A stretch of DNA of 63,372 bases, filler included, from Gemmatimonadota bacterium (GTDB taxonomy: Bacteria > 4572-55 > J002), in assembly GCA_003697105.1 (NCBI GenBank). It is 4 parts of 4 records of this genome, joined end to end, with 100 filler letters (N's around TTAATTAATTAA, not from the genome) between each part and the next. Parts side by side here need not be neighbours in the genome. Positions count along the whole stretch, not along the records: positions 1 to 10,419 come from RFFQ01000087.1; 3 more parts are not named here. The stretch is one strand, 5' to 3'. A model generated the notes under the pieces. That model was not told where the DNA came from and made no database searches. It saw only the letters and a program-made list of their open reading frames with translations. Below, in pieces: positions 1-63,372 of the stretch. Position numbers and translations under genes: made by a program. Numbering within the stretch: position 1 is the first letter of the stretch; the number at the start of each line of letters is the position of its first letter.

Positions 1-680
1 AGCATACCGGGGTCAGCGGCGTTGATTTCCGTAAACCACCCATCTACCAGGCCGCCATCAAAGCTGATGTCGTCTGCGGTGATGCTGATCACGGCGGCAT
101 CGTAGGCAATTTCTGCTTCAAACGCGAAGACCCCATCTTCCCCGCACTCTTCGCTGACATAACCGGTCGTCAACGGCACGGTCACGGTGGTTTCCCCTTC
201 GGGAATAATGCCACTACCAGCGGTGACTTCAATGGGTTCGTCACAACCGCCACCGCCGCCTTGGACTTCAATGGAGCCGTCAATTGCGATGGAGGTGGGA
301 TCGCCTTCATTGTATTGGAAGGTCAGATCCAGCGTCGAGGTGCCAGCACCGACCGCTGTCCATGTCATGTTAAACAGCGTTCCTTCACCCACCAGCGGCT
401 GGGTATTGAAGCCGTTCACCACCAGCATACCGGGGTCAGCGGCGTTGATTTCCGTAAACCATCCATCTACCAGACCGCCATCAAAGCTGATGTCGTCTGC
501 GGTGATGCTGATCACGGCGGCATCGTAGGCAATTTCTGCTTCAAACGCAAAGACCCCATCTTCCCCGCATTCTTCGCTGACATAACCGGTCGTCAACGGC
601 ACGGTCACGGTGGTTTCCCCTTCAGGGATAATGCCACTACCGGCGGTGACTTCAATGGGTTCGTCACAACCGCCACCGCC
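1..680. repeat. Intragenic tandem repeat, 423-nt period (cohesin3/cohesin4)
   Basis: 1-257 matches 424-680 with 7 differences (positions 39, 51, 126, 147, 201, 204, 219), all third-codon positions of the minus-strand frame. Cohesins 1 and 2 form a looser pair with a 420-nt period. Confidence 0.95.
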
Positions 681-1844
681 ATCAGTGACGGTGATATAAT
701 CCACTTTGGTTTCGGTATCTTCTAAAGTACCATCGGAAACCGTCAAGCTGACCGTATAAACGCCGGAAACATCATAGGTATAGGTTGGGTTTTGCATCTC
801 AGAGTCGATAGTGCCGTCGTTATCAAAATCCCACTCCCATGAAGTGATCGGGTTGGAACCGGGCACTGACAGATCGGTGAAAGCCACTTGAAGCGGAGCA
901 TTGCCGGATAAGACATCCGCTTCAAAATCAGCGGAAGGGGGGGTATCACCACCAATAACCGTGATTTCACCGTCAATCGCGTTGGCTTCTGGGTCACCTT
1001 CATTGTAGGTAAAGGTTAAATCCAGTGCGGTTGTACCGCCGCTTTCACCCGTCCAGTTGATGGTGAAAAGCAAGCCTTCTCCGACCAGCGGTTGGGTGCT
1101 AAAGCCATTGACCACCAGCATTCCGGCGTTATCGGCATTGATTTCGGTAAACCAGCCATCCACCAGACCGTCATCAAAATCCACATCATCGCGGGTAACG
1201 GACAAAATATCTGCATCATAGGCAATTTCGGCTTCAAACGCGAAGACACCGTCTTCCCCGCAATCTTCGCTCACATACGCCGTGGTGACTTCTGACATGA
1301 ATGTTTGACCCGGTTCAGAGATGGTCCCGCCGCTAATTGCCACGTCAATGGGTTCATCGCAACCACCGACTTCACCTACTTGCACCGAACCATCGATAGC
1401 GATGGAGGTGGGATCGCCTTCGTTATAGGTAAAAGACATATCGAGGGCGGTTGTACCTTCCCCCACAGCGGTCCAGGTGATATTAAAGAGCAAGCCCTCG
1501 CCGACCAGCGGCTGGGTGCTAAAACCATTGACCACCAGCATTCCGGCGTTATCGGCATTGATTTCGGTAAACCAGCCATCAACCAACCCACCATCAAAAT
1601 CCACATCACCGCGTGCGACGGAAAGAATGGCGTTATCATAAGCGATCTCAGCTTCAAAGGCGAAGACCCCATCTTCCCCGCAATCTTCGCTGACGGGTCC
1701 TGTCGTAACCGGCGTGGTTAGGGTTTCCCCAACGTTCATAATGACGCCGCTACCGATGGTAACTTCAATCGGTTCATCACATTGGGCGTACCCCATTGAG
1801 GTTACGAACAGTAACGTAAAAAGTGAAAAGAATAAACGCTTCAC
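1..1844 (-). CDS. Secreted multi-cohesin scaffoldin-like protein, runs off the left edge: signal peptide - cohesin1 - cohesin2 - PKD - cohesin3 - cohesin4 (partial)
   Basis: Not in the ORF track; translated by hand from GTG at 1844 (SD AGGAGGA at 1852-1858): MKRLFFSLFTLLFVTSMGYA|QCDEPIEVTIGSG...GVFAFEAEIAYDNAILSV...GEGLLFNITWTAVGEGTTALDMSFTYNEG. Modules of about 140 aa start with CDEPI at 1781, 1361, 668 and 245. A PKD motif (APLQVAFTDLS...WEWDFDNDG...NPTYTYDVSGVYTVSLTV) lies at about 690-935. No stop codon before the edge. Confidence 0.88.
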   Translation of the reverse strand, partial: MKRLFFSLFTLLFVTSMGYAQCDEPIEVTIGSGVIMNVGETLTTPVTTGPVSEDCGEDGVFAFEAEIAYDNAILSVARGDVDFDGGLVDGWFTEINADNAGMLVVNGFSTQPLVGEGLLFNITWTAVGEGTTALDMSFTYNEGDPTSIAIDGSVQVGEVGGCDEPIDVAISGGTISEPGQTFMSEVTTAYVSEDCGEDGVFAFEAEIAYDADILSVTRDDVDFDDGLVDGWFTEINADNAGMLVVNGFSTQPLVGEGLLFTINWTGESGGTTALDLTFTYNEGDPEANAIDGEITVIGGDTPPSADFEADVLSGNAPLQVAFTDLSVPGSNPITSWEWDFDNDGTIDSEMQNPTYTYDVSGVYTVSLTVSDGTLEDTETKVDYITVTDGGGGCDEPIEVTAGSGIIPEGETTVTVPLTTGYVSEECGEDGVFAFEAEIAYDAAVISITADDISFDGGLVDGWFTEINAADPGMLVVNGFNTQPLVGEGTLFNMTWTAVGAGTSTLDLTFQYNEGDPTSIAIDGSIEVQGGGGGCDEPIEVTAGSGIIPEGETTVTVPLTTGYVSEECGEDGVFAFEAEIAYDAAVISITADDISFDGGLVDGWFTEINAADPGM

Positions 1845-1912
1845 AACAAAATCCTCCTAAATAAAGAAATGTGGTGCAAAAAAGACTAATCCATCAATAA
1901 TTTGAGCCGTGG

Positions 1913-2506
1913 TTAACGCCCGCTCGGTTCCCAATTTAATGTGACATCCCCAATCAAGATGCCGACAAAATTCACTTCGCGGTCTTCACCACCGGCAAGA
2001 CCCACTTCGATGGCTTCATTGGGTGAAAATGCCCAATCACCTGCCGGAAATTCGTCCAAAATACCGACCGAAAATTGTAAAATTCGGGCGGCATCAAACG
2101 GCGTAATATTACCATCACCGGTCACATCTGCCGCAATTTGTTGGTATTCATCCAAGTCGATCAATCCGGCTGAAAAACGAGCCGCATTTGCCGCATCAAA
2201 CGGACCAATGGCATCCCCTTGATCCCCAAATTTGGAAGGGGTAATGATGTAGTCCCCATCCGCCGCAGCGTCTAAGACATAGCTACCATCGGCATCGCTT
2301 TCCGCTTGGTCACTACACGCACCTTCAAACTCCAGTAACACCCCGGGAACACCAAAATCATTATCCGGGGTCATGACCATCCCATGGAACGCATTGGGTC
2401 CCGAGCATTCTCGTAAATCACCAACGGGACGATCCGCCGCAAACACAGAACCGGCAACAAAAAACACAAGAGTGAGTGTCAGCAAAGATAAAGTTTTGTA
2501 AGACAT
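1913..2506 (-). CDS. Small secreted dockerin-module protein (signal peptide, beta-sandwich, dockerin; no catalytic domain, no sorting domain)
   Basis: Signal peptide ending VFA. Duplicated dockerin helices IGPFDAANAARFSAG and ADVTGDGNITPFDAARILQFSVG (DxxxDGxI Ca-loop). Ends GDVTLNWEPSGR. SD AGGAG upstream. Confidence 0.82.
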   Translation of the reverse strand: MSYKTLSLLTLTLVFFVAGSVFAADRPVGDLRECSGPNAFHGMVMTPDNDFGVPGVLLEFEGACSDQAESDADGSYVLDAAADGDYIITPSKFGDQGDAIGPFDAANAARFSAGLIDLDEYQQIAADVTGDGNITPFDAARILQFSVGILDEFPAGDWAFSPNEAIEVGLAGGEDREVNFVGILIGDVTLNWEPSGR

Positions 2507-2545
2507 CGTGTGAGTCTCCTATAACTAAACGTAAAAAGTGAAAAA

Positions 2546-3352
2546 TTACCGTAACAACATTAATTTTTGATCACCAATTCGATCCGCATTGAGGCCCAAC
2601 TGTGCAATATATACCCCACTTGGGGCCAGTTGATCTGTTGTCGTGGTACCGTCCCAGCGAACGCGATAAGACCCAGCGGACTGAAATTGATCGACCAGCG
2701 TGGTTACTAATCGCCCCTTCAGATCAAAAATCGCTAGATGGACAATCCCCGGTGATGCAATCGCATAAGAAAGGGTGGTCTGCGGATTGAAGGGGTTGGG
2801 ATAATTTGGTTTCAGCACGGAAACCGGGGGGATGAAGGTGTATGGGGTTTCAGGATCAACGTGAATGGGTATGACACTCAAGCGGGGTGGGGGGATGGGG
2901 AGTTCAATCAGGGGGCTTCCTTCATTATAAATACATTCGATGATTATATCGGTCTCACCAAACGCAACGCCCGTCCAGGTGAACTCAAATAAGGTACCGC
3001 TACCCACCAAAGGCACTGTTGTGAACCCTACGACTGTAATTTCACTATCAGCTTGGCTATTTGCAAACCACGTCCACCCGTCGAGTAACTCGCCTGCAGA
3101 AACATCTTCCGGCGTAATGCTAACAATACGCTCATCGAAATAGAGTGTCGTGTGTATGGCAACAACCCCCGGCGGGTCTGAATCTCCACAATCGGCGGCA
3201 ACATATGCTGTGGTCAATTGAGTTGTAACCGTACCCCCCGGCTCGTCAATGGCGGCGTTTTCCATACCGATTGCGATGGGTTCATCACAAGCAAAGGCGC
3301 CCCTACCCACGCACAGCAATAACACTAAATATAAAACAAACAACTTGGACAT
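2546..3352 (-). CDS. Secreted single-cohesin protein with T9SS type A/FlgD-Ig-like C-terminal sorting domain
   Basis: Signal peptide, then CDEPI...DCG...GVVAIHTTLYFD...GSGTLFEFTWTG...YNEG, the same family as the scaffoldin modules. C-terminus NYPNPFNPQTT...IFDLKGRLV...WDG...SGVY...KLMLLR. Confidence 0.85.
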   Translation of the reverse strand: MSKLFVLYLVLLLCVGRGAFACDEPIAIGMENAAIDEPGGTVTTQLTTAYVAADCGDSDPPGVVAIHTTLYFDERIVSITPEDVSAGELLDGWTWFANSQADSEITVVGFTTVPLVGSGTLFEFTWTGVAFGETDIIIECIYNEGSPLIELPIPPPRLSVIPIHVDPETPYTFIPPVSVLKPNYPNPFNPQTTLSYAIASPGIVHLAIFDLKGRLVTTLVDQFQSAGSYRVRWDGTTTTDQLAPSGVYIAQLGLNADRIGDQKLMLLR

Positions 3353-3567
3353 AACGATAAGCGTATCTCCTGAAAATCCAATAAATTGAGGAAGGTAATT
3401 CGGAATTGAAATGCGAGAAAGGTATCATATATGGGGGGGCAATGTTTTGTGACACAGAAACACATCATTCTGTGCATGCTTTTGGGAAAAGTTCAATCCG
3501 GAATTGAAACGCGTTCGCAAAATAATATAACTGATTGTAAAACGCAAGCAGTTTTTAGCCAGATTCC

Positions 3568-3601
3568 GGTGTGTCCGGCGCTTCCCCGTGCCGGACACAC
3601 C
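3568..3601 (-). terminator. Stem-loop immediately after leuS
   Basis: GGTGTGTCCGGC-N10-GCCGGACACACC, a perfect 12-bp stem; no U-tract follows on the minus strand. Confidence 0.45.
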
Positions 3602-3606
3602 ATCCA

Positions 3607-6090
3607 TTATTTCACGACCAGATTGACCAGACGACGGGGCACATAAATGGATTTGATAATGCGTTTACCGGTGGTGTACTTCTGAATTTTTTCGCTGGAG
3701 GTTGCCAGTTCTAATGCTTGATCTTTCGTCACATCTGCCGGCACCGTTAGATCATCTCGTTTTTTTCCATTCACCTGTACGACCAGCGTTATCGTATTTT
3801 CCTTTGCCCAATCGGGGTTGTGACCTAGCCAAGCTTGCTGGTGAATGCTGTACGCCCCCCCGATATGATGCCAGATTTCCTCCGCCATATAGGGGGCAAA
3901 GGGTGCCATCAAATGGATTAAAATTCGGCAACTTTCGCGGTACACATCTGTGATACCGTGTCGGTCTTTATAGGGGGTCAGCACATTCACCAACTCCATC
4001 AGGGCGGCGATTGCGGTGTTAAATTGCATCCGTTCGATATCAAATGTCACTTTTTCGATAGTTTGGTGGGCTTTGCGCATCACCGCTTTATCCTCAGCGG
4101 AGAGGCGGTCAAAATCGATTGGAATGGGTTGTGTCGAAAACTGATCCCAATGTTCATCAAACAGACGCCAAACTCGTCGAGCAAAGCGATCTACGCCAGC
4201 AATAGAAGCCTCGCTCCAACTGACTTCATAATCAAATGGGGCTAAAAACATCAGGTACATCCGCAAGACATCAACGCTGTATTCTTCTGCGACTTCATCT
4301 GGGGTAATTACGTTATTTTTGGATTTAGACATTTTGCCACCATCCTCCGCCAGCAACATCCCCTGATTCCGCAAAGCAGCGAACGGTTCACCAAACGAGA
4401 CCAAACCGGCATCTTGCATCACTTTTGTCCAAAAGCGGGCATATAACAGGTGCATTACGGCATGTTCTGCCCCGCCGACATACAAATCGACGGGTAGCCA
4501 GTACTCGACGGTCTCCCGGTCAAACGGGGCGGTGTCCAGGCGAGGGTTCGGGAAGCGTAAAAAATACCACGAAGAGCAGGCAAACCCGTCCATTGTGTCC
4601 GTCTCCCGCGTGGCATGCCCCCCACACTGGGGACAGGTGGTGTTGACGAAGCTCTCTACCCGAGCCAAAGGCGATTTTCCGTCGCCTGCCGGCGTAAAAT
4701 CGACATCCTCCGGGAGCAACACCGGTAGTTGATCTTCCGGTACGGGTTGTTCCCCGCAGGACTCACATAATACCACCGGAATTGGTGCACCCCAATAGCG
4801 TTGGCGTGAAATTAACCAATCCCGCATTTTATAATTGACCGTACGCTTTCCACGACCTTCGGCTTCCAACCAATCACAAATTTTTTCATAAAATTCCCGG
4901 TTGGGCAGCCCGTTGTATTCTTCGGAGCAGTTCACCATTGTCCCATCCCCGGTGTATGCCTGACCTTCAACCACGGCGTCAGGATTTTCGGGTTCGATGA
5001 TCTTCCGAATTTCGATTCCATATTTTTGTGCAAATTCATAATCCCGCTGGTCGCCATACGGCACACACATAATCGCCCCGGTGCCATAGCCCATCAATAC
5101 ATAATCAGCAATCCAGATCGGTATTTTTTCATCATTCACCGGATTGATGGCATACGCGCCGGTAAAGACCCCCGTTTTTTCCTTTTCCGTGCTCATCCGG
5201 TCAATCTCGGATTCCGTGCGGGCTTTTTGGATGTACGCTTCCACTTCAGCCCGGCGGTCTGCGGTGGTGAGTTCGGGCACGAGAGGGTGTTCTGGAGCCA
5301 ACACCATAAAGGTTGCACCGAAGAGTGTGTCCGGGCGCGTTGTAAAGACTTCAATCGGCACACCGTTTTTTGCCATAAACGTTACTTGTGCCCCCGTGGA
5401 ACGTCCAATCCAGTTGCGTTGCATGATTTTAATCGGCTCGGGCCAATCTAGCTCGTCTAGGTCGTTCAACAACCGCTCCGCGTAGGCGGTAATCTTAAAA
5501 AACCATTGTTCCAACGGTTTTTTGGTTACCGGTGTATTTTCATGCCGCCAACAACAGCCATTGATAACCTGCTCATTTGCCAGTACCGATTCGCATCGAT
5601 CACACCACCACTGCTCGGATTTTTTACGATATGCCAAGCCTCGTTTATACAACAGCAGAAAGAACCATTGGGTCCATTTGTAATAATCGGGATGGGTACT
5701 GTTGATTTCCCGATCCCAATCATAGGAGGCGCCGATCAATTGCAACTGGCGGCGATAGGTAGCGGCGTTTTTTCGGGTGGTCTCTGCAGGGTGAACACCC
5801 ATTTGAATGGCGTAATTTTCCGCCGGAAAGCCGAACGCATCCCAACCCATCGGGTGCAAAACGTTGTAACCGCGCATCCGGTAATAGCGGGCAATGACAT
5901 CCGTTGGTATGTAGTTACGGCAATGTCCGACACTGAGTCCCGACCCAGAGGGGTACGGGAAAAAATCCAAACAATAAAATTTGGGTTTATCAGACACATC
6001 ATCCGTTTTGTAGATTTTGCTATCTAACCACTTTTGACGCCATTTCGGCTCGTACTCGTGAGGATTGTAAGAGACTTGCATCAGTTTCAC
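3607..6090 (-). CDS. leuS: Leucine--tRNA ligase
   Basis: FPYPSG..SVGH (HIGH-equivalent), GWDAFG, editing domain TTRPDT/GTGA, WLISRQRYWG, KMSKS, C-terminal QVNGK. Confidence 0.97.
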   Translation of the reverse strand: MKLMQVSYNPHEYEPKWRQKWLDSKIYKTDDVSDKPKFYCLDFFPYPSGSGLSVGHCRNYIPTDVIARYYRMRGYNVLHPMGWDAFGFPAENYAIQMGVHPAETTRKNAATYRRQLQLIGASYDWDREINSTHPDYYKWTQWFFLLLYKRGLAYRKKSEQWWCDRCESVLANEQVINGCCWRHENTPVTKKPLEQWFFKITAYAERLLNDLDELDWPEPIKIMQRNWIGRSTGAQVTFMAKNGVPIEVFTTRPDTLFGATFMVLAPEHPLVPELTTADRRAEVEAYIQKARTESEIDRMSTEKEKTGVFTGAYAINPVNDEKIPIWIADYVLMGYGTGAIMCVPYGDQRDYEFAQKYGIEIRKIIEPENPDAVVEGQAYTGDGTMVNCSEEYNGLPNREFYEKICDWLEAEGRGKRTVNYKMRDWLISRQRYWGAPIPVVLCESCGEQPVPEDQLPVLLPEDVDFTPAGDGKSPLARVESFVNTTCPQCGGHATRETDTMDGFACSSWYFLRFPNPRLDTAPFDRETVEYWLPVDLYVGGAEHAVMHLLYARFWTKVMQDAGLVSFGEPFAALRNQGMLLAEDGGKMSKSKNNVITPDEVAEEYSVDVLRMYLMFLAPFDYEVSWSEASIAGVDRFARRVWRLFDEHWDQFSTQPIPIDFDRLSAEDKAVMRKAHQTIEKVTFDIERMQFNTAIAALMELVNVLTPYKDRHGITDVYRESCRILIHLMAPFAPYMAEEIWHHIGGAYSIHQQAWLGHNPDWAKENTITLVVQVNGKKRDDLTVPADVTKDQALELATSSEKIQKYTTGKRIIKSIYVPRRLVNLVVK

Positions 6091-6259
6091 GGTCCTTCTG
6101 AAAATAGTTTGAGATTCAACTTGAAAAATCGATCCGGTATCGATGGGGTCTTTGCAAAGATCAGAACATACATCATTTTATAGAGGGACGCAATAATTTT
6201 TGCGGAGCGACAAAAGCTGTCCCGTGTCGTCATGGGTATCCGCGAATCATTTCGTCAAA

Positions 6260-8968
6260 CTAGCCGATCAGACTTTCCACAGTGGAAAGCAAATTGGACT
6301 GTTCAAATGAACTTTTGACGATGTACGCATCCGCACCGACTTCGATCCCGCGCTGTTTATCCGCTTCCGTATCCAGCGAGGTTACAATGATGATCGGTGT
6401 GTGGCGGTAGCGTTCCAGTTGGCGGAGTTTAGCGGTCAAATCGAAGCCGTTTAGGCGAGGCATTTCCACATCGGTCACGATCAGGTCGAACTCGGTTTTT
6501 TGGCACTTGTCATACCCTTCCTGCCCATCGCGGGCGGTATCCACGTCATAGCCGTAGGCTTCCAGTACGCTTTTTTCGATCTCGCGGGTATTCAGGGAAT
6601 CATCCACTACCAGAATCCGCGGGGTGTGGTGTTGGGTCACGGGAACGCTTTTTTTACGACGCCGGGCTAGGGAGGTATGGCTGGTTTTGATTAAATCCGG
6701 TACATGCAGAATGCTAACCACCTCATTGGTACTGGTCACCGTCACGCCAGAGATATTGGGAATACGTCCGAGATGGTCTGGAATAGACTTGACGACGACA
6801 TCCTCTTCATCAATGATGTCATCGACAACTAACCCAATTTGGTCTTCACCGGCATAGGCTAAAACAACGGTTAAATGATTGTCATCGCGGGGGACACCTT
6901 CTTCAGGTAGTTGAAGCAAATCTGCCAGATGTGTTAACGGGATGATCTGATTGTCCAACCGGAAGGCATCGCGATCGACAATCTGAATCACCTCTTCTAA
7001 TGCAATCCGCAAGGTTAACCGAATCGAGGTGATCGGGATGGCAAAGCGCATCTTCCCGGACTTAATGAAGAGTACCCGCAACATGGTCAGTGTCAGGGGT
7101 AGGGTAATGCGGAACATCGTACCTTTACCTTCATCGCTGATAATGCTAATAGTACCTTTTAGCTCCTCAATATACGTACGGACGACGTCCATCCCGACGC
7201 CCCGCCCTGAAACATCAGTGATGATAGGAGTGGTCGTCAGTCCGGGCAAAAAAATCAGTTGGCGAAGGTCATTTTCTTTCATCTGATCCGCTTCTTCCGG
7301 TGTGATGAATCCTCGCTTGAGTGCCTTTTCCCGGATCGCGGCACTGTTGATGCCTTTGCCGTCATCTTCAATCTCGAGCACAATCGATCCACTTTCGTAG
7401 TATGCCCCGATGCGCAGGATGCCGGTAGCATCTTTGCCCGCCCGTAACCGGTCTGCTGGCAGTTCAATGCCATGGTCAATCGCATTGCGGATAAGGTGAA
7501 TCAGCGGGTCATTTAATTTTTCGATGATCTTTTTGTCTAATTCGGTTTCCTCTCCTTCAATCACCAACCGGACTTGTTTACCCAATGTTTTTGCCAGATC
7601 ACGCACGGCGCGGGGATATTTATCAAAAATAGTCGAAATGGGCTGCATCCGCAAATTGAGCGTATTCTCCTGCAAGTCACTAATAATATTGTTGAGTCGC
7701 GCCACCTGGTCTCGAGACTGTTTAAAGAGAGTGTCAATTCGGGTAGCCAGATGCAGGAGTTGGGAATTTGGTTCGGGGATGTCTTGCAAATAGCGTCGCA
7801 TGAGCAAGCGGATCGTGCGGAGTTCATCCTGCTGGTATGCGATCTGCCCCTGGCTGACCAGCAACTCCCCCGCTAACTTGATGGTGTGATCCAATTTATC
7901 CGTACTGACCCGAATGGTCTCAACGATCTGGACGTTCTGCGAGGTGGTGTTGGATGGGGTTGGTGGCTTTTCTGGTTCCGGTTGCGGTCTGGCGGTGGGT
8001 TGTGCGGCAGATGGTAAAGGGGTTTCCGCCGGTTTGGGCACAACCGGTGGCGCAGATTCCATCTGCGGTAGGTGAAACGGTTCACCATTGACGGCTTGCT
8101 CCAAAGCCTCCGTCAGGGGGGATACATCGGCGTCCGCTTCTGTACCGGCACTCACTCGATCTACAAGTTCCTGAATGGTGTCTAATCCCATGAAGAGCAG
8201 TTCGCAAACCGGTTCGGTGGCGTCGATCTGTTTGGTTTTAATTGCACCGAGCACATCTTCCATTTTATGCGCCACGGCTCCGATGTTACGAAAAGAGAGC
8301 ATCCGAGCCGACCCTTTCAGGGTATGCGCCGAGCGAAAAATCTCGGTCAGATTTTCCATATCATCCGGTGCCTTTTCGAGCCGGAGCAAACCCTCATTCA
8401 ATTTTTGGATTATTTCTTGAGCTTCGGTGATAAACCGGCCGGTGAAGACCGATGTATCAAATGTTTTTTTGGGAGCCGGTACGCTTGAGGGTGACGCCGC
8501 GGGCTCTGGCGGCAGTTGGGAAGGCGGTGATGCGTTCGCCACTGGTGGCACAACGTCTGGGGTTAGCGGCGAGGGTACTTCTCCGGCGGCGGTTTGTTCC
8601 AGCAGGTCAATCAGATAGGTCACGTCGGCGTCATCAGTGCCGGTCGTCTTCACCTGATCGACTAATGCCGCGATGCGATCCAAACCTTGAAACAGCACAT
8701 CAAGCCGTTCAGGGGTTGCCGCGAAGGTCTGATTTTTGAGGGCACCGAGGACATCCTCCATTTTGTGGGCTAGCGTGCCAATATGTTTAAACCCGATCAT
8801 GCGGGATGAACCTTTTAAGGTATGCGCAAACCGGAAAATTTCGGTCAGATTTTCAGCGTCATCCGGGGCGGATTCCAATTTAAGAAAGCCTTCGTTTAAC
8901 TTTTGAATCAATTCGGTGGCTTCTTCCACAAATTTTCCGATGAAGATGGATTTATCAAACGCTTTCAT
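6260..8968 (-). CDS. cheA: Hybrid chemotaxis-like histidine kinase (2x Hpt, dimerisation, HATPase, CheW, REC)
   Basis: Two AHTLKGS Hpt motifs, HLIRNAIDHG, GRGVGMDVV, CheW-like region, C-terminal receiver (VVDD...TDVEMP...K). Confidence 0.93.
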   Translation of the reverse strand: MKAFDKSIFIGKFVEEATELIQKLNEGFLKLESAPDDAENLTEIFRFAHTLKGSSRMIGFKHIGTLAHKMEDVLGALKNQTFAATPERLDVLFQGLDRIAALVDQVKTTGTDDADVTYLIDLLEQTAAGEVPSPLTPDVVPPVANASPPSQLPPEPAASPSSVPAPKKTFDTSVFTGRFITEAQEIIQKLNEGLLRLEKAPDDMENLTEIFRSAHTLKGSARMLSFRNIGAVAHKMEDVLGAIKTKQIDATEPVCELLFMGLDTIQELVDRVSAGTEADADVSPLTEALEQAVNGEPFHLPQMESAPPVVPKPAETPLPSAAQPTARPQPEPEKPPTPSNTTSQNVQIVETIRVSTDKLDHTIKLAGELLVSQGQIAYQQDELRTIRLLMRRYLQDIPEPNSQLLHLATRIDTLFKQSRDQVARLNNIISDLQENTLNLRMQPISTIFDKYPRAVRDLAKTLGKQVRLVIEGEETELDKKIIEKLNDPLIHLIRNAIDHGIELPADRLRAGKDATGILRIGAYYESGSIVLEIEDDGKGINSAAIREKALKRGFITPEEADQMKENDLRQLIFLPGLTTTPIITDVSGRGVGMDVVRTYIEELKGTISIISDEGKGTMFRITLPLTLTMLRVLFIKSGKMRFAIPITSIRLTLRIALEEVIQIVDRDAFRLDNQIIPLTHLADLLQLPEEGVPRDDNHLTVVLAYAGEDQIGLVVDDIIDEEDVVVKSIPDHLGRIPNISGVTVTSTNEVVSILHVPDLIKTSHTSLARRRKKSVPVTQHHTPRILVVDDSLNTREIEKSVLEAYGYDVDTARDGQEGYDKCQKTEFDLIVTDVEMPRLNGFDLTAKLRQLERYRHTPIIIVTSLDTEADKQRGIEVGADAYIVKSSFEQSNLLSTVESLIG

Positions 8969-8976
8969 TGGCTAAC

Positions 8977-9885
8977 CTACATTTCGGACTCGGATGTCGT
9001 TGCTTCCGTAACCGGTTCTACAGAGAGTACCGGTAAGCCCACGTGGAAGGTTGACCCGTGTTGGGGGGTACTTTGCACCGAAAGAAAACCGCCCATTAAT
9101 TCCACCATCTTTTTGACGATGCTCAAGCCCAAACCGGTACCATCATACTGGCGAGAGCGAGACATATCGACCTGATAAAAGCGTTCAAAAATCAGGTCGA
9201 GGTGTTCCGGTGCGATCCCAATACCCGTATCCGTCACATCGATGCAAAGGGTATTGGCTTTCAACTGAACATGAACCGTCACGGAACCTCCGGGCGGGGT
9301 GAACTTGATGGCATTGGAGAGCAAATTTGTCATGACCGTCTGAAAGCCGTTACGATCAATGTAAATATGGCATGTCTCCGGGTGATACTCAAACCTCAAA
9401 TTGACTGCTGACCGGTTGGCAATATGCGTAAAATAGCGCTCTAACACCTGGATCATCTGTTTCAATTCGGCAACCTCAACCTGAACTTCTCGCTGGTTGG
9501 CATCCAGCGTATTCAGGGTCAAAAGGTCATCGATCAGTGCCAGTTCATGGCCAGCTTGATCAATAATCAATTGTAGAAGTTCCTGCGCTTCTGCTTTTTG
9601 GAAGGAATCGAACATGTCATACAATAGCTGGGCATTGCCGGAGATCGTCGTCAACGGGGTACGTAATTCATGCGAGATATTATCCAAAATCTCCTTTCGG
9701 GTCCGTAATGCCGATTCCTTTTCTGTCAATGCAGTGTCACACTTCACCTTGAAACGGTGCAGTTCCTCACATGCCCATTGTATCATGTTATACAGTTCTT
9801 CTGAAATCGGTTGCTGGCGAAGTAGGGCTTGTATCTGTCCCAAATTGGATTCTAATGAAGATGTCAGGGAATTGGTTTGTGACAT
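8977..9885 (-). CDS. Cytoplasmic sensor histidine kinase (HisKA + HATPase_c, short coiled-coil N-terminus)
   Basis: SHELRTPL, NLLSNAIKF, DTGIGI, GTGLGL; no transmembrane segment. Confidence 0.9.
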   Translation of the reverse strand: MSQTNSLTSSLESNLGQIQALLRQQPISEELYNMIQWACEELHRFKVKCDTALTEKESALRTRKEILDNISHELRTPLTTISGNAQLLYDMFDSFQKAEAQELLQLIIDQAGHELALIDDLLTLNTLDANQREVQVEVAELKQMIQVLERYFTHIANRSAVNLRFEYHPETCHIYIDRNGFQTVMTNLLSNAIKFTPPGGSVTVHVQLKANTLCIDVTDTGIGIAPEHLDLIFERFYQVDMSRSRQYDGTGLGLSIVKKMVELMGGFLSVQSTPQHGSTFHVGLPVLSVEPVTEATTSESEM

Positions 9886-10023
9886 GCATACACCCGGTTA
9901 CAAACATTTATGCGGATAAAAATCGTCTAGTTTCCTCAACGCTAACCATACTAATTGTTTATCAAAATTTCGTCAATTCATTTTTACAGCAGTGACTACA
10001 CGGTAACAGGGTTGCATCCCGAT

Positions 10024-10056
10024 AAAAAAACCGCGCATCGTCATACGTGCACGGTT
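10024..10056 (-). terminator. Probable intrinsic terminator downstream of the Rdx selenoprotein gene
   Basis: Minus strand AACCGTGCA-N-TGCGCGGTT running into a T-run. Confidence 0.55.
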
Positions 10057-10090
10057 CATGCTAAGCTTTAATAGACTGGTAAAACAGAAG

Positions 10091-10309
10091 TTATTTAGGA
10101 ATTAAACCAACAAGTTCCCCTTCTTCAGGGAACCGTCCGGTCTCCTTTTTGGAGTAAACCAATTTTCCATCTACTTTCACATCGAAAATCCCCCCAGAAC
10201 CTTTAATCAGTTCGGGTTCGATGCCCAATGCTTCCTTAATTTCTGCAGCCGCCCGGGCTGCGCGAGGATAGTAGTTTCAAACAACACAATATTCAATAGT
10301 AATCTTCAT
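10091..10309 (-). CDS. SelT/SelW/SelH (Rdx) family selenoprotein, 72 aa, Sec at codon 11
   Basis: Not in the ORF track. MKITIEYCVV(TGA)NYYPRAARAAAEIKEALGIEPELIKGSGGIFDVKVDGKLVYSKKETGRFPEEGELVGLIPK*. Rdx motifs IxIEYCxxU, GxFxV and GRFP. SD GGAGG at 10315-10319. TGA at 10277-10279. Confidence 0.92.
10245..10261 (-). promoter_or_regulatory. Bacterial SECIS-like hairpin
   Basis: GCAGCC-CGGGC-GGCTGC: a 6-bp stem starting 15 nt after the UGA, with a G-containing apical loop, consistent with the general bSECIS model. Confidence 0.7.
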
Positions 10310-10326
10310 AGAAACCTCCATGTTTG

Positions 10327-10419
10327 AAAGGATGAAGGCGGAAGGATGAAGGATGATTGCCTTACCTTCGCTTCCGCGATACTACTAAAGGATGAAGGCG
10401 GAAGGATGAAGGATGATTG
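10327..10419. repeat. Two identical 33-bp units built from AAGGATG-type heptamers, 60-nt period, at the contig end
   Basis: AAAGGATGAAGGCGGAAGGATGAAGGATGATTG at 10327-10359 and 10387-10419. Confidence 0.9.
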
Positions 10420-10519
10420 NNNNNNNNNNNNNNNNNNNNNNNNNNNNNNNNNNNNNNNNNNNNTTAATTAATTAANNNNNNNNNNNNNNNNNNNNNNNNN
10501 NNNNNNNNNNNNNNNNNNN
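10420..10519. other. Artificial contig linker
   Basis: 100 nt of N with central TTAATTAATTAA (stops in all six frames). Confidence 0.99.
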
Positions 10520-10618
10520 GTGCAACGATTCCGCATCCAAAATAACATCGACGACGATGCCTTTGAGAAAATGAACGCCTTTATCAATTTTAAAACATGA
10601 GTTTTCCAGAGTTTTCAG
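10520..10618 (+). mobile_element. Right end of a multicopy insertion sequence (transposase 3' tail and terminus)
   Basis: Exact reverse complement of 25588-25686. Encodes ...VQRFRIQNNIDDDAFEKMNAFINFKT* then GTTTTCCAGAGTTTTCAG, after which the flanks diverge. Family not assignable from 99 bp. Confidence 0.75.
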
Positions 10619-10686
10619 CTTTTTTCCAGAGATGGCACTTTGATTATGGATATGAACGGTTTGAAAACGCCGTGGAATGAACTGAT

Positions 10687-11973
10687 TTATACCCAACCCC
10701 GGTCACGGCAGGCTTGTGCCACCCGGCTAATGGAAATGACGTATGCCGCATCCCGCATGTAGAGGTTGCGTTTTTTCGCTAATTCACTCACGGCGAGGAA
10801 GGCAGAGGTCATTTTTACATCCAATTTGCCGAGCACTTCGTCCCGTTCCCAGAAGTAGTTCATGTTCGATTGCACTTGTTCAAAGTAACTACACGTCACA
10901 CCCCCGGCATTTGCCAGAAAGTCTGGGATCATAAAAATTCCCCGTTCCGCAATGATCGCGTCCGCCTCAGGGGTGGTGGGTCCATTGGCGCCTTCGGCAA
11001 TCACTTTTACTTGGGGAGATATTTTATGCACGTTATCGGCGGTGATCTGATTTTCCAGTGCAGAGGGGATCAAAATATCAACCTCTTGTTCGATCCAGGC
11101 TTCCCCGTCGAGGACTTCGTACCCCATATCTTGGGCTTTGGCTTTATCGATTCCGCCAAACCGGTCGGTGATGGTCAGTAACTTTTCCAGTTGAATTCCA
11201 TCTTTACGGCGGAAGGAATACGAGCGTTGGTCTTCCTGATCCCAGCAGGAGACACAGATCACTTTACCGCCTAATTGTTCGTAGAGTTGGATGGCAAATT
11301 GCGCCACATTGCCGAAGCCTTGAACACTGGCGGTTGTGTCTTCAGGACGGATGCCAAGTTCGCGCAATGCCTCTCGGAGGGTGAAAATCACTCCGAAACC
11401 GGTGGCTTCCTTGCGCCCGAGCGAACCCCCCATTCCGACCGGCTTACCGGTGATAAAACCGGGATACTTTGCGCCGTGAATCGCTTCGTATTCGTCCAAC
11501 ATCCAGAGCATATGTTGGGCGCTGGTCATCACGTCTGGGGCGGGCACATCGGAAAGCGGCCCCACATTTTTCGCAATTTGGCGCACCCAACCGCGACAGA
11601 GGAGCTCCTGTTCCCGCATACTCATGTTATGTGGATCGCAAATCACGCCTCCCTTACCGCCGCCCAGAGGAATATCCACTACGGCGCATTTCCAAGTCAT
11701 CCACATGGAGAGGGCACGCACGGTATCAATGGTCTCTTGTGGGTGAAACCGGATACCCCCTTTGCTGGGTCCACGGGCGTCATTATGTTGGCACCGGAAC
11801 CCCCGAAAAACCTGGGTGGTGCCATCATCCATCCGTACCGGAATGCTAAAATGATATTCTCTAAGGGGGTACCGCAACAGGGCACGCGTAGCGGCATCCA
11901 AGTCCAAAATATCGGCAACCTGATCAAACTGCTTCTGTGCCATTTCAAATGGATTAAACGATGAAGTGCTCAT
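10687..11973 (-). CDS. Glu/Leu/Phe/Val dehydrogenase family, probable NAD(P)-dependent glutamate dehydrogenase
   Basis: GPSKGGIRFHP, MTWK, GGGKGG, DVPAPD, GFGNV, EGANGP, NAGGV. Confidence 0.92.
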   Translation of the reverse strand: MSTSSFNPFEMAQKQFDQVADILDLDAATRALLRYPLREYHFSIPVRMDDGTTQVFRGFRCQHNDARGPSKGGIRFHPQETIDTVRALSMWMTWKCAVVDIPLGGGKGGVICDPHNMSMREQELLCRGWVRQIAKNVGPLSDVPAPDVMTSAQHMLWMLDEYEAIHGAKYPGFITGKPVGMGGSLGRKEATGFGVIFTLREALRELGIRPEDTTASVQGFGNVAQFAIQLYEQLGGKVICVSCWDQEDQRSYSFRRKDGIQLEKLLTITDRFGGIDKAKAQDMGYEVLDGEAWIEQEVDILIPSALENQITADNVHKISPQVKVIAEGANGPTTPEADAIIAERGIFMIPDFLANAGGVTCSYFEQVQSNMNYFWERDEVLGKLDVKMTSAFLAVSELAKKRNLYMRDAAYVISISRVAQACRDRGWV

Positions 11974-12220
11974 GGCTCACCGCCTTTCTGCGAAAATGTG
12001 AAAAATAGGGTATAGGATACTTTATGGTAAAACATAGATAACACGTTATTTTTGATAAAGTTACGTTTTTAGATTCGGTTTCATTTAGCCGATGCTGGAA
12101 TCTACTATAAAGTATCTCGAAGGTCAAGCCTTTTTTGGATAAACAGGTCTAAAAAACGATTAGGTATTGCTACCGTCCCATAATTAAGTGGATAAAAGAT
12201 TCCGGTTATCGAAATTTTCA

Positions 12221-12248
12221 TTGACAAACCCTTTTTTTTGCATAATAT
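12221..12248 (+). promoter_or_regulatory. Putative sigma70 promoter of gdhA
   Basis: TTGACA-N16-TAATAT. Confidence 0.5.
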
Positions 12249-12259
12249 ACCTTATATTT

Positions 12260-12291
12260 GACAAGCACCTCTCACCGGTGAGAGGCTTGTC
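12260..12291. promoter_or_regulatory. Strong palindrome in the gdhA leader
   Basis: GACAAG-CA-CCTCTCACCGGTGAGAGG-CTTGTC: an 18-bp perfect palindrome with 6-bp outer arms. Confidence 0.55.
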
Positions 12292-12301
12292 TGAGGGCTA
12301 A

Positions 12302-13702
<1,401 letters not shown>

Positions 13703-13734
13703 GGGTTACCCCCATAATTGCGGAATCGACCTAT

Positions 13735-13773
13735 AAAAAACAGGCGTATCTCACAGAGATACGCCTGTTTTTT
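13735..13773. terminator. Bidirectional intrinsic terminator
   Basis: AAAAAACAGGCGTATCTC-ACA-GAGATACGCCTGTTTTTT between convergent genes. Confidence 0.9.
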
Positions 13774-13795
13774 TGTTCAAAGCATTTACCTTAGA

Positions 13796-14266
13796 TTATC
13801 GATCTACCCACAAGTGACTTAAATAACCCACAACTGCCGCTGCATAGTAAGGGACGCCAATCTCATGGATGTTTTCCGTGAGTAAAATTGGGACTACCAG
13901 TAGGGGTAAGGGGATCAAAAATGCGGTTGAAAGCCGGTGCGTAAAACCCCGGTGTTTCAACAACGAGATGACCAAAATGCCAACCCCAATCCATGCCGCG
14001 ATTTCATAATAGTGAAGCACAATCAAGGTAATATCCAGTACCAATACGATGCTATAAATCACTTTTTGGGAGGTACTGGTAATATCCACATCAGGAAAGA
14101 GCGCCCCTAAATAGCAACAGATAAAACAAACCGGCAATTGCCACATCTGGTGGAGGATCGAGTTAAGGTCTGTGCCAAACCGGTAGTAATACCACGCCCC
14201 GATGGGGATCAACGCCAGCCCAAACCATAACACGCCTGCCCGAGAATGTGCCTTAAATCCACCCAT
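13796..14266 (-). CDS. Membrane metal-dependent hydrolase (YdjM-like)
   Basis: N-terminal H, GALFPDVD, HRGFTH, SHLWVD; hydrophobic helices. Confidence 0.8.
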   Translation of the reverse strand: MGGFKAHSRAGVLWFGLALIPIGAWYYYRFGTDLNSILHQMWQLPVCFICCYLGALFPDVDITSTSQKVIYSIVLVLDITLIVLHYYEIAAWIGVGILVISLLKHRGFTHRLSTAFLIPLPLLVVPILLTENIHEIGVPYYAAAVVGYLSHLWVDR

Positions 14267-14269
14267 AGC

Positions 14270-15391
14270 TTATGCCCTAACAAATTGCTTACCGGGCAAT
14301 GCCTTCACGACCCCTTTAAGTTCCAGCGCGAGAAGTGTGCCCAACACGTGGTGAGTGGGTTTAGCCACCGTCTTGGCGAGGCGGTCAATATGGAGCGGTG
14401 TTTCGGATAATGCTTGATAAACCTCCAGTTCACTACCGGTTAAAGGGGGAAGATGCTTTTCGGAGGCAGTCGCTGATGGGGGTGATGTGGTGGCAGCGTT
14501 GGCGGAAGGCAACAAATACGGATTCAAACCTTCCAGAATATCCTGCACTGTTTCCACCAATTTTGCACCATTTTTGATCAAGCGGTTGGAGCCTTGGCTA
14601 GTCGCGGAATGGATCGGTCCTGGCACGGCGAACACATCTTTACCTTGTTCAATCGCGTAATCCGCCGTGATGAGTGCCCCACTTTTGATCCGTGCCTCGG
14701 GGACTAAGACTCCCAAACTCATACCACTGATGATCCGGTTCCGCATGGGGAAATTCATCGCTGTGGGTTGGGTCCCTAGCGGCAATTCTGAAATGAGCGC
14801 TCCATTTTCGATGATCCGGGGCACTAAATCCGCATTATCTGGAGGGTACACCACATCCACCCCACAGCCCAATATCGCTAAAGTACGCCCGCCAGCATTT
14901 AGTGCGCTTTCATGGGCGACACGGTCAATTCCGCGTGCCATGCCACTGATGATGGTTAGACCGTGTTGAACAAGCTCTGTGGTTAGGTGTTGCGTGACGG
15001 TTTTGCCATATACGGATGCCGCGCGAGGTCCTACAACTCCTATAGCGACCTCGTCTTCCGCTGTTAATGTGCCTCGGACGAATAGGAGCGCCGGGGGATC
15101 GTAAATTTTGTGAAGAGGTTTGGGGTAAGTGTCACAGCGATAGGTGATTAGCTGGATATCCTGCGCTGCCATCTGTTCAATTTGCCGCTTCACGGAATCG
15201 GGGTTGTGTTTGGCGATAATCGCCTGAGCGGTTTTACGATCCATGCGGGGCAGGCGGCTGATCTGTTCGAGCGATGCCTCCAACACGGCTTGTGGCGACC
15301 CGAACGCCTCCACCAACTGGCGGAGCCGGACGGACCCCACTCCGTTGATCGAACGCAACATAAGCCATGCCTGTAATTCCGTGGATGTCAT
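14270..15391 (-). CDS. dprA: DNA-processing protein DprA
   Basis: DPPALLFVRG, SGMARGID, FPMRNRIISG, SGALITA, C-terminal winged helix. Confidence 0.95.
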   Translation of the reverse strand: MTSTELQAWLMLRSINGVGSVRLRQLVEAFGSPQAVLEASLEQISRLPRMDRKTAQAIIAKHNPDSVKRQIEQMAAQDIQLITYRCDTYPKPLHKIYDPPALLFVRGTLTAEDEVAIGVVGPRAASVYGKTVTQHLTTELVQHGLTIISGMARGIDRVAHESALNAGGRTLAILGCGVDVVYPPDNADLVPRIIENGALISELPLGTQPTAMNFPMRNRIISGMSLGVLVPEARIKSGALITADYAIEQGKDVFAVPGPIHSATSQGSNRLIKNGAKLVETVQDILEGLNPYLLPSANAATTSPPSATASEKHLPPLTGSELEVYQALSETPLHIDRLAKTVAKPTHHVLGTLLALELKGVVKALPGKQFVRA

Positions 15392-16380
15392 GCGGTTTCG
15401 CTCGCTGGGGGGATGGAATTTAACTGCCGGATTATTTCGTACAGCATCGGTTTTGTTCCGTGACCGGTCACGGCGGAGATCGGAAAGACTGGCAGGTTTC
15501 CGAAATCCGGCGGAGCATAATCTGCCGGTAAAATATCCATTTTATTGAGGGCGATGAGTGCCGGACGTGCTAATAATTCTGGGCGATATTCTCGTAATTC
15601 TGTTTGCAGAATATTAAAATCGGCTTGAGGGTCTTCGGTACTGCCGTCAATCACGTAAATCAGGAGTTTGGTACGCTCAATGTGGCGTAAAAAATCCAGA
15701 CCTAGACCCTTGCCTTCATGTGCGCCTTCGATCAGTCCGGGAATATCTGCCATGACAAAGCTTTGTACCCCATCTAGGGTGACATACCCCAAGTTGGGCA
15801 CGAGGGTCGTGAACGGGTACGCTGCCACTTTGGGGCGGGCAGAAGAGAGGCGCGATAGCAACGTGGATTTTCCGGCATTAGGATGCCCCACTAACCCTAC
15901 ATCGGCAATGGTTTTTAGCTCCAAGATGATGTCCAGTTCTTCACCGGGTTTGCCGGGTGTTGCTTTGCGCGGTACTCGATTATTGGCGGTTGCAAATCGG
16001 GCATTGCCAAGCCCACCCTTCCCACCTTTGGCAATTACACAGCGGGCATCCGGTGTTGTTAAATCGGCTAAAATTTCATGGGTTTCCGCGTGGCGTACCA
16101 CGGTGCCTTGAGGCACCCAGATGATCGTATCTTCACCGGCTTTGCCAAATTTATCACTGCCTTGACCGTGTTGGCCTCGTTTTGCCTCGTAACGGCGGCG
16201 ATAGCGATGATCGCGGAGAGTGTTCATGTTGGGGTCCACGGCCACGATGATGTCACCGCCTTTCCCGCCGTCACCGCCATTGGGACCGCCGTGGGGCACA
16301 TGTGCCTCCCGCCGGAACGAAATACACCCGTTGCCCCCGTCACCCGCTTTAATATGTAAGGTTGCAATATCAACAAACAT
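15388..16380 (-). CDS. obgE: GTPase ObgE
   Basis: MFVD start (ATG 16380, GGAG upstream), Gly-rich Obg fold, GHPNAGKS, YPFTT, DIPG, NKMD. Confidence 0.96.
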   Translation of the reverse strand: MFVDIATLHIKAGDGGNGCISFRREAHVPHGGPNGGDGGKGGDIIVAVDPNMNTLRDHRYRRRYEAKRGQHGQGSDKFGKAGEDTIIWVPQGTVVRHAETHEILADLTTPDARCVIAKGGKGGLGNARFATANNRVPRKATPGKPGEELDIILELKTIADVGLVGHPNAGKSTLLSRLSSARPKVAAYPFTTLVPNLGYVTLDGVQSFVMADIPGLIEGAHEGKGLGLDFLRHIERTKLLIYVIDGSTEDPQADFNILQTELREYRPELLARPALIALNKMDILPADYAPPDFGNLPVFPISAVTGHGTKPMLYEIIRQLNSIPPASETA

Positions 16381-16468
16381 TTGTAAATCTCCCAACAATC
16401 CGCGAATGATGGGAATCATCCCCGAATAACCACAACATACCGGACAACCCCATGTGGGCTAGCTGGAG

Positions 16469-17320
16469 CTACCGAACAACCCGGAAGCCAAAATTGGCAT
16501 ATTTTAGATTCGCATTGAGCCCGTACCGGTAGGCGGTTCGTACCCACCGCACATTATTATCATACGCGCCACCGCGCAGAATATGGACATTGGCATTTTT
16601 CCCGGCAGCTACCGGATTTTTCACCGGCGCATTATCCGCCCGCGTACGGAATGCATGAACATCCCACGAGTCCAGACACCACTCCCACACATTGCCGCTC
16701 ATATCATACAAGCCAAGAGCGTTGGGCTTTTTTTGCCCGACCGGGTGGGTTTTCCCGTCACTGTTTTTATCAAACCAAGCGTATTGATCCAGTTGGAGGG
16801 AATCCGATGTGCCCGCCCACTGTTGGCGCTTGCCACCGCTCCGTGCCGCATATTCCCACTGGGCTTCGGTTGGAAGTTGGTAGCCGTAAAACCGGCAAAA
16901 TTCGTAGGCGCCGTACCACGTGACCATCACGACTGGATACTGTTCATAACCCGGCTGAGGAATCCAGCCGTCTTCAGTTTTCCGCAGACCCCATTCGTGC
17001 GGCTCCACTAATTTTTGTCCCGAATATTTGCTATCCTTAACAGAATCCGAACCGTATTCATTCAAAAATGCGGCATACTGGTGATTAGTGATTTCGTACG
17101 CGCTGATCTCAAATCGATCCAGCTCAACTTCGTGTACCGGTTTTTCCCAAAACAGTCCACCGCCCCGGATATCGCCCATCTGGAATGATCCGGCAGGTAC
17201 TGGGACAAATTGAATCCCTGTGCGGGAATCCAGAATAGGGGTGGGGGGAGATTGTGCGAAAAGTGTCGTTGTCCCACCAGCCAACCACAGTATGATGAAT
17301 ATCCACTTGTGTTGTATCAT
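16469..17320 (-). CDS. Secreted formylglycine-generating-enzyme (SUMF1/FGE-sulfatase) domain protein
   Basis: Signal peptide ending LFA|Q, LPTEAQWEYAAR, GLYDMSGNVWEWC, GFRVVR. Start moved to MIQHK. Confidence 0.88.
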   Translation of the reverse strand: MIQHKWIFIILWLAGGTTTLFAQSPPTPILDSRTGIQFVPVPAGSFQMGDIRGGGLFWEKPVHEVELDRFEISAYEITNHQYAAFLNEYGSDSVKDSKYSGQKLVEPHEWGLRKTEDGWIPQPGYEQYPVVMVTWYGAYEFCRFYGYQLPTEAQWEYAARSGGKRQQWAGTSDSLQLDQYAWFDKNSDGKTHPVGQKKPNALGLYDMSGNVWEWCLDSWDVHAFRTRADNAPVKNPVAAGKNANVHILRGGAYDNNVRWVRTAYRYGLNANLKYANFGFRVVR

Positions 17321-17456
17321 ATATCTGTGTGATTCTCCAAAAATTAAGGCAATTAATTGATTGCAGAATGTACCAAAAAATATGGATTCCCGCAAGCGTG
17401 AAATTCGGACACTTTCCATCCGTTAAGGTTGGGTAACCCGGTTTTGTGGATGATCG

Positions 17457-17485
17457 ACCCGAAGGGTTTGGCAAATCCTTAGGGT
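17457..17485. repeat. Imperfect intergenic palindrome (REP-like)
   Basis: ACCCGAAGGGTTTGGCAAATCCTTAGGGT. Confidence 0.4.
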
Positions 17486-17727
17486 TTTAAATCGACAAAC
17501 TAAGCTCAGATTTGCTTATAATACCTTGTAACCACATTGCGCATGTCAGGTATCAATAACGGGTAAAACGGAAGTTCATTTTTTAGCTTTAAGCCCGTTA
17601 ACGTTTATAACTAGCTGGTAGATAATAACTTAATTTTCTATCTGTTCCTTATGGGATGTAAGGTACGTTCTTTCGGGCGTATCGGGTAGCACGTGGTCTA
17701 AGGTTATGCGGCGGTTTTCAAAGCGGC

Positions 17728-17756
17728 TTGACGCCTTGCTTTGGGGGCTGTAGATT
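17728..17756 (+). promoter_or_regulatory. Putative sigma70 promoter
   Basis: TTGACG-N17-TAGATT upstream of the Omp85-family gene. Confidence 0.5.
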
Positions 17757-17879
17757 TACCTCTTTCATTTTAGGGAAGGTTTTTTTATTTTATGTGCCCG
17801 CTGAATTTTGGATTTGATGAAACTGCCGGATTTTGTCATTACCGGATGGTAACATGTCATTGTAAACGAAGAGATAGTC

Positions 17880-20702
17880 ATGGTTAGATATCGATGGGTG
17901 TTTTGCTGGATGTTCATCTTAGGGTGGGGGTGGGGGCAACATGACCTCACCCATGCCCAATATTTTGGTAAAAATAAAATTCAGTACACCCAGTTTGACT
18001 GGAAGGTCATGGAAACCCCCCATTTTGATATTTTTTACTACGAAACCGAAAGTGAATTGGCAGAAATGGCGGCGGCAATTGCCGAATCTGCCAACAAAAA
18101 GCTCTCCGCCATATTCCGCCACCATTTAACCCGCCGTATTCCGCTTATTATTTACAGTACGCACAACGATTTTCAACAGACCAATACCTCGCCCTATTTC
18201 ATACCGGAAAGTACCGGTGGTTTTACGGAATTTGCCAAAGGGCGAGTGGTTTTGCCTTATAACGGTTCCTATTTTGATCTGAAGCACGTCCTGACCCACG
18301 AGTTGGTGCATGTCTATCAACTGAATATTTTACATGATCTGCAAAAAACGCACCCGCGCCTCAAAATGACCTACCCGCCATTGTGGTTTATTGAAGGGAT
18401 GGCGGAAGTCTTTAGTGAGGATTGGGATACGGAAGCGGATATGATCTTGCGCGATTTGGTACTCTCCCAAAATCTACTTCCCATCCCGGAAATCTGGCGT
18501 ATCAGCGGTTCTTATCTGATGTACAAGCAAGGGCAATCCATCTTGACATATATCGCGCAACACTATGGGGAAGATAAAATTGTGCAGATGTTACGGGATT
18601 GGTGGAAAGTGAAGGATTTTGAGGAGGCGGTGCCATTGGCGCTGGGTATCTCCTTGGTGGAACTCAGCCGCCAATGGATGTATGCCCTTCAGAAGACGTA
18701 TTATCCGGTGCTGGAGAGCCGAGATACCCCTGACCAAACCTATACGCGCCTCGCGTTTGAAGGTTTTTTGAATTACCGCCCGGCAGTGGTGCCGGATACC
18801 ACGCAACTTCGCTTCTGTTTTGGTTCCAATCGAGATGGTTTCCCCGGAATTTATTATTTGGAAGGCAGTGAACCGTTGAGCAAACCCAAACGGCTTATCA
18901 AAAGTGGGCAGTCTGCCCGGTTTGAATCGCTTCATTTGCAACGGAGTTCCATTGATGTTAATGCTGCCGAACAACTGGTTTTTGTTAGCAAAAGTGGGGA
19001 ACGAGATGCGCTCTATATCTATGATATTCCAAATCGGGAAATACGGTGGCGAGCGGAATTTGATAGCCTAATTGCCCTCTCTTCGCCGGCGTGGTCGCCG
19101 GATGCGTCCCGTATTGTGTTTAGTGCTCTGAACAATGGGGGCATGTCGGATTTATATATGGTAACGGTATCCGACCAACACCTGACGCAATTGACCCATG
19201 ATGTGTATCATGACCGGCATCCCCGGTGGAGTCCCGATGGGCGGTGGATTGCGTTCAGTTCCGACCGTAATCCGTGGGGCGATCAAGGGGCATATAATAT
19301 CTACCGGTATGATGTGGAACAGGGGGATATTCAACCGCTCACTGCCGGAAACCACATTGATAATTACCCAGATTGGCATCCAAATGGGGATTATTTGGTT
19401 TATAATTCGGATCGAGATGGTATATTTGACCTCTATTTAGTGGATTTAGCCGGAAATACGATACCGGTTACCCGCACAACGACCGGCTTTTCCGATCCGC
19501 GCTGGACGGCTGATGGGCGCTCGTTGGTTGCCTCGGCGCTGGTCAATCACCGTCCGGCATTGTTTTGGATTGAAACCCCCGATTCCTTGTTTCAGCAACT
19601 CGGTTTCCGCCGGGACATCGGGGATACCATGACGGTAACTATGCCGGATTCTTACGCCGTCTGGCAGCCGCAACGAACACAGGGGGAGTATGTCGAACGA
19701 GATTATAAACCCCGTTTTACGATGGATATTTCGAGTTCTACCATTGCTTTTGATTCCGATTTGCGCTTCGGCGGTGGCTCGGTGCTGGTATTTACCGATA
19801 TGCTGGGGAATCATCAGTTAGGTCTGGTGTTAAGCAACAATTCGGGTGAGATGGGTACCTTTTTCAAAAATTTTGATGCGTGGGTTGGATATACCAACCT
19901 GGCCAACCGGATGAATTACACCATCGGGGGATTTCATTTTTACGATGAGTACCAAGAACCGCGAAATTTTGAAGACGTCGGCAGTTACGCCGAACGTCAA
20001 TATGGCGGTATGGTTGCCCTCACATACCCCTTTTCCCCGTTCCGGCGGGCGAGTTTGACGACCCTTCTGCGCCGGACAGAGCAGGATTATTACATCATTA
20101 ACGATCATAAAAACGCTTTTTTAACATCGCTTTTTTTGAATTATACGAAAGATACGTCATTGATGTTTTACGGCACGGCTGGACCGGTTGATGGCTCGCG
20201 TTACAGCTTCTCTGTCGGGCACACCATCGATTTTGATGATGTCCAATTGGGATACACCACATTTGTCGCAGATGCCCGGCGATATTTTCGATTGGGTACT
20301 CGAAGTTGTTTTGCCACCCGAACCTTAGGGTTGTTCAGCACCGGTGATAACCCCGAATATTACCGCATTGGCGGTTCATGGACATTGCGTGGCTATGATT
20401 GGCGTTCGTTAGAAGGAACAAAAATTATATTGCTCAATAATGAAGTCCGGTTTCCGGTACTGAACCGCCTGCTACTCGGATTCCCAATGGGTACGCTAGA
20501 ATTGCCCGGCACAGAAGGCGCTATTTTTTTTGATATGGCGTATCTCGGTGAAGAAAAATTCCAAGCGCCCCTAGGTAGTTTCGGCTTGAGTTTTCGCTTG
20601 AATTTAGGTATAGTACTACGTTTAGATGTTGCCAAAAAGACGGATTTCGACCGAATTTCGCGCGAAACCGTAACCCAGTTCTTTTTTGGTTATGATTACT
20701 AA
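17880..20702 (+). CDS. Omp85/BamA-TamA family outer-membrane protein with N-terminal zincin (peptidase MA-like) domain and PD40/TolB-like propeller
   Basis: QYFGKNK, HELVH plus WFIEGMAE, repeated PxWSPDG motifs, Omp85 lid motif LRGY, aromatic C-terminus FFFGYDY. Confidence 0.85.
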   Translation: MVRYRWVFCWMFILGWGWGQHDLTHAQYFGKNKIQYTQFDWKVMETPHFDIFYYETESELAEMAAAIAESANKKLSAIFRHHLTRRIPLIIYSTHNDFQQTNTSPYFIPESTGGFTEFAKGRVVLPYNGSYFDLKHVLTHELVHVYQLNILHDLQKTHPRLKMTYPPLWFIEGMAEVFSEDWDTEADMILRDLVLSQNLLPIPEIWRISGSYLMYKQGQSILTYIAQHYGEDKIVQMLRDWWKVKDFEEAVPLALGISLVELSRQWMYALQKTYYPVLESRDTPDQTYTRLAFEGFLNYRPAVVPDTTQLRFCFGSNRDGFPGIYYLEGSEPLSKPKRLIKSGQSARFESLHLQRSSIDVNAAEQLVFVSKSGERDALYIYDIPNREIRWRAEFDSLIALSSPAWSPDASRIVFSALNNGGMSDLYMVTVSDQHLTQLTHDVYHDRHPRWSPDGRWIAFSSDRNPWGDQGAYNIYRYDVEQGDIQPLTAGNHIDNYPDWHPNGDYLVYNSDRDGIFDLYLVDLAGNTIPVTRTTTGFSDPRWTADGRSLVASALVNHRPALFWIETPDSLFQQLGFRRDIGDTMTVTMPDSYAVWQPQRTQGEYVERDYKPRFTMDISSSTIAFDSDLRFGGGSVLVFTDMLGNHQLGLVLSNNSGEMGTFFKNFDAWVGYTNLANRMNYTIGGFHFYDEYQEPRNFEDVGSYAERQYGGMVALTYPFSPFRRASLTTLLRRTEQDYYIINDHKNAFLTSLFLNYTKDTSLMFYGTAGPVDGSRYSFSVGHTIDFDDVQLGYTTFVADARRYFRLGTRSCFATRTLGLFSTGDNPEYYRIGGSWTLRGYDWRSLEGTKIILLNNEVRFPVLNRLLLGFPMGTLELPGTEGAIFFDMAYLGEEKFQAPLGSFGLSFRLNLGIVLRLDVAKKTDFDRISRETVTQFFFGYDY

Positions 20703-20789
20703 GGGTGGAGGTGTCAGGATTGGGGAGCATCTGTGTTCTTCAGCCCTAACCCCTTTTCCTTTACACTTAACCTTGGAGAACACTTCAGA

Positions 20790-22475
20790 ATGGAGACTGT
20801 ACAATGGTATCTTAAAGAGATCGACCCAGACCGGATTCCGCAATTAATCACCGGTGAGATTCCACCGGTCGTCGCACATTTGCTCGCCGGACGGGGAATT
20901 ACGACGATTGAAGAAGCACAGCGATTCCTGAATCCGTCCCTTTCGGATTTGCATAGCCCCTATTTTTTGCTCGATTTAGACCGGACGGCAAAGCGTATTC
21001 AGCAATACCAAGATTCCGGGCAGACGGTACTCGTCTATGGGCATGATGATGTGGATGGGATCACCAGTACGCTGGTTATTGTCGAGACCTTGCGTTTGTT
21101 GGGGATTCCGGCAAAAACGTTTATCCCAAACCGGATGTCTGATGATTATAAACTAAGTACGGAGGTTTATGAGCAGTGTCGGAATGAAAATATCCCGTTG
21201 GTCATTGCCATTGATAATGGTATTACCAGTGTGGATGAAGTCGCGTATGGCAACCAAATCGGGGTAGAGACGATCATCATTGATCATCATATTTGCCCGA
21301 ATCCATTACCGCCGGCATTTGCAATAGTGAACCCGCTTCGACCCGGCTGCCCTTACCCGTTTAAAAAATTGGCGGCCGTGGGTTTGGCGTATAAACTGGC
21401 ACAGGTACTCTTAAAAGCACCGCCATACCAGCAGGCGCTGGAAACCCTGCTCGAGCTGGTGGTATTGGGGACGGTTTCGGATAAAGTACCTTTACTCGAT
21501 GAGAATCGGTTGTTCACCTATTTTGGGTTGCAAAAATTAGCGCAAACACAACGCCCAGGATTGAAGTATCTGGTCGAACAGTTTCACATCCGTCCAGAAG
21601 ACACTTCAATTGAAAAAGTGGCATCCCGCATCATTCCGTTATTGACCTCCGGGCGTACCGGAGACGGTCAGCATCATGGATACCAACTGTTGGTAGAAAC
21701 GGATGAGATTGAAATCCGTAAATTGTATGCCCTATTGAGCCAGATTTCGCACCAATGGCGGGAGGAATCCTCCCAAGCAACCCTATCGGCGGTAAAACGG
21801 GTTGAACAATTAGATTTGCTGGATGAAAAGATCATCATTGTCGTCGACCGGAATTTGCCGATCTCCTATTTGGGCAAATGCGCCGCCAAACTTAAAGCTC
21901 GTTTTGATCGTCCGGCAATTGTGATGAGCTACAAACGGGATCACGCCGTGGGAGAAGCCCGTTCGATTGAGGGTTTTGATCTGGTAGCGGCATTCCGCCA
22001 CTGCGAAGATTTGCTGATCCAGTACGGTGGGCACAAACCGGCGGCAGGCTTCTCGATTCCGTTTGAAAATATTTCTGCGTTTCAGGAACGGATGTTTGAA
22101 TACGCCGATCAGATGCTGGATTGGGAAGAGTTGCAACCCGTCATTGAAGTGGATGCCGAACTCCCCGTGGATGACATTACACCCGATCTTATTCGATGGA
22201 TTGCTCGATTTGAACCCTTGGGTTCCGGGAACCCGGTACCAGTCTTTTACGCCGAAAATGTGCCGTACGACCCGGTTTCTCTGCCGGGCTATGCCGGTCG
22301 AAGCGGAACCGTGCTTATGCGAGCGTCCGGGTCGATTTTCGAGCAATTGCTCCAGCTACCTGCTGGTGGGAAAATCGATCTGGTGTTTACCCTAGACTTA
22401 GAATCGCCAGATTCTCCGACCATCGAGGTGAAAGATTTTACGGAAGCCGGTGCGGATCGAGAAACATTGGTGTGA
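20790..22475 (+). CDS. recJ: Single-stranded-DNA-specific exonuclease RecJ
   Basis: DVDG, DNG, DHH, GTVSD, GGHKPAAG, EPLGSGNP. ATG at 20790 with GGAGA upstream. Confidence 0.9.
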   Translation: METVQWYLKEIDPDRIPQLITGEIPPVVAHLLAGRGITTIEEAQRFLNPSLSDLHSPYFLLDLDRTAKRIQQYQDSGQTVLVYGHDDVDGITSTLVIVETLRLLGIPAKTFIPNRMSDDYKLSTEVYEQCRNENIPLVIAIDNGITSVDEVAYGNQIGVETIIIDHHICPNPLPPAFAIVNPLRPGCPYPFKKLAAVGLAYKLAQVLLKAPPYQQALETLLELVVLGTVSDKVPLLDENRLFTYFGLQKLAQTQRPGLKYLVEQFHIRPEDTSIEKVASRIIPLLTSGRTGDGQHHGYQLLVETDEIEIRKLYALLSQISHQWREESSQATLSAVKRVEQLDLLDEKIIIVVDRNLPISYLGKCAAKLKARFDRPAIVMSYKRDHAVGEARSIEGFDLVAAFRHCEDLLIQYGGHKPAAGFSIPFENISAFQERMFEYADQMLDWEELQPVIEVDAELPVDDITPDLIRWIARFEPLGSGNPVPVFYAENVPYDPVSLPGYAGRSGTVLMRASGSIFEQLLQLPAGGKIDLVFTLDLESPDSPTIEVKDFTEAGADRETLV

Positions 22476-22498
22476 CTGTCCGGGAGCCATTCTGGAAC

Positions 22499-23944
22499 TC
22501 ATGAGGGTTTGTCTTGACTCGTGCTCAACCGAAAGAGGAATGATCTGAGTCCCCACAATCCCGCAAAAATCAATAAGGTGACGGTACCACATCCGGCTAA
22601 ATGCCATAGGGTGGACTCAATATAACGTCCGGCGGCATATCCCCCCAACATGGCGATCCCGCTGATTCCGCCGATCTCCAACAGGGATTTAAAGGGCAAT
22701 ACCTGCCAAAACGAGACCTTTAGGGCCTTGCATACCCAGATCAAATAGACCAGCACTTGTAAATAGGTGGAAATCACCACCGCCCAAGCGGGTCCAGTAC
22801 TGCCCCAATGTTGCACCAGCCATAATCCTAGCAGGAAATTGAGGATTAGATCGCCCAGCGAGGCGTAAAAAATCGGTTTGGTATGTCCGGCGGCGAGTAA
22901 AATAGAAGAGACAAATAGCGCTCGCAAGGGAATCAGTAACAGAAAGATACGGAAATAGTGGGCACTCTCGCGGTAGCTTTCAGAGAAGAGGAGCACCATC
23001 ACGTCTTCCGCACAGACCAGAAACACGGCAAATACCGCAAAGAGAATCAGAGCAAGTTTGCGGATGCCATTATGCCAGATGTGCCGTACTGTCGCGGAAT
23101 CCCCTCTCCCCAGTAATTGACTAAACTCTGGGATCACCACCGCCGCCACCGAGGAGACCAAAATACCGATAAACGGAATCTCAAAGCTGCCGTTACTGTA
23201 AATGGCAAATTCCGTGGCACTGAAGAAGGCGGCAACTAGCAGGGCATTGGTGTTGTGGGCGAGAATCCCAACCATTTCGGTTAGTGCTACCGGCACGGCA
23301 TAACGCAGTTGGCGGGTGAGAAGGGCAATATTGATCCCCAGATGAGGTTTACCCAGCACCCGCAGGGTTTGGCTGAGGAAGAGCACCAACTTAAAACTGA
23401 CAGCCACACCAAGCCCAACCAATGCCCAATACACCGATTGCGTTTGGGAGACCAGCACCCACAGGAGCAGGAGGGCAAGACTACTACTGATAAGGGATAC
23501 CCCTAGGATTAGTTTTTGCCGGTTGAGGCTGATAAACAGGGGTTCGGCGAAGGAAACCAGCACTCCACTGAAGACATACAGCGCAAACACCCGGAGCAAC
23601 GGGATCACCTCGGGACGGTGGACGCCCCGCCCGAACGGCTCACTGCCCCAAAAGAAGATCAACGCGCCTAAGAGTGCCAGCACGCCTAAACATTCGAGGG
23701 TTTGCCAAATAAAACGGAGTTGAGCGTCACCTTCCAACCGGACATAAAAAAAGAGAATACTTGCCGGAATGCCAATGGTGAGAAACGGAAATGCGGTACG
23801 GTAAATCAGCAAGACATACTGAAAATTACCGTAATCGGCTTTATCCAATAGGCGGCTTAGCAGGACTGCCACCAAAAGCAAACTTAGGCGGTTGATCGCA
23901 CGGGCACTACCCAATATGCCGATGCGGCGGGTTAGGGTACTCAT
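22499..23944 (-). CDS. Oligosaccharide flippase family (Wzx/MOP) membrane protein
   Basis: Many transmembrane helices, SRLLDKADYG start motif, GSTGPAWA. Confidence 0.8.
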   Translation of the reverse strand: MSTLTRRIGILGSARAINRLSLLLVAVLLSRLLDKADYGNFQYVLLIYRTAFPFLTIGIPASILFFYVRLEGDAQLRFIWQTLECLGVLALLGALIFFWGSEPFGRGVHRPEVIPLLRVFALYVFSGVLVSFAEPLFISLNRQKLILGVSLISSSLALLLLWVLVSQTQSVYWALVGLGVAVSFKLVLFLSQTLRVLGKPHLGINIALLTRQLRYAVPVALTEMVGILAHNTNALLVAAFFSATEFAIYSNGSFEIPFIGILVSSVAAVVIPEFSQLLGRGDSATVRHIWHNGIRKLALILFAVFAVFLVCAEDVMVLLFSESYRESAHYFRIFLLLIPLRALFVSSILLAAGHTKPIFYASLGDLILNFLLGLWLVQHWGSTGPAWAVVISTYLQVLVYLIWVCKALKVSFWQVLPFKSLLEIGGISGIAMLGGYAAGRYIESTLWHLAGCGTVTLLIFAGLWGLRSFLFRLSTSQDKPS

Positions 23945-24714
23945 TCCACGTGTTGGATGCAGTCAAGCATTTGCTGGTGTAGTTGGGGGTTGGCGGCGAC
24001 GATGTTTCCGGTGTGCAGAAAATGTGGGCTGCCGCTCATCTCGGTAACGATGCCGCCAGCTTCTTTGACAATTAGCGTCCCCGCGGCAATGTCCCACGGA
24101 TAGAGGTTAAATTCCCAAAACCCATCCAGACGCCCACATGCTACATGTACCAGATCGAGTGCGGCGGAGCCTGCCCGGCGCATATCCGAACAAATGTTAA
24201 ACAATGCCCGGAACACTTTTAGATAGTGATCAAAAATTTGAGGTTTCCGGAAGGGAAACCCCGTCGCAATCAACGACATCTGTCGCTCCGCGGTCTGGGT
24301 CACCTGAATTGGTTTCCCATTGAGGAATGCCCCCTTCCCTTTTTCCGCCGTAAATAGCTCATCTCGGACCGGATCATACACCACACCTAAAATTAACTCC
24401 TGTTCATACTGTAACGCAATGGAGACACAATACATTTGATAACCATGAATGTAATTTGTGGTACCATCCAGCGGATCGATAATCCAGCAGTAAGGTGAAT
24501 CGGTGGTGCTTTGCTCAGATTCTTCTGCGAGTACACCAAACGTGGGAAATCGATCCGCCAACAGACTCAATATGGCTTTTTCTGCGGCGATATCGATTTC
24601 GGTGACAAAATCCCGCGCTTGTTTGTGAATGATTTCCGTGTACTGGAGCTTTTCACGTTGCGTTTGCAACACTGCCCCGCCCGCTTTTGCGGCATTGATT
24701 GCGGCTTCTAACAT
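23941..24714 (-). CDS. suhB: Inositol monophosphatase family protein
   Basis: DFVTEID, AEE, WIIDPLDGTTNY, GSAALDL, WDIAAG. Confidence 0.92.
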   Translation of the reverse strand: MLEAAINAAKAGGAVLQTQREKLQYTEIIHKQARDFVTEIDIAAEKAILSLLADRFPTFGVLAEESEQSTTDSPYCWIIDPLDGTTNYIHGYQMYCVSIALQYEQELILGVVYDPVRDELFTAEKGKGAFLNGKPIQVTQTAERQMSLIATGFPFRKPQIFDHYLKVFRALFNICSDMRRAGSAALDLVHVACGRLDGFWEFNLYPWDIAAGTLIVKEAGGIVTEMSGSPHFLHTGNIVAANPQLHQQMLDCIQHVE

Positions 24715-24763
24715 TGTCTCCCTCTTTAAATTAGTTGTTTTTTATCAATAAGTTACAGTAATA

Positions 24764-25570
24764 TTAATTTTTCACCGCTTGCTTAAGCTGTCGCACACGT
24801 GTTTGATCCACCGGGTTTAAGGTTATTCCATCAATTTTCAAGGCAGTCCCGACAATCGCCCCGTCCGCGATGGCGAACGTATCTCGTGCGGTGTTGGGGT
24901 TGACGCCGCTACCCACCAGCACCGGCGCCTGAGGCAGAACCGATTTAATGTCTTGGACGTGGTCCAGATTCGTTGATTGACCGGTTCCACTGCCCGTAAT
25001 GATCAACGCATCCGCCATTCCTCGCAGAAATGTATCTTTTGCGATAGTAACCAAATCCATGGATCCGATTGGGAAGGCGTGTTTGACCATCACATCCGCC
25101 AAGATTGCCACGTTGTTGGCATCAAGTTGGTTACGGTAGCGCAATGTTTGGTGTGCCTTTCCTTGTAGTATTCCTTGATCGGCGACCATTGCCCCCGTAT
25201 GGACATTTACGCGGATGAATTGGCTGTGGGTCATGGCGGCGATTGCCAGAGCCGCTTGAGCATCGTTCCGCAGGACATTGATCCCAATCGGGATGGTTTC
25301 CACAATTGCTTTTACCGCCAACGTGACGCGGGTCATGGCGGCGATGGTGTGGGGTTCGACCTGTGCCGGGTAAAACGGGTAATCGCCGTAATTTTCAATG
25401 ATGATTCCATCGATACCTCCGTTTTTCAAGGCTTCGGTATCACGGAGAGCATGATCGATCACGGTTGTCATCGAACCACGATAATTCGGGCTACCGGGTA
25501 AGGGATGGAGGTGAATCACCCCGATTAGGGGTTTATGGTTTGGAAAAAGTTCGGTAAATCGGGTACTCAT
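24764..25570 (-). CDS. btpA: BtpA/SgcQ family protein
   Basis: IGVIHLHPLPGSP, ENYGDYPF, GINVLRND, VKHA, VGSGV. True start ATG 25570 (SD AAGGAG); the track's longer start lies in the IS end. Confidence 0.85.
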   Translation of the reverse strand: MSTRFTELFPNHKPLIGVIHLHPLPGSPNYRGSMTTVIDHALRDTEALKNGGIDGIIIENYGDYPFYPAQVEPHTIAAMTRVTLAVKAIVETIPIGINVLRNDAQAALAIAAMTHSQFIRVNVHTGAMVADQGILQGKAHQTLRYRNQLDANNVAILADVMVKHAFPIGSMDLVTIAKDTFLRGMADALIITGSGTGQSTNLDHVQDIKSVLPQAPVLVGSGVNPNTARDTFAIADGAIVGTALKIDGITLNPVDQTRVRQLKQAVKN

Positions 25571-25587
25571 TATGTTCTCCTTATTAA

Positions 25588-25686
25588 CTGAAAACTCTGG
25601 AAAACTCATGTTTTAAAATTGATAAAGGCGTTCATTTTCTCAAAGGCATCGTCGTCGATGTTATTTTGGATGCGGAATCGTTGCAC
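25588..25686 (-). mobile_element. Right end of the same multicopy IS, inverted relative to 10520-10618
   Basis: 99/99 identity (reverse complement) with 10520-10618. Confidence 0.75.
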
Positions 25687-25786
25687 NNNNNNNNNNNNNN
25701 NNNNNNNNNNNNNNNNNNNNNNNNNNNNNNTTAATTAATTAANNNNNNNNNNNNNNNNNNNNNNNNNNNNNNNNNNNNNNNNNNNN
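25687..25786. other. Artificial contig linker
   Basis: Same 100-nt N/TTAATTAATTAA spacer. Confidence 0.99.
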
Positions 25787-25787
25787 G

Positions 25788-26048
25788 AATATAATCGAAA
25801 GAATCTACGAATTAAATGATGAGCAAACCATTACGCTTCAAATACCGAAAGACTTCAAATCGAAAGTCGTAAAGGTTATTGTTTTACCTGTTGCACAGCC
25901 GAGACCGAAGAAAGATCGTCTGCCCATGAAAGAAATGTTGGCAGGATTCCGAGAACTTTATAAAGAAGAACCCGGTGAGATCGAAATTCCAGAACGATTT
26001 GATAGACCCAATCTGACATTGGAGAATGCTGATGAGTTTTCTTTGTGA
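25788..26048 (+). CDS. Small protein overlapping the PIN-toxin start, probable antitoxin (5'-partial)
   Basis: Not in the track: NIIERIYELNDEQTITLQIPKDFKSKVVKVIVLP...EIEIPERFDRPNLTLENADEFSL*. Overlaps the toxin start, as in TA operons. Confidence 0.65.
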   Translation, partial: NIIERIYELNDEQTITLQIPKDFKSKVVKVIVLPVAQPRPKKDRLPMKEMLAGFRELYKEEPGEIEIPERFDRPNLTLENADEFSL

Positions 26049-26427
26049 TACCAATGTAATCAGCGAAGTATTAAGACCTAGACCCATCAAAACGGTTGAA
26101 GATTGGCTTGATTCTTTGGAGATTGTTTACGTGAGCGTGGTTACTGTTGGTGAAATTCATGCAGGTCTGGCTTACAAAAAAGCGCTAAAACAGACGCGGA
26201 TGTTTGAAGATTATCTTGACATGTATTGCTGAATTTTACCGATAACCCGCCCTATTGCTACTCATTCAGGTACTCTTCGGGGCAAATTCCGACAAAGCGG
26301 TGTAACCCGCAGTCAAGCCGATCTATTCATCGCAGCCACTGCCAAAGAGTACGACTTTATACTTGCAACCCGCAATATCAAAGACTTCGAGAATTGCGGA
26401 ATTGAAGTATTCAATCCTTTTCCTTAA
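26032..26427 (+). pseudogene. vapC: PIN-domain VapC toxin interrupted by an in-frame TGA at 26230-26232
   Basis: MSFLCDTNVISE...SVVTVGEI...YC*ILPITRPIA...QADLFIAATAKEYDFILATRNIKDFENCGIEVFNPFP*. Both halves carry PIN motifs in one frame. Confidence 0.88.
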
Positions 26428-26573
26428 ATTTCTACAAATATATTATTGAATAAACGTAACATATTGTAAATAAATGAATTACAATCTAACTTTACTTGTA
26501 GCCGAACCACGCTACGCAGTTCTCCCCGAATAATTTTCGGGTAAATTTTAGTTCGTCTCTTCTAACCACCTAA

Positions 26574-27566
26574 CTATCCGTATTTTTCCTGCATTTTCTT
26601 CACTTCATTCTTCACCCACTCGCGCACATGCTCCGGTTCTAGGATTTCCGCCGAGCCACCAAACCGGAGCGCCCACCATGCCGCTTGGAGGGGTTCACTC
26701 ATCCAAATTGACATGAGTGTGCTTCCGTCTTCCTGATCCGCAAAGGTGCGTTTGGTGTTGGCAAAGGGGTACTCTTTTGCCAAGATTGCCATCTTTTTAT
26801 CGATCCGGATCACCACTTTTTGCTTTTCACCGGTAAACACGTGCCCGTTACCAAGAATCTCGTCGACTATCTTCTGGTGCTCCGGATCGGTACACGGTTT
26901 ATAGCTCCATGTTGCCGGAAGTACCCGGATTTCTTGAATACGGATGATCTTAAACGTCCGTATCTTATGCCGGCGGTGACAATAGCCAATAACATACAAG
27001 CTATGCCCTTTACTTGCCATCACATAGGGACTCATTTCGCGCTGGGTGATTTCATCCGACGATTTGGAATAATAGACCATTTGCACCCGCCGCTTTTCAG
27101 CGATAGCGGTATGAAATGTCTCAATAATGTGAGCCGGAATGGACCATTCTGTAGGTTGTAAGGAAAGGCGGGAGTTCAAATGTTGGGCGGCATCTTGAAG
27201 ATGCTGGGGAAGTTGGTCAATGATTTTACTGAGGGCAGACCGGATATCCTTTGCCAGCGGATTCCCCGAGGCGTGTTCCAGTTGGCGCAGACTATAAATC
27301 AGGGCAAAAACTTCTTCTTTGGTGGAAAAAACGGAAGGAATAATCAGCGTATCGGATTGTAGATGATACCCTTCGCCCCGGCGCCGGCTCCCCCGAATAT
27401 CAATGCCCACCTTCCGCAGCAATTCCAAATCCTGCAAAAGGGTATTTTTGCTCACGGCAAAGTGATGTTCAAGGTCGCGCAACCGGTACTTATGGGGATG
27501 CGTCTTGATCAAGGCGTATAATTGGAGAAGCCGTACAAATCGATCCGTATTCTTATGGGACGACAT
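26574..27566 (-). CDS. WYL-domain transcriptional regulator (HTH-WYL-WCX)
   Basis: N-terminal HTH (FAVSKNTLLQDLELL), YYS...REMSPY...YVIGYCHRRHKIRTFKIIRI, C-terminal FGGSAEILEP. Confidence 0.9.
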   Translation of the reverse strand: MSSHKNTDRFVRLLQLYALIKTHPHKYRLRDLEHHFAVSKNTLLQDLELLRKVGIDIRGSRRRGEGYHLQSDTLIIPSVFSTKEEVFALIYSLRQLEHASGNPLAKDIRSALSKIIDQLPQHLQDAAQHLNSRLSLQPTEWSIPAHIIETFHTAIAEKRRVQMVYYSKSSDEITQREMSPYVMASKGHSLYVIGYCHRRHKIRTFKIIRIQEIRVLPATWSYKPCTDPEHQKIVDEILGNGHVFTGEKQKVVIRIDKKMAILAKEYPFANTKRTFADQEDGSTLMSIWMSEPLQAAWWALRFGGSAEILEPEHVREWVKNEVKKMQEKYG

Positions 27567-27714
27567 CTTTCACATTTCACAGGCATGTATAAAGGTCACA
27601 AGTGATGCAAGCCTCACAGACAAAACGGCTCAATTGTATTTAAAATTGAAAGTGGCATCTGTCAAGACAAAATATTTTAGAATTAGTCCCTCATAAGCGG
27701 GGTATTTCCCCAAT

Positions 27715-27750
27715 AAAAAAACCCTAAGTAGTTTATTCACTTAGGGTTTT
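27715..27750 (-). terminator. Terminator downstream of tRNA-Leu
   Basis: AAAACCCTAAGT-N-ACTTAGGGTTTT hairpin with a T-run on the minus strand. Confidence 0.7.
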
Positions 27751-27758
27751 ATTGTTTT

Positions 27759-27845
27759 TGGTGCCGAAGGGGGGACTCGAACCCCCAAGGGATTGCTCCC
27801 GCCGGTCCCTGAAACCGGTGCGTTTACCAATTTCACCACTTCGGC
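27759..27845 (-). tRNA. tRNA-Leu(CAG)
   Basis: GCCGAAG/CTTCGGC acceptor stem plus ACCA, anticodon arm CCGGT-TTCAGGG-ACCGG, long variable arm, GGTTCGAGTCC T-arm. Confidence 0.95.
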
Positions 27846-27869
27846 GTCTGCTCTATTTTGGTGATGCGC

Positions 27870-27935
27870 ATATTAGTGTGATCGATCCGGAAAGTCAAGT
27901 TTTTTCTTGCGGTCACTGCCTAAATTTGGTATCAT
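27870..27935. promoter_or_regulatory. Divergent sigma70 promoters for tRNA-Leu (-) and the smpB operon (+)
   Basis: Minus: TTGACT-N17-TAATAT (27898-27870) with a GC-rich discriminator. Plus: TTGCGG-N17-TATCAT (27907-27935). Confidence 0.6.
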
Positions 27936-27984
27936 TTCCAACAATGAAATATCCCGTACATCGCTGAGGTAAGGAAGAACGGCT

Positions 27985-28434
27985 GTGAAGATCATCACCA
28001 CGAACCGCCGGGCACGCCATGAATATCAGATTTTAGAAGAAATGGAAGCCGGTATCGTCCTAAAAGGCACGGAGGTCAAATCCTTGCGGGCAGGTAAAGC
28101 CAGCTTGCAAGATAGTTACGCCAACATTCGGGATGGCGAACTGTATCTCCATAATCTACATATTGCCAGTTACGAAGCCGGCAACCGGTTCAACCACCCC
28201 GAAAAGCGGACACGCAAACTGCTGATGCACCGCCGCGAGATCGACCGTTTGGATGGAAAAATCGCCGAACGTGGGCTGACCCTGATCCCGCTCAACCTTT
28301 ATTTTGCCGATAATGGCTATGTCAAAGTCACTCTTGGTTTAGCCAAAGGCAAAAAAACACACGATAAACGGCACGATCTCGCGAAAAAAGACGCGGATCG
28401 GGAAATCCAACGAACTTTGAGGGAACGCTACTAA
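27985..28434 (+). CDS. smpB: SsrA-binding protein
   Basis: NRRARHEY, EAGIVLKGTEVKSLR, RKLLMHRREI, GKKTHDKR. Confidence 0.97.
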   Translation: MKIITTNRRARHEYQILEEMEAGIVLKGTEVKSLRAGKASLQDSYANIRDGELYLHNLHIASYEAGNRFNHPEKRTRKLLMHRREIDRLDGKIAERGLTLIPLNLYFADNGYVKVTLGLAKGKKTHDKRHDLAKKDADREIQRTLRERY

Positions 28435-28439
28435 CACCG

Positions 28440-29963
28440 ATGAAATCCAATATGTTGCTCTTTATCATGTTGTTATGGATGTTCTGCCTGCGGTTGACCC
28501 CGGCAGAAAGCGCCGAATGGCGGGTTCAATTTGCCGATGGCCGGTCGGACTATCCGGTACAAACGGTCACGATTAACACCGTGGAATATCTGGCGCTCAC
28601 CGATGTCGCCTTGATGTATCGGGCATCCCAACGCTGGTACAGTGATCTCGGCAAAATGGTGCTCAAATTGAACCGGCACACCCTCCGCCTAACGGTGGAT
28701 AGCCCCATTGTGGTGATCGACCAGCAGTCACCGGTCAAAATGGTCTATCCGGTTGAACTTAGGAACGGTGAAGTGTTCGTGCCGGTGGAATTTATCACGG
28801 ACATCCTCGCGGATATGACTCAAACCCAATTGAAATGGGATAAACGCACCCAAACCCTGAAATTAGCCCCCACGACAACCACCATTTCCAACCTGCGCTT
28901 TCGGGTGAGCCGGGATCGGACGATCGTGGAAGTTCTGACCTCTCCGGAGCCGGAGTTTTCGCTGGATGCCAGTTACAACGGGCGCCTCATTTTAGTGATT
29001 CCTAACGGCATTTTAGATGCCGGCAAGATCAGCACGGATACACCGCACGGCTTGGTTCAGCGGGTTCTGGCGTACCAAACTAGCGGTCAGGCGCAAATTG
29101 CGTTTGAGGTATCCCCGGATGCCGCTCGATTTCAGGCACAACCCTTAACCAACAGAAAGGGCATCCAAGTTGAAATCTTAAAAGCAACAGCACGACCCAA
29201 ACCGGCTTCCCGTCCGGCATCCCCAGACCTCACTTTGGGGGCAAGCGACCTACCTCAATTTGGGAAGATTGTCATCGATCCGGGTCACGGGGGAAAAGAC
29301 CCCGGCGCCATCGGACCCAACGGCACGCAGGAAAAAGATATTACCTTAGCGATTGCTCGCCGCTTGAAAACCATCATTGAAAGCCGTTCCAATTTAGACG
29401 TTATCTTAACACGAGAAGACGACACGTTCATAGGTCTAGGGGAGCGTACAAAAATCGCCAATAGTGCCAAAGCAGACCTGTTTATTAGTATTCATTGCAA
29501 TGCCTCACACAGCCCCCATGCGCAGGGTACAGAAACGTACTTCCTAAGTGCGGCACGGAATGATGCCGAAAAAGAGGCTGAAATGCGAGAAAATCAAGTA
29601 ATTGAATTTGAAGTTCCCAAAAATAGCCAGCCCCCATCCGATATTTTGGAAATGATGCTGTGGAATATGGCGGCAAATGAATTTCACAAAGAGAGCCAAG
29701 ATTTAATGGAAACCGTCCAAAATGCGTTACAGCAGAAGCTCAAGTTACCGTCTCGTTTCAAAGAAGGCGGGCGTCAAGCGGGATTTTATGTGTTGCGAGG
29801 TACTACCATGCCCGCCATTCTGGTCGAAGCGGCGTTCATTACCAACCCTCAGGAAGAGCGCCTTTTGAATACCCCTGAATTTCAAGAAAAAATTGCCGCC
29901 GGTATTTATGAAGGCGTCGTTGAATTCATTAGTCGTTACAAGCAAGCCGACCCTTGGAATTAG
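28440..29963 (+). CDS. N-acetylmuramoyl-L-alanine amidase (Amidase_3) with N-terminal accessory domains
   Basis: IDPGHGGKDPGA, EKDITL, SIHCNA, PAILVE; signal peptide. Confidence 0.92.
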   Translation: MKSNMLLFIMLLWMFCLRLTPAESAEWRVQFADGRSDYPVQTVTINTVEYLALTDVALMYRASQRWYSDLGKMVLKLNRHTLRLTVDSPIVVIDQQSPVKMVYPVELRNGEVFVPVEFITDILADMTQTQLKWDKRTQTLKLAPTTTTISNLRFRVSRDRTIVEVLTSPEPEFSLDASYNGRLILVIPNGILDAGKISTDTPHGLVQRVLAYQTSGQAQIAFEVSPDAARFQAQPLTNRKGIQVEILKATARPKPASRPASPDLTLGASDLPQFGKIVIDPGHGGKDPGAIGPNGTQEKDITLAIARRLKTIIESRSNLDVILTREDDTFIGLGERTKIANSAKADLFISIHCNASHSPHAQGTETYFLSAARNDAEKEAEMRENQVIEFEVPKNSQPPSDILEMMLWNMAANEFHKESQDLMETVQNALQQKLKLPSRFKEGGRQAGFYVLRGTTMPAILVEAAFITNPQEERLLNTPEFQEKIAAGIYEGVVEFISRYKQADPWN

Positions 29964-29973
29964 GATAAACAAC

Positions 29974-30555
29974 GTGCAGCAACCGGTATACGGGCTTGCC
30001 CGAAAATGGATCATCATTATCGCCGTCGGTTTTGGCGTGCTGGCTATTTACGGGCTTTCCAAAATCCAAATTTCCGCGCCCCATGTAGCGGAACAGACAC
30101 CGGTTATCGAACCGGCGTCGCCGCCGGCAACCCGTCCGGTACGGCTCTATTTTTATGAGCCAAAACGCCGGCAGCTTGTGCCGGAACGGCACGAGATCAT
30201 TCTGGAAGCGGATAATTTTAGTTCACAAGTGAAAAGCGTCATTACGGCACTCATTCGAGGACCTGTGGCAGATACGCTTGGTGCGACATTTCCACCCACA
30301 GCCACCCTCAATGCGGTCTATCTGGTTGAGCCACAACAATTGGTGTTAGATTTTAGCCCCGCCCTCCAGTACGATCTGGCGCCAAGCGCTACCAGCGAAC
30401 TGCTGCTTTTAACGTCATTGGTACGTACGGTTGGGGATGCCTTTCCTCAAGTGGGGACCATCCAACTTTTGATTGATGGGCAACCCGCCACAAAACTCAC
30501 GGGGCATTTGGATATTCAGGATACCCGCTTTTATATCGCCGGTGCAATTGAGTAA
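29974..30555 (+). CDS. GerMN domain membrane-anchored protein
   Basis: N-terminal TM, LYF...LVPE, ALIRGP, LDFS, ELLLLTSLVRT, IQLLIDG..GHLD. Confidence 0.8.
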   Translation: MQQPVYGLARKWIIIIAVGFGVLAIYGLSKIQISAPHVAEQTPVIEPASPPATRPVRLYFYEPKRRQLVPERHEIILEADNFSSQVKSVITALIRGPVADTLGATFPPTATLNAVYLVEPQQLVLDFSPALQYDLAPSATSELLLLTSLVRTVGDAFPQVGTIQLLIDGQPATKLTGHLDIQDTRFYIAGAIE

Positions 30556-30560
30556 CATTC

Positions 30561-33296
30561 ATGAATCCCCTATGGCTTTTTTTCCTATCACTACTGGTGC
30601 TCTTAGGAGACAGCCCCCGCGGGGAAGCCCATACCCCGTTTGGGTTGACCCACCATCTACCTACCTCTCCAGAGCCTCACTCGATCCAATCCATCTGGAA
30701 CAGCGAGACAAACCATACATTCAATCAGTGGATCCAAGACGAACTTTATGCCCATAAAGGTAGCTATGATCAAGTGTTATTTTTGTACCAAAAACGGATG
30801 ATCGAAAACCCTAGCTACCGCTGGCAGTTTCAGGAATTGATGCAGTTAGGTATTGCGTATTTTCAGAAAGGAAACTACCAGCAGGCACATGATGTCTTCC
30901 AGATGGCACGCATGAAAGCCCTTAGTCCAGAAGATGAAAGTAAAAACCTCTACTGGATCGGACGAACGGCGTTTGAGTTGCAGGATTACATCACGGCCTC
31001 CAATTATTTTTCCATGAGCGCGATCAATTTTGGGCGCAATCCGGTTGAATCGGCGTACTTCTGGTTGGGTTTGACCAATTTTTTCATGGGCGAATTTGAT
31101 TACGCCATTACCGCATTAAAAAAAGTTCAAATAGACCCCGAATTGGTCACAATTGCTCGCTATTTTATTGGGCGGTGTTATTTTTCTTCGGATCGATTTG
31201 AAGAAGGGATTATCTATTTGCGAGAACTCGCAGAACAAGGTTCGGCGAATGTCCTCACCTCAGAAGTTGAATATTTGATAGGCGCCTCATATCTGGAATT
31301 GGGAGATTACGCCAGTGCCCTCACAGCGTTGACCACCGCTCTGGCACATGACCAGCATTTCGTGGTAAATACCGGCACGGCAACGGGGGAATTCCCCCAT
31401 GTGGAAATCGATCAAATCCACCCCAACTGGCAATTTGAGTGGTGGATTGACGAATGCCTCTACCTGTTGGGCTGGACATATTTTCAACTCCACCAACCTT
31501 CCGAGACCCTAACGGTTTACCAATATTTATGGCAATATCTGCCCGAAAGCCCGTACATCCCCAGCAGTTACTATATTGCCGGGCACATCCTCCAAATGCA
31601 GAACCAACTTCTTGCCGCCGTCGAGCATTACGGGTATTTAGTGCAATATTACCCCATTCATGACCTGATGGACGACACTTTATACCGGTTGGGCTGGTGT
31701 TACTATCAATTAAAGGATTATGAGCGCGCCTTGGCAACGTTTCAGTGGTTACTTACGGAATTCCCCTACAGCGGTTATGAAGAACAAGCGCAATATTATA
31801 CGGGCGAAGCCTTTTACGCCTTACAAGCATATGATCAAGCGCGGCAAATGTTTGAGAAGATTATCCAACAGGAAACCCCCTCCGAAACCTATCTCCCCCA
31901 CGCCATTCATGGCGTTGCGTGGTCATACTACCGGCAAGATCAATTTGATCGCGCGGCTCTGTATTTTGAAAAACTCGCAACAGACCCGCAGGTCAGTGCC
32001 TTGTTGAAAGCCACAGGAATGTACCGCAGTGCGATGTCCTACCACCGGATAAAAAACTATGACGCGGCAGTCCGTTGGTTTGAGGCATTTTTAGCACAGC
32101 CCATGTACCCCGATTATCATGATGATGCCCAATATTTACTGGCGTATTCGCTCTTTCAACTGGGGAAGATCGATTCTGCACGAGTCGCATACGAAACGGT
32201 TGTCCAACGATACCCGACCAGCCGTTTAGCACCAGATGCGCAGTTTGAAGTTGCCGGAATTTACTATCTACAAGAAGAATACGAACAGGCAATTGCCGCT
32301 TATCAGGCACTGGAAGCGTGGTCGGATTCCCCCGATCTGATTGATGATGCGAATTACCAGATCGAGTGGTGTTATTACAAACTCAAACGCTACCGGTCGC
32401 CTGTACAAGTGTTGCGCAATTTTGTGAAAAAGTACCCGGATAGCCCTCGGAGTCCGGGGTTGCTACTGGAAGTGGGCTATTACTATTTTCAATTAGAACA
32501 CTACTACGACGCAATTCGGGAGTATCGCCGGGTCATTCAGAATTACCCCAATAGTGAAGAACAGCTAGAAGCCCAATTTAGCATCGCAAATTGCTATTAC
32601 CAGCTCGAATCCTACGATCAAGCCATTCAACATTATCAAGCATTAGTCGCCGGCGAGGAAACACCCCCATCTCTGGCGGCGCGTGCCCAGTATATGCTGG
32701 GGGAAACGTACCGGATAACCCAAGATTATAACCACGCGATTCAGGCGTACCGGCATCTGGTCGAACATTATCCTGAGGAGTCCCCGGCGGTACAAGGGCT
32801 TTTCCGGATAGGCACCCTCTACCTCAAGTTGAAGCAGTGGCCCGAAGCGCGATTAGCCTTCCAAACGCTTTTGCGAGAATATCCCCTTGCCCCAGAAGCC
32901 GCCGAAGCCCAACTCAACATTACCAAAACCTATTATCAGGAAGCCAATCACGATAGTACCCTCACCGCTGCCCAGCGCGTCGTCGAGAGTGGTCCCACCG
33001 AACTGGCTGTCGAAGCGCTCTTCCTCGTTGCCGGTTCTTATTTTAATCGGGGAGAATGGGAAAACGCCCTGCTCTATTATACCCAAATTTATACGGAATA
33101 CCAGCAATACCCCAATTGGCGAACACGGGGTATGTACCATGCCGGCTTATGTTTGGAAGAACTCAACCGCTATACCGAAGCCAAAATCCTGTATGAAAAA
33201 GTGATCCAACAGACCACCGACATGCGCCGTATTGATGAAGCACAACAACGTTTAGATATGATCGCCAATCGAATCCAATCCAATACATCCCAATAA
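30561..33296 (+). CDS. Secreted tetratricopeptide-repeat protein (BamD/CpoB-like repeats)
   Basis: Many TPR-like units with YPxS...A(Q/L)Y..G/A..YY motifs. Confidence 0.85.
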   Translation: MNPLWLFFLSLLVLLGDSPRGEAHTPFGLTHHLPTSPEPHSIQSIWNSETNHTFNQWIQDELYAHKGSYDQVLFLYQKRMIENPSYRWQFQELMQLGIAYFQKGNYQQAHDVFQMARMKALSPEDESKNLYWIGRTAFELQDYITASNYFSMSAINFGRNPVESAYFWLGLTNFFMGEFDYAITALKKVQIDPELVTIARYFIGRCYFSSDRFEEGIIYLRELAEQGSANVLTSEVEYLIGASYLELGDYASALTALTTALAHDQHFVVNTGTATGEFPHVEIDQIHPNWQFEWWIDECLYLLGWTYFQLHQPSETLTVYQYLWQYLPESPYIPSSYYIAGHILQMQNQLLAAVEHYGYLVQYYPIHDLMDDTLYRLGWCYYQLKDYERALATFQWLLTEFPYSGYEEQAQYYTGEAFYALQAYDQARQMFEKIIQQETPSETYLPHAIHGVAWSYYRQDQFDRAALYFEKLATDPQVSALLKATGMYRSAMSYHRIKNYDAAVRWFEAFLAQPMYPDYHDDAQYLLAYSLFQLGKIDSARVAYETVVQRYPTSRLAPDAQFEVAGIYYLQEEYEQAIAAYQALEAWSDSPDLIDDANYQIEWCYYKLKRYRSPVQVLRNFVKKYPDSPRSPGLLLEVGYYYFQLEHYYDAIREYRRVIQNYPNSEEQLEAQFSIANCYYQLESYDQAIQHYQALVAGEETPPSLAARAQYMLGETYRITQDYNHAIQAYRHLVEHYPEESPAVQGLFRIGTLYLKLKQWPEARLAFQTLLREYPLAPEAAEAQLNITKTYYQEANHDSTLTAAQRVVESGPTELAVEALFLVAGSYFNRGEWENALLYYTQIYTEYQQYPNWRTRGMYHAGLCLEELNRYTEAKILYEKVIQQTTDMRRIDEAQQRLDMIANRIQSNTSQ

Positions 33297-33310
33297 CAAA
33301 AGGAGAAGCC

Positions 33311-34003
33311 ATGCCAACATCTCTCCAGTGGATCGGGGTGCTCCTGCTTATCAGCATGCAGGTCACTACGGTTCCCGCCTCAGATTTCCGTCAAGTTGTC
33401 GATGATAAAGGACGAACGATCATCACCAATGTCTCTAAACCACCCTCAACCACCTCTTACCGCGAGGTCAGTTACACTGCCCGGACCTACACCCACTATA
33501 TCCGTACCGCCGCCAAAAAATACCGGCTCAACGAACGGTTGATCCATGCCATGATTATCATGGAATCGGGTTATAATCCGCGGGCAGTTTCGCCCAAAGG
33601 GGCAAAAGGTCTTATGCAACTTATGTCTGGAACGGCTCGCTTGATGGGAGTGACCGATGTCTTCAATCCGAAGCAAAATATTGAAGGCGGTAGCCGGTAC
33701 TTGCGCCTCATGTTAAATACATTCAACGGCAATCTGGACTATGCCCTCGCGGCGTACAATGCCGGCCCGGAAGCCGTAAAACGCTATAAAGGCATACCCC
33801 CGTATCGAGAGACCCGGAATTATGTCCGCGGTGTCAAACGCCTTGCCGGTTTGAATACTTCCCCCGCCGCACCTCCCTCGTTTCAGGTGAACACAAAACG
33901 CAACCGCACCCATGTTCAGACACCCCGCACCGAAGCAGGGTTTCACCGGCAAATCGATAAGAAGGGGCGCGTCATCTTTACCAATGTACCCGTAATTCGT
34001 TAA
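33311..34003 (+). CDS. Lytic transglycosylase (SLT domain)
   Basis: MESGYNPRAVSPKGAKGLMQLM, LAAYNAG, PPYRETRNYV. Confidence 0.92.
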   Translation: MPTSLQWIGVLLLISMQVTTVPASDFRQVVDDKGRTIITNVSKPPSTTSYREVSYTARTYTHYIRTAAKKYRLNERLIHAMIIMESGYNPRAVSPKGAKGLMQLMSGTARLMGVTDVFNPKQNIEGGSRYLRLMLNTFNGNLDYALAAYNAGPEAVKRYKGIPPYRETRNYVRGVKRLAGLNTSPAAPPSFQVNTKRNRTHVQTPRTEAGFHRQIDKKGRVIFTNVPVIR

Positions 34004-34034
34004 TTCGCAAAAGCTAAGGAGTCCATTAACACTA

Positions 34035-35051
34035 ATGTTTCTAAAATCAATCGAATGGAAAACCGACCATATTGAAATTATCGATCAAACTCAACTGCCA
34101 GAACAGGAAAAACGAATTCAATTACGAACCCTATCGCAAATCACAGAGGCAATTCAAAAATTGCGGATTCGGGGCGCCCCTGCCATCGGTATTGCTGGAG
34201 CCATGGGACTTGCCCTGATCATGGATCAGACCGAGATCGACCTGCCGGACGCTTTTTTTGATTATCTGTACCGTACGGCAGATCAACTCAACGCCACCCG
34301 GCCGACGGCGGTCAATCTGGGATGGGCATTGCGACGAATGATCCGGGTCGCTGAGGATGCCCGCCAACACCCATTAGCAAAAATTCGGGAGGCACTCATC
34401 CACGAGGCACAGCAGATCGCGGAAGAAGAAGCAGAACGAAGCATTCAAATGGGGAAATTCGGGGCAGAACTCATCCAAGAGGGTGATACCCTGCTAACGC
34501 ACTGTAACACCGGAGCACTGGCAACCTACGGTTACGGGACCGCCCTTTCGGTGTTTTACCAGGCTCACCAGATGGGGAAACGGATTCATGTGTTTGCTGA
34601 TGAAACCCGCCCGTTGTTGCAAGGCTCCCGGCTGACGGTGTGGGAACTCCAGCGCGCCGGTATTCCCGTCACCTTAATTACCGATAACATGGCAGGATGG
34701 GCAATGGCACAAGGGAAAATCCAGCGGATTTTCACCGGCGCCGACCGAATTGCGGCAAACGGAGACAGCGCCAACAAAATTGGAACGTACAGCGTGGCAA
34801 CCCTTGCCAAAGCGCACAACATCCCATTTTATATCGTGGCGCCGTCATCGACAATTGATGCCAGTCTAAAAAGTGGGGCGGAAATCCCCATTGAAGAGCG
34901 GGGAGCGGCGGAAATAATTCGGGGATTTGGTAAATTGACTGCTCCAGAAGGTACTTCTGTATGGAGTCCGGCATTTGATGTGACCCCCGCGGAATTGATT
35001 AGCGGTATCATCACCGAAGCGGGGGTTTTTGAGTATCCGTATGCTTTTTAG
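34035..35051 (+). CDS. mtnA: S-methyl-5-thioribose-1-phosphate isomerase
   Basis: IRGAPAIG, RPTAVNL, THCNTGALAT, ETRPLLQGSRLT, NKIGTY. Confidence 0.95.
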   Translation: MFLKSIEWKTDHIEIIDQTQLPEQEKRIQLRTLSQITEAIQKLRIRGAPAIGIAGAMGLALIMDQTEIDLPDAFFDYLYRTADQLNATRPTAVNLGWALRRMIRVAEDARQHPLAKIREALIHEAQQIAEEEAERSIQMGKFGAELIQEGDTLLTHCNTGALATYGYGTALSVFYQAHQMGKRIHVFADETRPLLQGSRLTVWELQRAGIPVTLITDNMAGWAMAQGKIQRIFTGADRIAANGDSANKIGTYSVATLAKAHNIPFYIVAPSSTIDASLKSGAEIPIEERGAAEIIRGFGKLTAPEGTSVWSPAFDVTPAELISGIITEAGVFEYPYAF

Positions 35052-35823
35052 GATGGTGTTCAGAGATAATTTCGGCATACGCATTGTGATTATGGATGCT
35101 CTCAAAATTTTCAGCTTCCACGCTAAACCAGCGGATATTTTCATCTGCCGCTAATTGTTGGGTGACATTGCGCACCACATCTTCCACAAAGACCGGGTTG
35201 GCATACGCCTGCTCGGTCACGTATTTTTCATCCTCCCGTTTGAGGAGCGCGTAAACTTCCGTGCTACCGCAACGTTCGATCCGCCGGACTAAATCCTCAA
35301 TCCAGATAAATTTATCAAACCGTACCCGTACCCGCACCACACCTCGTTGGTTGTGTGCACCTTCCAGACTGATCGCCTTTGAACAGGGACACAGGGTCGT
35401 GATGGGTACTTCTACCCCGAGTACAAAATCGAGCTGATGCCCGTTTTTCGCGGCGGAAAAGGTACACCGGTAATCTACAAGCGCTTTTGCTCCGGTTATT
35501 GGGGCAGCTTTCTCAATAAAATACGGAAACGTCAATTCAATGTGGGCAGATTCTGCATCTAAACGGGTTTTCATCTCGGTTAAAATCGAGCGAATCGCTT
35601 TATAACTGATCATCCCCCGGTAGGCATTCAAAATTTCAATAAACCGGCTCATGTGAGTCCCCTTAAAATGATGGGGTAAGTCCACGTACATATTGACCGA
35701 GGCGACGGTATGTTGTTCCGTGTTTTCTTTATCCAAAATCGTGATGGGATATTTGAGATGTTTTACCCCCACTTTGTTGATTGGGATATTGCGGGTGTCC
35801 CGCTCATTTTGGATGTCTTTCAT
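35011..35823 (-). CDS. folE2: GTP cyclohydrolase FolE2
   Basis: KGTHMSRF, LCPCSK, GAHNQR, LKREDEK, ESIHNHNA. Confidence 0.95.
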   Translation of the reverse strand: MKDIQNERDTRNIPINKVGVKHLKYPITILDKENTEQHTVASVNMYVDLPHHFKGTHMSRFIEILNAYRGMISYKAIRSILTEMKTRLDAESAHIELTFPYFIEKAAPITGAKALVDYRCTFSAAKNGHQLDFVLGVEVPITTLCPCSKAISLEGAHNQRGVVRVRVRFDKFIWIEDLVRRIERCGSTEVYALLKREDEKYVTEQAYANPVFVEDVVRNVTQQLAADENIRWFSVEAENFESIHNHNAYAEIISEHHPKKHTDTQKPPLR

Positions 35824-35836
35824 ATTCCACCTGAGA

Positions 35837-37417
35837 TCAATTCCACAAATTGAGCCGAAACATAATCCGATAATGGCGAGGCGACATGGAATAACCCGAG
35901 GTCAAGCGATATGGAGTGTCCAACATATTATACATCTCGTACGCCACCAAAAAATCATAAATTTCTAGGGTTAGACCCGCATTCATCACCCAAAATTTGC
36001 CCAACCAGTGTTCACCGGTCACATCCGTGTGACGACGGGTGGCAAACTCGCTATCCATAAACGCATGAACCCCCAGACCCTCATTTAAAAATCGATTTCG
36101 ATAGTGCCATTCCATGACCCACCGCTGTTTTGGCACATACGGAAGCGGTGTTTTGGAACCGGTATGTTCTGCCCCCGTCAATTGATAACCCACGTGTCCC
36201 GACCAGACGGAACGCCATGCCACATTCAATTGCACCCCCACACTGCGGATTTTGGCTTGCTGGGACGGATCACGCCGCTCTGTAAAATGCACTTCCAGTG
36301 CCCGGTAACGGGTTTTCCCATAAATTACCCATTGCGGACGGTCAGAATGCTCGCCCTCAAGAGGTTTTGCATAACTGAGATGGACTTCCGCCGACCTATC
36401 CGGCGGAAAAGCCAGTTGAACGCGGCTGATGGCTCCCAGCCAAGCGGTGCTATCTGTTGCTGCCGGTAAGCGCGTATAAAGGGTGTGCTGAAATTGAGAC
36501 CGCTTTCCTCCATCCCACACATGGGCAAGGGAAAATTGGTGCCCATCCAGCGTTGGTTGCCCGGTTGCTTGCGGGTTACGCCAAAAACCAGACCCGTCCA
36601 TCTCCAACGCCTGATGTTTAAACACCGGCTGGCGGAGCGTTATGCGATAGCCCCAGATATGCCGGCGCCCGCCACCGGTATGATCCGTGTGGTACAAAAT
36701 CCCGTGTAAGGTCTGTCCAGATGCCAACTGGCCGGTTATCGAGAGATCATAATCTCGCCGGTACACAGATGCCGAGCCCAGTTGATGATCGTTAAAAATA
36801 CGATACCCAAATCTTGTTTGCCATTCCACCGTTGGGCGGTAGTGTAATTGGGCGCCATACCCCCCACCGGTATATTTGGTAGGATGTCGTTTGAAATTCT
36901 CGTCATCATCATACATCCCATAGGCTAACAGATTCCAGCGAGCACTCAGCGGAGTGCCAAAAATAAATCGATACTGCTGGTAATCATGCCCGCCTTGTAC
37001 CATTACTAATTGGGAAAACGGGATTGAATCTGAGTGCGTGCGGGAGGTGAACGCTAAACTCCCCCCCAATGGATTGAGCAGACTCGGCGCTAGATTCACC
37101 ACCGCCTTGCTTAGGCTGTTAATGGGCAATTGAAGCACATTGAAATAGGGGTCTGCTTCGGTGGTCAAGGGACGCCCATCCAGCCAGACCGGTACTGGCG
37201 TCCCCAAATAGGTCGGATACTGAGTGTGTTGCCCGTAGCCGTAATCCCGCACATAAACCCACGGCGACGTTCGCAAAAATCTTCCGGTATTTAGCTTGAC
37301 GCTCGATTCAATCGGGGTCAATTGGTCGTGTGCCGTTCCCGTATCCATACTCCACGCGAACACACCCGCATGCCACACCAGACCGCTCAAGACCATCCAA
37401 AAAAATAGGGTTTTCAT
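35837..37417 (-). CDS. Putative outer-membrane beta-barrel (TonB-plug-like N-terminus)
   Basis: Signal peptide, VWLDGRPL plug-like segment, amphipathic strands, NMLD...Y...PR...FRLNLWN C-terminus. Confidence 0.6.
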   Translation of the reverse strand: MKTLFFWMVLSGLVWHAGVFAWSMDTGTAHDQLTPIESSVKLNTGRFLRTSPWVYVRDYGYGQHTQYPTYLGTPVPVWLDGRPLTTEADPYFNVLQLPINSLSKAVVNLAPSLLNPLGGSLAFTSRTHSDSIPFSQLVMVQGGHDYQQYRFIFGTPLSARWNLLAYGMYDDDENFKRHPTKYTGGGYGAQLHYRPTVEWQTRFGYRIFNDHQLGSASVYRRDYDLSITGQLASGQTLHGILYHTDHTGGGRRHIWGYRITLRQPVFKHQALEMDGSGFWRNPQATGQPTLDGHQFSLAHVWDGGKRSQFQHTLYTRLPAATDSTAWLGAISRVQLAFPPDRSAEVHLSYAKPLEGEHSDRPQWVIYGKTRYRALEVHFTERRDPSQQAKIRSVGVQLNVAWRSVWSGHVGYQLTGAEHTGSKTPLPYVPKQRWVMEWHYRNRFLNEGLGVHAFMDSEFATRRHTDVTGEHWLGKFWVMNAGLTLEIYDFLVAYEMYNMLDTPYRLTSGYSMSPRHYRIMFRLNLWN

Positions 37418-37496
37418 GGGAAAAACTATTATAAAAAATACGCTGATGGAAGCCAAATTCCGATCAGCGTATTTTTGGTTCTATCAAGGGGTTTGT

Positions 37497-38564
37497 TTAC
37501 TTAAATTTTGCCATTTCCTGGGCTTTGGCATCAAAGGATTTCCGGTCAATGGCGTAGCGGCGTGCTTCTTCTAGGGTGACTTTATTTTGTTGCACCAATT
37601 CTAGCAACGACTGATCCATCGTTTGCATTCCCATTTGCTTGTTGGTTTGCATCAAGGAGGGGATTTGGAACGTTTTATTTTCACGGATTAAGTTTCCGAG
37701 CGCTGGTGTTCGAATGAGGATTTCCAGCGCGGCACAGCGCCCACCACCGGTTTTTTTGAGCAAATTTTGGGCAACCACACCGATGAGGGCTTCGGCGAGC
37801 ATCTGGCGGATTTGTTCCTGCCGGTCTGCCGGAAACACGTTGATAATACGGTCAACGGTCTTAGCCGCACTATTCGTGTGGAGGGTACCAAACACCAAGT
37901 GGCCGGTTTCTGCCGCTTCTACAGCTTTCTCAATTGTTTCCAAGTCACGCATTTCACCGACTAAAATGACATCCGGAGCTTCCCGGAGTGCCGCTCGCAA
38001 GGCGGTGGAAAAAGAATGGGTGTGCCGGTGGATTTCCCGCTGATTCACTAGCGATTGCTTATTGGGGTGCACAAATTCGATGGGGTCTTCTAGGGTCAGG
38101 ATGTGGTATTTGTAATTTTCATTGATGTAATCAATCAGCGCTGCCAGGGTTGTGGATTTCCCACTACCAGTGGCACCGGTCACCAAGCACAACCCTTTTT
38201 TGAAATCACCAAATTTGAGTACCGCCGGTGGCAGCCCCAACTGTTTCGCTGTTAAAATCTTGGATGGAATCTGGCGAAAAATGCCGGCAATGCCTTTGCG
38301 TTGCATAAATACATTTGCCCGGTACCGCGCATAATCATTCTCGTAGGCAAAATCCACATCATTATGTTCTTCAAAGATTTTACGGTGGTAATCGGTCATA
38401 ATTTCATAGAGAAACGCCTTATTTTGCTCGTGGGTTAATTCGCCGAATTTTATCGCCTGAATTTCCCCGCTAATTTTGAGCATTGGCGGTGATCCGGTAC
38501 ACATGAACAAGTCAGACGAACCGTTATCGACCATTACTTTGAAAAAGGCATCAATCCGTGCCAT
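37497..38564 (-). CDS. pilT: Type IV pilus retraction ATPase
   Basis: GATGSGKSTT, TLEDPIE, LREAPDVILVGEMRD, GHLVFGTLHT, GMQTMD. Confidence 0.93.
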   Translation of the reverse strand: MARIDAFFKVMVDNGSSDLFMCTGSPPMLKISGEIQAIKFGELTHEQNKAFLYEIMTDYHRKIFEEHNDVDFAYENDYARYRANVFMQRKGIAGIFRQIPSKILTAKQLGLPPAVLKFGDFKKGLCLVTGATGSGKSTTLAALIDYINENYKYHILTLEDPIEFVHPNKQSLVNQREIHRHTHSFSTALRAALREAPDVILVGEMRDLETIEKAVEAAETGHLVFGTLHTNSAAKTVDRIINVFPADRQEQIRQMLAEALIGVVAQNLLKKTGGGRCAALEILIRTPALGNLIRENKTFQIPSLMQTNKQMGMQTMDQSLLELVQQNKVTLEEARRYAIDRKSFDAKAQEMAKFK

Positions 38565-38580
38565 GAACAGCCTCCCTGTG

Positions 38581-39333
38581 TTAGCTATGGTTTACATCAT
38601 CGGGATAAAGCACTTGAGTCAAATAGAGACCTTGCGGTGGCGCGGTCGGTCCTACGAGGTTACGCTGACCGGTTTCCAACGCCTCTTGCAGTTGAGAGAT
38701 GGGCATTTTACCTCGACCGATAGCCACCATCGTACCCACCAATGACCGAACCATACCCCGTAAAAAACGATTTGCACAAATCTCAAAGGTTAAATTATCC
38801 TCTTGTACCTGCCACTCCTGATGCATGACGTTCACGCGGTAATGTGCCACATCCGAACCGGAGGCACAAAACGCCTGAAAATCATGATCTCCTAACAAAA
38901 GCTGCGCCGCCGTCTGCATTTGGGAGACATCTAACCGGGCGTAAGGATAATACCACACATACGCTCGCCCAATCGCTACCGGACGATACGTCATCCGATA
39001 GCGATAGCACCGCCGGTACGCATCAAAGCGTGCATGAAACGCGGGAGAAACCGTTTCCACCTGATGAACAACCACATCATCCGGTAAAAGCGCATTTAAA
39101 CCTTTGTGCAAGCGCTCCAGTGGCAATGGGTTTGTGGTGCGAAAATTGGCAACTTGCCCCAGTGCATGGACTCCCGCATCCGTCCGCCCAGAGCCAATCA
39201 CCTGAATATCGGTTTGTAATAACTGGGAAAGAACGGCTTCCAGCACACCTTGTACCGTCCGCATTTCCGGCTGGATTTGCCACCCGTGAAATGCGGTGCC
39301 ATCATATTCAAGGGTCAATTTGATATTGCGCAT
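38581..39333 (-). CDS. truA: tRNA pseudouridine(38-40) synthase
   Basis: YDGTAFHGWQ, GRTDAGVHA, FHARF, FLRGMVR, APPQGL. Confidence 0.96.
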   Translation of the reverse strand: MRNIKLTLEYDGTAFHGWQIQPEMRTVQGVLEAVLSQLLQTDIQVIGSGRTDAGVHALGQVANFRTTNPLPLERLHKGLNALLPDDVVVHQVETVSPAFHARFDAYRRCYRYRMTYRPVAIGRAYVWYYPYARLDVSQMQTAAQLLLGDHDFQAFCASGSDVAHYRVNVMHQEWQVQEDNLTFEICANRFLRGMVRSLVGTMVAIGRGKMPISQLQEALETGQRNLVGPTAPPQGLYLTQVLYPDDVNHS

Positions 39334-39410
39334 AGCAGAAGATTGATCCCATCAACGGGCAACAAGGTCACCAACAATACCACTCGTTCTAAAACTTTGT
39401 CAACGGTTTT

Positions 39411-39653
39411 TTAGTCTTTTTGATACGGACAGTGGCGGCAGCCACTACCACAGCAAAATCCCCGTTCCAAATGGAATACAGCCGTCATTACCGGATAGCC
39501 GGTTTCCGGGTCCGGGTATGTGGGCTGCTGCTGCTGGCAAGCGGCTTCATGACGTTGCATAATTTCCACAAATTGGGGGTGATCCGGCGCTAACCGGGAT
39601 GGATGGGGTACCGGAAATTGATATTGCATCCTAGCGGGCATTGTTGGCGACAT
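39411..39653 (-). CDS. Small Cys-rich protein (DUF5522-like)
   Basis: HEAAC...YPDPETGY.VMT...HLERGFCCGSGCRHCPY. Confidence 0.75.
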   Translation of the reverse strand: MSPTMPARMQYQFPVPHPSRLAPDHPQFVEIMQRHEAACQQQQPTYPDPETGYPVMTAVFHLERGFCCGSGCRHCPYQKD

Positions 39654-39663
39654 TCGGTGTGGC

Positions 39664-40227
39664 TTAGGTGGACTCTATCGCTTGGTGGATAATACACCCT
39701 TTTTCATCACACAGGTCATCAAAGGCACAGACGTCTTTCAGGTGGCAATCATTCGGGTCTAGTAGGTGGTTTTGATATTCCCGGAAGCGCTCCATGAATT
39801 TACCCGCGATGGGATCCGTTGATAGGACAAATTGGAGGAGTATCAACAATCGTTCTCCGGCGGCTTTGCTGATCAAATGTTCAATTTTACAAGCATCAAT
39901 TTCCGCTTGGGTAGGCTCCAAGCCGAGCACATCTCGAAAAAATTTGATGAAAATCCGGCGGCGAGACAAAATCCCTTTTACAATTTTTTGCCCGGTCTCA
40001 CTTAGGTTGAAAAATTTATTCTCATCTTCATCAATGTAACCCCGTTCTTTCAGATTACGCAAGGTAATCGAGGCACTCCCTTTGGTGATATTCAAGTGCT
40101 TTGCCACATCGGTTACCCGAGCATATCCCCGTTCCGAGATCAAATCTTCAATTGCCATCAAATGGTGCGCGACGCTGTGGGTGATCTCATTATGTTCAAA
40201 TTCTTTCCAAACTTCAGTTGTATCCAT
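39664..40227 (-). CDS. DtxR/MntR-family metal-dependent regulator with Cys-rich tail
   Basis: HHLMAI...ARVTDVAKHLNITKGSAS HTH, DACKIEHLIS. Confidence 0.88.
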   Translation of the reverse strand: MDTTEVWKEFEHNEITHSVAHHLMAIEDLISERGYARVTDVAKHLNITKGSASITLRNLKERGYIDEDENKFFNLSETGQKIVKGILSRRRIFIKFFRDVLGLEPTQAEIDACKIEHLISKAAGERLLILLQFVLSTDPIAGKFMERFREYQNHLLDPNDCHLKDVCAFDDLCDEKGCIIHQAIEST

Positions 40228-40317
40228 GCCCAACACTCCAGAAGAGGGTCATAAATCGCGATTTTGGTATCTTCAAAATAACTGATTTTCCGGTTTTGTC
40301 AAGTCACAAAGGTCGGA

Positions 40318-41235
40318 TTAAAAGGTCAAGTGTTCCGGCATCCGAAATCGTAACACCTTGATACCCAATATGTTGGATTGATCGGCAAAATATGTCATAA
40401 AATCGACCTGCACTACTTTTTTTGCGGTGCTACTGGCATGGCCAAAATAGAGGTGACCCTCCTCTCGAAAACCGAACCCCACATGGCTCACCAAAACATT
40501 CCCTTTTTCATACGTGCCATCGGGTAGGAGTTCACCGATTTTGAGGTTTCGAATAACATAGATCATACTTGCAGGCGGTAAGCGATCAATGATGGCAGGG
40601 ATACTATCGCGGGGAATGTATGTCGTTCCCACCACTTGCGGCGGTAGATCCACCCCCAGCAATTCACGAGGTTTGATCGTAGCATGAATTGCAACCGTTT
40701 CCACTCCCAAACTATCGGTAATGTCAGTGACAAACAGACCGTTATGGTGCTTCAAAAAATCTTTAATTTCATAATGATTACGGGTATCATAAGAAATGGG
40801 CTTCCCCGGCATGTAGCGCAACCGGTCCATGACCTGCTTTGCCGTCTTGAGGATCGATTTGCCCACCGTTTGTGGCTCTGCCGCCAAATGGGGGTCTGTG
40901 GCGATAGCCAGTGCCAGCACTTTATCGCGTAATGTGACACAATCCTCACCAATACCCCAATGTGCCGCGGTCAGGCCATAACGGGTTTGGGGGTCTTTTA
41001 ACTGGGAACAATCCTCGTTATCCCCACATTCCCCTAACGGACCTGTGGCATCGTAAGGCACATTTAAAAAGAGGCGAAAAATGTGATAGATGCGCTGGTC
41101 TAACTCCGGCAACTGGGCAACGGCTTCCAGCACCGTTTGGCGTTCCTCATCCGAGAGTTGGTTAAAAGGACGGTCTGGCACGGCACTGATCATCCATAAA
41201 ACAGAACATAGCCCCATATAAAACAAAAATTTCAT
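40318..41235 (-). CDS. DUF1460-like (NlpC/P60 superfamily) secreted putative peptidoglycan amidase
   Basis: Signal peptide, FLNVPY, DCVT, RNHY, VSHVGF, HASS. Confidence 0.7.
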   Translation of the reverse strand: MKFLFYMGLCSVLWMISAVPDRPFNQLSDEERQTVLEAVAQLPELDQRIYHIFRLFLNVPYDATGPLGECGDNEDCSQLKDPQTRYGLTAAHWGIGEDCVTLRDKVLALAIATDPHLAAEPQTVGKSILKTAKQVMDRLRYMPGKPISYDTRNHYEIKDFLKHHNGLFVTDITDSLGVETVAIHATIKPRELLGVDLPPQVVGTTYIPRDSIPAIIDRLPPASMIYVIRNLKIGELLPDGTYEKGNVLVSHVGFGFREEGHLYFGHASSTAKKVVQVDFMTYFADQSNILGIKVLRFRMPEHLTF

Positions 41236-41290
41236 CAATTTGCATCCTTAATATGCATCGTGTCGAAAACGCCACCGCCGGTTACCCATG

Positions 41291-42202
41291 TTAGTTCATA
41301 CAGCAGGAGTGACCGTTTTCCGCCAGCAGATATGTGGGAAGCCCGCGCTCCTTCATCAACCGGTGAATCGCCCGGTACAGGAAGCCCGGCACAATGGTAT
41401 CAAAGGTGCGCTTCACGCAGTTAGGGTTGCGAATCCAGCTCAACATTTGGTGGTATGATGCCTCCCCTAACTTTCCGGTCAAGTGGGTAATGTTTTCTGG
41501 CTTGGTAAAGTACGCCAAAATCCCGCTCTTGTCCGCTTCGGGGTGGAATTGGAAACCAGCCATCTCACGGGTAATCCGAAAGCCAGTCAATGCCGCTCCC
41601 TCATCTGGACTGTCATAACTGAGGATATTTACACCTAAATGAGCGGCACGGTGGTGCTTGAGATCGATCACTTGCCAATCTCGGTTATCAAAGGCGTAAA
41701 AGGGGTGGTCTAAAGGGGAAAGCAACGGGTCGGTTGTTCCGCCGTTCACCGGATAAATGGGCACAATACCAAAACTGGTCTGTTCCCGTTGGTTGACCGT
41801 TGCCAGATCAAAATGACGCGCCATGAGTTGGAAGGAATAGCAAATCCCCAAAAAGTGTGTTTTGAAGGCGGTTTCATGGGTCTGATTTTTATCCAGTACC
41901 TGATCGATACAGCGGAAATAATCTGCTTCCCAGCGGGTACCTTCACCGGCAAACGGACTGCCGGGTCCCCCAGTGGAGAGCAAGATATCCAGATGATCGA
42001 GGGTATGGGGGACTTCCGCACGGTCACGAACCCGGTACTCTTCCAGCAAAATCCGCGTCCCCGGATGCCGTGATAGGACCCGTGCGCCCACGCCAAGGAC
42101 AATCTTGCGGAAACAGCGCATCGCTTGATTGGCAACCCCGTTGTGCATATCCAAAATACCAATAGTGATGGTTTGTTCTCGCGTGTTGGTTGTAGCTTGC
42201 AT
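41291..42202 (-). CDS. Type 1 glutamine amidotransferase-like protein
   Basis: GGPGSP, GICYSFQ (nucleophile Cys), QFHPE. Confidence 0.85.
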   Translation of the reverse strand: MQATTNTREQTITIGILDMHNGVANQAMRCFRKIVLGVGARVLSRHPGTRILLEEYRVRDRAEVPHTLDHLDILLSTGGPGSPFAGEGTRWEADYFRCIDQVLDKNQTHETAFKTHFLGICYSFQLMARHFDLATVNQREQTSFGIVPIYPVNGGTTDPLLSPLDHPFYAFDNRDWQVIDLKHHRAAHLGVNILSYDSPDEGAALTGFRITREMAGFQFHPEADKSGILAYFTKPENITHLTGKLGEASYHQMLSWIRNPNCVKRTFDTIVPGFLYRAIHRLMKERGLPTYLLAENGHSCCMN

Positions 42203-42301
42203 TCCTTCTCCTGATGAGTGTTTATTAACAATTACGATAAGGAAAGTCGCCAGAATGTAGCCGATCCCGCCCACTTTGGCAAGATTTTTTGTCATCAAAA
42301 A

Positions 42302-42330
42302 TTGACTTGGCAACATTACGCAATTATACT
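42302..42330 (+). promoter_or_regulatory. Sigma70 promoter of the cyclase operon
   Basis: TTGACT-N17-TATACT. Confidence 0.65.
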
Positions 42331-42374
42331 ATAGGCGGATGTCCACAAAATCCAGACCTCAGAGGGGAAAAATC

Positions 42375-45300
42375 ATGCGCAATTTAATGCCTCATTTTAT
42401 TCAAGAACAGGATCAACAGCATCTCACGCAGGGACACTTTGATGCCACTGCAATATTTATCGATATTTCCGGTTTTACTCTGCTTACCGAAGAACTCATG
42501 AAGTACCAAACGGATGGTGCGGAGGTTCTCACGGGGGTGCTAAACCGTATGTTTAATCCGGTGGTACATACCATTTACCAGCACGGCGGGATGATCTCCA
42601 CCTTTGCCGGCGATGCATTCACAGCACTTTTTCCATCGGAAAACGACCGGACACCTCAATACGCGCTTCAAGCCGCGTTGCGGATTCAGAAATTTTTCGA
42701 GGAGCACTCTGCCTTCCCAACCCCGTATGGGACATTTGAGATGGGTGTGAAAATTGGCGTGTCATTTGGTGATGTTCAGTGGGGTATTTTAAGTGGCGTT
42801 CACCCGACTTCTACCACAGGCGTCCAAAAAACCTATTATTTCCGGGGCGAGGCGATTAAAGGATGTACCGCTGCCGAAAAATATGCGGAAACCGGCGATG
42901 TTATTCTCGACCAAAAGATAATAGATCGGATTCAGACTGACATCCAGACGACCTATCTCCGCTACAACCGGCAAAAATTAATCCAGTGCCCGGATAACCT
43001 ACCCCTGAAACCCCCCACGCTACCCACCTTAACGATAGAAACCCTGAGTCAGTACGTTCAGATGAGCGACTTTCCACAACAAGCAGAGTTTCGGAATGTG
43101 TGTAGTGTCTTCATCTCATTTGATGAAAATAGCACTGATGAGGTGCTGAATACATTTGTGGGTAACGTCCTCAATTTAGCAATTAACTTTAAGGGTTTTT
43201 TTAACAAGATCGATTTTGGAGACAAAGGTGGCGTAATTTTGATCCTATTTGGTGCACCCACTGCCTTTGAGAAAAACGTAGAGCGTGCGCTGGCATTCAT
43301 AACCGCCTTGCGGGAGGTTGAATGTGGTTTGCTATGGCGAGCTGGACTCTCTTACGGCATGGCATATACCGGCATTATTGGCGGAAAAGAACGGTGTGAG
43401 TACACCGCCATCGGTGATGCCGTGAATCTTGCCGCCCGGTTCATGATCAAAGCACCCTATGGTGAGGTCTGGCTGACCGAGCGGATCCATCGTTACAGCC
43501 AGAATCAGTATAAACACGAATTACTGGGTCATTTCCGCTATAAAGGGATTGCGGAACCGGTACCCACCTTTAAGTTAATCGCTAAAAAAATATCCGATGA
43601 AAAAATCTTTGCCGGCAAAATGATCGGGCGTGCCATTGAACTGCAATTGTTGCACCAATACCTCAAGCCACTCTTTCGGGGTGCGTTTACCGGCATCATC
43701 ACGATTCACGGTGAGGCGGGCATGGGTAAAAGCCGTCTGATGTACGAATTGAAGCACGAGTTGGGAGATACGGTACAATGGACAGAATGCCAACCTGACC
43801 CCATCCTCCAAACCTCATTTAACCCCTTTATACAGATGCTACGTCGCGATTTTCAACAAGTGGATAGCGACCCGGAACCAGTACGAAAGACCAAATTTGA
43901 GACCCACTTTGCAAATCGGCTTCGTGCCATCCAAGCGACGGGTGACTATGCAGATATTCACTCGGAATTAGAGCGCACAAAGTCCGTTTTAGGGGCATTG
44001 GTGGGGCTCTCTTGGGATCGTTCACTCTATGCCCAACTGGATGCTCGGGGACGCTATGAAAACACCCTCTCCGCCGTCAAGGCATGGCTCCTCAGCCAAA
44101 GTTTGGTAAACCCCACCGTTCTCCTGATTGAAGATGGGCACAATTTAGACCCCGATTCGTGGACATTGCTTGACCATCTCCTACACAACATTGATCACTA
44201 CCCGCTGGCGATCCTGATGACATTGCGTTATAACGATGATGGTAGCCGAATACCATTGAAAACCCACCAACCCCTTGAACATACCATCGACCTGAAACCC
44301 CTTTCCAAGGCAGAACTTTACGAACTGGCTGAAGATGGACTCGGTAACCCGATCAGTGAGGCGTTTCATCAGGTGTTATTTGAGCGCACCAAAGCAAATC
44401 CCTTTTTCGCCCAACAATTTTTACAATATCTTGCGGAAAATGCTTGGATTGAACTCCGGGAGAACGTGTGGGAATTGACCACTACCTCTATGGACGTCCC
44501 GGATACCATTCGTGCCATTCTGATTGCTCGTTTAGACCGCTTGAGCCCGCCCGTACGGGAAATTGTGAAAACCGCAACCACCTTCGGTATGCAATTCGAG
44601 CCGCTCCTGCTACGCTTGGCATTGGAAAAATCCAACCCCAATTTTAACCCAAAAGATTTTTACACCTATCTAACGACCGCCGAACAAGAGCGGATTTGGA
44701 CGTCCATCACGAATCAGAAATATCTCTTCAACAGTGAATTAATGCGGGATTCCATTTATTCCATGCAAATGGGTGAAAAACGGCGCGAATTTCATCGCCA
44801 AATTGTAGAAGTCATGGAAGAATTGGGACGGCAAGATGAGGAGCATTATTCGGAGTTGGCATTCCACTGCGAAAAGGCAGAATTGACCGAAAAAGCCCTT
44901 TTTTACCTCGAAAAAGCGGCAAATAGTGCCAAAGCGCAATATCAACACCAACAGGCACTCAAATTTTATCATCGTATTTTAAACCTGATCACTCCAAACG
45001 TTCACCGCCGATTACACTTGCGAACATTGCTCCAGTTAAGTGAAATTGAGAAGTTAACCGGAAACTGGGAAGAAAGCCGCAACCGGTTACAACTCATCTT
45101 GGAATTGACCGGAGATGGCAACCCCCCTTATATTCGCGCACAAGCTCTTTCCCGGCTCGGTGACCTCGCCCTAGACCGCAGTGAATATGAAGAAAGCACC
45201 GCATATTACGAACAGGCATGCGCCCTGTTTGACCCCTATGACCACCATCATGATCTCGCCGAAGCTATCGGCCGGCTCGGTGAAATTCAGTACCGGAAAA

Positions 45301-46241
45301 GCCAGTTTGACGCCGCCTTACACCGGTATCGGGAATCACTGGAAATTTGTAAAAAGTTTAATGATAACACCGGTATTGTCAGCACGTTACTAAATATGAG
45401 CAACGTTGCGGCACATCAGGGTGAATATGGGCAAGCAATGGCGTATTTGGAAGAATGTCTTGAATTAAGTGAAGCCACCGGTGATAAACGCCGGATGGCA
45501 ATTGTCCTCGGTAATATGGGTGCCATTCAAGGTATGCAGGGGAATCCACAAGGCGCAATGCCCTATCTTCAGCAAAACTTGCAACTCAGTGAGGAATTAG
45601 GCGATAAAAAAACCATTTCGCGGGTGTGCGGTAATATTGGCGCGGTTTACCAGATGCAACAAAAATATGAACTCGCGCTACTGTACTATCAAAAACGGCT
45701 CAAAATGGATGAAGAACTCGGCAACCGGCGCGGTATTGCTTTTGTCTGTAACGGGATCGGGGCAGTTTATCGGGAACAAGGTAAACTGGATGATGCCTTG
45801 TTGTACCACCAACGGGCGCTCGCTATCGATACCGCCATTGGCAATAAACAAGGCGTTGCTATCGGGATGGCAGATAGTGGGCGAATTTACCAGTTGAAAC
45901 AAGAGTACGACCACGCTTTGCATTATTACGATAAAGCGATACAACTGGCGCAGGAAATTCAGTTTCAATGGCTGTTGCCGGCGGTGTATATCCATAAAGC
46001 AGAAACACTCTACCACCAGAAACAATTCCCCCGCGCCAAAGAGATCGTCACCCAAGGGTTAGCACTGGCTCAAAAATACCGCCCGGAACGCCTTTTTGCC
46101 GGAAATGTGATCTCTGCCCAGATTGATTTTGCCCAAGGTGACCCGGATTTTGCCCGAACGCAAATCCAACACATGCGCCAGCAGACCAGTGACCCGGAAC
46201 AAATACGTCTATTAGATGCCCTGTTGGAGGAAATGCAATGA
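42375..46241 (+). CDS. Class III adenylate/guanylate cyclase (tandem catalytic domains) - P-loop AAA/STAND - TPR protein
   Basis: DISGFT and FAGDA (domain 1); GDKG and GDAVNLAAR (domain 2); GEAGMGKS; many TPRs. ATG at 42375 with GAGGGG upstream. Confidence 0.9.
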   Translation: MRNLMPHFIQEQDQQHLTQGHFDATAIFIDISGFTLLTEELMKYQTDGAEVLTGVLNRMFNPVVHTIYQHGGMISTFAGDAFTALFPSENDRTPQYALQAALRIQKFFEEHSAFPTPYGTFEMGVKIGVSFGDVQWGILSGVHPTSTTGVQKTYYFRGEAIKGCTAAEKYAETGDVILDQKIIDRIQTDIQTTYLRYNRQKLIQCPDNLPLKPPTLPTLTIETLSQYVQMSDFPQQAEFRNVCSVFISFDENSTDEVLNTFVGNVLNLAINFKGFFNKIDFGDKGGVILILFGAPTAFEKNVERALAFITALREVECGLLWRAGLSYGMAYTGIIGGKERCEYTAIGDAVNLAARFMIKAPYGEVWLTERIHRYSQNQYKHELLGHFRYKGIAEPVPTFKLIAKKISDEKIFAGKMIGRAIELQLLHQYLKPLFRGAFTGIITIHGEAGMGKSRLMYELKHELGDTVQWTECQPDPILQTSFNPFIQMLRRDFQQVDSDPEPVRKTKFETHFANRLRAIQATGDYADIHSELERTKSVLGALVGLSWDRSLYAQLDARGRYENTLSAVKAWLLSQSLVNPTVLLIEDGHNLDPDSWTLLDHLLHNIDHYPLAILMTLRYNDDGSRIPLKTHQPLEHTIDLKPLSKAELYELAEDGLGNPISEAFHQVLFERTKANPFFAQQFLQYLAENAWIELRENVWELTTTSMDVPDTIRAILIARLDRLSPPVREIVKTATTFGMQFEPLLLRLALEKSNPNFNPKDFYTYLTTAEQERIWTSITNQKYLFNSELMRDSIYSMQMGEKRREFHRQIVEVMEELGRQDEEHYSELAFHCEKAELTEKALFYLEKAANSAKAQYQHQQALKFYHRILNLITPNVHRRLHLRTLLQLSEIEKLTGNWEESRNRLQLILELTGDGNPPYIRAQALSRLGDLALDRSEYEESTAYYEQACALFDPYDHHHDLAEAIGRLGEIQYRKSQFDAALHRYRESLEICKKFNDNTGIVSTLLNMSNVAAHQGEYGQAMAYLEECLELSEATGDKRRMAIVLGNMGAIQGMQGNPQGAMPYLQQNLQLSEELGDKKTISRVCGNIGAVYQMQQKYELALLYYQKRLKMDEELGNRRGIAFVCNGIGAVYREQGKLDDALLYHQRALAIDTAIGNKQGVAIGMADSGRIYQLKQEYDHALHYYDKAIQLAQEIQFQWLLPAVYIHKAETLYHQKQFPRAKEIVTQGLALAQKYRPERLFAGNVISAQIDFAQGDPDFARTQIQHMRQQTSDPEQIRLLDALLEEMQ

Positions 46242-47101
46242 AACCATGTGCCTTTTTAACGATGGACAGCCTGACCGGCTATGTCTGTTACGACCATTAC
46301 CTCTACGAGCCTTTCCAAAAACGGGGGTGGCAGGTGACCCCCATTTCGTGGCGAACAGCCAATGTCCATTGGGATGATTTTAGGGTGGTGGTGATTCGCT
46401 CTCCGTGGGATTACCAGACCGATCCCGCACGATTTTTGAAGGTGTTGGAGGAGATTGATCAGTCTGCCGCACGGTTGGAAAATCCGTTGAATATTGTCCA
46501 TTGGAACTTGAACAAACGTTATCTAGCGGATTTGGCGGAAAAGGGCATCCCCATTGTCCCCACCGGATGGGAAACCACATTTGATGCAAGTCGAGTCGTA
46601 ACATACTTTGAGACATTCGACAGCACCGAAATTATCATCAAGCCGGTGGTCAGCGCCAATGCAGATAATACCTTCCGTTTGAGCCAGAACAGGTTTGAAC
46701 CCGAATTGCCACGGTTACAATCCACATTTGCCACGCGAGACTTCATGGTACAACCATTCCGGGATCATATCCTCCATGAGGGGGAATTTTCGCTTTTCTT
46801 TTTTGGAGGGGAATATAGCCATACCATCCTTAAAACACCGAAACCCAACGATTTTCGGGTGCAAGAGGAACATGGCGGTCGCCTGCGCACCATTGACCCC
46901 GAAGATAAACTACTGCAACGTGCCACCGAAACTCTTGCCCAGATTCCACCGTTGCTTTACGCTCGCCTCGATTTTGTCCGCCATGCCGGTGATTTTGAAC
47001 TAATGGAATTGGAGCTGATCGAACCCTCACTCTATTTCAACATGGATGCGAACTCGGCAGAACGCTTTGCGGATGTATTCGTGCGGTGGGTGGAACGGTA
47101 A
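46238..47101 (+). CDS. ATP-grasp ligase (RimK/DcsG-like)
   Basis: RSPWDY, NKRYL, KPVVSA, DFRVQEEHGG, YARLD, ELELIEPSL. ATGA overlap with the cyclase gene. Confidence 0.85.
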   Translation: MKPCAFLTMDSLTGYVCYDHYLYEPFQKRGWQVTPISWRTANVHWDDFRVVVIRSPWDYQTDPARFLKVLEEIDQSAARLENPLNIVHWNLNKRYLADLAEKGIPIVPTGWETTFDASRVVTYFETFDSTEIIIKPVVSANADNTFRLSQNRFEPELPRLQSTFATRDFMVQPFRDHILHEGEFSLFFFGGEYSHTILKTPKPNDFRVQEEHGGRLRTIDPEDKLLQRATETLAQIPPLLYARLDFVRHAGDFELMELELIEPSLYFNMDANSAERFADVFVRWVER

Positions 47102-47114
47102 GTTTTCCGAATGG

Positions 47115-49238
47115 TTAGGGTTTGAGCTGCCGTTTGCGCCACCACTGAATCCCATAGACCAGCGCGTAGAATAAAATTCCCAGCGCATCGGTAAGAGTGT
47201 TGGGTTGGATTAGCATAAAAGCGGTTGCCAGCAGTATGATACGCTCGAACCACGTGGTGCGGATCATGACAAAACCTTGTGTACCGGCGGCAAACGCAAA
47301 CATCCCCACCACGCCGCTGGCAAAGATGTGCAAACCGTGCCCCCAACTGTGCACATCCACCAAGATCAGATTCGTATTGAAAATAAACATAAAGGGCAGA
47401 ATCGCCGTGCGCATATCATAGATAAAGCCCTGCACCCCGGTTTTGATCGGTTCGGAACGGGCGATGGCAGAAGCGGCATAAGCGGCAAGCCCTACGGGCG
47501 GGGTATCATCGGCTAAAATCCCGAAGTAGAAGACGAACAGGTGTGCCGCCACAAGGGGAAAGGTCATCCCCACTTCTGGTCGATGTCCCAGTTCATAAAT
47601 GACGGGGGCGGTGAGCGTTGCCATCACGATGTAGTTGGCGGTAGTCGGTAAGCCCATGCCCAAAATCAGGCTGGCGGCAGCGGTAATCAGCAGGGTAAAT
47701 ACAATTTGGGTTAACCCCTCAAAATGCCCTAGATCATGGATGATAATCTGAATCAAGGGAGCGATGATGTGGGTCACTCCGCTAGCTAACACAGCACTAA
47801 CCGTATCAATGATTTCCGTCAGGCGCAACCCCAATCCGGTCAGGTTGACTACCCCCACAATAATCCCAGCAGACGCCGTGGCAACACCAACACCCACCAT
47901 GTTGCGGGCACCGGCTTCCAATCCTTTGTAAAATTTGGTGAAACCCAATTTGAAGGCTGGGGCAAGGGGTTGCTTATGGTAAATGGCGAGGATGGGGTCT
48001 TGCAGGAGCATCATTCCGGCGGTGACGACAATGGCAATCATCGCAGAATAGGCAGGGGTAAAGCGAGCGATCACGAGTCCCCAAATGAGCACAAAGACCG
48101 GGATCAGATAATGAACACCTCTAATAAAAGTGCCCCACCGGCTGGGCAGTTCCGCACGAGGCACACCTTGCAAACCCAGTTTGAGGGCTTCCAAATGAAC
48201 CACATAGAACAGAGCAATATAGGAGAGCAACGCCGGGACAATGGCGTGGCGAACAATATCAAAGTAGGGGATACCAACAAATTCCGCCATGATGAATGCC
48301 GCCGCTCCCATAATGGGCGGCATGAGTTGCCCGTTGGTGGAGGCGGCGACCTCCGTTGCCGCCGCTTTGTGGGGAGGGTAGCCGATTCGTTTCATCAGTG
48401 GAATGGTGAACGTGCCGGTGGTCACCGTATTGGCAATCGATGAACCGGAGACCGTGCCCGTCAGCATAGATGCCATGATCGATGCCTTCGCAGGTCCGCC
48501 CCGGAACGTGCCCAAAAAAGCATATGCCACATCAATGAAATATTTGCCCGCCCCCGCTTTGTCCAACATCGACCCGAACAGAACAAACAAAAAGACAAAT
48601 TGAGTTGAGACGCCGAGCGCTACCCCAAAAATGCCTTCTGTCGTCACGTACATCTGACTAATTAAGCGGCTCACGTCGTAACCGCGATGCGCAATCAAGT
48701 CAGGCATAAGAGGGGTTAAAAAGGGCAAAGCACCGCGTGGCCCCGCGAGGGAGTAAAGCAAAAAGATGGAAGCAATCACCGCGAGAGCAGGTCCTAAACT
48801 CCGGCGCGTGGCTTCCAACAAGAGCAAAATGAAGATCGATCCGAACCAAACCTCACGCAAAATGGGGATACCAGCGCGTTGCTGGATACCGGTGTAATCC
48901 AAAACAATATAGAGCACACCCAGCCCAGCAATGAGAGCAAATAGATAATCATACACCGGAATACGGTTGGTCGCTGTTTTTTTCCGAAAGGGAAACACAA
49001 GATAAGTCAGGACAATCGCAAAACAGAGATGAATCGCCCGGGCGCGGGTCGCATCCAGCACGCCGAAAGAGGCAATCCAAAGTTGAAAGAGCGACCAGCC
49101 AATCGCTAAGCCAAAAATCACCCAGTGCATTACGCCAGTGGGGCTACGGCTACCGATTTCAGCATCTTCAGCAATGTGTAAGGCTTTTTCAAGGTCTTCG
49201 GGGATTGCGTCGTTTGGAAGATTGGGTTTGGGGGTCAT
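47115..49238 (-). CDS. TRAP transporter fused permease (4TM/12TM, TAXI-type)
   Basis: EGIFG, GGPAK, SGSSIANT, GQLMPPIMGAAAF, GMGLPTTANY, TPPVGLAA. Confidence 0.92.
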   Translation of the reverse strand: MTPKPNLPNDAIPEDLEKALHIAEDAEIGSRSPTGVMHWVIFGLAIGWSLFQLWIASFGVLDATRARAIHLCFAIVLTYLVFPFRKKTATNRIPVYDYLFALIAGLGVLYIVLDYTGIQQRAGIPILREVWFGSIFILLLLEATRRSLGPALAVIASIFLLYSLAGPRGALPFLTPLMPDLIAHRGYDVSRLISQMYVTTEGIFGVALGVSTQFVFLFVLFGSMLDKAGAGKYFIDVAYAFLGTFRGGPAKASIMASMLTGTVSGSSIANTVTTGTFTIPLMKRIGYPPHKAAATEVAASTNGQLMPPIMGAAAFIMAEFVGIPYFDIVRHAIVPALLSYIALFYVVHLEALKLGLQGVPRAELPSRWGTFIRGVHYLIPVFVLIWGLVIARFTPAYSAMIAIVVTAGMMLLQDPILAIYHKQPLAPAFKLGFTKFYKGLEAGARNMVGVGVATASAGIIVGVVNLTGLGLRLTEIIDTVSAVLASGVTHIIAPLIQIIIHDLGHFEGLTQIVFTLLITAAASLILGMGLPTTANYIVMATLTAPVIYELGHRPEVGMTFPLVAAHLFVFYFGILADDTPPVGLAAYAASAIARSEPIKTGVQGFIYDMRTAILPFMFIFNTNLILVDVHSWGHGLHIFASGVVGMFAFAAGTQGFVMIRTTWFERIILLATAFMLIQPNTLTDALGILFYALVYGIQWWRKRQLKP

Positions 49239-49444
49239 AGAGAGCCCGTCACGTTGTTTTTGGAGATGGAAAATGTACAAATTGCCAACGGTTCACTGTT
49301 CAGTGGGTATTATTATGTTCCTTCTCCCAATTGTCAATCAAAAACTCTGTGGGAAAATGGCTTTACTTTTTGTTTGGTAAAATCTATTTTGGGGAGGGAT
49401 CAACAAACGGGCATATCTTCTGTACCCTTTTAAGGAAGTCGATC

Positions 49445-51211
49445 ATGGCAAACAAACCTCTTTTTCATGAGCGAATCAATCGCACTGTAACGGATGAGCA
49501 AGGTAAACAGTATGTTCAAATTCGGCATGAAAACCGGTTTTATAAGGTGGAATTTGTGGAGACCGAAGCCGAACTAAACAGCATTAAGACCTTAAATCAA
49601 GAGATTTTTACTGGGCACCAATCCTTAACCTACCGCCAGTTGATGAATCTGATCGGGCATGGCAAAGCCTTGATTATCCGCGATGATGCGGGGGCAATCG
49701 TTGCAAAATCACTGATTTTATTAGAACCGGTTGATGACCCGGACGTAAAACTTGCCCCGAAAATCAATCCGCGTTTAGCCACGGGCGAGGCATACACCTA
49801 CGAAATTTTTATTCTAGATGAGAGTATCCACCTTCACTACTTTTTTGTGTTACTGAAAGCACAAAAGGTGATTGCGTTGGAAGCCGGCAAGAAAAAGATG
49901 TTTTTACCGGTGAAATTTGACAATGTGGGCGGTATCCGTGACCGGATTGAGGAAGGATTCCGTATTACCGGTTATGATGCGAACTGGTATCCCGCTGAGG
50001 AGAGCGGTGAGCGGGAACGGCTGATCATGGAATGCGACTTGATTAATGACCCCCTGCCGTTCGATCCCATTGGTAAAAGCCTCCGGCTAGAACAAGAGCG
50101 GATTCCCGTCATCCGTACGGTGACCGATAAGCACGTGATATTAGCCATGCGCCCCGTAGAACTGGCAATACCCATCTCCTCTAGTTTAGAAATGGATAAT
50201 CTGGCACGAGACGCTATCGAACAAACACTCCTCTCCGGGTACATCGGCACCGGTTTGCTGTTAGCCGATGAGTACGGCCATACCCTACCGGGGCAAAATC
50301 TGTTAATCTTCCACAAAAACGATGACTATTATCCACCAGATTCACTCTTCTACGATCCGCACGTCACCACGGAATACGGACGCTTACGAGAAGTCATCGT
50401 CTGTTACCCGCCCGAAACGGCACAAATCGACCCGGAGGACGTGATCAACGACATCCAAAAATTGAATGTGGGCAATGTGGATACCATAGCTTACAAAGAG
50501 GAATACCAGCAGTTTGTCCGTACCTTGCAGGAACACGACGTGCATATTGTGCGCACCAATGTGGTCGGCAAAGGGGGTAAAACCGTGGTTTTCACCCGCG
50601 ATCCCGCAGTGACCATTGGCAATACATTCGTTGTTGGGCGGTTGGCAAAGGAGCAACGCACCTACGAAACCAACGGCATGATCCGTACGGCGCGGGGTAA
50701 AAAAATGGTGGTTTTGCTGGATGACGCCGAGGCGATTATCGAAGGTGGTGATGTCATTTTTATCGGCGATAAAAAATTAGCGGTCGGGCTGGGTCAACGC
50801 ACCACTCCGGCGGGCTTGCAACGCTTGCAAGAAACATTTCCGGACTACGAATTTATCGGGGTGGTACATCAGGAACTTCATCTGGATGTGCTGTTTACCG
50901 TTTTGGGCGAAAAAACATGCTTGCTGGATGTGACCCGCCTACCCGAAAGCTTCATCGAACGACTGAAAGATGAAGGATACCAGATGGTTATCGCCGAACC
51001 CTCGGAACAGGTCACGCTCGGTTGTAACGTCGTCTGTTTGGATAACAACAAAGTGATTGCCGTTGCCGAGAACCCCATCACCAACCAACGGCTACGCGAT
51101 GCCGGAATTGAGGTGATCGAAGTCAGTATGCCCAACATCATCAAAAACGGTGGCGGTCCGCGGTGTATGACGTGCCCCACCTTCCGGGAAGACTCAGATG
51201 TCCATCCCTAA
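49445..51211 (+). CDS. Fusion of a GNAT-like N-terminal domain and an amidinotransferase/arginine-deiminase-family (pentein) domain
   Basis: C-half: TEYGRLREVIV, FTRD, EGGD, HLD, GGGPRC. N-half has a GNAT-like pattern (N..GI...GFRI.G....WY). Start MANKP at 49445. Confidence 0.75.
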   Translation: MANKPLFHERINRTVTDEQGKQYVQIRHENRFYKVEFVETEAELNSIKTLNQEIFTGHQSLTYRQLMNLIGHGKALIIRDDAGAIVAKSLILLEPVDDPDVKLAPKINPRLATGEAYTYEIFILDESIHLHYFFVLLKAQKVIALEAGKKKMFLPVKFDNVGGIRDRIEEGFRITGYDANWYPAEESGERERLIMECDLINDPLPFDPIGKSLRLEQERIPVIRTVTDKHVILAMRPVELAIPISSSLEMDNLARDAIEQTLLSGYIGTGLLLADEYGHTLPGQNLLIFHKNDDYYPPDSLFYDPHVTTEYGRLREVIVCYPPETAQIDPEDVINDIQKLNVGNVDTIAYKEEYQQFVRTLQEHDVHIVRTNVVGKGGKTVVFTRDPAVTIGNTFVVGRLAKEQRTYETNGMIRTARGKKMVVLLDDAEAIIEGGDVIFIGDKKLAVGLGQRTTPAGLQRLQETFPDYEFIGVVHQELHLDVLFTVLGEKTCLLDVTRLPESFIERLKDEGYQMVIAEPSEQVTLGCNVVCLDNNKVIAVAENPITNQRLRDAGIEVIEVSMPNIIKNGGGPRCMTCPTFREDSDVHP

Positions 51212-51291
51212 ATCGGATCAACCAACAAACATTTTACCTTTATGACCAATATGTTATAACTCAGTTAATGGGTTCATAACCGGAGAGACTC

Positions 51292-51708
51292 ATGTACATC
51301 TATCACACCAGCATCAAATTGCATGATACCGATGCTGCCGGACTGCTCTTTTTTGCCAATCAGTTTAAACTGGCACATGACGCTTATGAGACCTTCTTTA
51401 ACGCCCTCGGTTTTAATTTGGGCAAGATGATCCAATCCGGTACGTTTGTTCTGCCAATTGTCCATGCCGATGCCGATTTTACTGCCCCGCTCTTTGTTGG
51501 AGACCGGGTCGGAATCCGCATCCATTTGGGAAAAGTGGGACGAAGTTCTTTTACGCTGCTGTACGATATTCTGCGTGAAACCGGAGAGACCGTCGGGCGA
51601 GTGAAAACCGTTCATGTGGCAATCGATAAACAGACACGGGAAAAAATCGAGCTTCCGGAGCGTCTCAAAATGGCACTGATGACGGGCGGGGAATCCCTTC
51701 CGGAATGA
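51292..51708 (+). CDS. Hotdog-fold acyl-CoA thioesterase (DHNA-CoA hydrolase-like)
   Basis: LHDTDAAGLLFFAN, PIVHADADF..PL.VGD, SSFTL.Y. Confidence 0.82.
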   Translation: MYIYHTSIKLHDTDAAGLLFFANQFKLAHDAYETFFNALGFNLGKMIQSGTFVLPIVHADADFTAPLFVGDRVGIRIHLGKVGRSSFTLLYDILRETGETVGRVKTVHVAIDKQTREKIELPERLKMALMTGGESLPE

Positions 51709-51827
51709 GAAAAAGAACTGGTTTTACATGGCATTTTAGTTGCAGGTTCCTTCCAAGGTTCATAGCAAATTGGGCGCGTTCAATACCAACAAATAGAATG
51801 ACCAATCACCCCTCACAAGGAGCCACG

Positions 51828-52748
51828 ATGATGAACCGAGTCGGATTCGGAACATTACTCATGTGCACTCTGCTTATTGGATGCCAGCCCCTAGACACGA
51901 AACAATATAAAGAGGTAAACCTCAACGATCAGTTTACCTATTCTGAGAACCATCGATCGACACCTGCAGAATACCATCCAGACCAGTGGGTGATTGCGAT
52001 TGCTTCGATTGTCTCAGCAAATGAAAGCTTCTCGGCATATGATGAACTGATCCAGTATATTGGGCTCAAACTTGGACAGCCCACCCGAGCGGTCTATACC
52101 AAAGATTACAGCGAGGTTTATACCCTTTTTAAAGAGCACAAAGTTGATGCGGCATTTATCTGTTCTGGGCTTTATATTATCGGTAAGAAACATCAGCTCA
52201 TGGAATTACTTACAGTACCAGTTGTCAATGGAGCTCCAACTTACCAGGCGTATATTATCGTGCCCCGTACCTCTTCCATCCAACAGTTTGAAGAACTCGA
52301 CCAAAAAACATTTGCTTTTACCGATAGACTCTCGCTAACAGGGTGCTTTTACCCGTTATATGGACACCAGCAACCCCTTACCTTTTGGAAAAAAGTTATT
52401 TTTACCGGAAACCATGATGCATCAATTGAGTTAGTCAACCGGGGGATTATTGATGGAGCCAGTGTGGACGGGTTAGTGTTTGAAGATATCGCCCGGAATG
52501 ACCCGTCACGAGTACAAAATATTCGTATTCTGGAGAAGTCCGAACCTTTCGGTATCCCCCCGGTGGTCGTTCATCCGAACGTGGGAAAAACCAATAAGCG
52601 CCTACTGCAACAGGTGTTTTTGCAGATGGATCACGATTCAACCGGGCAAAATATTCTTCGCAAAATCCATATCGATCATTTTCAACTTCCTGATGAAACG
52701 CTCTATGAAACGTTGGAATCAATGGTGCCGGACTCTATTATCCCGTAA
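51828..52748 (+). CDS. PhnD/SsuA-like substrate-binding lipoprotein
   Basis: Lipobox LIGC, AFICSGLY, YQAYIIV, FAFTD..SLTG, H..SI..V..G..DGASVD, PPVV. Confidence 0.82.
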   Translation: MMNRVGFGTLLMCTLLIGCQPLDTKQYKEVNLNDQFTYSENHRSTPAEYHPDQWVIAIASIVSANESFSAYDELIQYIGLKLGQPTRAVYTKDYSEVYTLFKEHKVDAAFICSGLYIIGKKHQLMELLTVPVVNGAPTYQAYIIVPRTSSIQQFEELDQKTFAFTDRLSLTGCFYPLYGHQQPLTFWKKVIFTGNHDASIELVNRGIIDGASVDGLVFEDIARNDPSRVQNIRILEKSEPFGIPPVVVHPNVGKTNKRLLQQVFLQMDHDSTGQNILRKIHIDHFQLPDETLYETLESMVPDSIIP

Positions 52749-52850
52749 GTTTATCCGAATTCGGACAAAATTTATTCTTTCGTCTGTTTTCGCGATTATT
52801 TCACTCGGGCTAATTCACCTTTTCATTACAAATACGTTTATTATCACCAC
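52705..52850 (+). CDS. N-terminus of a membrane protein, probable sensor kinase (3'-truncated by the contig end)
   Basis: MKRWNQW...IRIRTKFILSSVFAIISLGLIHLFIT overlaps the lipoprotein stop; the (I)RTK+TM start is typical of HAMP sensors. Confidence 0.5.
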
Positions 52851-52950
52851 NNNNNNNNNNNNNNNNNNNNNNNNNNNNNNNNNNNNNNNNNNNNTTAATT
52901 AATTAANNNNNNNNNNNNNNNNNNNNNNNNNNNNNNNNNNNNNNNNNNNN
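52851..52950. other. Artificial contig linker
   Basis: Same 100-nt spacer. Confidence 0.99.
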
Positions 52951-53045
52951 AAATCAAATTGAGCACCAAATGGAACGAAAAATCAAAAAACTGCAGAAAG
53001 CAGCATGAAGACTAAATCAACTAATCATTACTTGTCGAATTTGAG
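52951..53045 (+). mobile_element. Probable right end of a second IS type
   Basis: Contig starts with ...NQIEHQMERKIKKLQKAA* (stop 53006-53008) then ...CTTGTCGAATTTGAG, abutting a truncated gene. Differs from the IS end at 10520. Confidence 0.5.
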
Positions 53046-53527
53046 TAAATACCCTCCGTCAAGAGCGATTGCGGCTTGAAATCCCTCCGAATCTGTAAAA
53101 GATGGAAGGCATAGCTGATCTGGCAATAGTTGAACCTTGAAACTTCCCGACTCAGCACTGAAAGGTAGATCACACCCCAGTTAGAATCGGGAAGGTCTGG
53201 ATTTCTTGTAAAAATGATGGGCTGTTGTTCGGTTCCTTCAGCAATGATGTTGCCATCGACCCAGATCATCTTAGCCGGGGCTTCATTGCCGCCGATCTGG
53301 GTAAAGTTATAGTAATTGGGCGGATCAAATAAGGCAGAACGAACTTGAATGATCGTACCGGCTTGAATTGTCAAGGTCACATGGGGATCAATATACAGAT
53401 CGTTGACCACGATGTATGGATTGTTGCCCGGCGACCAAACCGTATCCTCGGTTAAATGCCCACCGACTTCTATTGCCAAGCTGGTGCAAGGTATCAGTAA
53501 CACCAAAACCATCAAAAGCTTATTCAT
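53021..53527 (-). pseudogene. Truncated secreted beta-helix-type protein (N-terminal fragment)
   Basis: Signal peptide, GGHLTEDTVWSPGNNPY, VTLTIQAG, V.GNIIAEGTEQQPIIFT...WGVIY: motifs that normally begin much longer proteins. Ends within the putative IS end. Confidence 0.6.
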
Positions 53528-53547
53528 GTCATTCTCTCCAAAAAGAA

Positions 53548-53580
53548 AACCCTCATAGAGTTCAAAACTCTATGAGGGTT
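53548..53580. repeat. Perfect intergenic palindrome (REP-like or terminator)
   Basis: AACCCTCATAGAGTT-CAA-AACTCTATGAGGGTT, a 15-bp stem. Confidence 0.7.
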
Positions 53581-53748
53581 AATATCGTTTACTTCAATAA
53601 GACAAGTTTGGTGATTTGCGTAAAATCGTCATTTTCAAACCGGCAGAGATAAATCCCTGAAGAAACATTTTGATTATAGTTTCGTGTACGGAAAAACCCC
53701 AGAAGAGGTTTACCGGGATTTAACCGATCCTATTCTGGTATTCTATCG

Positions 53749-56700
53749 TTATTTCAACAGCGTCATACGGTGGGTGCGGACGACCCCCTCACCGGTTTCT
53801 AAAACATAGAGATAAACACCACTGGCAACATCCCGTTGGTACTGATCCGTACCGTTCCACTCCACGGTATGATACCCAGCTTCCATTGTCTCATCCACCA
53901 ATGTGTTGACCAACTGTCCTTGCAGATTATATATCCGCAAGCTGATATGGCAGGCAACTGGCAGCCCAAAATCAATCCGAGTCTTTGGATTGAACGGGTT
54001 CGGATAGTTTTGGCTTAGAATCACCTGTTCTGGAATCATTACTTGGGGTACAATCTTCACTTCAGCCTGAATTGCCGGAAGCGGCTGTTCATTGAACATC
54101 AGATTATCCAGCATAACGGTGCCCGTTTGGCCCACGTCTCCAAGCACCTGAAAGACGATGTTAATCAACGTCCCTTCACCTTCTAACGGCGTTAGGCGAT
54201 ACCCGGCCAGATGTTTAGTGCCTTCGGCGAGAACAAATCCCTCGGTTAACGTTCCGGCGGTACGGTATTCCACAAATTCCAGCATTTCGGAATCATAATC
54301 CAGTACGGCTTGCATGGCGATAACACCCAATCCGGTAACATCCGTCACGTACACCGGAACGATCAATTCATGATCCGGTGCGACGGTCAAATCGGTTACG
54401 GAAAGGGGATTCATCGCCACCGGATGGTCCGCTTTGTGTGCTCGGGCGGCGGCTTCTGGTGACCAGTTGCCGGTCACCTCACCATAGATTATGCCCGTGA
54501 AGTCCTGATCCGGTTGGTCTGCATCTAACGGCATATATTCATACATTTCTGGCAGCCAGAGCCACTCACCGGTACGAGCGCTACTGGAAATATGGGATGA
54601 ATATTGCAGAATCCGAGCGGCATCGAATGGTGAAATCCCACCATCGCCTGTAACATCCGCCGCCATCATCTGATATTCATTGAAATCATACAAACCGGCG
54701 GAGTACTGCGCCACACGCGCCGCATCAAACGCCGAGATGGACGGGTGCGGCTGGGTCGCGTCCCCGTAACCCGCTAAGTTGACACTTAGGGTATAATTTC
54801 CTTCGGGCGTATCCATGAACGCGAACATACCGGTTTCACTGGTTTGCGCGGTAAATTCTCGATCTCCGGCGAGCATTACTTCCGTATTGGAAATCGCGGT
54901 ATCGTTCCAGTATTGCACCTGACCGGTTACATCAAACAAATTACCGCCCACATTGAAGCTAACCGGAATAACAATAGGGTTATCTATATCCGCATCATTA
55001 TGGATGATGGCAAGCGAGCCTGTATATGTGCCCAAAGCGTCCACGCGGCTCGCATCCAGATACACCGTCACTTCCGCAGAGCCATCACTATTGAGGGTGA
55101 GCTGTTCGGGTGTCGTGTAAAGCCAGCGGCTGGGGGAAATCTTCACCGCGAGGTCATCTTGGACATATTCTGCGTTACAGGCAATTTCCAGACCCGCACC
55201 CGCATTATCTTCGATTCCAATAGTGGCACTGTTGAGTATGCCGCTCATGGATTGATAATACAGATGAATATCATCATTATCATGCAAGACAATCTGGAAG
55301 GTGTAATCACCCTCTTGAGAGCTACTGAAGCGTTTCCAATGGGTGTATTGTACCGTGAAGGTGTTTCCATCCGTGTAGTAATACAGTTTACCACCGCGTG
55401 CCCGGAGGTCATCCCAGAATCCGGCAATCATGTTTTCGGGACCATCTGACATACCAATACAACTATTGCTGAAATCCTGGGAATCACTGGTAAAGGTGAT
55501 AAAGCCGGTACTGGCAATATTGACGGTGCTAAAGGTTTGACCATAGAAGTTAAAATCAAACCCAAGTTCAATATCCGGGAAGTTATCGCTGTCGCGGCTG
55601 AACAGTTCCGTACCCACTTCGCGGATGTCGTTCCAAACAAAGAAGGGTCCGCCATCTTCATTGCTATCTGTCCAGGTGTAACCGTAATAGTCGGGTCCGC
55701 CACTGCTACGCAAAACGGGCGTATTTTGGTTACGGTCGGTTTCGCCATGTACACCGCCTTCATCCACACCCACGACCGTCTTTTTGAGGTAACGAGTAGA
55801 GGCGGTTTCCATATCGGCGCGAATTTCCGCCATCAGGGGGAGGTCACCGCTCCCCAGATTGTCGATGGTCAACGTGACTTCAGCCATTTCACCTAAATCA
55901 TTGACTTGTGCGCTGATTTCTACCGGTTCAACCGTAATTTGCGGATCCGTCACGGTGATCGATACCGGGATGTTAATGGTATTGGCACAACCAAAGTTTG
56001 CCGTTAGGGTAGTGGTATATGTTCCGGCTTCGCTGGGTGCCGTAATCCAGACCGTGACCGTTTCGGAGTAGCGGGGCATCAATCCGTTGCCCATGGATGG
56101 GCTGGTGTCCAACCACGCCGCTTCGGGGTCTTCTGTAAAGGTATAATCCAGCGCGGCAGTGGCGGTAGCATCATTGGTTATCACAATTTCGACGGATTCC
56201 GTCTGATTTTCGTACAGATTGAGCGAAATTGCATCCGTATCCATCAGCGGAAGACATTCGCCTCCGGTAATTGTAAAGTAACAACCGACTTCTACATCCG
56301 GATGTTCCGGATCGTTGCTGAGGATGTGGGCAACGGCATAATATTCACCGTCAATCATGGTTGCTCCGCCGGCGCTTGCCGGTTGGGCATCAAAGAAGAC
56401 CGATTCGGTTACCGATTCACCTGCCATTACCGTACCCATTCCCGGGTTAAACGTGGCATACTCATAGGCGAAGTCACCCAAATCAATACCAACCAATTGG
56501 TCTGGATCGGATTGCACCATGGCACACAGCAGAATCGTACCGATTTCCCATTGAGTGGTCAGGAACAGACCGCCCGTGTAGGGACCACTGATACCCGGGG
56601 AAAGCGTTACACCGGTTAATTCCTGATTAAAAATATCATACTGGGAGATGACCGGATCACCTCCCGAATACGGGTCAAAAATCCAAAGGTAGGGTCCACC

Positions 56701-59700
56701 TAATGTCAGATTATCATACGCCAATCCAGTGATGCGATAGCTTGGATGATCGTAATACTCAACGGTACCATCCCGGTGGATAAACTGGATACCTTCATAA
56801 CTCCCGACCCAGAATCCATCCCGATCTTCATCGTAGGTCAGCCCGTCAAGGGAGACCAATTCTGGAATTTCAATCGTTCCAACAACGGCTTGAGCATCCA
56901 GATCAATTTGGTATAATGTATTACCCCGAGCCCCATCGGAGTAATAGGTGGCATATAAATATTCGCCATCCGAGGTAAAATCAAGGAAACCCACGGCAGC
57001 ATTGATACCACTAATGACCATGTGGTCTAAAATGTTACCATTTCGATCCAGTTTGTAAATGTGGGGCCGGTTAAAATCGCCTGTGTAAAAATAGGTTCCA
57101 TCAAAATATACGGCGGATTGGTACGGCGACTGTGTTTCTGCCTGCACATTCACATTGAGCAGGACATCACCTTGATCGCGTAGCACGGGAGTACTGGTAC
57201 GGCTTTGCGGAAGACTGCCTTCCACCGGCAATGTGGTAGTAATTGGATCGGAATTATCCAGCGAATAATGGGGGCGGGAAAACGCTTCTTTCAAGGGACG
57301 TACTGAGCGCGCCGCCGCCACTTGAGGCACTTCCGCGTTATAATCCACCACGATTTGGTAAGTTAAATCCCCAGAACCCGTATTTTGAATCACCACATCT
57401 ACCGGGTCTGTCGTTAAACCGGTATTGCGATCAATCGATAGACGAAGTTCTTCCGTGTCAACCCCAATTTCCGGATTATAGACATTCATGGCGACCGGAA
57501 CATTCAATGTTCCACTGTTGTCACCGGCTTCCCAGTGGATGAAGATGGTGCCTTCCAGCGTGCCTACCTCTTGGGCAGTATTAAATATAACGTCCATTTC
57601 CCGGCATTCCCCCGGGACGATTCCGGAATCCCAAGCTGGGCTGAACAAGAGCCAATCCACATCGGTACTCACCGTCCAGGCAATCGCTGAGGTGGAAGTT
57701 TCCGCATTACAAACATTTAAGGTTTGCGTGTACGGGGTATATGCCAGCACAGTTTCATTCAGTTCTTCCGGCACCACTGAGACCTCTGCGGTACCGCCAG
57801 TGATGTTCATTTCAATCGGGATGATACATTGCGGGGTTTCGGGGTCGTTGGATTCAATGATCATGTTGGCATAGTACATTCCGGCAAGCAATCCGGGTTC
57901 CGGGTTGAACGTGAGTGTTGTTGGTATGGATTCGCCGCCGGCAATTACTCCTTCATACGGTTCGGCGGAAACCCAAGAGACCGGCGGATTGATCATCACC
58001 GCCAATTGATTGTGGATATACGGCTCATTACAGACAATTTCCAAGCCGCGTTGGGCATTATCCTCAATGCCGGCAACAATCGGGACGGTATCGCCGACCA
58101 TCGTGTCATAGTACAATGCCATACGCCCATCGCGATGGATCACAAATTGGAACGTATATGGACCGCCGATACCGTAATAGCCCATCACGGCATCAAATTC
58201 AACAATAAACTCATCGGGACCCGCTTGGTAATAGACCGTTCCGCCCCACGGTACGCCTAAATCTGCCCAGAAAGCGGCAAACATATTTTCGGGACCATCA
58301 ATATCACCGATACACGAATTGGTGTAATCCACCATATTGCTGGTGAATGAGAGATAGCCTTTGCTACAAATATAAACACTGTTAAACGTTTGCCCGTAGA
58401 ATTCAAAATCGAAGCCCAAATCAAAGGGTCCTTGGGTCTCATCTGCGCCCATCAATAACTCTACTCCACTTTCACTGATGTCGTTCCAGATAAACTCAGG
58501 ACCCCCCGCTTCATCGCTGTCTATCCAGGTGTAGCCATACCAATCCGGACTCCCTGTGTTTCGTAGATTCCGGGCATCTTGGCGGCGTTCCGCGCGAACA
58601 TCGATCACACCCTGATGTTCTGCGTTCGGGGTGACATCGACCCCTTCAATGGTCTGCGGTAATCCTCCGGGGAGGGAGAGTTCCGGTCTCAGTTGAAGAT
58701 CAATGGTGTAAACCAAATCACCTTCGCCACTGTTGGTCAGAGTGAAATTGTCTGGATACGGGACATCGGTTTGCCCGACTTCAAAATCGATAGTCAATGT
58801 TTCATCGCATCCCACCGGGCTTGGTTCTATCCGCGGTACATAGACATCTAAAACCACCGGAACAGTGATTGTGCCGGAAGTTTCGTAATCCCCTTCTTGG
58901 TTGTCCGTCCAGTTGATGAGGAGATTGACCTCATTATCCCCTTCTGGGACGCCGGTGGCATCAAAGTACAGGGTGATTTCATCGGTGGCATCAAAGCCGA
59001 GAGGCTCTTCATTCGTGTAGTGGTCTAAGGTCAACCAGCTTACGGCGGGTTCCAGTACAATTTCGTAGTCTAACGTCGTATTGGCATTTGCTCCATTGCC
59101 GATGATCAGGGTATTTTCATCGTTGGTTTCGCCGGGTTGCAAGCTCACTCGGAACGAGTCCGGCATCGCATACGGATCGGGCGCACCCCCAACAAGGTTG
59201 AATTCACAATAGACCGGGAATTCGGGTATTTCGGGGTCATTGCTTTCAAAGGTCGCCGTGGCGTAGTAGAGTCCGCTAAACAGAATTTCTGCGCCATCGT
59301 CTTCGGGGTCGGCATCAAATTTAATAGTACCCATCACTGGGGAATCTTCGGGCCACACCGAGGCGACCTCCGGTATTACCGAGAGGAACGGGAAGCTACC
59401 AACCCCCCGGGCACCTAGCAGATCACTAAACCGGGCTTGATTTACCAGATTGGTTTGCGGATTCCAGTGATACTGACCAACCCATAGTTCACCGGCAAAA
59501 TCAAATTCACATCCACCGGTAAAGAGTTCTGGCGAAACGGGGTCCACAAAGATCGTTTCTTGTTCGCCAGAAGGGTCATATAATGCCCAATTATCAGCCA
59601 CTTCCGTAGTTTGCAACAAGCGGTTTGACGCTTCGTGGAAGGCTAATGTTGCGGGATAGTTCAAGGCAGAGGGGAAACTACTGATCAGCGTTCCCGGTTG

Positions 59701-62700
59701 CCCATTATCAATGCCGTCAATCACTAAAATTTGGTTTTGGAATGAGCCAATATAGAACTGGTCGGTATTGTGGTTGTAGGAAAGACCTGAACAGCGCTGG
59801 AACATGGCGATCCAGGGACCATCTAACTGGTAGAGCAATTCACCGGTTTCAATATCCATCCCCATCAGGTAGGAGGCGTTGAAATTCTCTTGCCCCAATA
59901 ACCACAGAATATTGTGATTGTGGTCGTATGCCATATCGCTGTAGCCCGCCCACGGGTAATACCCCCATTCGAGGAGGGGCACAGAGCGGATAAATGCCCC
60001 GCTTGCTTCTTCATGCAACGAAAGTTGTGGGTAACCGTTCAGTAATTGGCCAAACACCCAGACCCCATCCGGTGTCCAACATGCCAATTGTGCTTGGAGA
60101 CCCTCGGCTTCCCAACTGGTTAGAATTTCACCGGTTCGTAGGCTTGATCCTGTTTTTTCCGGGGTGGTTTTACGCACCATCGCTTGAGAAAGCGGCTTGG
60201 CATTCGGTGGCAGTGACCGCCCCTCTGGAGCGCCGTAATTGTAGCTAACTTCATATAGCATGGGACCCGTACCGTTGTTGTACACGTAAATATCATCCGT
60301 GACTTCGTAACCGGCAGGCGGGTTATCCAAATCGATGGTCATATAGTAGGCATCTTCCACCACATCAATATTGGGGTTATAGATATTCATTCCGACCGGA
60401 ATATCAACGGTGCCACTGCATTCACTCCCGACCCAATCGATGGAAAGTACGGTTTCATATATCCCCACACGTTGATCGGTATTAAATGTAAGCGTGATCT
60501 CATCACAATCATTGGGGCGCAGTTGCGTCCCGGACATCATATCCAGAGACAACCAATCTGGGAGTTCAGATGTGACCTGCCAATTCACTACCGCGTTTGA
60601 AGTGGCCGCATTACAGAAGTTCAACGTTTTTTGCAAAGGTTCATTTTCCAGCGCATATTCATAAAATTCTTCTGGAGCGGTGGACACCTCCGCACAACCG
60701 CCGGTGATATGGAAGACACACAGCACTTGTTCATCCGGCATTTCCGGGTCGTTGTTTTTAAAGTGAACATTCACAAAATAGTCATCAGCGATCAGAATGG
60801 GGGTTTCTTCACCATTCGGCTGGGCATCAAAGATGACGGTGCCTTCCAGCGGTGAATCTTCAGGCCATACAGCGGCGGCGGGCGGGTCAATTACCAACCA
60901 CGGCAGGCGGTCTCTTCGACCGAGCAACGTACCAAAATCCACTTGATACACCATGTTGACCCCGTTTACATTTTGCCGCACCATCCATAAATGACCGTAC
61001 TCATCAAACTCGATTCCCGCCCCTCGACCGATACCATCATTTGCGGGGGGGTCATACTGGCTTTCAATTTCGCCGGTTTCGGGATCAACTAGATAGATAT
61101 ACTCCAATTCCCCATTGTTGGTCACCGCAAGTTTATTGGCGCCTTCGTGGAAGGCTAGTCCGGCCACTCCCTGAAACGGGATAGTGTTGATCGTTGCGCC
61201 TGGGGTCTCGCTATCGATTCCTTCTACGACATAGATCACCGTATAGTTCCAGCTACCGATGTAAAAGGTATCGGTATTGTTATCATAGGCTAATCCACGA
61301 GCGGAGGAGAAGGTCCATTCTCCGGTCAACGTTTCGACCACCTCTCCGCTATCATAATCTATCCCGTAAATGGCGTTTCCTTCCAAACCGCTTACTTGTA
61401 CAACCCACAAGATGTTATGGTTGGCATCGTATGCCATATCCGCGCACCAAAGCTCCATGAAGCTTTCCATACTAAGTTCTGGGGCGAGCCGCCTCCCATC
61501 TTCATACCGGTGGGAAGAGATGATCGGGTCTGGATCAAAAATGCTGTAATGGTTCAGCCAAATGGCTTCATCGGTAGTCGCAAGCCCCCAACTATTGGGG
61601 ACATCTTCCGGCACCCAACTATTGAGCACCTCACCCGTGGAGCGGATATGCCCGCTATCTTCCACACGATAGTCGATTCCGAGTGCATTTTTGGCGTCCG
61701 GGTCTGGCGGTGTCAGGATTTCCGAAGGGGTATAGTGAGGATTGCGGGTGCGCGGAAATGCCTGATAGAGCGGTTTCAAGTCTCCGTAGCGCGCTAGCAT
61801 TTCCGGTGTGGCGTCAAAGGTATATTCGACTTCGTACACCAAGGGACCCACACCGGTATTGTGAATAAAAATATCATCGAGGAACTCGTAGCCTACCGGT
61901 GGATTTTCCAGATCGAGGGTCATCTCATAGGTGTTTTCCACCACATCAATATCTGGATTGAAAATGTCCATGGTTACCGGAATCAAGATCGTGCCGGCAC
62001 TTTCCCCACCGCTCCATTCAATCACAACGGTGGTTTCATACAGCCCGACCGCTTGGTTTGTATCATAGGTAAAATCGACCTTATGGCATTCTCCCGGTTC
62101 CAGATCGTGCCCACTCATCATACTGAGGGTTAACCAGTCAGGAATCTCGGAGGCAATTTCCCAATCGACTAAAACATTAGAGAGTTCATCGCTACACAAG
62201 GTCACCCGGTGTTGCAACGGGTCTTGAGCGACGATATAATCGTATAGTTCATCGGTATCGGAGGTCAAGGTTGCCGTTCCACCGGTGATGTTGAAGGTAC
62301 AGAGCACTTCCACATCCGGGGTAACCGGGTCGTTGCTCAAAATGTGGGCAATTGCGAAGTATGAGCCGGCAAGCATCACATTTTCGCCGTCATCTTCGGG
62401 GTCGGCGTCAAAGTAGATCATGCCGGTTAAGCCGTTATCTTCGGGCCACACCGAAGCGGCAGGGGGGTCTATCACTACCCAAGGCACCCCAGAATATCCT
62501 AAATCGATTCCGAAAAGAACATCCGGGTAGGCTTGGGTTATTCCGCCCAATGTTGCGGTATTGTCGATATAATCGGTGGTGACAAATGCACCACCGGCGA
62601 TACCGCTACCGTAGGTCATATCATAGGTAAAACCGGTCAGCTCTCCGGTAGCAATTTCCAACTGGTGGAGAATCCCCCCGCCATCTTGACTAAACAGCCA

Positions 62701-63372
62701 GAGGTACGGACCGCCAGGGGAATAATTATCACAGGCAATACCATATAAATTTGCCACCGGATTTGTAATCTCTTGAACAACTTCCCAATCCCGGTTCGCA
62801 AAATAAAGCGGTGTATTATAATTGCTGTACCAGAAGCCATCCAGCCGGTCGTCGTATGTCAGACCGGTGATGTAAGTTCCTGTGGGAGACGGGATGGTAT
62901 TAATCAACTCGTTGGTTTCCACATTAATAACGTGAATATTGTCATTCTCAGACCCATAAAGATATTCACCATCCCATGCAAGGTCTCGGATACCATAGAT
63001 ACCAATGAGGTTAATTGTATCAACTAGATTTCCCTCGCGATCCAATTTGTAAATCAGATTATCATCATATTGGCTGATGTAGAAGTACGTGCCGTCAAAC
63101 TCGCACCCGACCGAGCCGTAATCTCCCAAAATGGCATTTAAATCAAATTCAAACAAAACGTCACCGACTTCACGCAAATTGCCGGAATCGGCTTCGCGAC
63201 GAGACTCCACACCGGGTAAGAGATCGGTATGTTCGGTATCTTCGACGGTTTCAATTTGGGCTTGCCGGTTGCGTGTTGTGCGGAAGGATTCGTGTAAGGG
63301 GCGTAGATGTGCCGGGACTTCCATTTCAGCTAAATAATCAACTTCAACCTCGTAAAGCAACGGACCCGAACC
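53749..63372 (-). CDS. Giant modular surface protein (>3200 aa, 5'-partial): repeated Ig-like domains, 4 beta-propeller-like inserts, 2 G.PD.YGYTW.DS domains, dockerin, cohesin, T9SS-type sorting domain
   Basis: Frame is open to the window edge (GSGPLLYE...). Recurrent N.G.G.L.Y and SNDP Ig motifs. Dockerin at about 54590-54745 (ADVTGDGGISPFDAARILQ), cohesin at about 54060-54400 (VPVYV...GVIAMQAVLDYD...GEGTLINIVF), C-terminus QNYPNPFNP...SGVY...RMTLLK. Confidence 0.9.
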   Translation of the reverse strand, partial: GSGPLLYEVEVDYLAEMEVPAHLRPLHESFRTTRNRQAQIETVEDTEHTDLLPGVESRREADSGNLREVGDVLFEFDLNAILGDYGSVGCEFDGTYFYISQYDDNLIYKLDREGNLVDTINLIGIYGIRDLAWDGEYLYGSENDNIHVINVETNELINTIPSPTGTYITGLTYDDRLDGFWYSNYNTPLYFANRDWEVVQEITNPVANLYGIACDNYSPGGPYLWLFSQDGGGILHQLEIATGELTGFTYDMTYGSGIAGGAFVTTDYIDNTATLGGITQAYPDVLFGIDLGYSGVPWVVIDPPAASVWPEDNGLTGMIYFDADPEDDGENVMLAGSYFAIAHILSNDPVTPDVEVLCTFNITGGTATLTSDTDELYDYIVAQDPLQHRVTLCSDELSNVLVDWEIASEIPDWLTLSMMSGHDLEPGECHKVDFTYDTNQAVGLYETTVVIEWSGGESAGTILIPVTMDIFNPDIDVVENTYEMTLDLENPPVGYEFLDDIFIHNTGVGPLVYEVEYTFDATPEMLARYGDLKPLYQAFPRTRNPHYTPSEILTPPDPDAKNALGIDYRVEDSGHIRSTGEVLNSWVPEDVPNSWGLATTDEAIWLNHYSIFDPDPIISSHRYEDGRRLAPELSMESFMELWCADMAYDANHNILWVVQVSGLEGNAIYGIDYDSGEVVETLTGEWTFSSARGLAYDNNTDTFYIGSWNYTVIYVVEGIDSETPGATINTIPFQGVAGLAFHEGANKLAVTNNGELEYIYLVDPETGEIESQYDPPANDGIGRGAGIEFDEYGHLWMVRQNVNGVNMVYQVDFGTLLGRRDRLPWLVIDPPAAAVWPEDSPLEGTVIFDAQPNGEETPILIADDYFVNVHFKNNDPEMPDEQVLCVFHITGGCAEVSTAPEEFYEYALENEPLQKTLNFCNAATSNAVVNWQVTSELPDWLSLDMMSGTQLRPNDCDEITLTFNTDQRVGIYETVLSIDWVGSECSGTVDIPVGMNIYNPNIDVVEDAYYMTIDLDNPPAGYEVTDDIYVYNNGTGPMLYEVSYNYGAPEGRSLPPNAKPLSQAMVRKTTPEKTGSSLRTGEILTSWEAEGLQAQLACWTPDGVWVFGQLLNGYPQLSLHEEASGAFIRSVPLLEWGYYPWAGYSDMAYDHNHNILWLLGQENFNASYLMGMDIETGELLYQLDGPWIAMFQRCSGLSYNHNTDQFYIGSFQNQILVIDGIDNGQPGTLISSFPSALNYPATLAFHEASNRLLQTTEVADNWALYDPSGEQETIFVDPVSPELFTGGCEFDFAGELWVGQYHWNPQTNLVNQARFSDLLGARGVGSFPFLSVIPEVASVWPEDSPVMGTIKFDADPEDDGAEILFSGLYYATATFESNDPEIPEFPVYCEFNLVGGAPDPYAMPDSFRVSLQPGETNDENTLIIGNGANANTTLDYEIVLEPAVSWLTLDHYTNEEPLGFDATDEITLYFDATGVPEGDNEVNLLINWTDNQEGDYETSGTITVPVVLDVYVPRIEPSPVGCDETLTIDFEVGQTDVPYPDNFTLTNSGEGDLVYTIDLQLRPELSLPGGLPQTIEGVDVTPNAEHQGVIDVRAERRQDARNLRNTGSPDWYGYTWIDSDEAGGPEFIWNDISESGVELLMGADETQGPFDLGFDFEFYGQTFNSVYICSKGYLSFTSNMVDYTNSCIGDIDGPENMFAAFWADLGVPWGGTVYYQAGPDEFIVEFDAVMGYYGIGGPYTFQFVIHRDGRMALYYDTMVGDTVPIVAGIEDNAQRGLEIVCNEPYIHNQLAVMINPPVSWVSAEPYEGVIAGGESIPTTLTFNPEPGLLAGMYYANMIIESNDPETPQCIIPIEMNITGGTAEVSVVPEELNETVLAYTPYTQTLNVCNAETSTSAIAWTVSTDVDWLLFSPAWDSGIVPGECREMDVIFNTAQEVGTLEGTIFIHWEAGDNSGTLNVPVAMNVYNPEIGVDTEELRLSIDRNTGLTTDPVDVVIQNTGSGDLTYQIVVDYNAEVPQVAAARSVRPLKEAFSRPHYSLDNSDPITTTLPVEGSLPQSRTSTPVLRDQGDVLLNVNVQAETQSPYQSAVYFDGTYFYTGDFNRPHIYKLDRNGNILDHMVISGINAAVGFLDFTSDGEYLYATYYSDGARGNTLYQIDLDAQAVVGTIEIPELVSLDGLTYDEDRDGFWVGSYEGIQFIHRDGTVEYYDHPSYRITGLAYDNLTLGGPYLWIFDPYSGGDPVISQYDIFNQELTGVTLSPGISGPYTGGLFLTTQWEIGTILLCAMVQSDPDQLVGIDLGDFAYEYATFNPGMGTVMAGESVTESVFFDAQPASAGGATMIDGEYYAVAHILSNDPEHPDVEVGCYFTITGGECLPLMDTDAISLNLYENQTESVEIVITNDATATAALDYTFTEDPEAAWLDTSPSMGNGLMPRYSETVTVWITAPSEAGTYTTTLTANFGCANTINIPVSITVTDPQITVEPVEISAQVNDLGEMAEVTLTIDNLGSGDLPLMAEIRADMETASTRYLKKTVVGVDEGGVHGETDRNQNTPVLRSSGGPDYYGYTWTDSNEDGGPFFVWNDIREVGTELFSRDSDNFPDIELGFDFNFYGQTFSTVNIASTGFITFTSDSQDFSNSCIGMSDGPENMIAGFWDDLRARGGKLYYYTDGNTFTVQYTHWKRFSSSQEGDYTFQIVLHDNDDIHLYYQSMSGILNSATIGIEDNAGAGLEIACNAEYVQDDLAVKISPSRWLYTTPEQLTLNSDGSAEVTVYLDASRVDALGTYTGSLAIIHNDADIDNPIVIPVSFNVGGNLFDVTGQVQYWNDTAISNTEVMLAGDREFTAQTSETGMFAFMDTPEGNYTLSVNLAGYGDATQPHPSISAFDAARVAQYSAGLYDFNEYQMMAADVTGDGGISPFDAARILQYSSHISSSARTGEWLWLPEMYEYMPLDADQPDQDFTGIIYGEVTGNWSPEAAARAHKADHPVAMNPLSVTDLTVAPDHELIVPVYVTDVTGLGVIAMQAVLDYDSEMLEFVEYRTAGTLTEGFVLAEGTKHLAGYRLTPLEGEGTLINIVFQVLGDVGQTGTVMLDNLMFNEQPLPAIQAEVKIVPQVMIPEQVILSQNYPNPFNPKTRIDFGLPVACHISLRIYNLQGQLVNTLVDETMEAGYHTVEWNGTDQYQRDVASGVYLYVLETGEGVVRTHRMTLLK

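Follow-up and report, generated by a model that had tools for sequence, protein, structure and literature searches.

The window, i.e. the whole 63,372-nucleotide stretch of Gemmatimonadota DNA considered here, carries at one of its ends three genes lying in the same orientation on the minus strand, called here anc, doc and sca (Table 1); anc and doc are separated by 39 nt, doc and sca by 68 nt, and anc lies 254 nt from leuS, whose 827-aa product was named by its match to annotated genomes. An SD-like site precedes each gene and the three N-termini, as read from the translations, all resemble Sec signal peptides, running from K/R through a hydrophobic stretch to small residues at -3/-1; the description of three co-oriented secreted genes, each with an SD site, given in the initial annotation is thus confirmed. 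At the LeuS-anchored loci of other genomes neither a cohesin nor the sandwich-dockerin cassette described below was found (0 of 80), a count which is little informative because the best of these loci is only 58% identical in LeuS.

Table 1. Features of the three-gene cluster and of the giant ORF (positions along the window)
Feature	Position	Strand	Basis
anc, 268-aa secreted protein: signal peptide, one cohesin, Pro-rich linker, T9SS type-A CTD	2546..3352	-	ORF, Pfam/NCBIfam, AF2 model
anc signal peptide, aa 1-21	3290..3352	-	translation; small residues at -3/-1 before first module cysteine
anc cohesin, aa 22-165, two-cysteine 'CDEP' subtype	2858..3289	-	likeness to sca module 1, Foldseek
anc T9SS type-A CTD, aa 183-268	2549..2806	-	TIGR04183, FlgD_ig, AF2 model
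SD-like AGGAGA, anc	3366..3371	-	13 nt ahead of anc ATG
doc, 197-aa secreted protein: signal peptide, transthyretin-like beta-sandwich, dockerin, four closing strands	1913..2506	-	ORF, Pfam, AF2 model
doc dockerin, aa ~90-155	2042..2239	-	Dockerin_1, PDB dockerin sequences, model helices
doc C-terminal tail, aa 156-197, four strands	1916..2041	-	conserved columns, strands 158-184
SD-like AGGAGA, doc	2515..2520	-	8 nt ahead of doc ATG
sca, multi-cohesin protein truncated at its 3' end by the window (first 614 codons)	3..1844	-	open-ended ORF, Pfam
sca signal peptide, aa 1-21, GTG start	1782..1844	-	translation
sca cohesin module 1, aa 22-161	1362..1781	-	Pfam Cohesin 22.7 bits singly, profile positions 2-138 of 139
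sca cohesin module 2, aa 162-300	945..1361	-	73% identical to module 1; Pfam 14.5 bits singly
sca PKD domain, aa 302-386 by PKD_4	669..944	-	PKD_4 48.4, PKD 31.7 bits; PDB 1l0q_A E 3.1e-11
sca cohesin module 3, aa 393-533	246..668	-	73% identical to module 1; no Pfam match singly
sca cohesin module 4, partial, aa 534-614 (81 aa)	3..245	-	DNA 97% identical to module 3
SD-like AGGAGG, sca	1853..1858	-	8 nt ahead of sca GTG
Giant ORF, 5' open, second cohesin/dockerin gene of window	53749..63372	-	custom profile, Pfam
Giant ORF CTD	53752-54003	-	FlgD_ig 34.7
Giant ORF cohesin	54043-54432	-	Pfam Cohesin 39.8 singly, cut-off 24.1
Giant ORF beta-sandwich-dockerin cassette	54451-54945	-	Dockerin_1 24.6 (cut-off 22.9), CarboxypepD_reg 37.2 (cut-off 32.3), scanned singly

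The C-terminal domain of anc exceeds the cut-offs of the T9SS type-A sorting domain TIGR04183 (29.0 bits, cut-off 23) and of FlgD_ig (30.3 bits, cut-off 27) and stays under that of Por_Secre_tail (19.0 bits, cut-off 27). The AF2 model of the protein (mean pLDDT 83.0) consists of two beta-sandwiches, with a helix (residues 3-15) in the signal peptide and a pLDDT of 92-97 over aa 191-260 of the CTD. The cohesin, 40% identical to sca module 1, finds no Pfam match when scanned singly; in Foldseek the model gives single-domain matches to solved cohesins (TM(target) 0.74 for 5nrm_A, rmsd 3.4; 0.72 for both 5nrk_A and 3ul4_A), followed by 4uyp_A (0.65). The reading of anc as a single cohesin fused to a T9SS-type sorting domain is borne out. 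Among database proteins 198 relatives were retrieved at E<=1e-3, mostly matched via the CTD and many carrying PF18962/PF13860; the only near-full-length one is P0002 (38% identity).

The doc product had been regarded as dockerin-only, which is not borne out, since the dockerin lies between a beta-sandwich on its N-terminal side, which CarboxypepD_reg matches weakly at aa 41-94, and four C-terminal strands. The dockerin itself scores 17.9-19.0 bits with Dockerin_1, under the cut-off of 22.9, and is matched by PDB dockerin sequences (8zvk_A at E 2.4e-4, 4uyq_B and 4uyp_B at E 7.4e-4); as read from the alignment, the Ca loop of its first repeat is degenerate and that of the second canonical, the degeneracy of the first repeat being common to all seven aligned relatives. 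In the AF2 model (mean pLDDT 80.4) three helices (102-112, 120-126 and 136-146) lie between two sets of strands; Foldseek returned no match at E<=0.001, its top-ranking entries being CnaB/transthyretin-like sandwiches, with the X-dockerin chain 4wi0_B at rank 48. The sandwich-dockerin cassette, with invariant columns, is common to 7/7 aligned sequences, and so are residues W158, P162, F180, I183, G186, N191 and W192 of the tail. Near-length relatives are limited to P0122 (33% identity); in the Atlas, stand-alone cassette proteins of ~190 aa form several clusters of 50-78 members each, Dockerin_1 being detected in 35-76% of the members of these look-alikes. No catalytic domain was detected in doc. 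It lacks a CTD as well, so that its assembly at the surface would call for an export step which its signal peptide does not account for.

An ORF search lists sca only when open ends are allowed, which may explain its absence from an ORF track; P0131, the gene call in the database, begins 15 residues downstream of the GTG and lacks the signal peptide. The entire protein scores 34.7 bits with Pfam Cohesin (cut-off 24.1), and PKD_4 is well above its cut-off of 27; module 4 scanned singly has no Pfam match, and the module calls made by the custom profile are matches by construction, the modules themselves being in the profile. A direct repeat (1-257 vs 424-680, 97% DNA identity) corresponds to modules 3 and 4, which are a recent duplication. 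Of the scaffoldin with at least four cohesins and a PKD that had been proposed, three and a half tandem cohesins and the PKD stand, in a fragment cut by the window; the term scaffoldin is overstated. Indeed, what is seen of sca probably forms the start of a giant T9SS surface protein rather than a pure scaffold, because its best relative by sequence, P0132, 59% identical to sca aa 21-302 at its N-terminus, is a 3,493-aa multi-domain protein (PPC, NIDO, BACON_2, cohesin, FlgD_ig) ending in a cohesin and a CTD; the CTD of sca is assumed from this one relative, the 3' end of sca being missing. A member of the P0132 cluster, RMH73869.1, is named 'T9SS C-terminal target domain-containing protein [Gemmatimonadetes bacterium]'.

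The cohesins of the cluster are a divergent two-cysteine subtype, whose place among cohesins is given by profile searches and predicted fold. A profile of five window modules retrieved 1,998 database representatives at E<=1e-3 (587 at <=1e-10 and 51 at <=1e-30); all 33 top hits scanned are above the Pfam Cohesin cut-off, and 13 of them carry Por_Secre_tail or FlgD_ig. A second profile, of seven CDEP-type modules with the Pfam-positive one omitted, matched 144/145 proteins (E<=1e-3, Z=1.84e9) in a set pre-selected by the earlier five-module search. Among 146 cohesin proteins examined, 53 carry a CTD and 73 the full sandwich-dockerin cassette. The HMM searches thus place Pfam Cohesin, PKD_4, TIGR04183 and FlgD_ig over their cut-offs and Dockerin_1 in doc under it, and the identities assigned to the modules (cohesins, dockerin, T9SS type-A CTD) are borne out. 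The premise that cohesin-dockerin pairs and T9SS are an unexpected combination is, on the other hand, out of date: such proteins are common in databases and a proposal exists for Ca. Stygibacter (see below), so that the arrangement is real, already described and widespread, and not a new type of machine.

Complex prediction for the anc cohesin with doc gave a score of 0.38 (runs 0.42, 0.38 and 0.37; best of three controls 0.00), with a contact agreement between runs of at least 98% and a partner pLDDT of at least 93; the mark is passed by 116/157 solved complexes and 2/215 mismatched pairs, and passes at a score <=0.60 comprise only 18 of the 157 solved complexes plus both mismatches. The predicted binding is therefore a weak in-silico pass, and it may reflect likeness only, because cohesin-dockerin complexes are already solved; for the candidate cohesin-dockerin complex of the initial annotation, this one pass is the support. 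It could be argued that the modules are mere structural beta-sandwich spacers which have lost mutual binding, their clustering being functionally meaningless: single CDEP-type modules fall below the Pfam Cohesin cut-off or are unmatched (22.7, 14.5, none and none in sca; none in anc), PDB sequences searched with a profile of them yield no cohesin at E<=10, all seven aligned relatives have a degenerate first dockerin repeat, complex support is weak, and in many relatives fn3, Big_9 and cadherin-like domains are interspersed among the cohesins, as in ordinary adhesins. This explanation is nevertheless unlikely, given the co-occurrence of cassette and cohesin in one polypeptide in half of the proteins examined (73/146), the strong conservation of the modules (38 invariant columns in alignment A5), the recent duplication of modules 3/4, the canonical second Ca loop and the null scores of the complex-prediction controls.

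A different role for the cohesin-CTD protein would be that of an export adaptor, CTD-less doc-type proteins binding an anc-like cohesin in the periplasm and passing through the T9SS folded and in complex with it. The organization of the two genes is suggestive, anc being a minimal cohesin plus CTD immediately upstream of doc, whose signal peptide is not accompanied by any sorting domain (no NCBIfam family at E<=1); the stand-alone cassette proteins of the Atlas and the weak predicted pass point in the same direction, and the T9SS, according to the available part of PMC9251779, translocates folded proteins over the outer membrane. Such hitch-hiking is very unlikely all the same: the literature matches listed, as far as their available text goes, hold no description of T9SS piggyback or co-secretion, doc could exit by another route or remain periplasmic, and PorU, which cleaves the CTD at the surface, may not tolerate a partner bound to the substrate.

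Of the ORFs listed for the window, 65 are at least 120 aa long; 38 were scanned for families (the three cluster proteins, at E<=1 in Pfam, and 35 further large ORFs, at E<=1e-5), the other 27 being a duplicate listing of the giant ORF, LeuS and ORFs overlapping larger ones. Neither glycoside-hydrolase families nor CBMs were found in the 38, and the earlier statement that no glycoside hydrolase is visible in the window holds for this set. The giant ORF lies outside the anc/doc/sca cluster, and the Pfam scan detected no enzyme domain in it. In relatives the cassette occurs in the C25 peptidases P0123 and P0124 and in the S8 peptidase P0141; the longer hits of doc (8/8) have C25 peptidase domains or none, and a glycoside hydrolase in no case.

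These observations bear on whether the cluster is a true cellulosome analogue, with sca as a scaffoldin gathering dockerin-bearing polysaccharide-degrading enzymes and anc as the anchor, which is the model proposed for Ca. Stygibacter and, as to scaffoldin and anchor, also the view of the initial annotation. Tandem cohesins, a cohesin joined to a CTD in a protein of its own and a dockerin protein do lie together in one cluster, CBM_4_9 is present in 1/33 relatives scanned (P0154) and, in the available text of PMC8542988, Ca. Stygibacter has dockerins on GH18 and GH57, also on S8 and C25 proteins, and a 3,755-aa protein with tandem cohesins, CBMs and a CTD. The analogy is quite unlikely to hold for the present cluster, however, in view of the absence of such families from the scanned ORFs, of the two dockerins of the window, one lying on a 197-aa protein without cargo and the other on a giant protein showing no enzyme domain, of the relatives found with doc, which have C25 peptidase domains or none, and of P0132, which has neither GH nor CBM (E<=1e-6) beside its PPC, NIDO and BACON_2 domains.

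The reading we prefer, with a probability of about 55%, is that the three genes specify components of a non-cellulosomal system by which an uncultured FCB-group diderm assembles surface proteins through cohesins and dockerins. The host looks diderm by sequence, as had been claimed, a TPR protein at 30561-33296 being above the cut-offs of YbgF (237 vs 90) and BamD (125 vs 81), scores which TPR repeats inflate; CTD-bearing relatives have FCB-type labels in the database matches. By analogy with the known behaviour of type-A CTD proteins, anc would be exported by Sec, fold in the periplasm, pass through the type IX system as directed by its CTD and be retained on the cell surface, displaying one cohesin; sca would cover 614 aa at the N-terminus of a surface protein of far greater length, probably CTD-bearing too, whose tandem two-cysteine cohesins would offer several docking sites; and doc would be a small secreted beta-sandwich whose dockerin, with one canonical and one degenerate Ca loop, may plug into such cohesins. 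The likeliest cargo would be proteins with the same cassette and not cellulases, i.e., judging from relatives, peptidases of the C25 and S8 families as well as adhesin-like proteins of giant size that have cohesins too, and the main role of the system would accordingly be to link surface proteins with the cell and with one another. Against this reading, co-transcription of the three genes is without support, the promoter scan being at chance level (1 found vs 2.9 expected). Of the diderm cellulosome-like surface complex first put forward, the module identities and the diderm look stand, whereas the scanned ORFs show no GH or CBM, the window has no T9SS core gene (GldK-like 91 vs a cut-off of 350, PorW-like 117 vs 250), and doc has no outer-membrane sorting signal.

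The closest precedent is the CTD-anchored cellulosome-like complex inferred by Williams et al. 2021 (PMC8542988) for Ca. Stygibacter of the Cloacimonadota, an in-silico inference like the present one. As far as the available text of that paper goes, the two share an FCB-group diderm host, signal-peptide dockerin proteins, a very large protein whose tandem cohesins are combined with a T9SS-type CTD serving surface attachment, and proposed non-cellulose substrates, C25 and S8 peptidases included; they differ in that the Ca. Stygibacter dockerins lie on named enzymes and its scaffoldin carries CBM2/CBM3, while the present cluster shows neither enzyme nor CBM, adds a dockerin protein without cargo and a cohesin-CTD protein of minimal make-up, and has its nearest relatives labelled Gemmatimonadetes. 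In the accessible parts of their descriptions, the 'planctosome' of Nemodlikiaceae (PMC6461901) differs in being anchored via a lamin-tail domain and Chlorobiota Cag_2037/2038 (bioRxiv 10.64898/2026.03.19.712371) in T1SS secretion in Chlorobium, neither text portion describing a three-gene split arrangement with a CTD. The A. fulgidus cohesin 2xdh is matched by the anc model (TM(target) 0.64, rmsd 3.0).

Clostridial cellulosomes, with type I/II cohesin-dockerin pairs, a scaffoldin and an anchoring scaffoldin, are anchored by SLH or sortase. They share with the present cluster the cohesin fold, the sequence likeness of the dockerin and the principle of combining a multivalent scaffold with a cohesin bound to the cell, and the sandwich beside the dockerin recalls the X-dockerin dyad seen in 4wi0_B; here, in contrast, the host is diderm, the anchor is a T9SS CTD, GHs and CBMs are not seen, the cohesins are of the two-cysteine subtype and singly under the Pfam cut-off, and the first dockerin Ca loop is degenerate. 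Non-cellulosomal cohesin/dockerin modules are reportedly the subject of Peer et al. 2009, and the planctosome, Chlorobiota and A. fulgidus cases named above belong with them; such modules likewise occur outside cellulose degradation, often in giant surface proteins or adjacent to peptidases, and sometimes cohesin and dockerin are both in one protein. Finally, P0132/RMH73869.1 shares with sca an N-terminal signal peptide and two cohesins of the two-cysteine subtype; P0132 is complete while sca is cut after 614 aa, and after the second cohesin it continues with PPC domains where sca has the PKD and further cohesins.

Three genes, anc, doc and sca, are encoded in this order on the minus strand between positions 3 and 3352, with leuS (3607-6090) upstream; leuS and anc are 254 nt apart, anc and doc 39 nt, and doc and sca 68 nt. 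The initial annotation had described three co-oriented secreted genes with Shine-Dalgarno sites, and its description agrees with what is found: SD-like sequences precede all three starts (AGGAGA 13 nt ahead of anc, AGGAGA 8 nt ahead of doc, AGGAGG 8 nt ahead of sca), and the translations of all three begin with N-termini resembling Sec signal peptides. An anc-doc-sca operon is plausible; a promoter and terminator scan of positions 1700-3800 gave results at or below chance, and an Rfam scan of the window returned one tRNA and nothing else. A genome scan anchored on LeuS recovered neither a cohesin nor the cassette formed by a CarboxypepD_reg-like beta-sandwich and a dockerin in any of 80 loci, which belong to Saccharibacteria, KSB1, Neomarinimicrobiota, Bacillota and others, with best-segment identities of 44-58% and no close genome among them.

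Cohesin and dockerin genes at the two ends of the window
Feature	Coordinates	Strand	Composition
anc	3352..2546	-	268 aa: signal peptide, cohesin-like module (aa 22-165), proline-rich linker, T9SS C-terminal domain (CTD)
doc	2506..1913	-	197 aa: beta-sandwich, dockerin, closing strands
sca	1844..3	-	signal peptide (GTG start), modules 1-2, PKD, module 3, 81 aa of module 4
giant ORF	63372..53749	-	3,207 codons, 5' open; second cohesin/dockerin gene, at the opposite window end

The sca gene runs off the end of the window. Of the scaffoldin with at least four cohesins and a PKD domain noted in the initial annotation, the PKD domain (PKD_4 48.4 bits; PDB 1l0q_A, E 3.1e-11) and the tandem cohesins are there, with three full modules and 81 aa of a fourth. 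At the start of the window, positions 1-257 repeat positions 424-680 directly with 97% DNA identity (modules 4 and 3, respectively), which is probably why the assembly ends within sca. In the databases the protein is recorded as P0131, with 599 aa, under a gene call that begins at an internal ATG and has lost the signal peptide; the upstream GTG (1782-1844, minus strand), with its AGGAGG 8 nt ahead, brings the signal peptide back. The closest full-length relative is P0132, a database protein of 3,493 aa containing PPC, NIDO, BACON_2, at least five cohesins and a FlgD_ig CTD, to whose start residues 21-302 of sca are 59% identical; its cluster mate RMH73869.1, from a Gemmatimonadetes MAG, is named as a T9SS C-terminal target domain protein.

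Whether the modules of sca and anc are cohesins is not settled by Pfam module by module. The Cohesin model (PF00963) scores 34.7 on whole sca, against a gathering cut-off of 24.1, while singly modules 1 and 2 reach 22.7 and 14.5, and module 3, the partial module 4 and the anc module give no match; the cohesin of the giant protein, scored alone, reaches 39.8. A profile of the modules with the CDEP motif, run against PDB sequences, found no cohesin; nothing but a fortuitous match to PII fell within E<=10, and it involved the extra N-terminal part of P0002 (the full-length relative of anc) in alignment A5. Since no single module passes Pfam and no PDB cohesin is reached by sequence, these CDEP-type modules are to be regarded as divergent. 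The link to cohesins is provided by intermediates: with a limit of E<=1e-3, a profile built from five window modules matches 1,998 representatives out of 1.84 billion, of which 587 remain at E<=1e-10 and 51 at E<=1e-30, and Pfam Cohesin lies well above its cut-off in 33 of the 33 top profile matches scanned, at the same positions where checked. A second profile, made of seven CDEP-type modules only, matches 144 of 145 relatives at E<=1e-3 (Z=1.84e9), 112 of them by best single domain, in a set pre-selected by the five-module profile. The sca modules and anc share the CDEP start motif and a second cysteine, both invariant in the five rows of A5, and among the 146 relatives examined the motif occurs in P0132 only. 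On the profile links and on the fold match of the anc model, the cohesin fold having been modelled on the anc module and not on those of sca, we accept the sca and anc modules as cohesins of a two-cysteine subtype. The cohesin identity assigned in the initial annotation thus holds under HMM and structural scrutiny, through homology via intermediates and the anc fold, with the modules singly below the Pfam threshold.

The description of anc as a single cohesin fused to a T9SS-type sorting domain is borne out at both ends of the protein. Its CTD occupies residues 183-268, at the extreme C-terminus, and scores 29.0 with TIGR04183 (cut-off 23) and 30.3 with FlgD_ig (cut-off 27), with Por_Secre_tail at 19.0 staying under its cut-off of 27; the curated score and the C-terminal position are those of a type-A sorting domain. 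The AlphaFold2 model (mean pLDDT 83.0) was computed from a 20-row alignment, A4, which took the place of A3, into which non-cohesin N-termini had been mixed; in the model a linker of low confidence connects two beta-sandwiches. In a Foldseek search of the PDB the compact single-domain matches of this model are solved cohesins, with TM(target) of 0.74 for 5nrm_A (rmsd 3.4), 0.72 for 5nrk_A and 3ul4_A, 0.65 for 4uyp_A, 0.64 for 2xdh (a non-cellulosomal cohesin of A. fulgidus) and 0.62 for 6kge_A; matches spanning both domains are assorted two-domain proteins, PorU (6za2_A) being among the matches. A word-indexed search found a full-length relative of anc in P0002 alone, which covers 99% of the query at 38% identity; the remaining matches, out of 198 in all, are mostly via the CTD, and the few organism names among them are Calditrichaeota, Zixibacteria or Rhodothermia.

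The protein encoded by doc had been called dockerin-only, which has to be corrected, as in its model (7-row alignment, pLDDT 80.4) a beta-sandwich precedes the dockerin and four strands follow it: five strands span residues 38-91, three helices 102-146 and four strands 158-184. The tail strands may complete the sandwich, in which case the dockerin would be an insertion. Dockerin_1 (PF00404) scores 17.9 on the whole protein and 19.0 on residues 90-197, below the gathering cut-off of 22.9, and the CarboxypepD_reg match is weak (E 0.12); dockerin sequences of the PDB do match doc (8zvk_A, E 2.4e-4; the ScaB dockerins 4uyq_B and 4uyp_B, E 7.4e-4). A canonical dockerin is built of two tandem segments, each composed of a Ca2+-binding loop and a helix. 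In the seven-sequence alignment the second segment of doc carries a canonical calcium loop of the D-x-T/N-x-D-G type followed by a helix; in the first, all seven sequences keep the helix, and their loop is shortened and lacks the acidic residues normally present there. Foldseek with the whole model, in which the sandwich dominates, gave no match at E<=0.001, an X-dockerin chain appearing first at rank 48. The relatives of doc comprise P0122, a database protein of near length (33%; PF00404 in the precomputed column), and eight longer ones, including two C25 (gingipain-like) peptidases of 1,400 aa with a CTD, labelled Gemmatimonadetes; its Atlas look-alikes include several clusters of stand-alone cassette proteins of about 190 aa, whose known phyla are mostly Bacteroidota.

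The giant ORF contains BACON_2, NIDO and HYDIN-like Ig domains, followed at its C-terminal end by the cassette, then by a cohesin that passes Pfam and by a FlgD_ig CTD; its cassette passes both Pfam models (Dockerin_1 24.6, cut-off 22.9; CarboxypepD_reg 37.2, cut-off 32.3). Dockerin and cohesin thus stand in one chain, adjoining the sorting signal. That sca and the giant ORF could be one gene interrupted by the ends of the window was considered, as they lie on the same strand, and rejected: the termini do not overlap, the frames do not join and there is no cohesin in the first 700 aa of the giant ORF. A circular replicon of the size of the window, carrying housekeeping genes, is unlikely; the two are treated as separate genes. 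The position of both window ends inside giant cohesin genes suggests repeat-driven assembly breaks. Just downstream of the stop of the giant gene, in positions 52001-54000, G+C falls to 0.411, its minimum in the window (0.45-0.52 elsewhere), and a 168-aa ORF in this block (53021-53527) has neither a Pfam nor an NCBIfam match at E<=1e-5.

Among the 146 non-window representatives examined, which come from the best 150 of the 1,998 and are biased to multi-cohesin proteins, 39 have at least four cohesins, 53 have a CTD at their end (by our own HMM) and 73 combine cohesin and complete sandwich-dockerin cassette in one chain. The order cohesin, cassette, cohesin recurs within single database proteins (P0126, P0220, P0141 and others); this unnamed super-module may serve self-association.

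Other genes of the window include two adjoining, divergent Glu/Leu/Phe/Val dehydrogenase paralogues (10687-11973, minus strand; 12341-13702, plus strand), a CheA-like hybrid kinase (6260-9885, minus strand; Hpt, H-kinase_dim, HATPase, CheW and receiver domains) adjoining a second, small histidine kinase, and, at 42339-47101 on the plus strand, a 1,300-aa cyclase/AAA_16/TPR protein whose stop overlaps the start of a 287-aa protein; the latter resembles the D-cycloserine synthetase DcsG below threshold (174 bits, cut-off 360).

The pairing of cohesin and dockerin put forward in the initial annotation was addressed by complex prediction with the anc cohesin (residues 22-168), doc (34-197) and two Ca2+. 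The complex scores 0.38 (runs 0.42, 0.38 and 0.37), the best of three controls 0.00; contacts agree between runs to at least 98% and partner pLDDT is at least 93. Of 157 solved complexes 116 reach the mark, as do 2 of 215 mismatched pairs; with a score no higher than 0.60, it is reached by 18 of the solved complexes and by both of the mismatched pairs. The prediction lends the pairing weak support, and the pass may reflect likeness only, because cohesin-dockerin complexes have already been solved.

As to export, secretion would follow the type-A CTD route, as is known for proteins with this kind of CTD. In doc neither a CTD nor any different sorting domain was detected (0 NCBIfam families at E<=1), and this lack of an outer-membrane signal suggests a hitch-hiking mechanism, in which anc would be the adaptor for export: dockerin proteins that lack a CTD, doc among them, would dock to it in the periplasm and cross the type IX translocon folded and in complex. 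According to the part of PMC9251779 consulted, the T9SS moves folded proteins; hitch-hiking through the T9SS was not described in the portions of the literature searched. We give this reading roughly one chance in ten; if true, a single sorting signal would serve many dockerin-tagged cargos across the outer membrane. The weak points of the mechanism proposed for the cluster as a whole, secretion by the CTD route included, are the 3' end of sca, which lies beyond the window, the window's lack of T9SS genes and the absence from doc of an outer-membrane signal. None of the core components PorK/L/M/N, SprA/Sov, PorU and PorV was found in the 63-kb window, where GldK-like (91, cut-off 350) and PorW-like (117, cut-off 250) matches are generic FGE-sulfatase or TPR ones. 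The first of these concerns an FGE-sulfatase domain protein (16469-17419, minus strand), whose sub-threshold PorK/GldK likeness (91 bits) is domain-level and no evidence of a T9SS ring protein. TPR matches of the YbgF and BamD types, above cut-off, suggest a diderm envelope, and the lineage looks FCB-like.

As the initial annotation had observed, the window shows no glycoside hydrolase; a scan of 38 ORFs turned up neither this nor a CBM. Dockerin-bearing glycoside hydrolases, by which a cellulosome is recognized, are thus absent from these ORFs, and the 614 aa of truncated sca hold three and a half cohesins and no CBM. Dockerin-bearing hydrolases occur in relatives only (P0123 and P0124, of family C25, and P0141, of S8). 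If the modules bind as proposed, the cluster would offer a compact, three-gene entry to a very large class of FCB surface proteins combining cohesins, dockerins and a T9SS sorting signal, the module profile matching 1,998 representatives; the small anc and doc are convenient for binding and structural work, and suited to asking how a CTD-less dockerin protein reaches the surface.

Non-cellulosomal cohesins and dockerins have long been known, and Peer et al. in 2009 reportedly dealt with such modules. Literature searches returned no paper joining cohesin and dockerin with either Latescibacteria or Gemmatimonadota. In the parts of the sources consulted, a 'planctosome' is proposed for Planctomycetes (PMC6461901), a cohesin-dockerin pair on giant proteins is described in Chlorobiota (bioRxiv 2026), and a CTD-anchored cellulosome-like complex is inferred for Ca. 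Stygibacter, an FCB diderm (PMC8542988); among titles and abstract beginnings combining cohesin, dockerin and T9SS, the same claim appears in the last only. The Stygibacter type, as far as that text was consulted, combines dockerin-bearing hydrolases with a large protein of tandem cohesins and a terminal CTD; here tandem cohesins are present, and a CTD is found on anc, the giant protein and P0132, sca itself being truncated. The local peculiarities are the two-cysteine cohesins, a minimal protein made of cohesin and CTD, and a dockerin protein that shows no cargo, and the supplements of PMC8542988 may list closer architectures. Because a CTD-anchored, cellulosome-like complex has already been proposed for an FCB diderm and the relative P0132 is annotated as a T9SS substrate, the cluster belongs to a known, experimentally untested kind and constitutes no new category.
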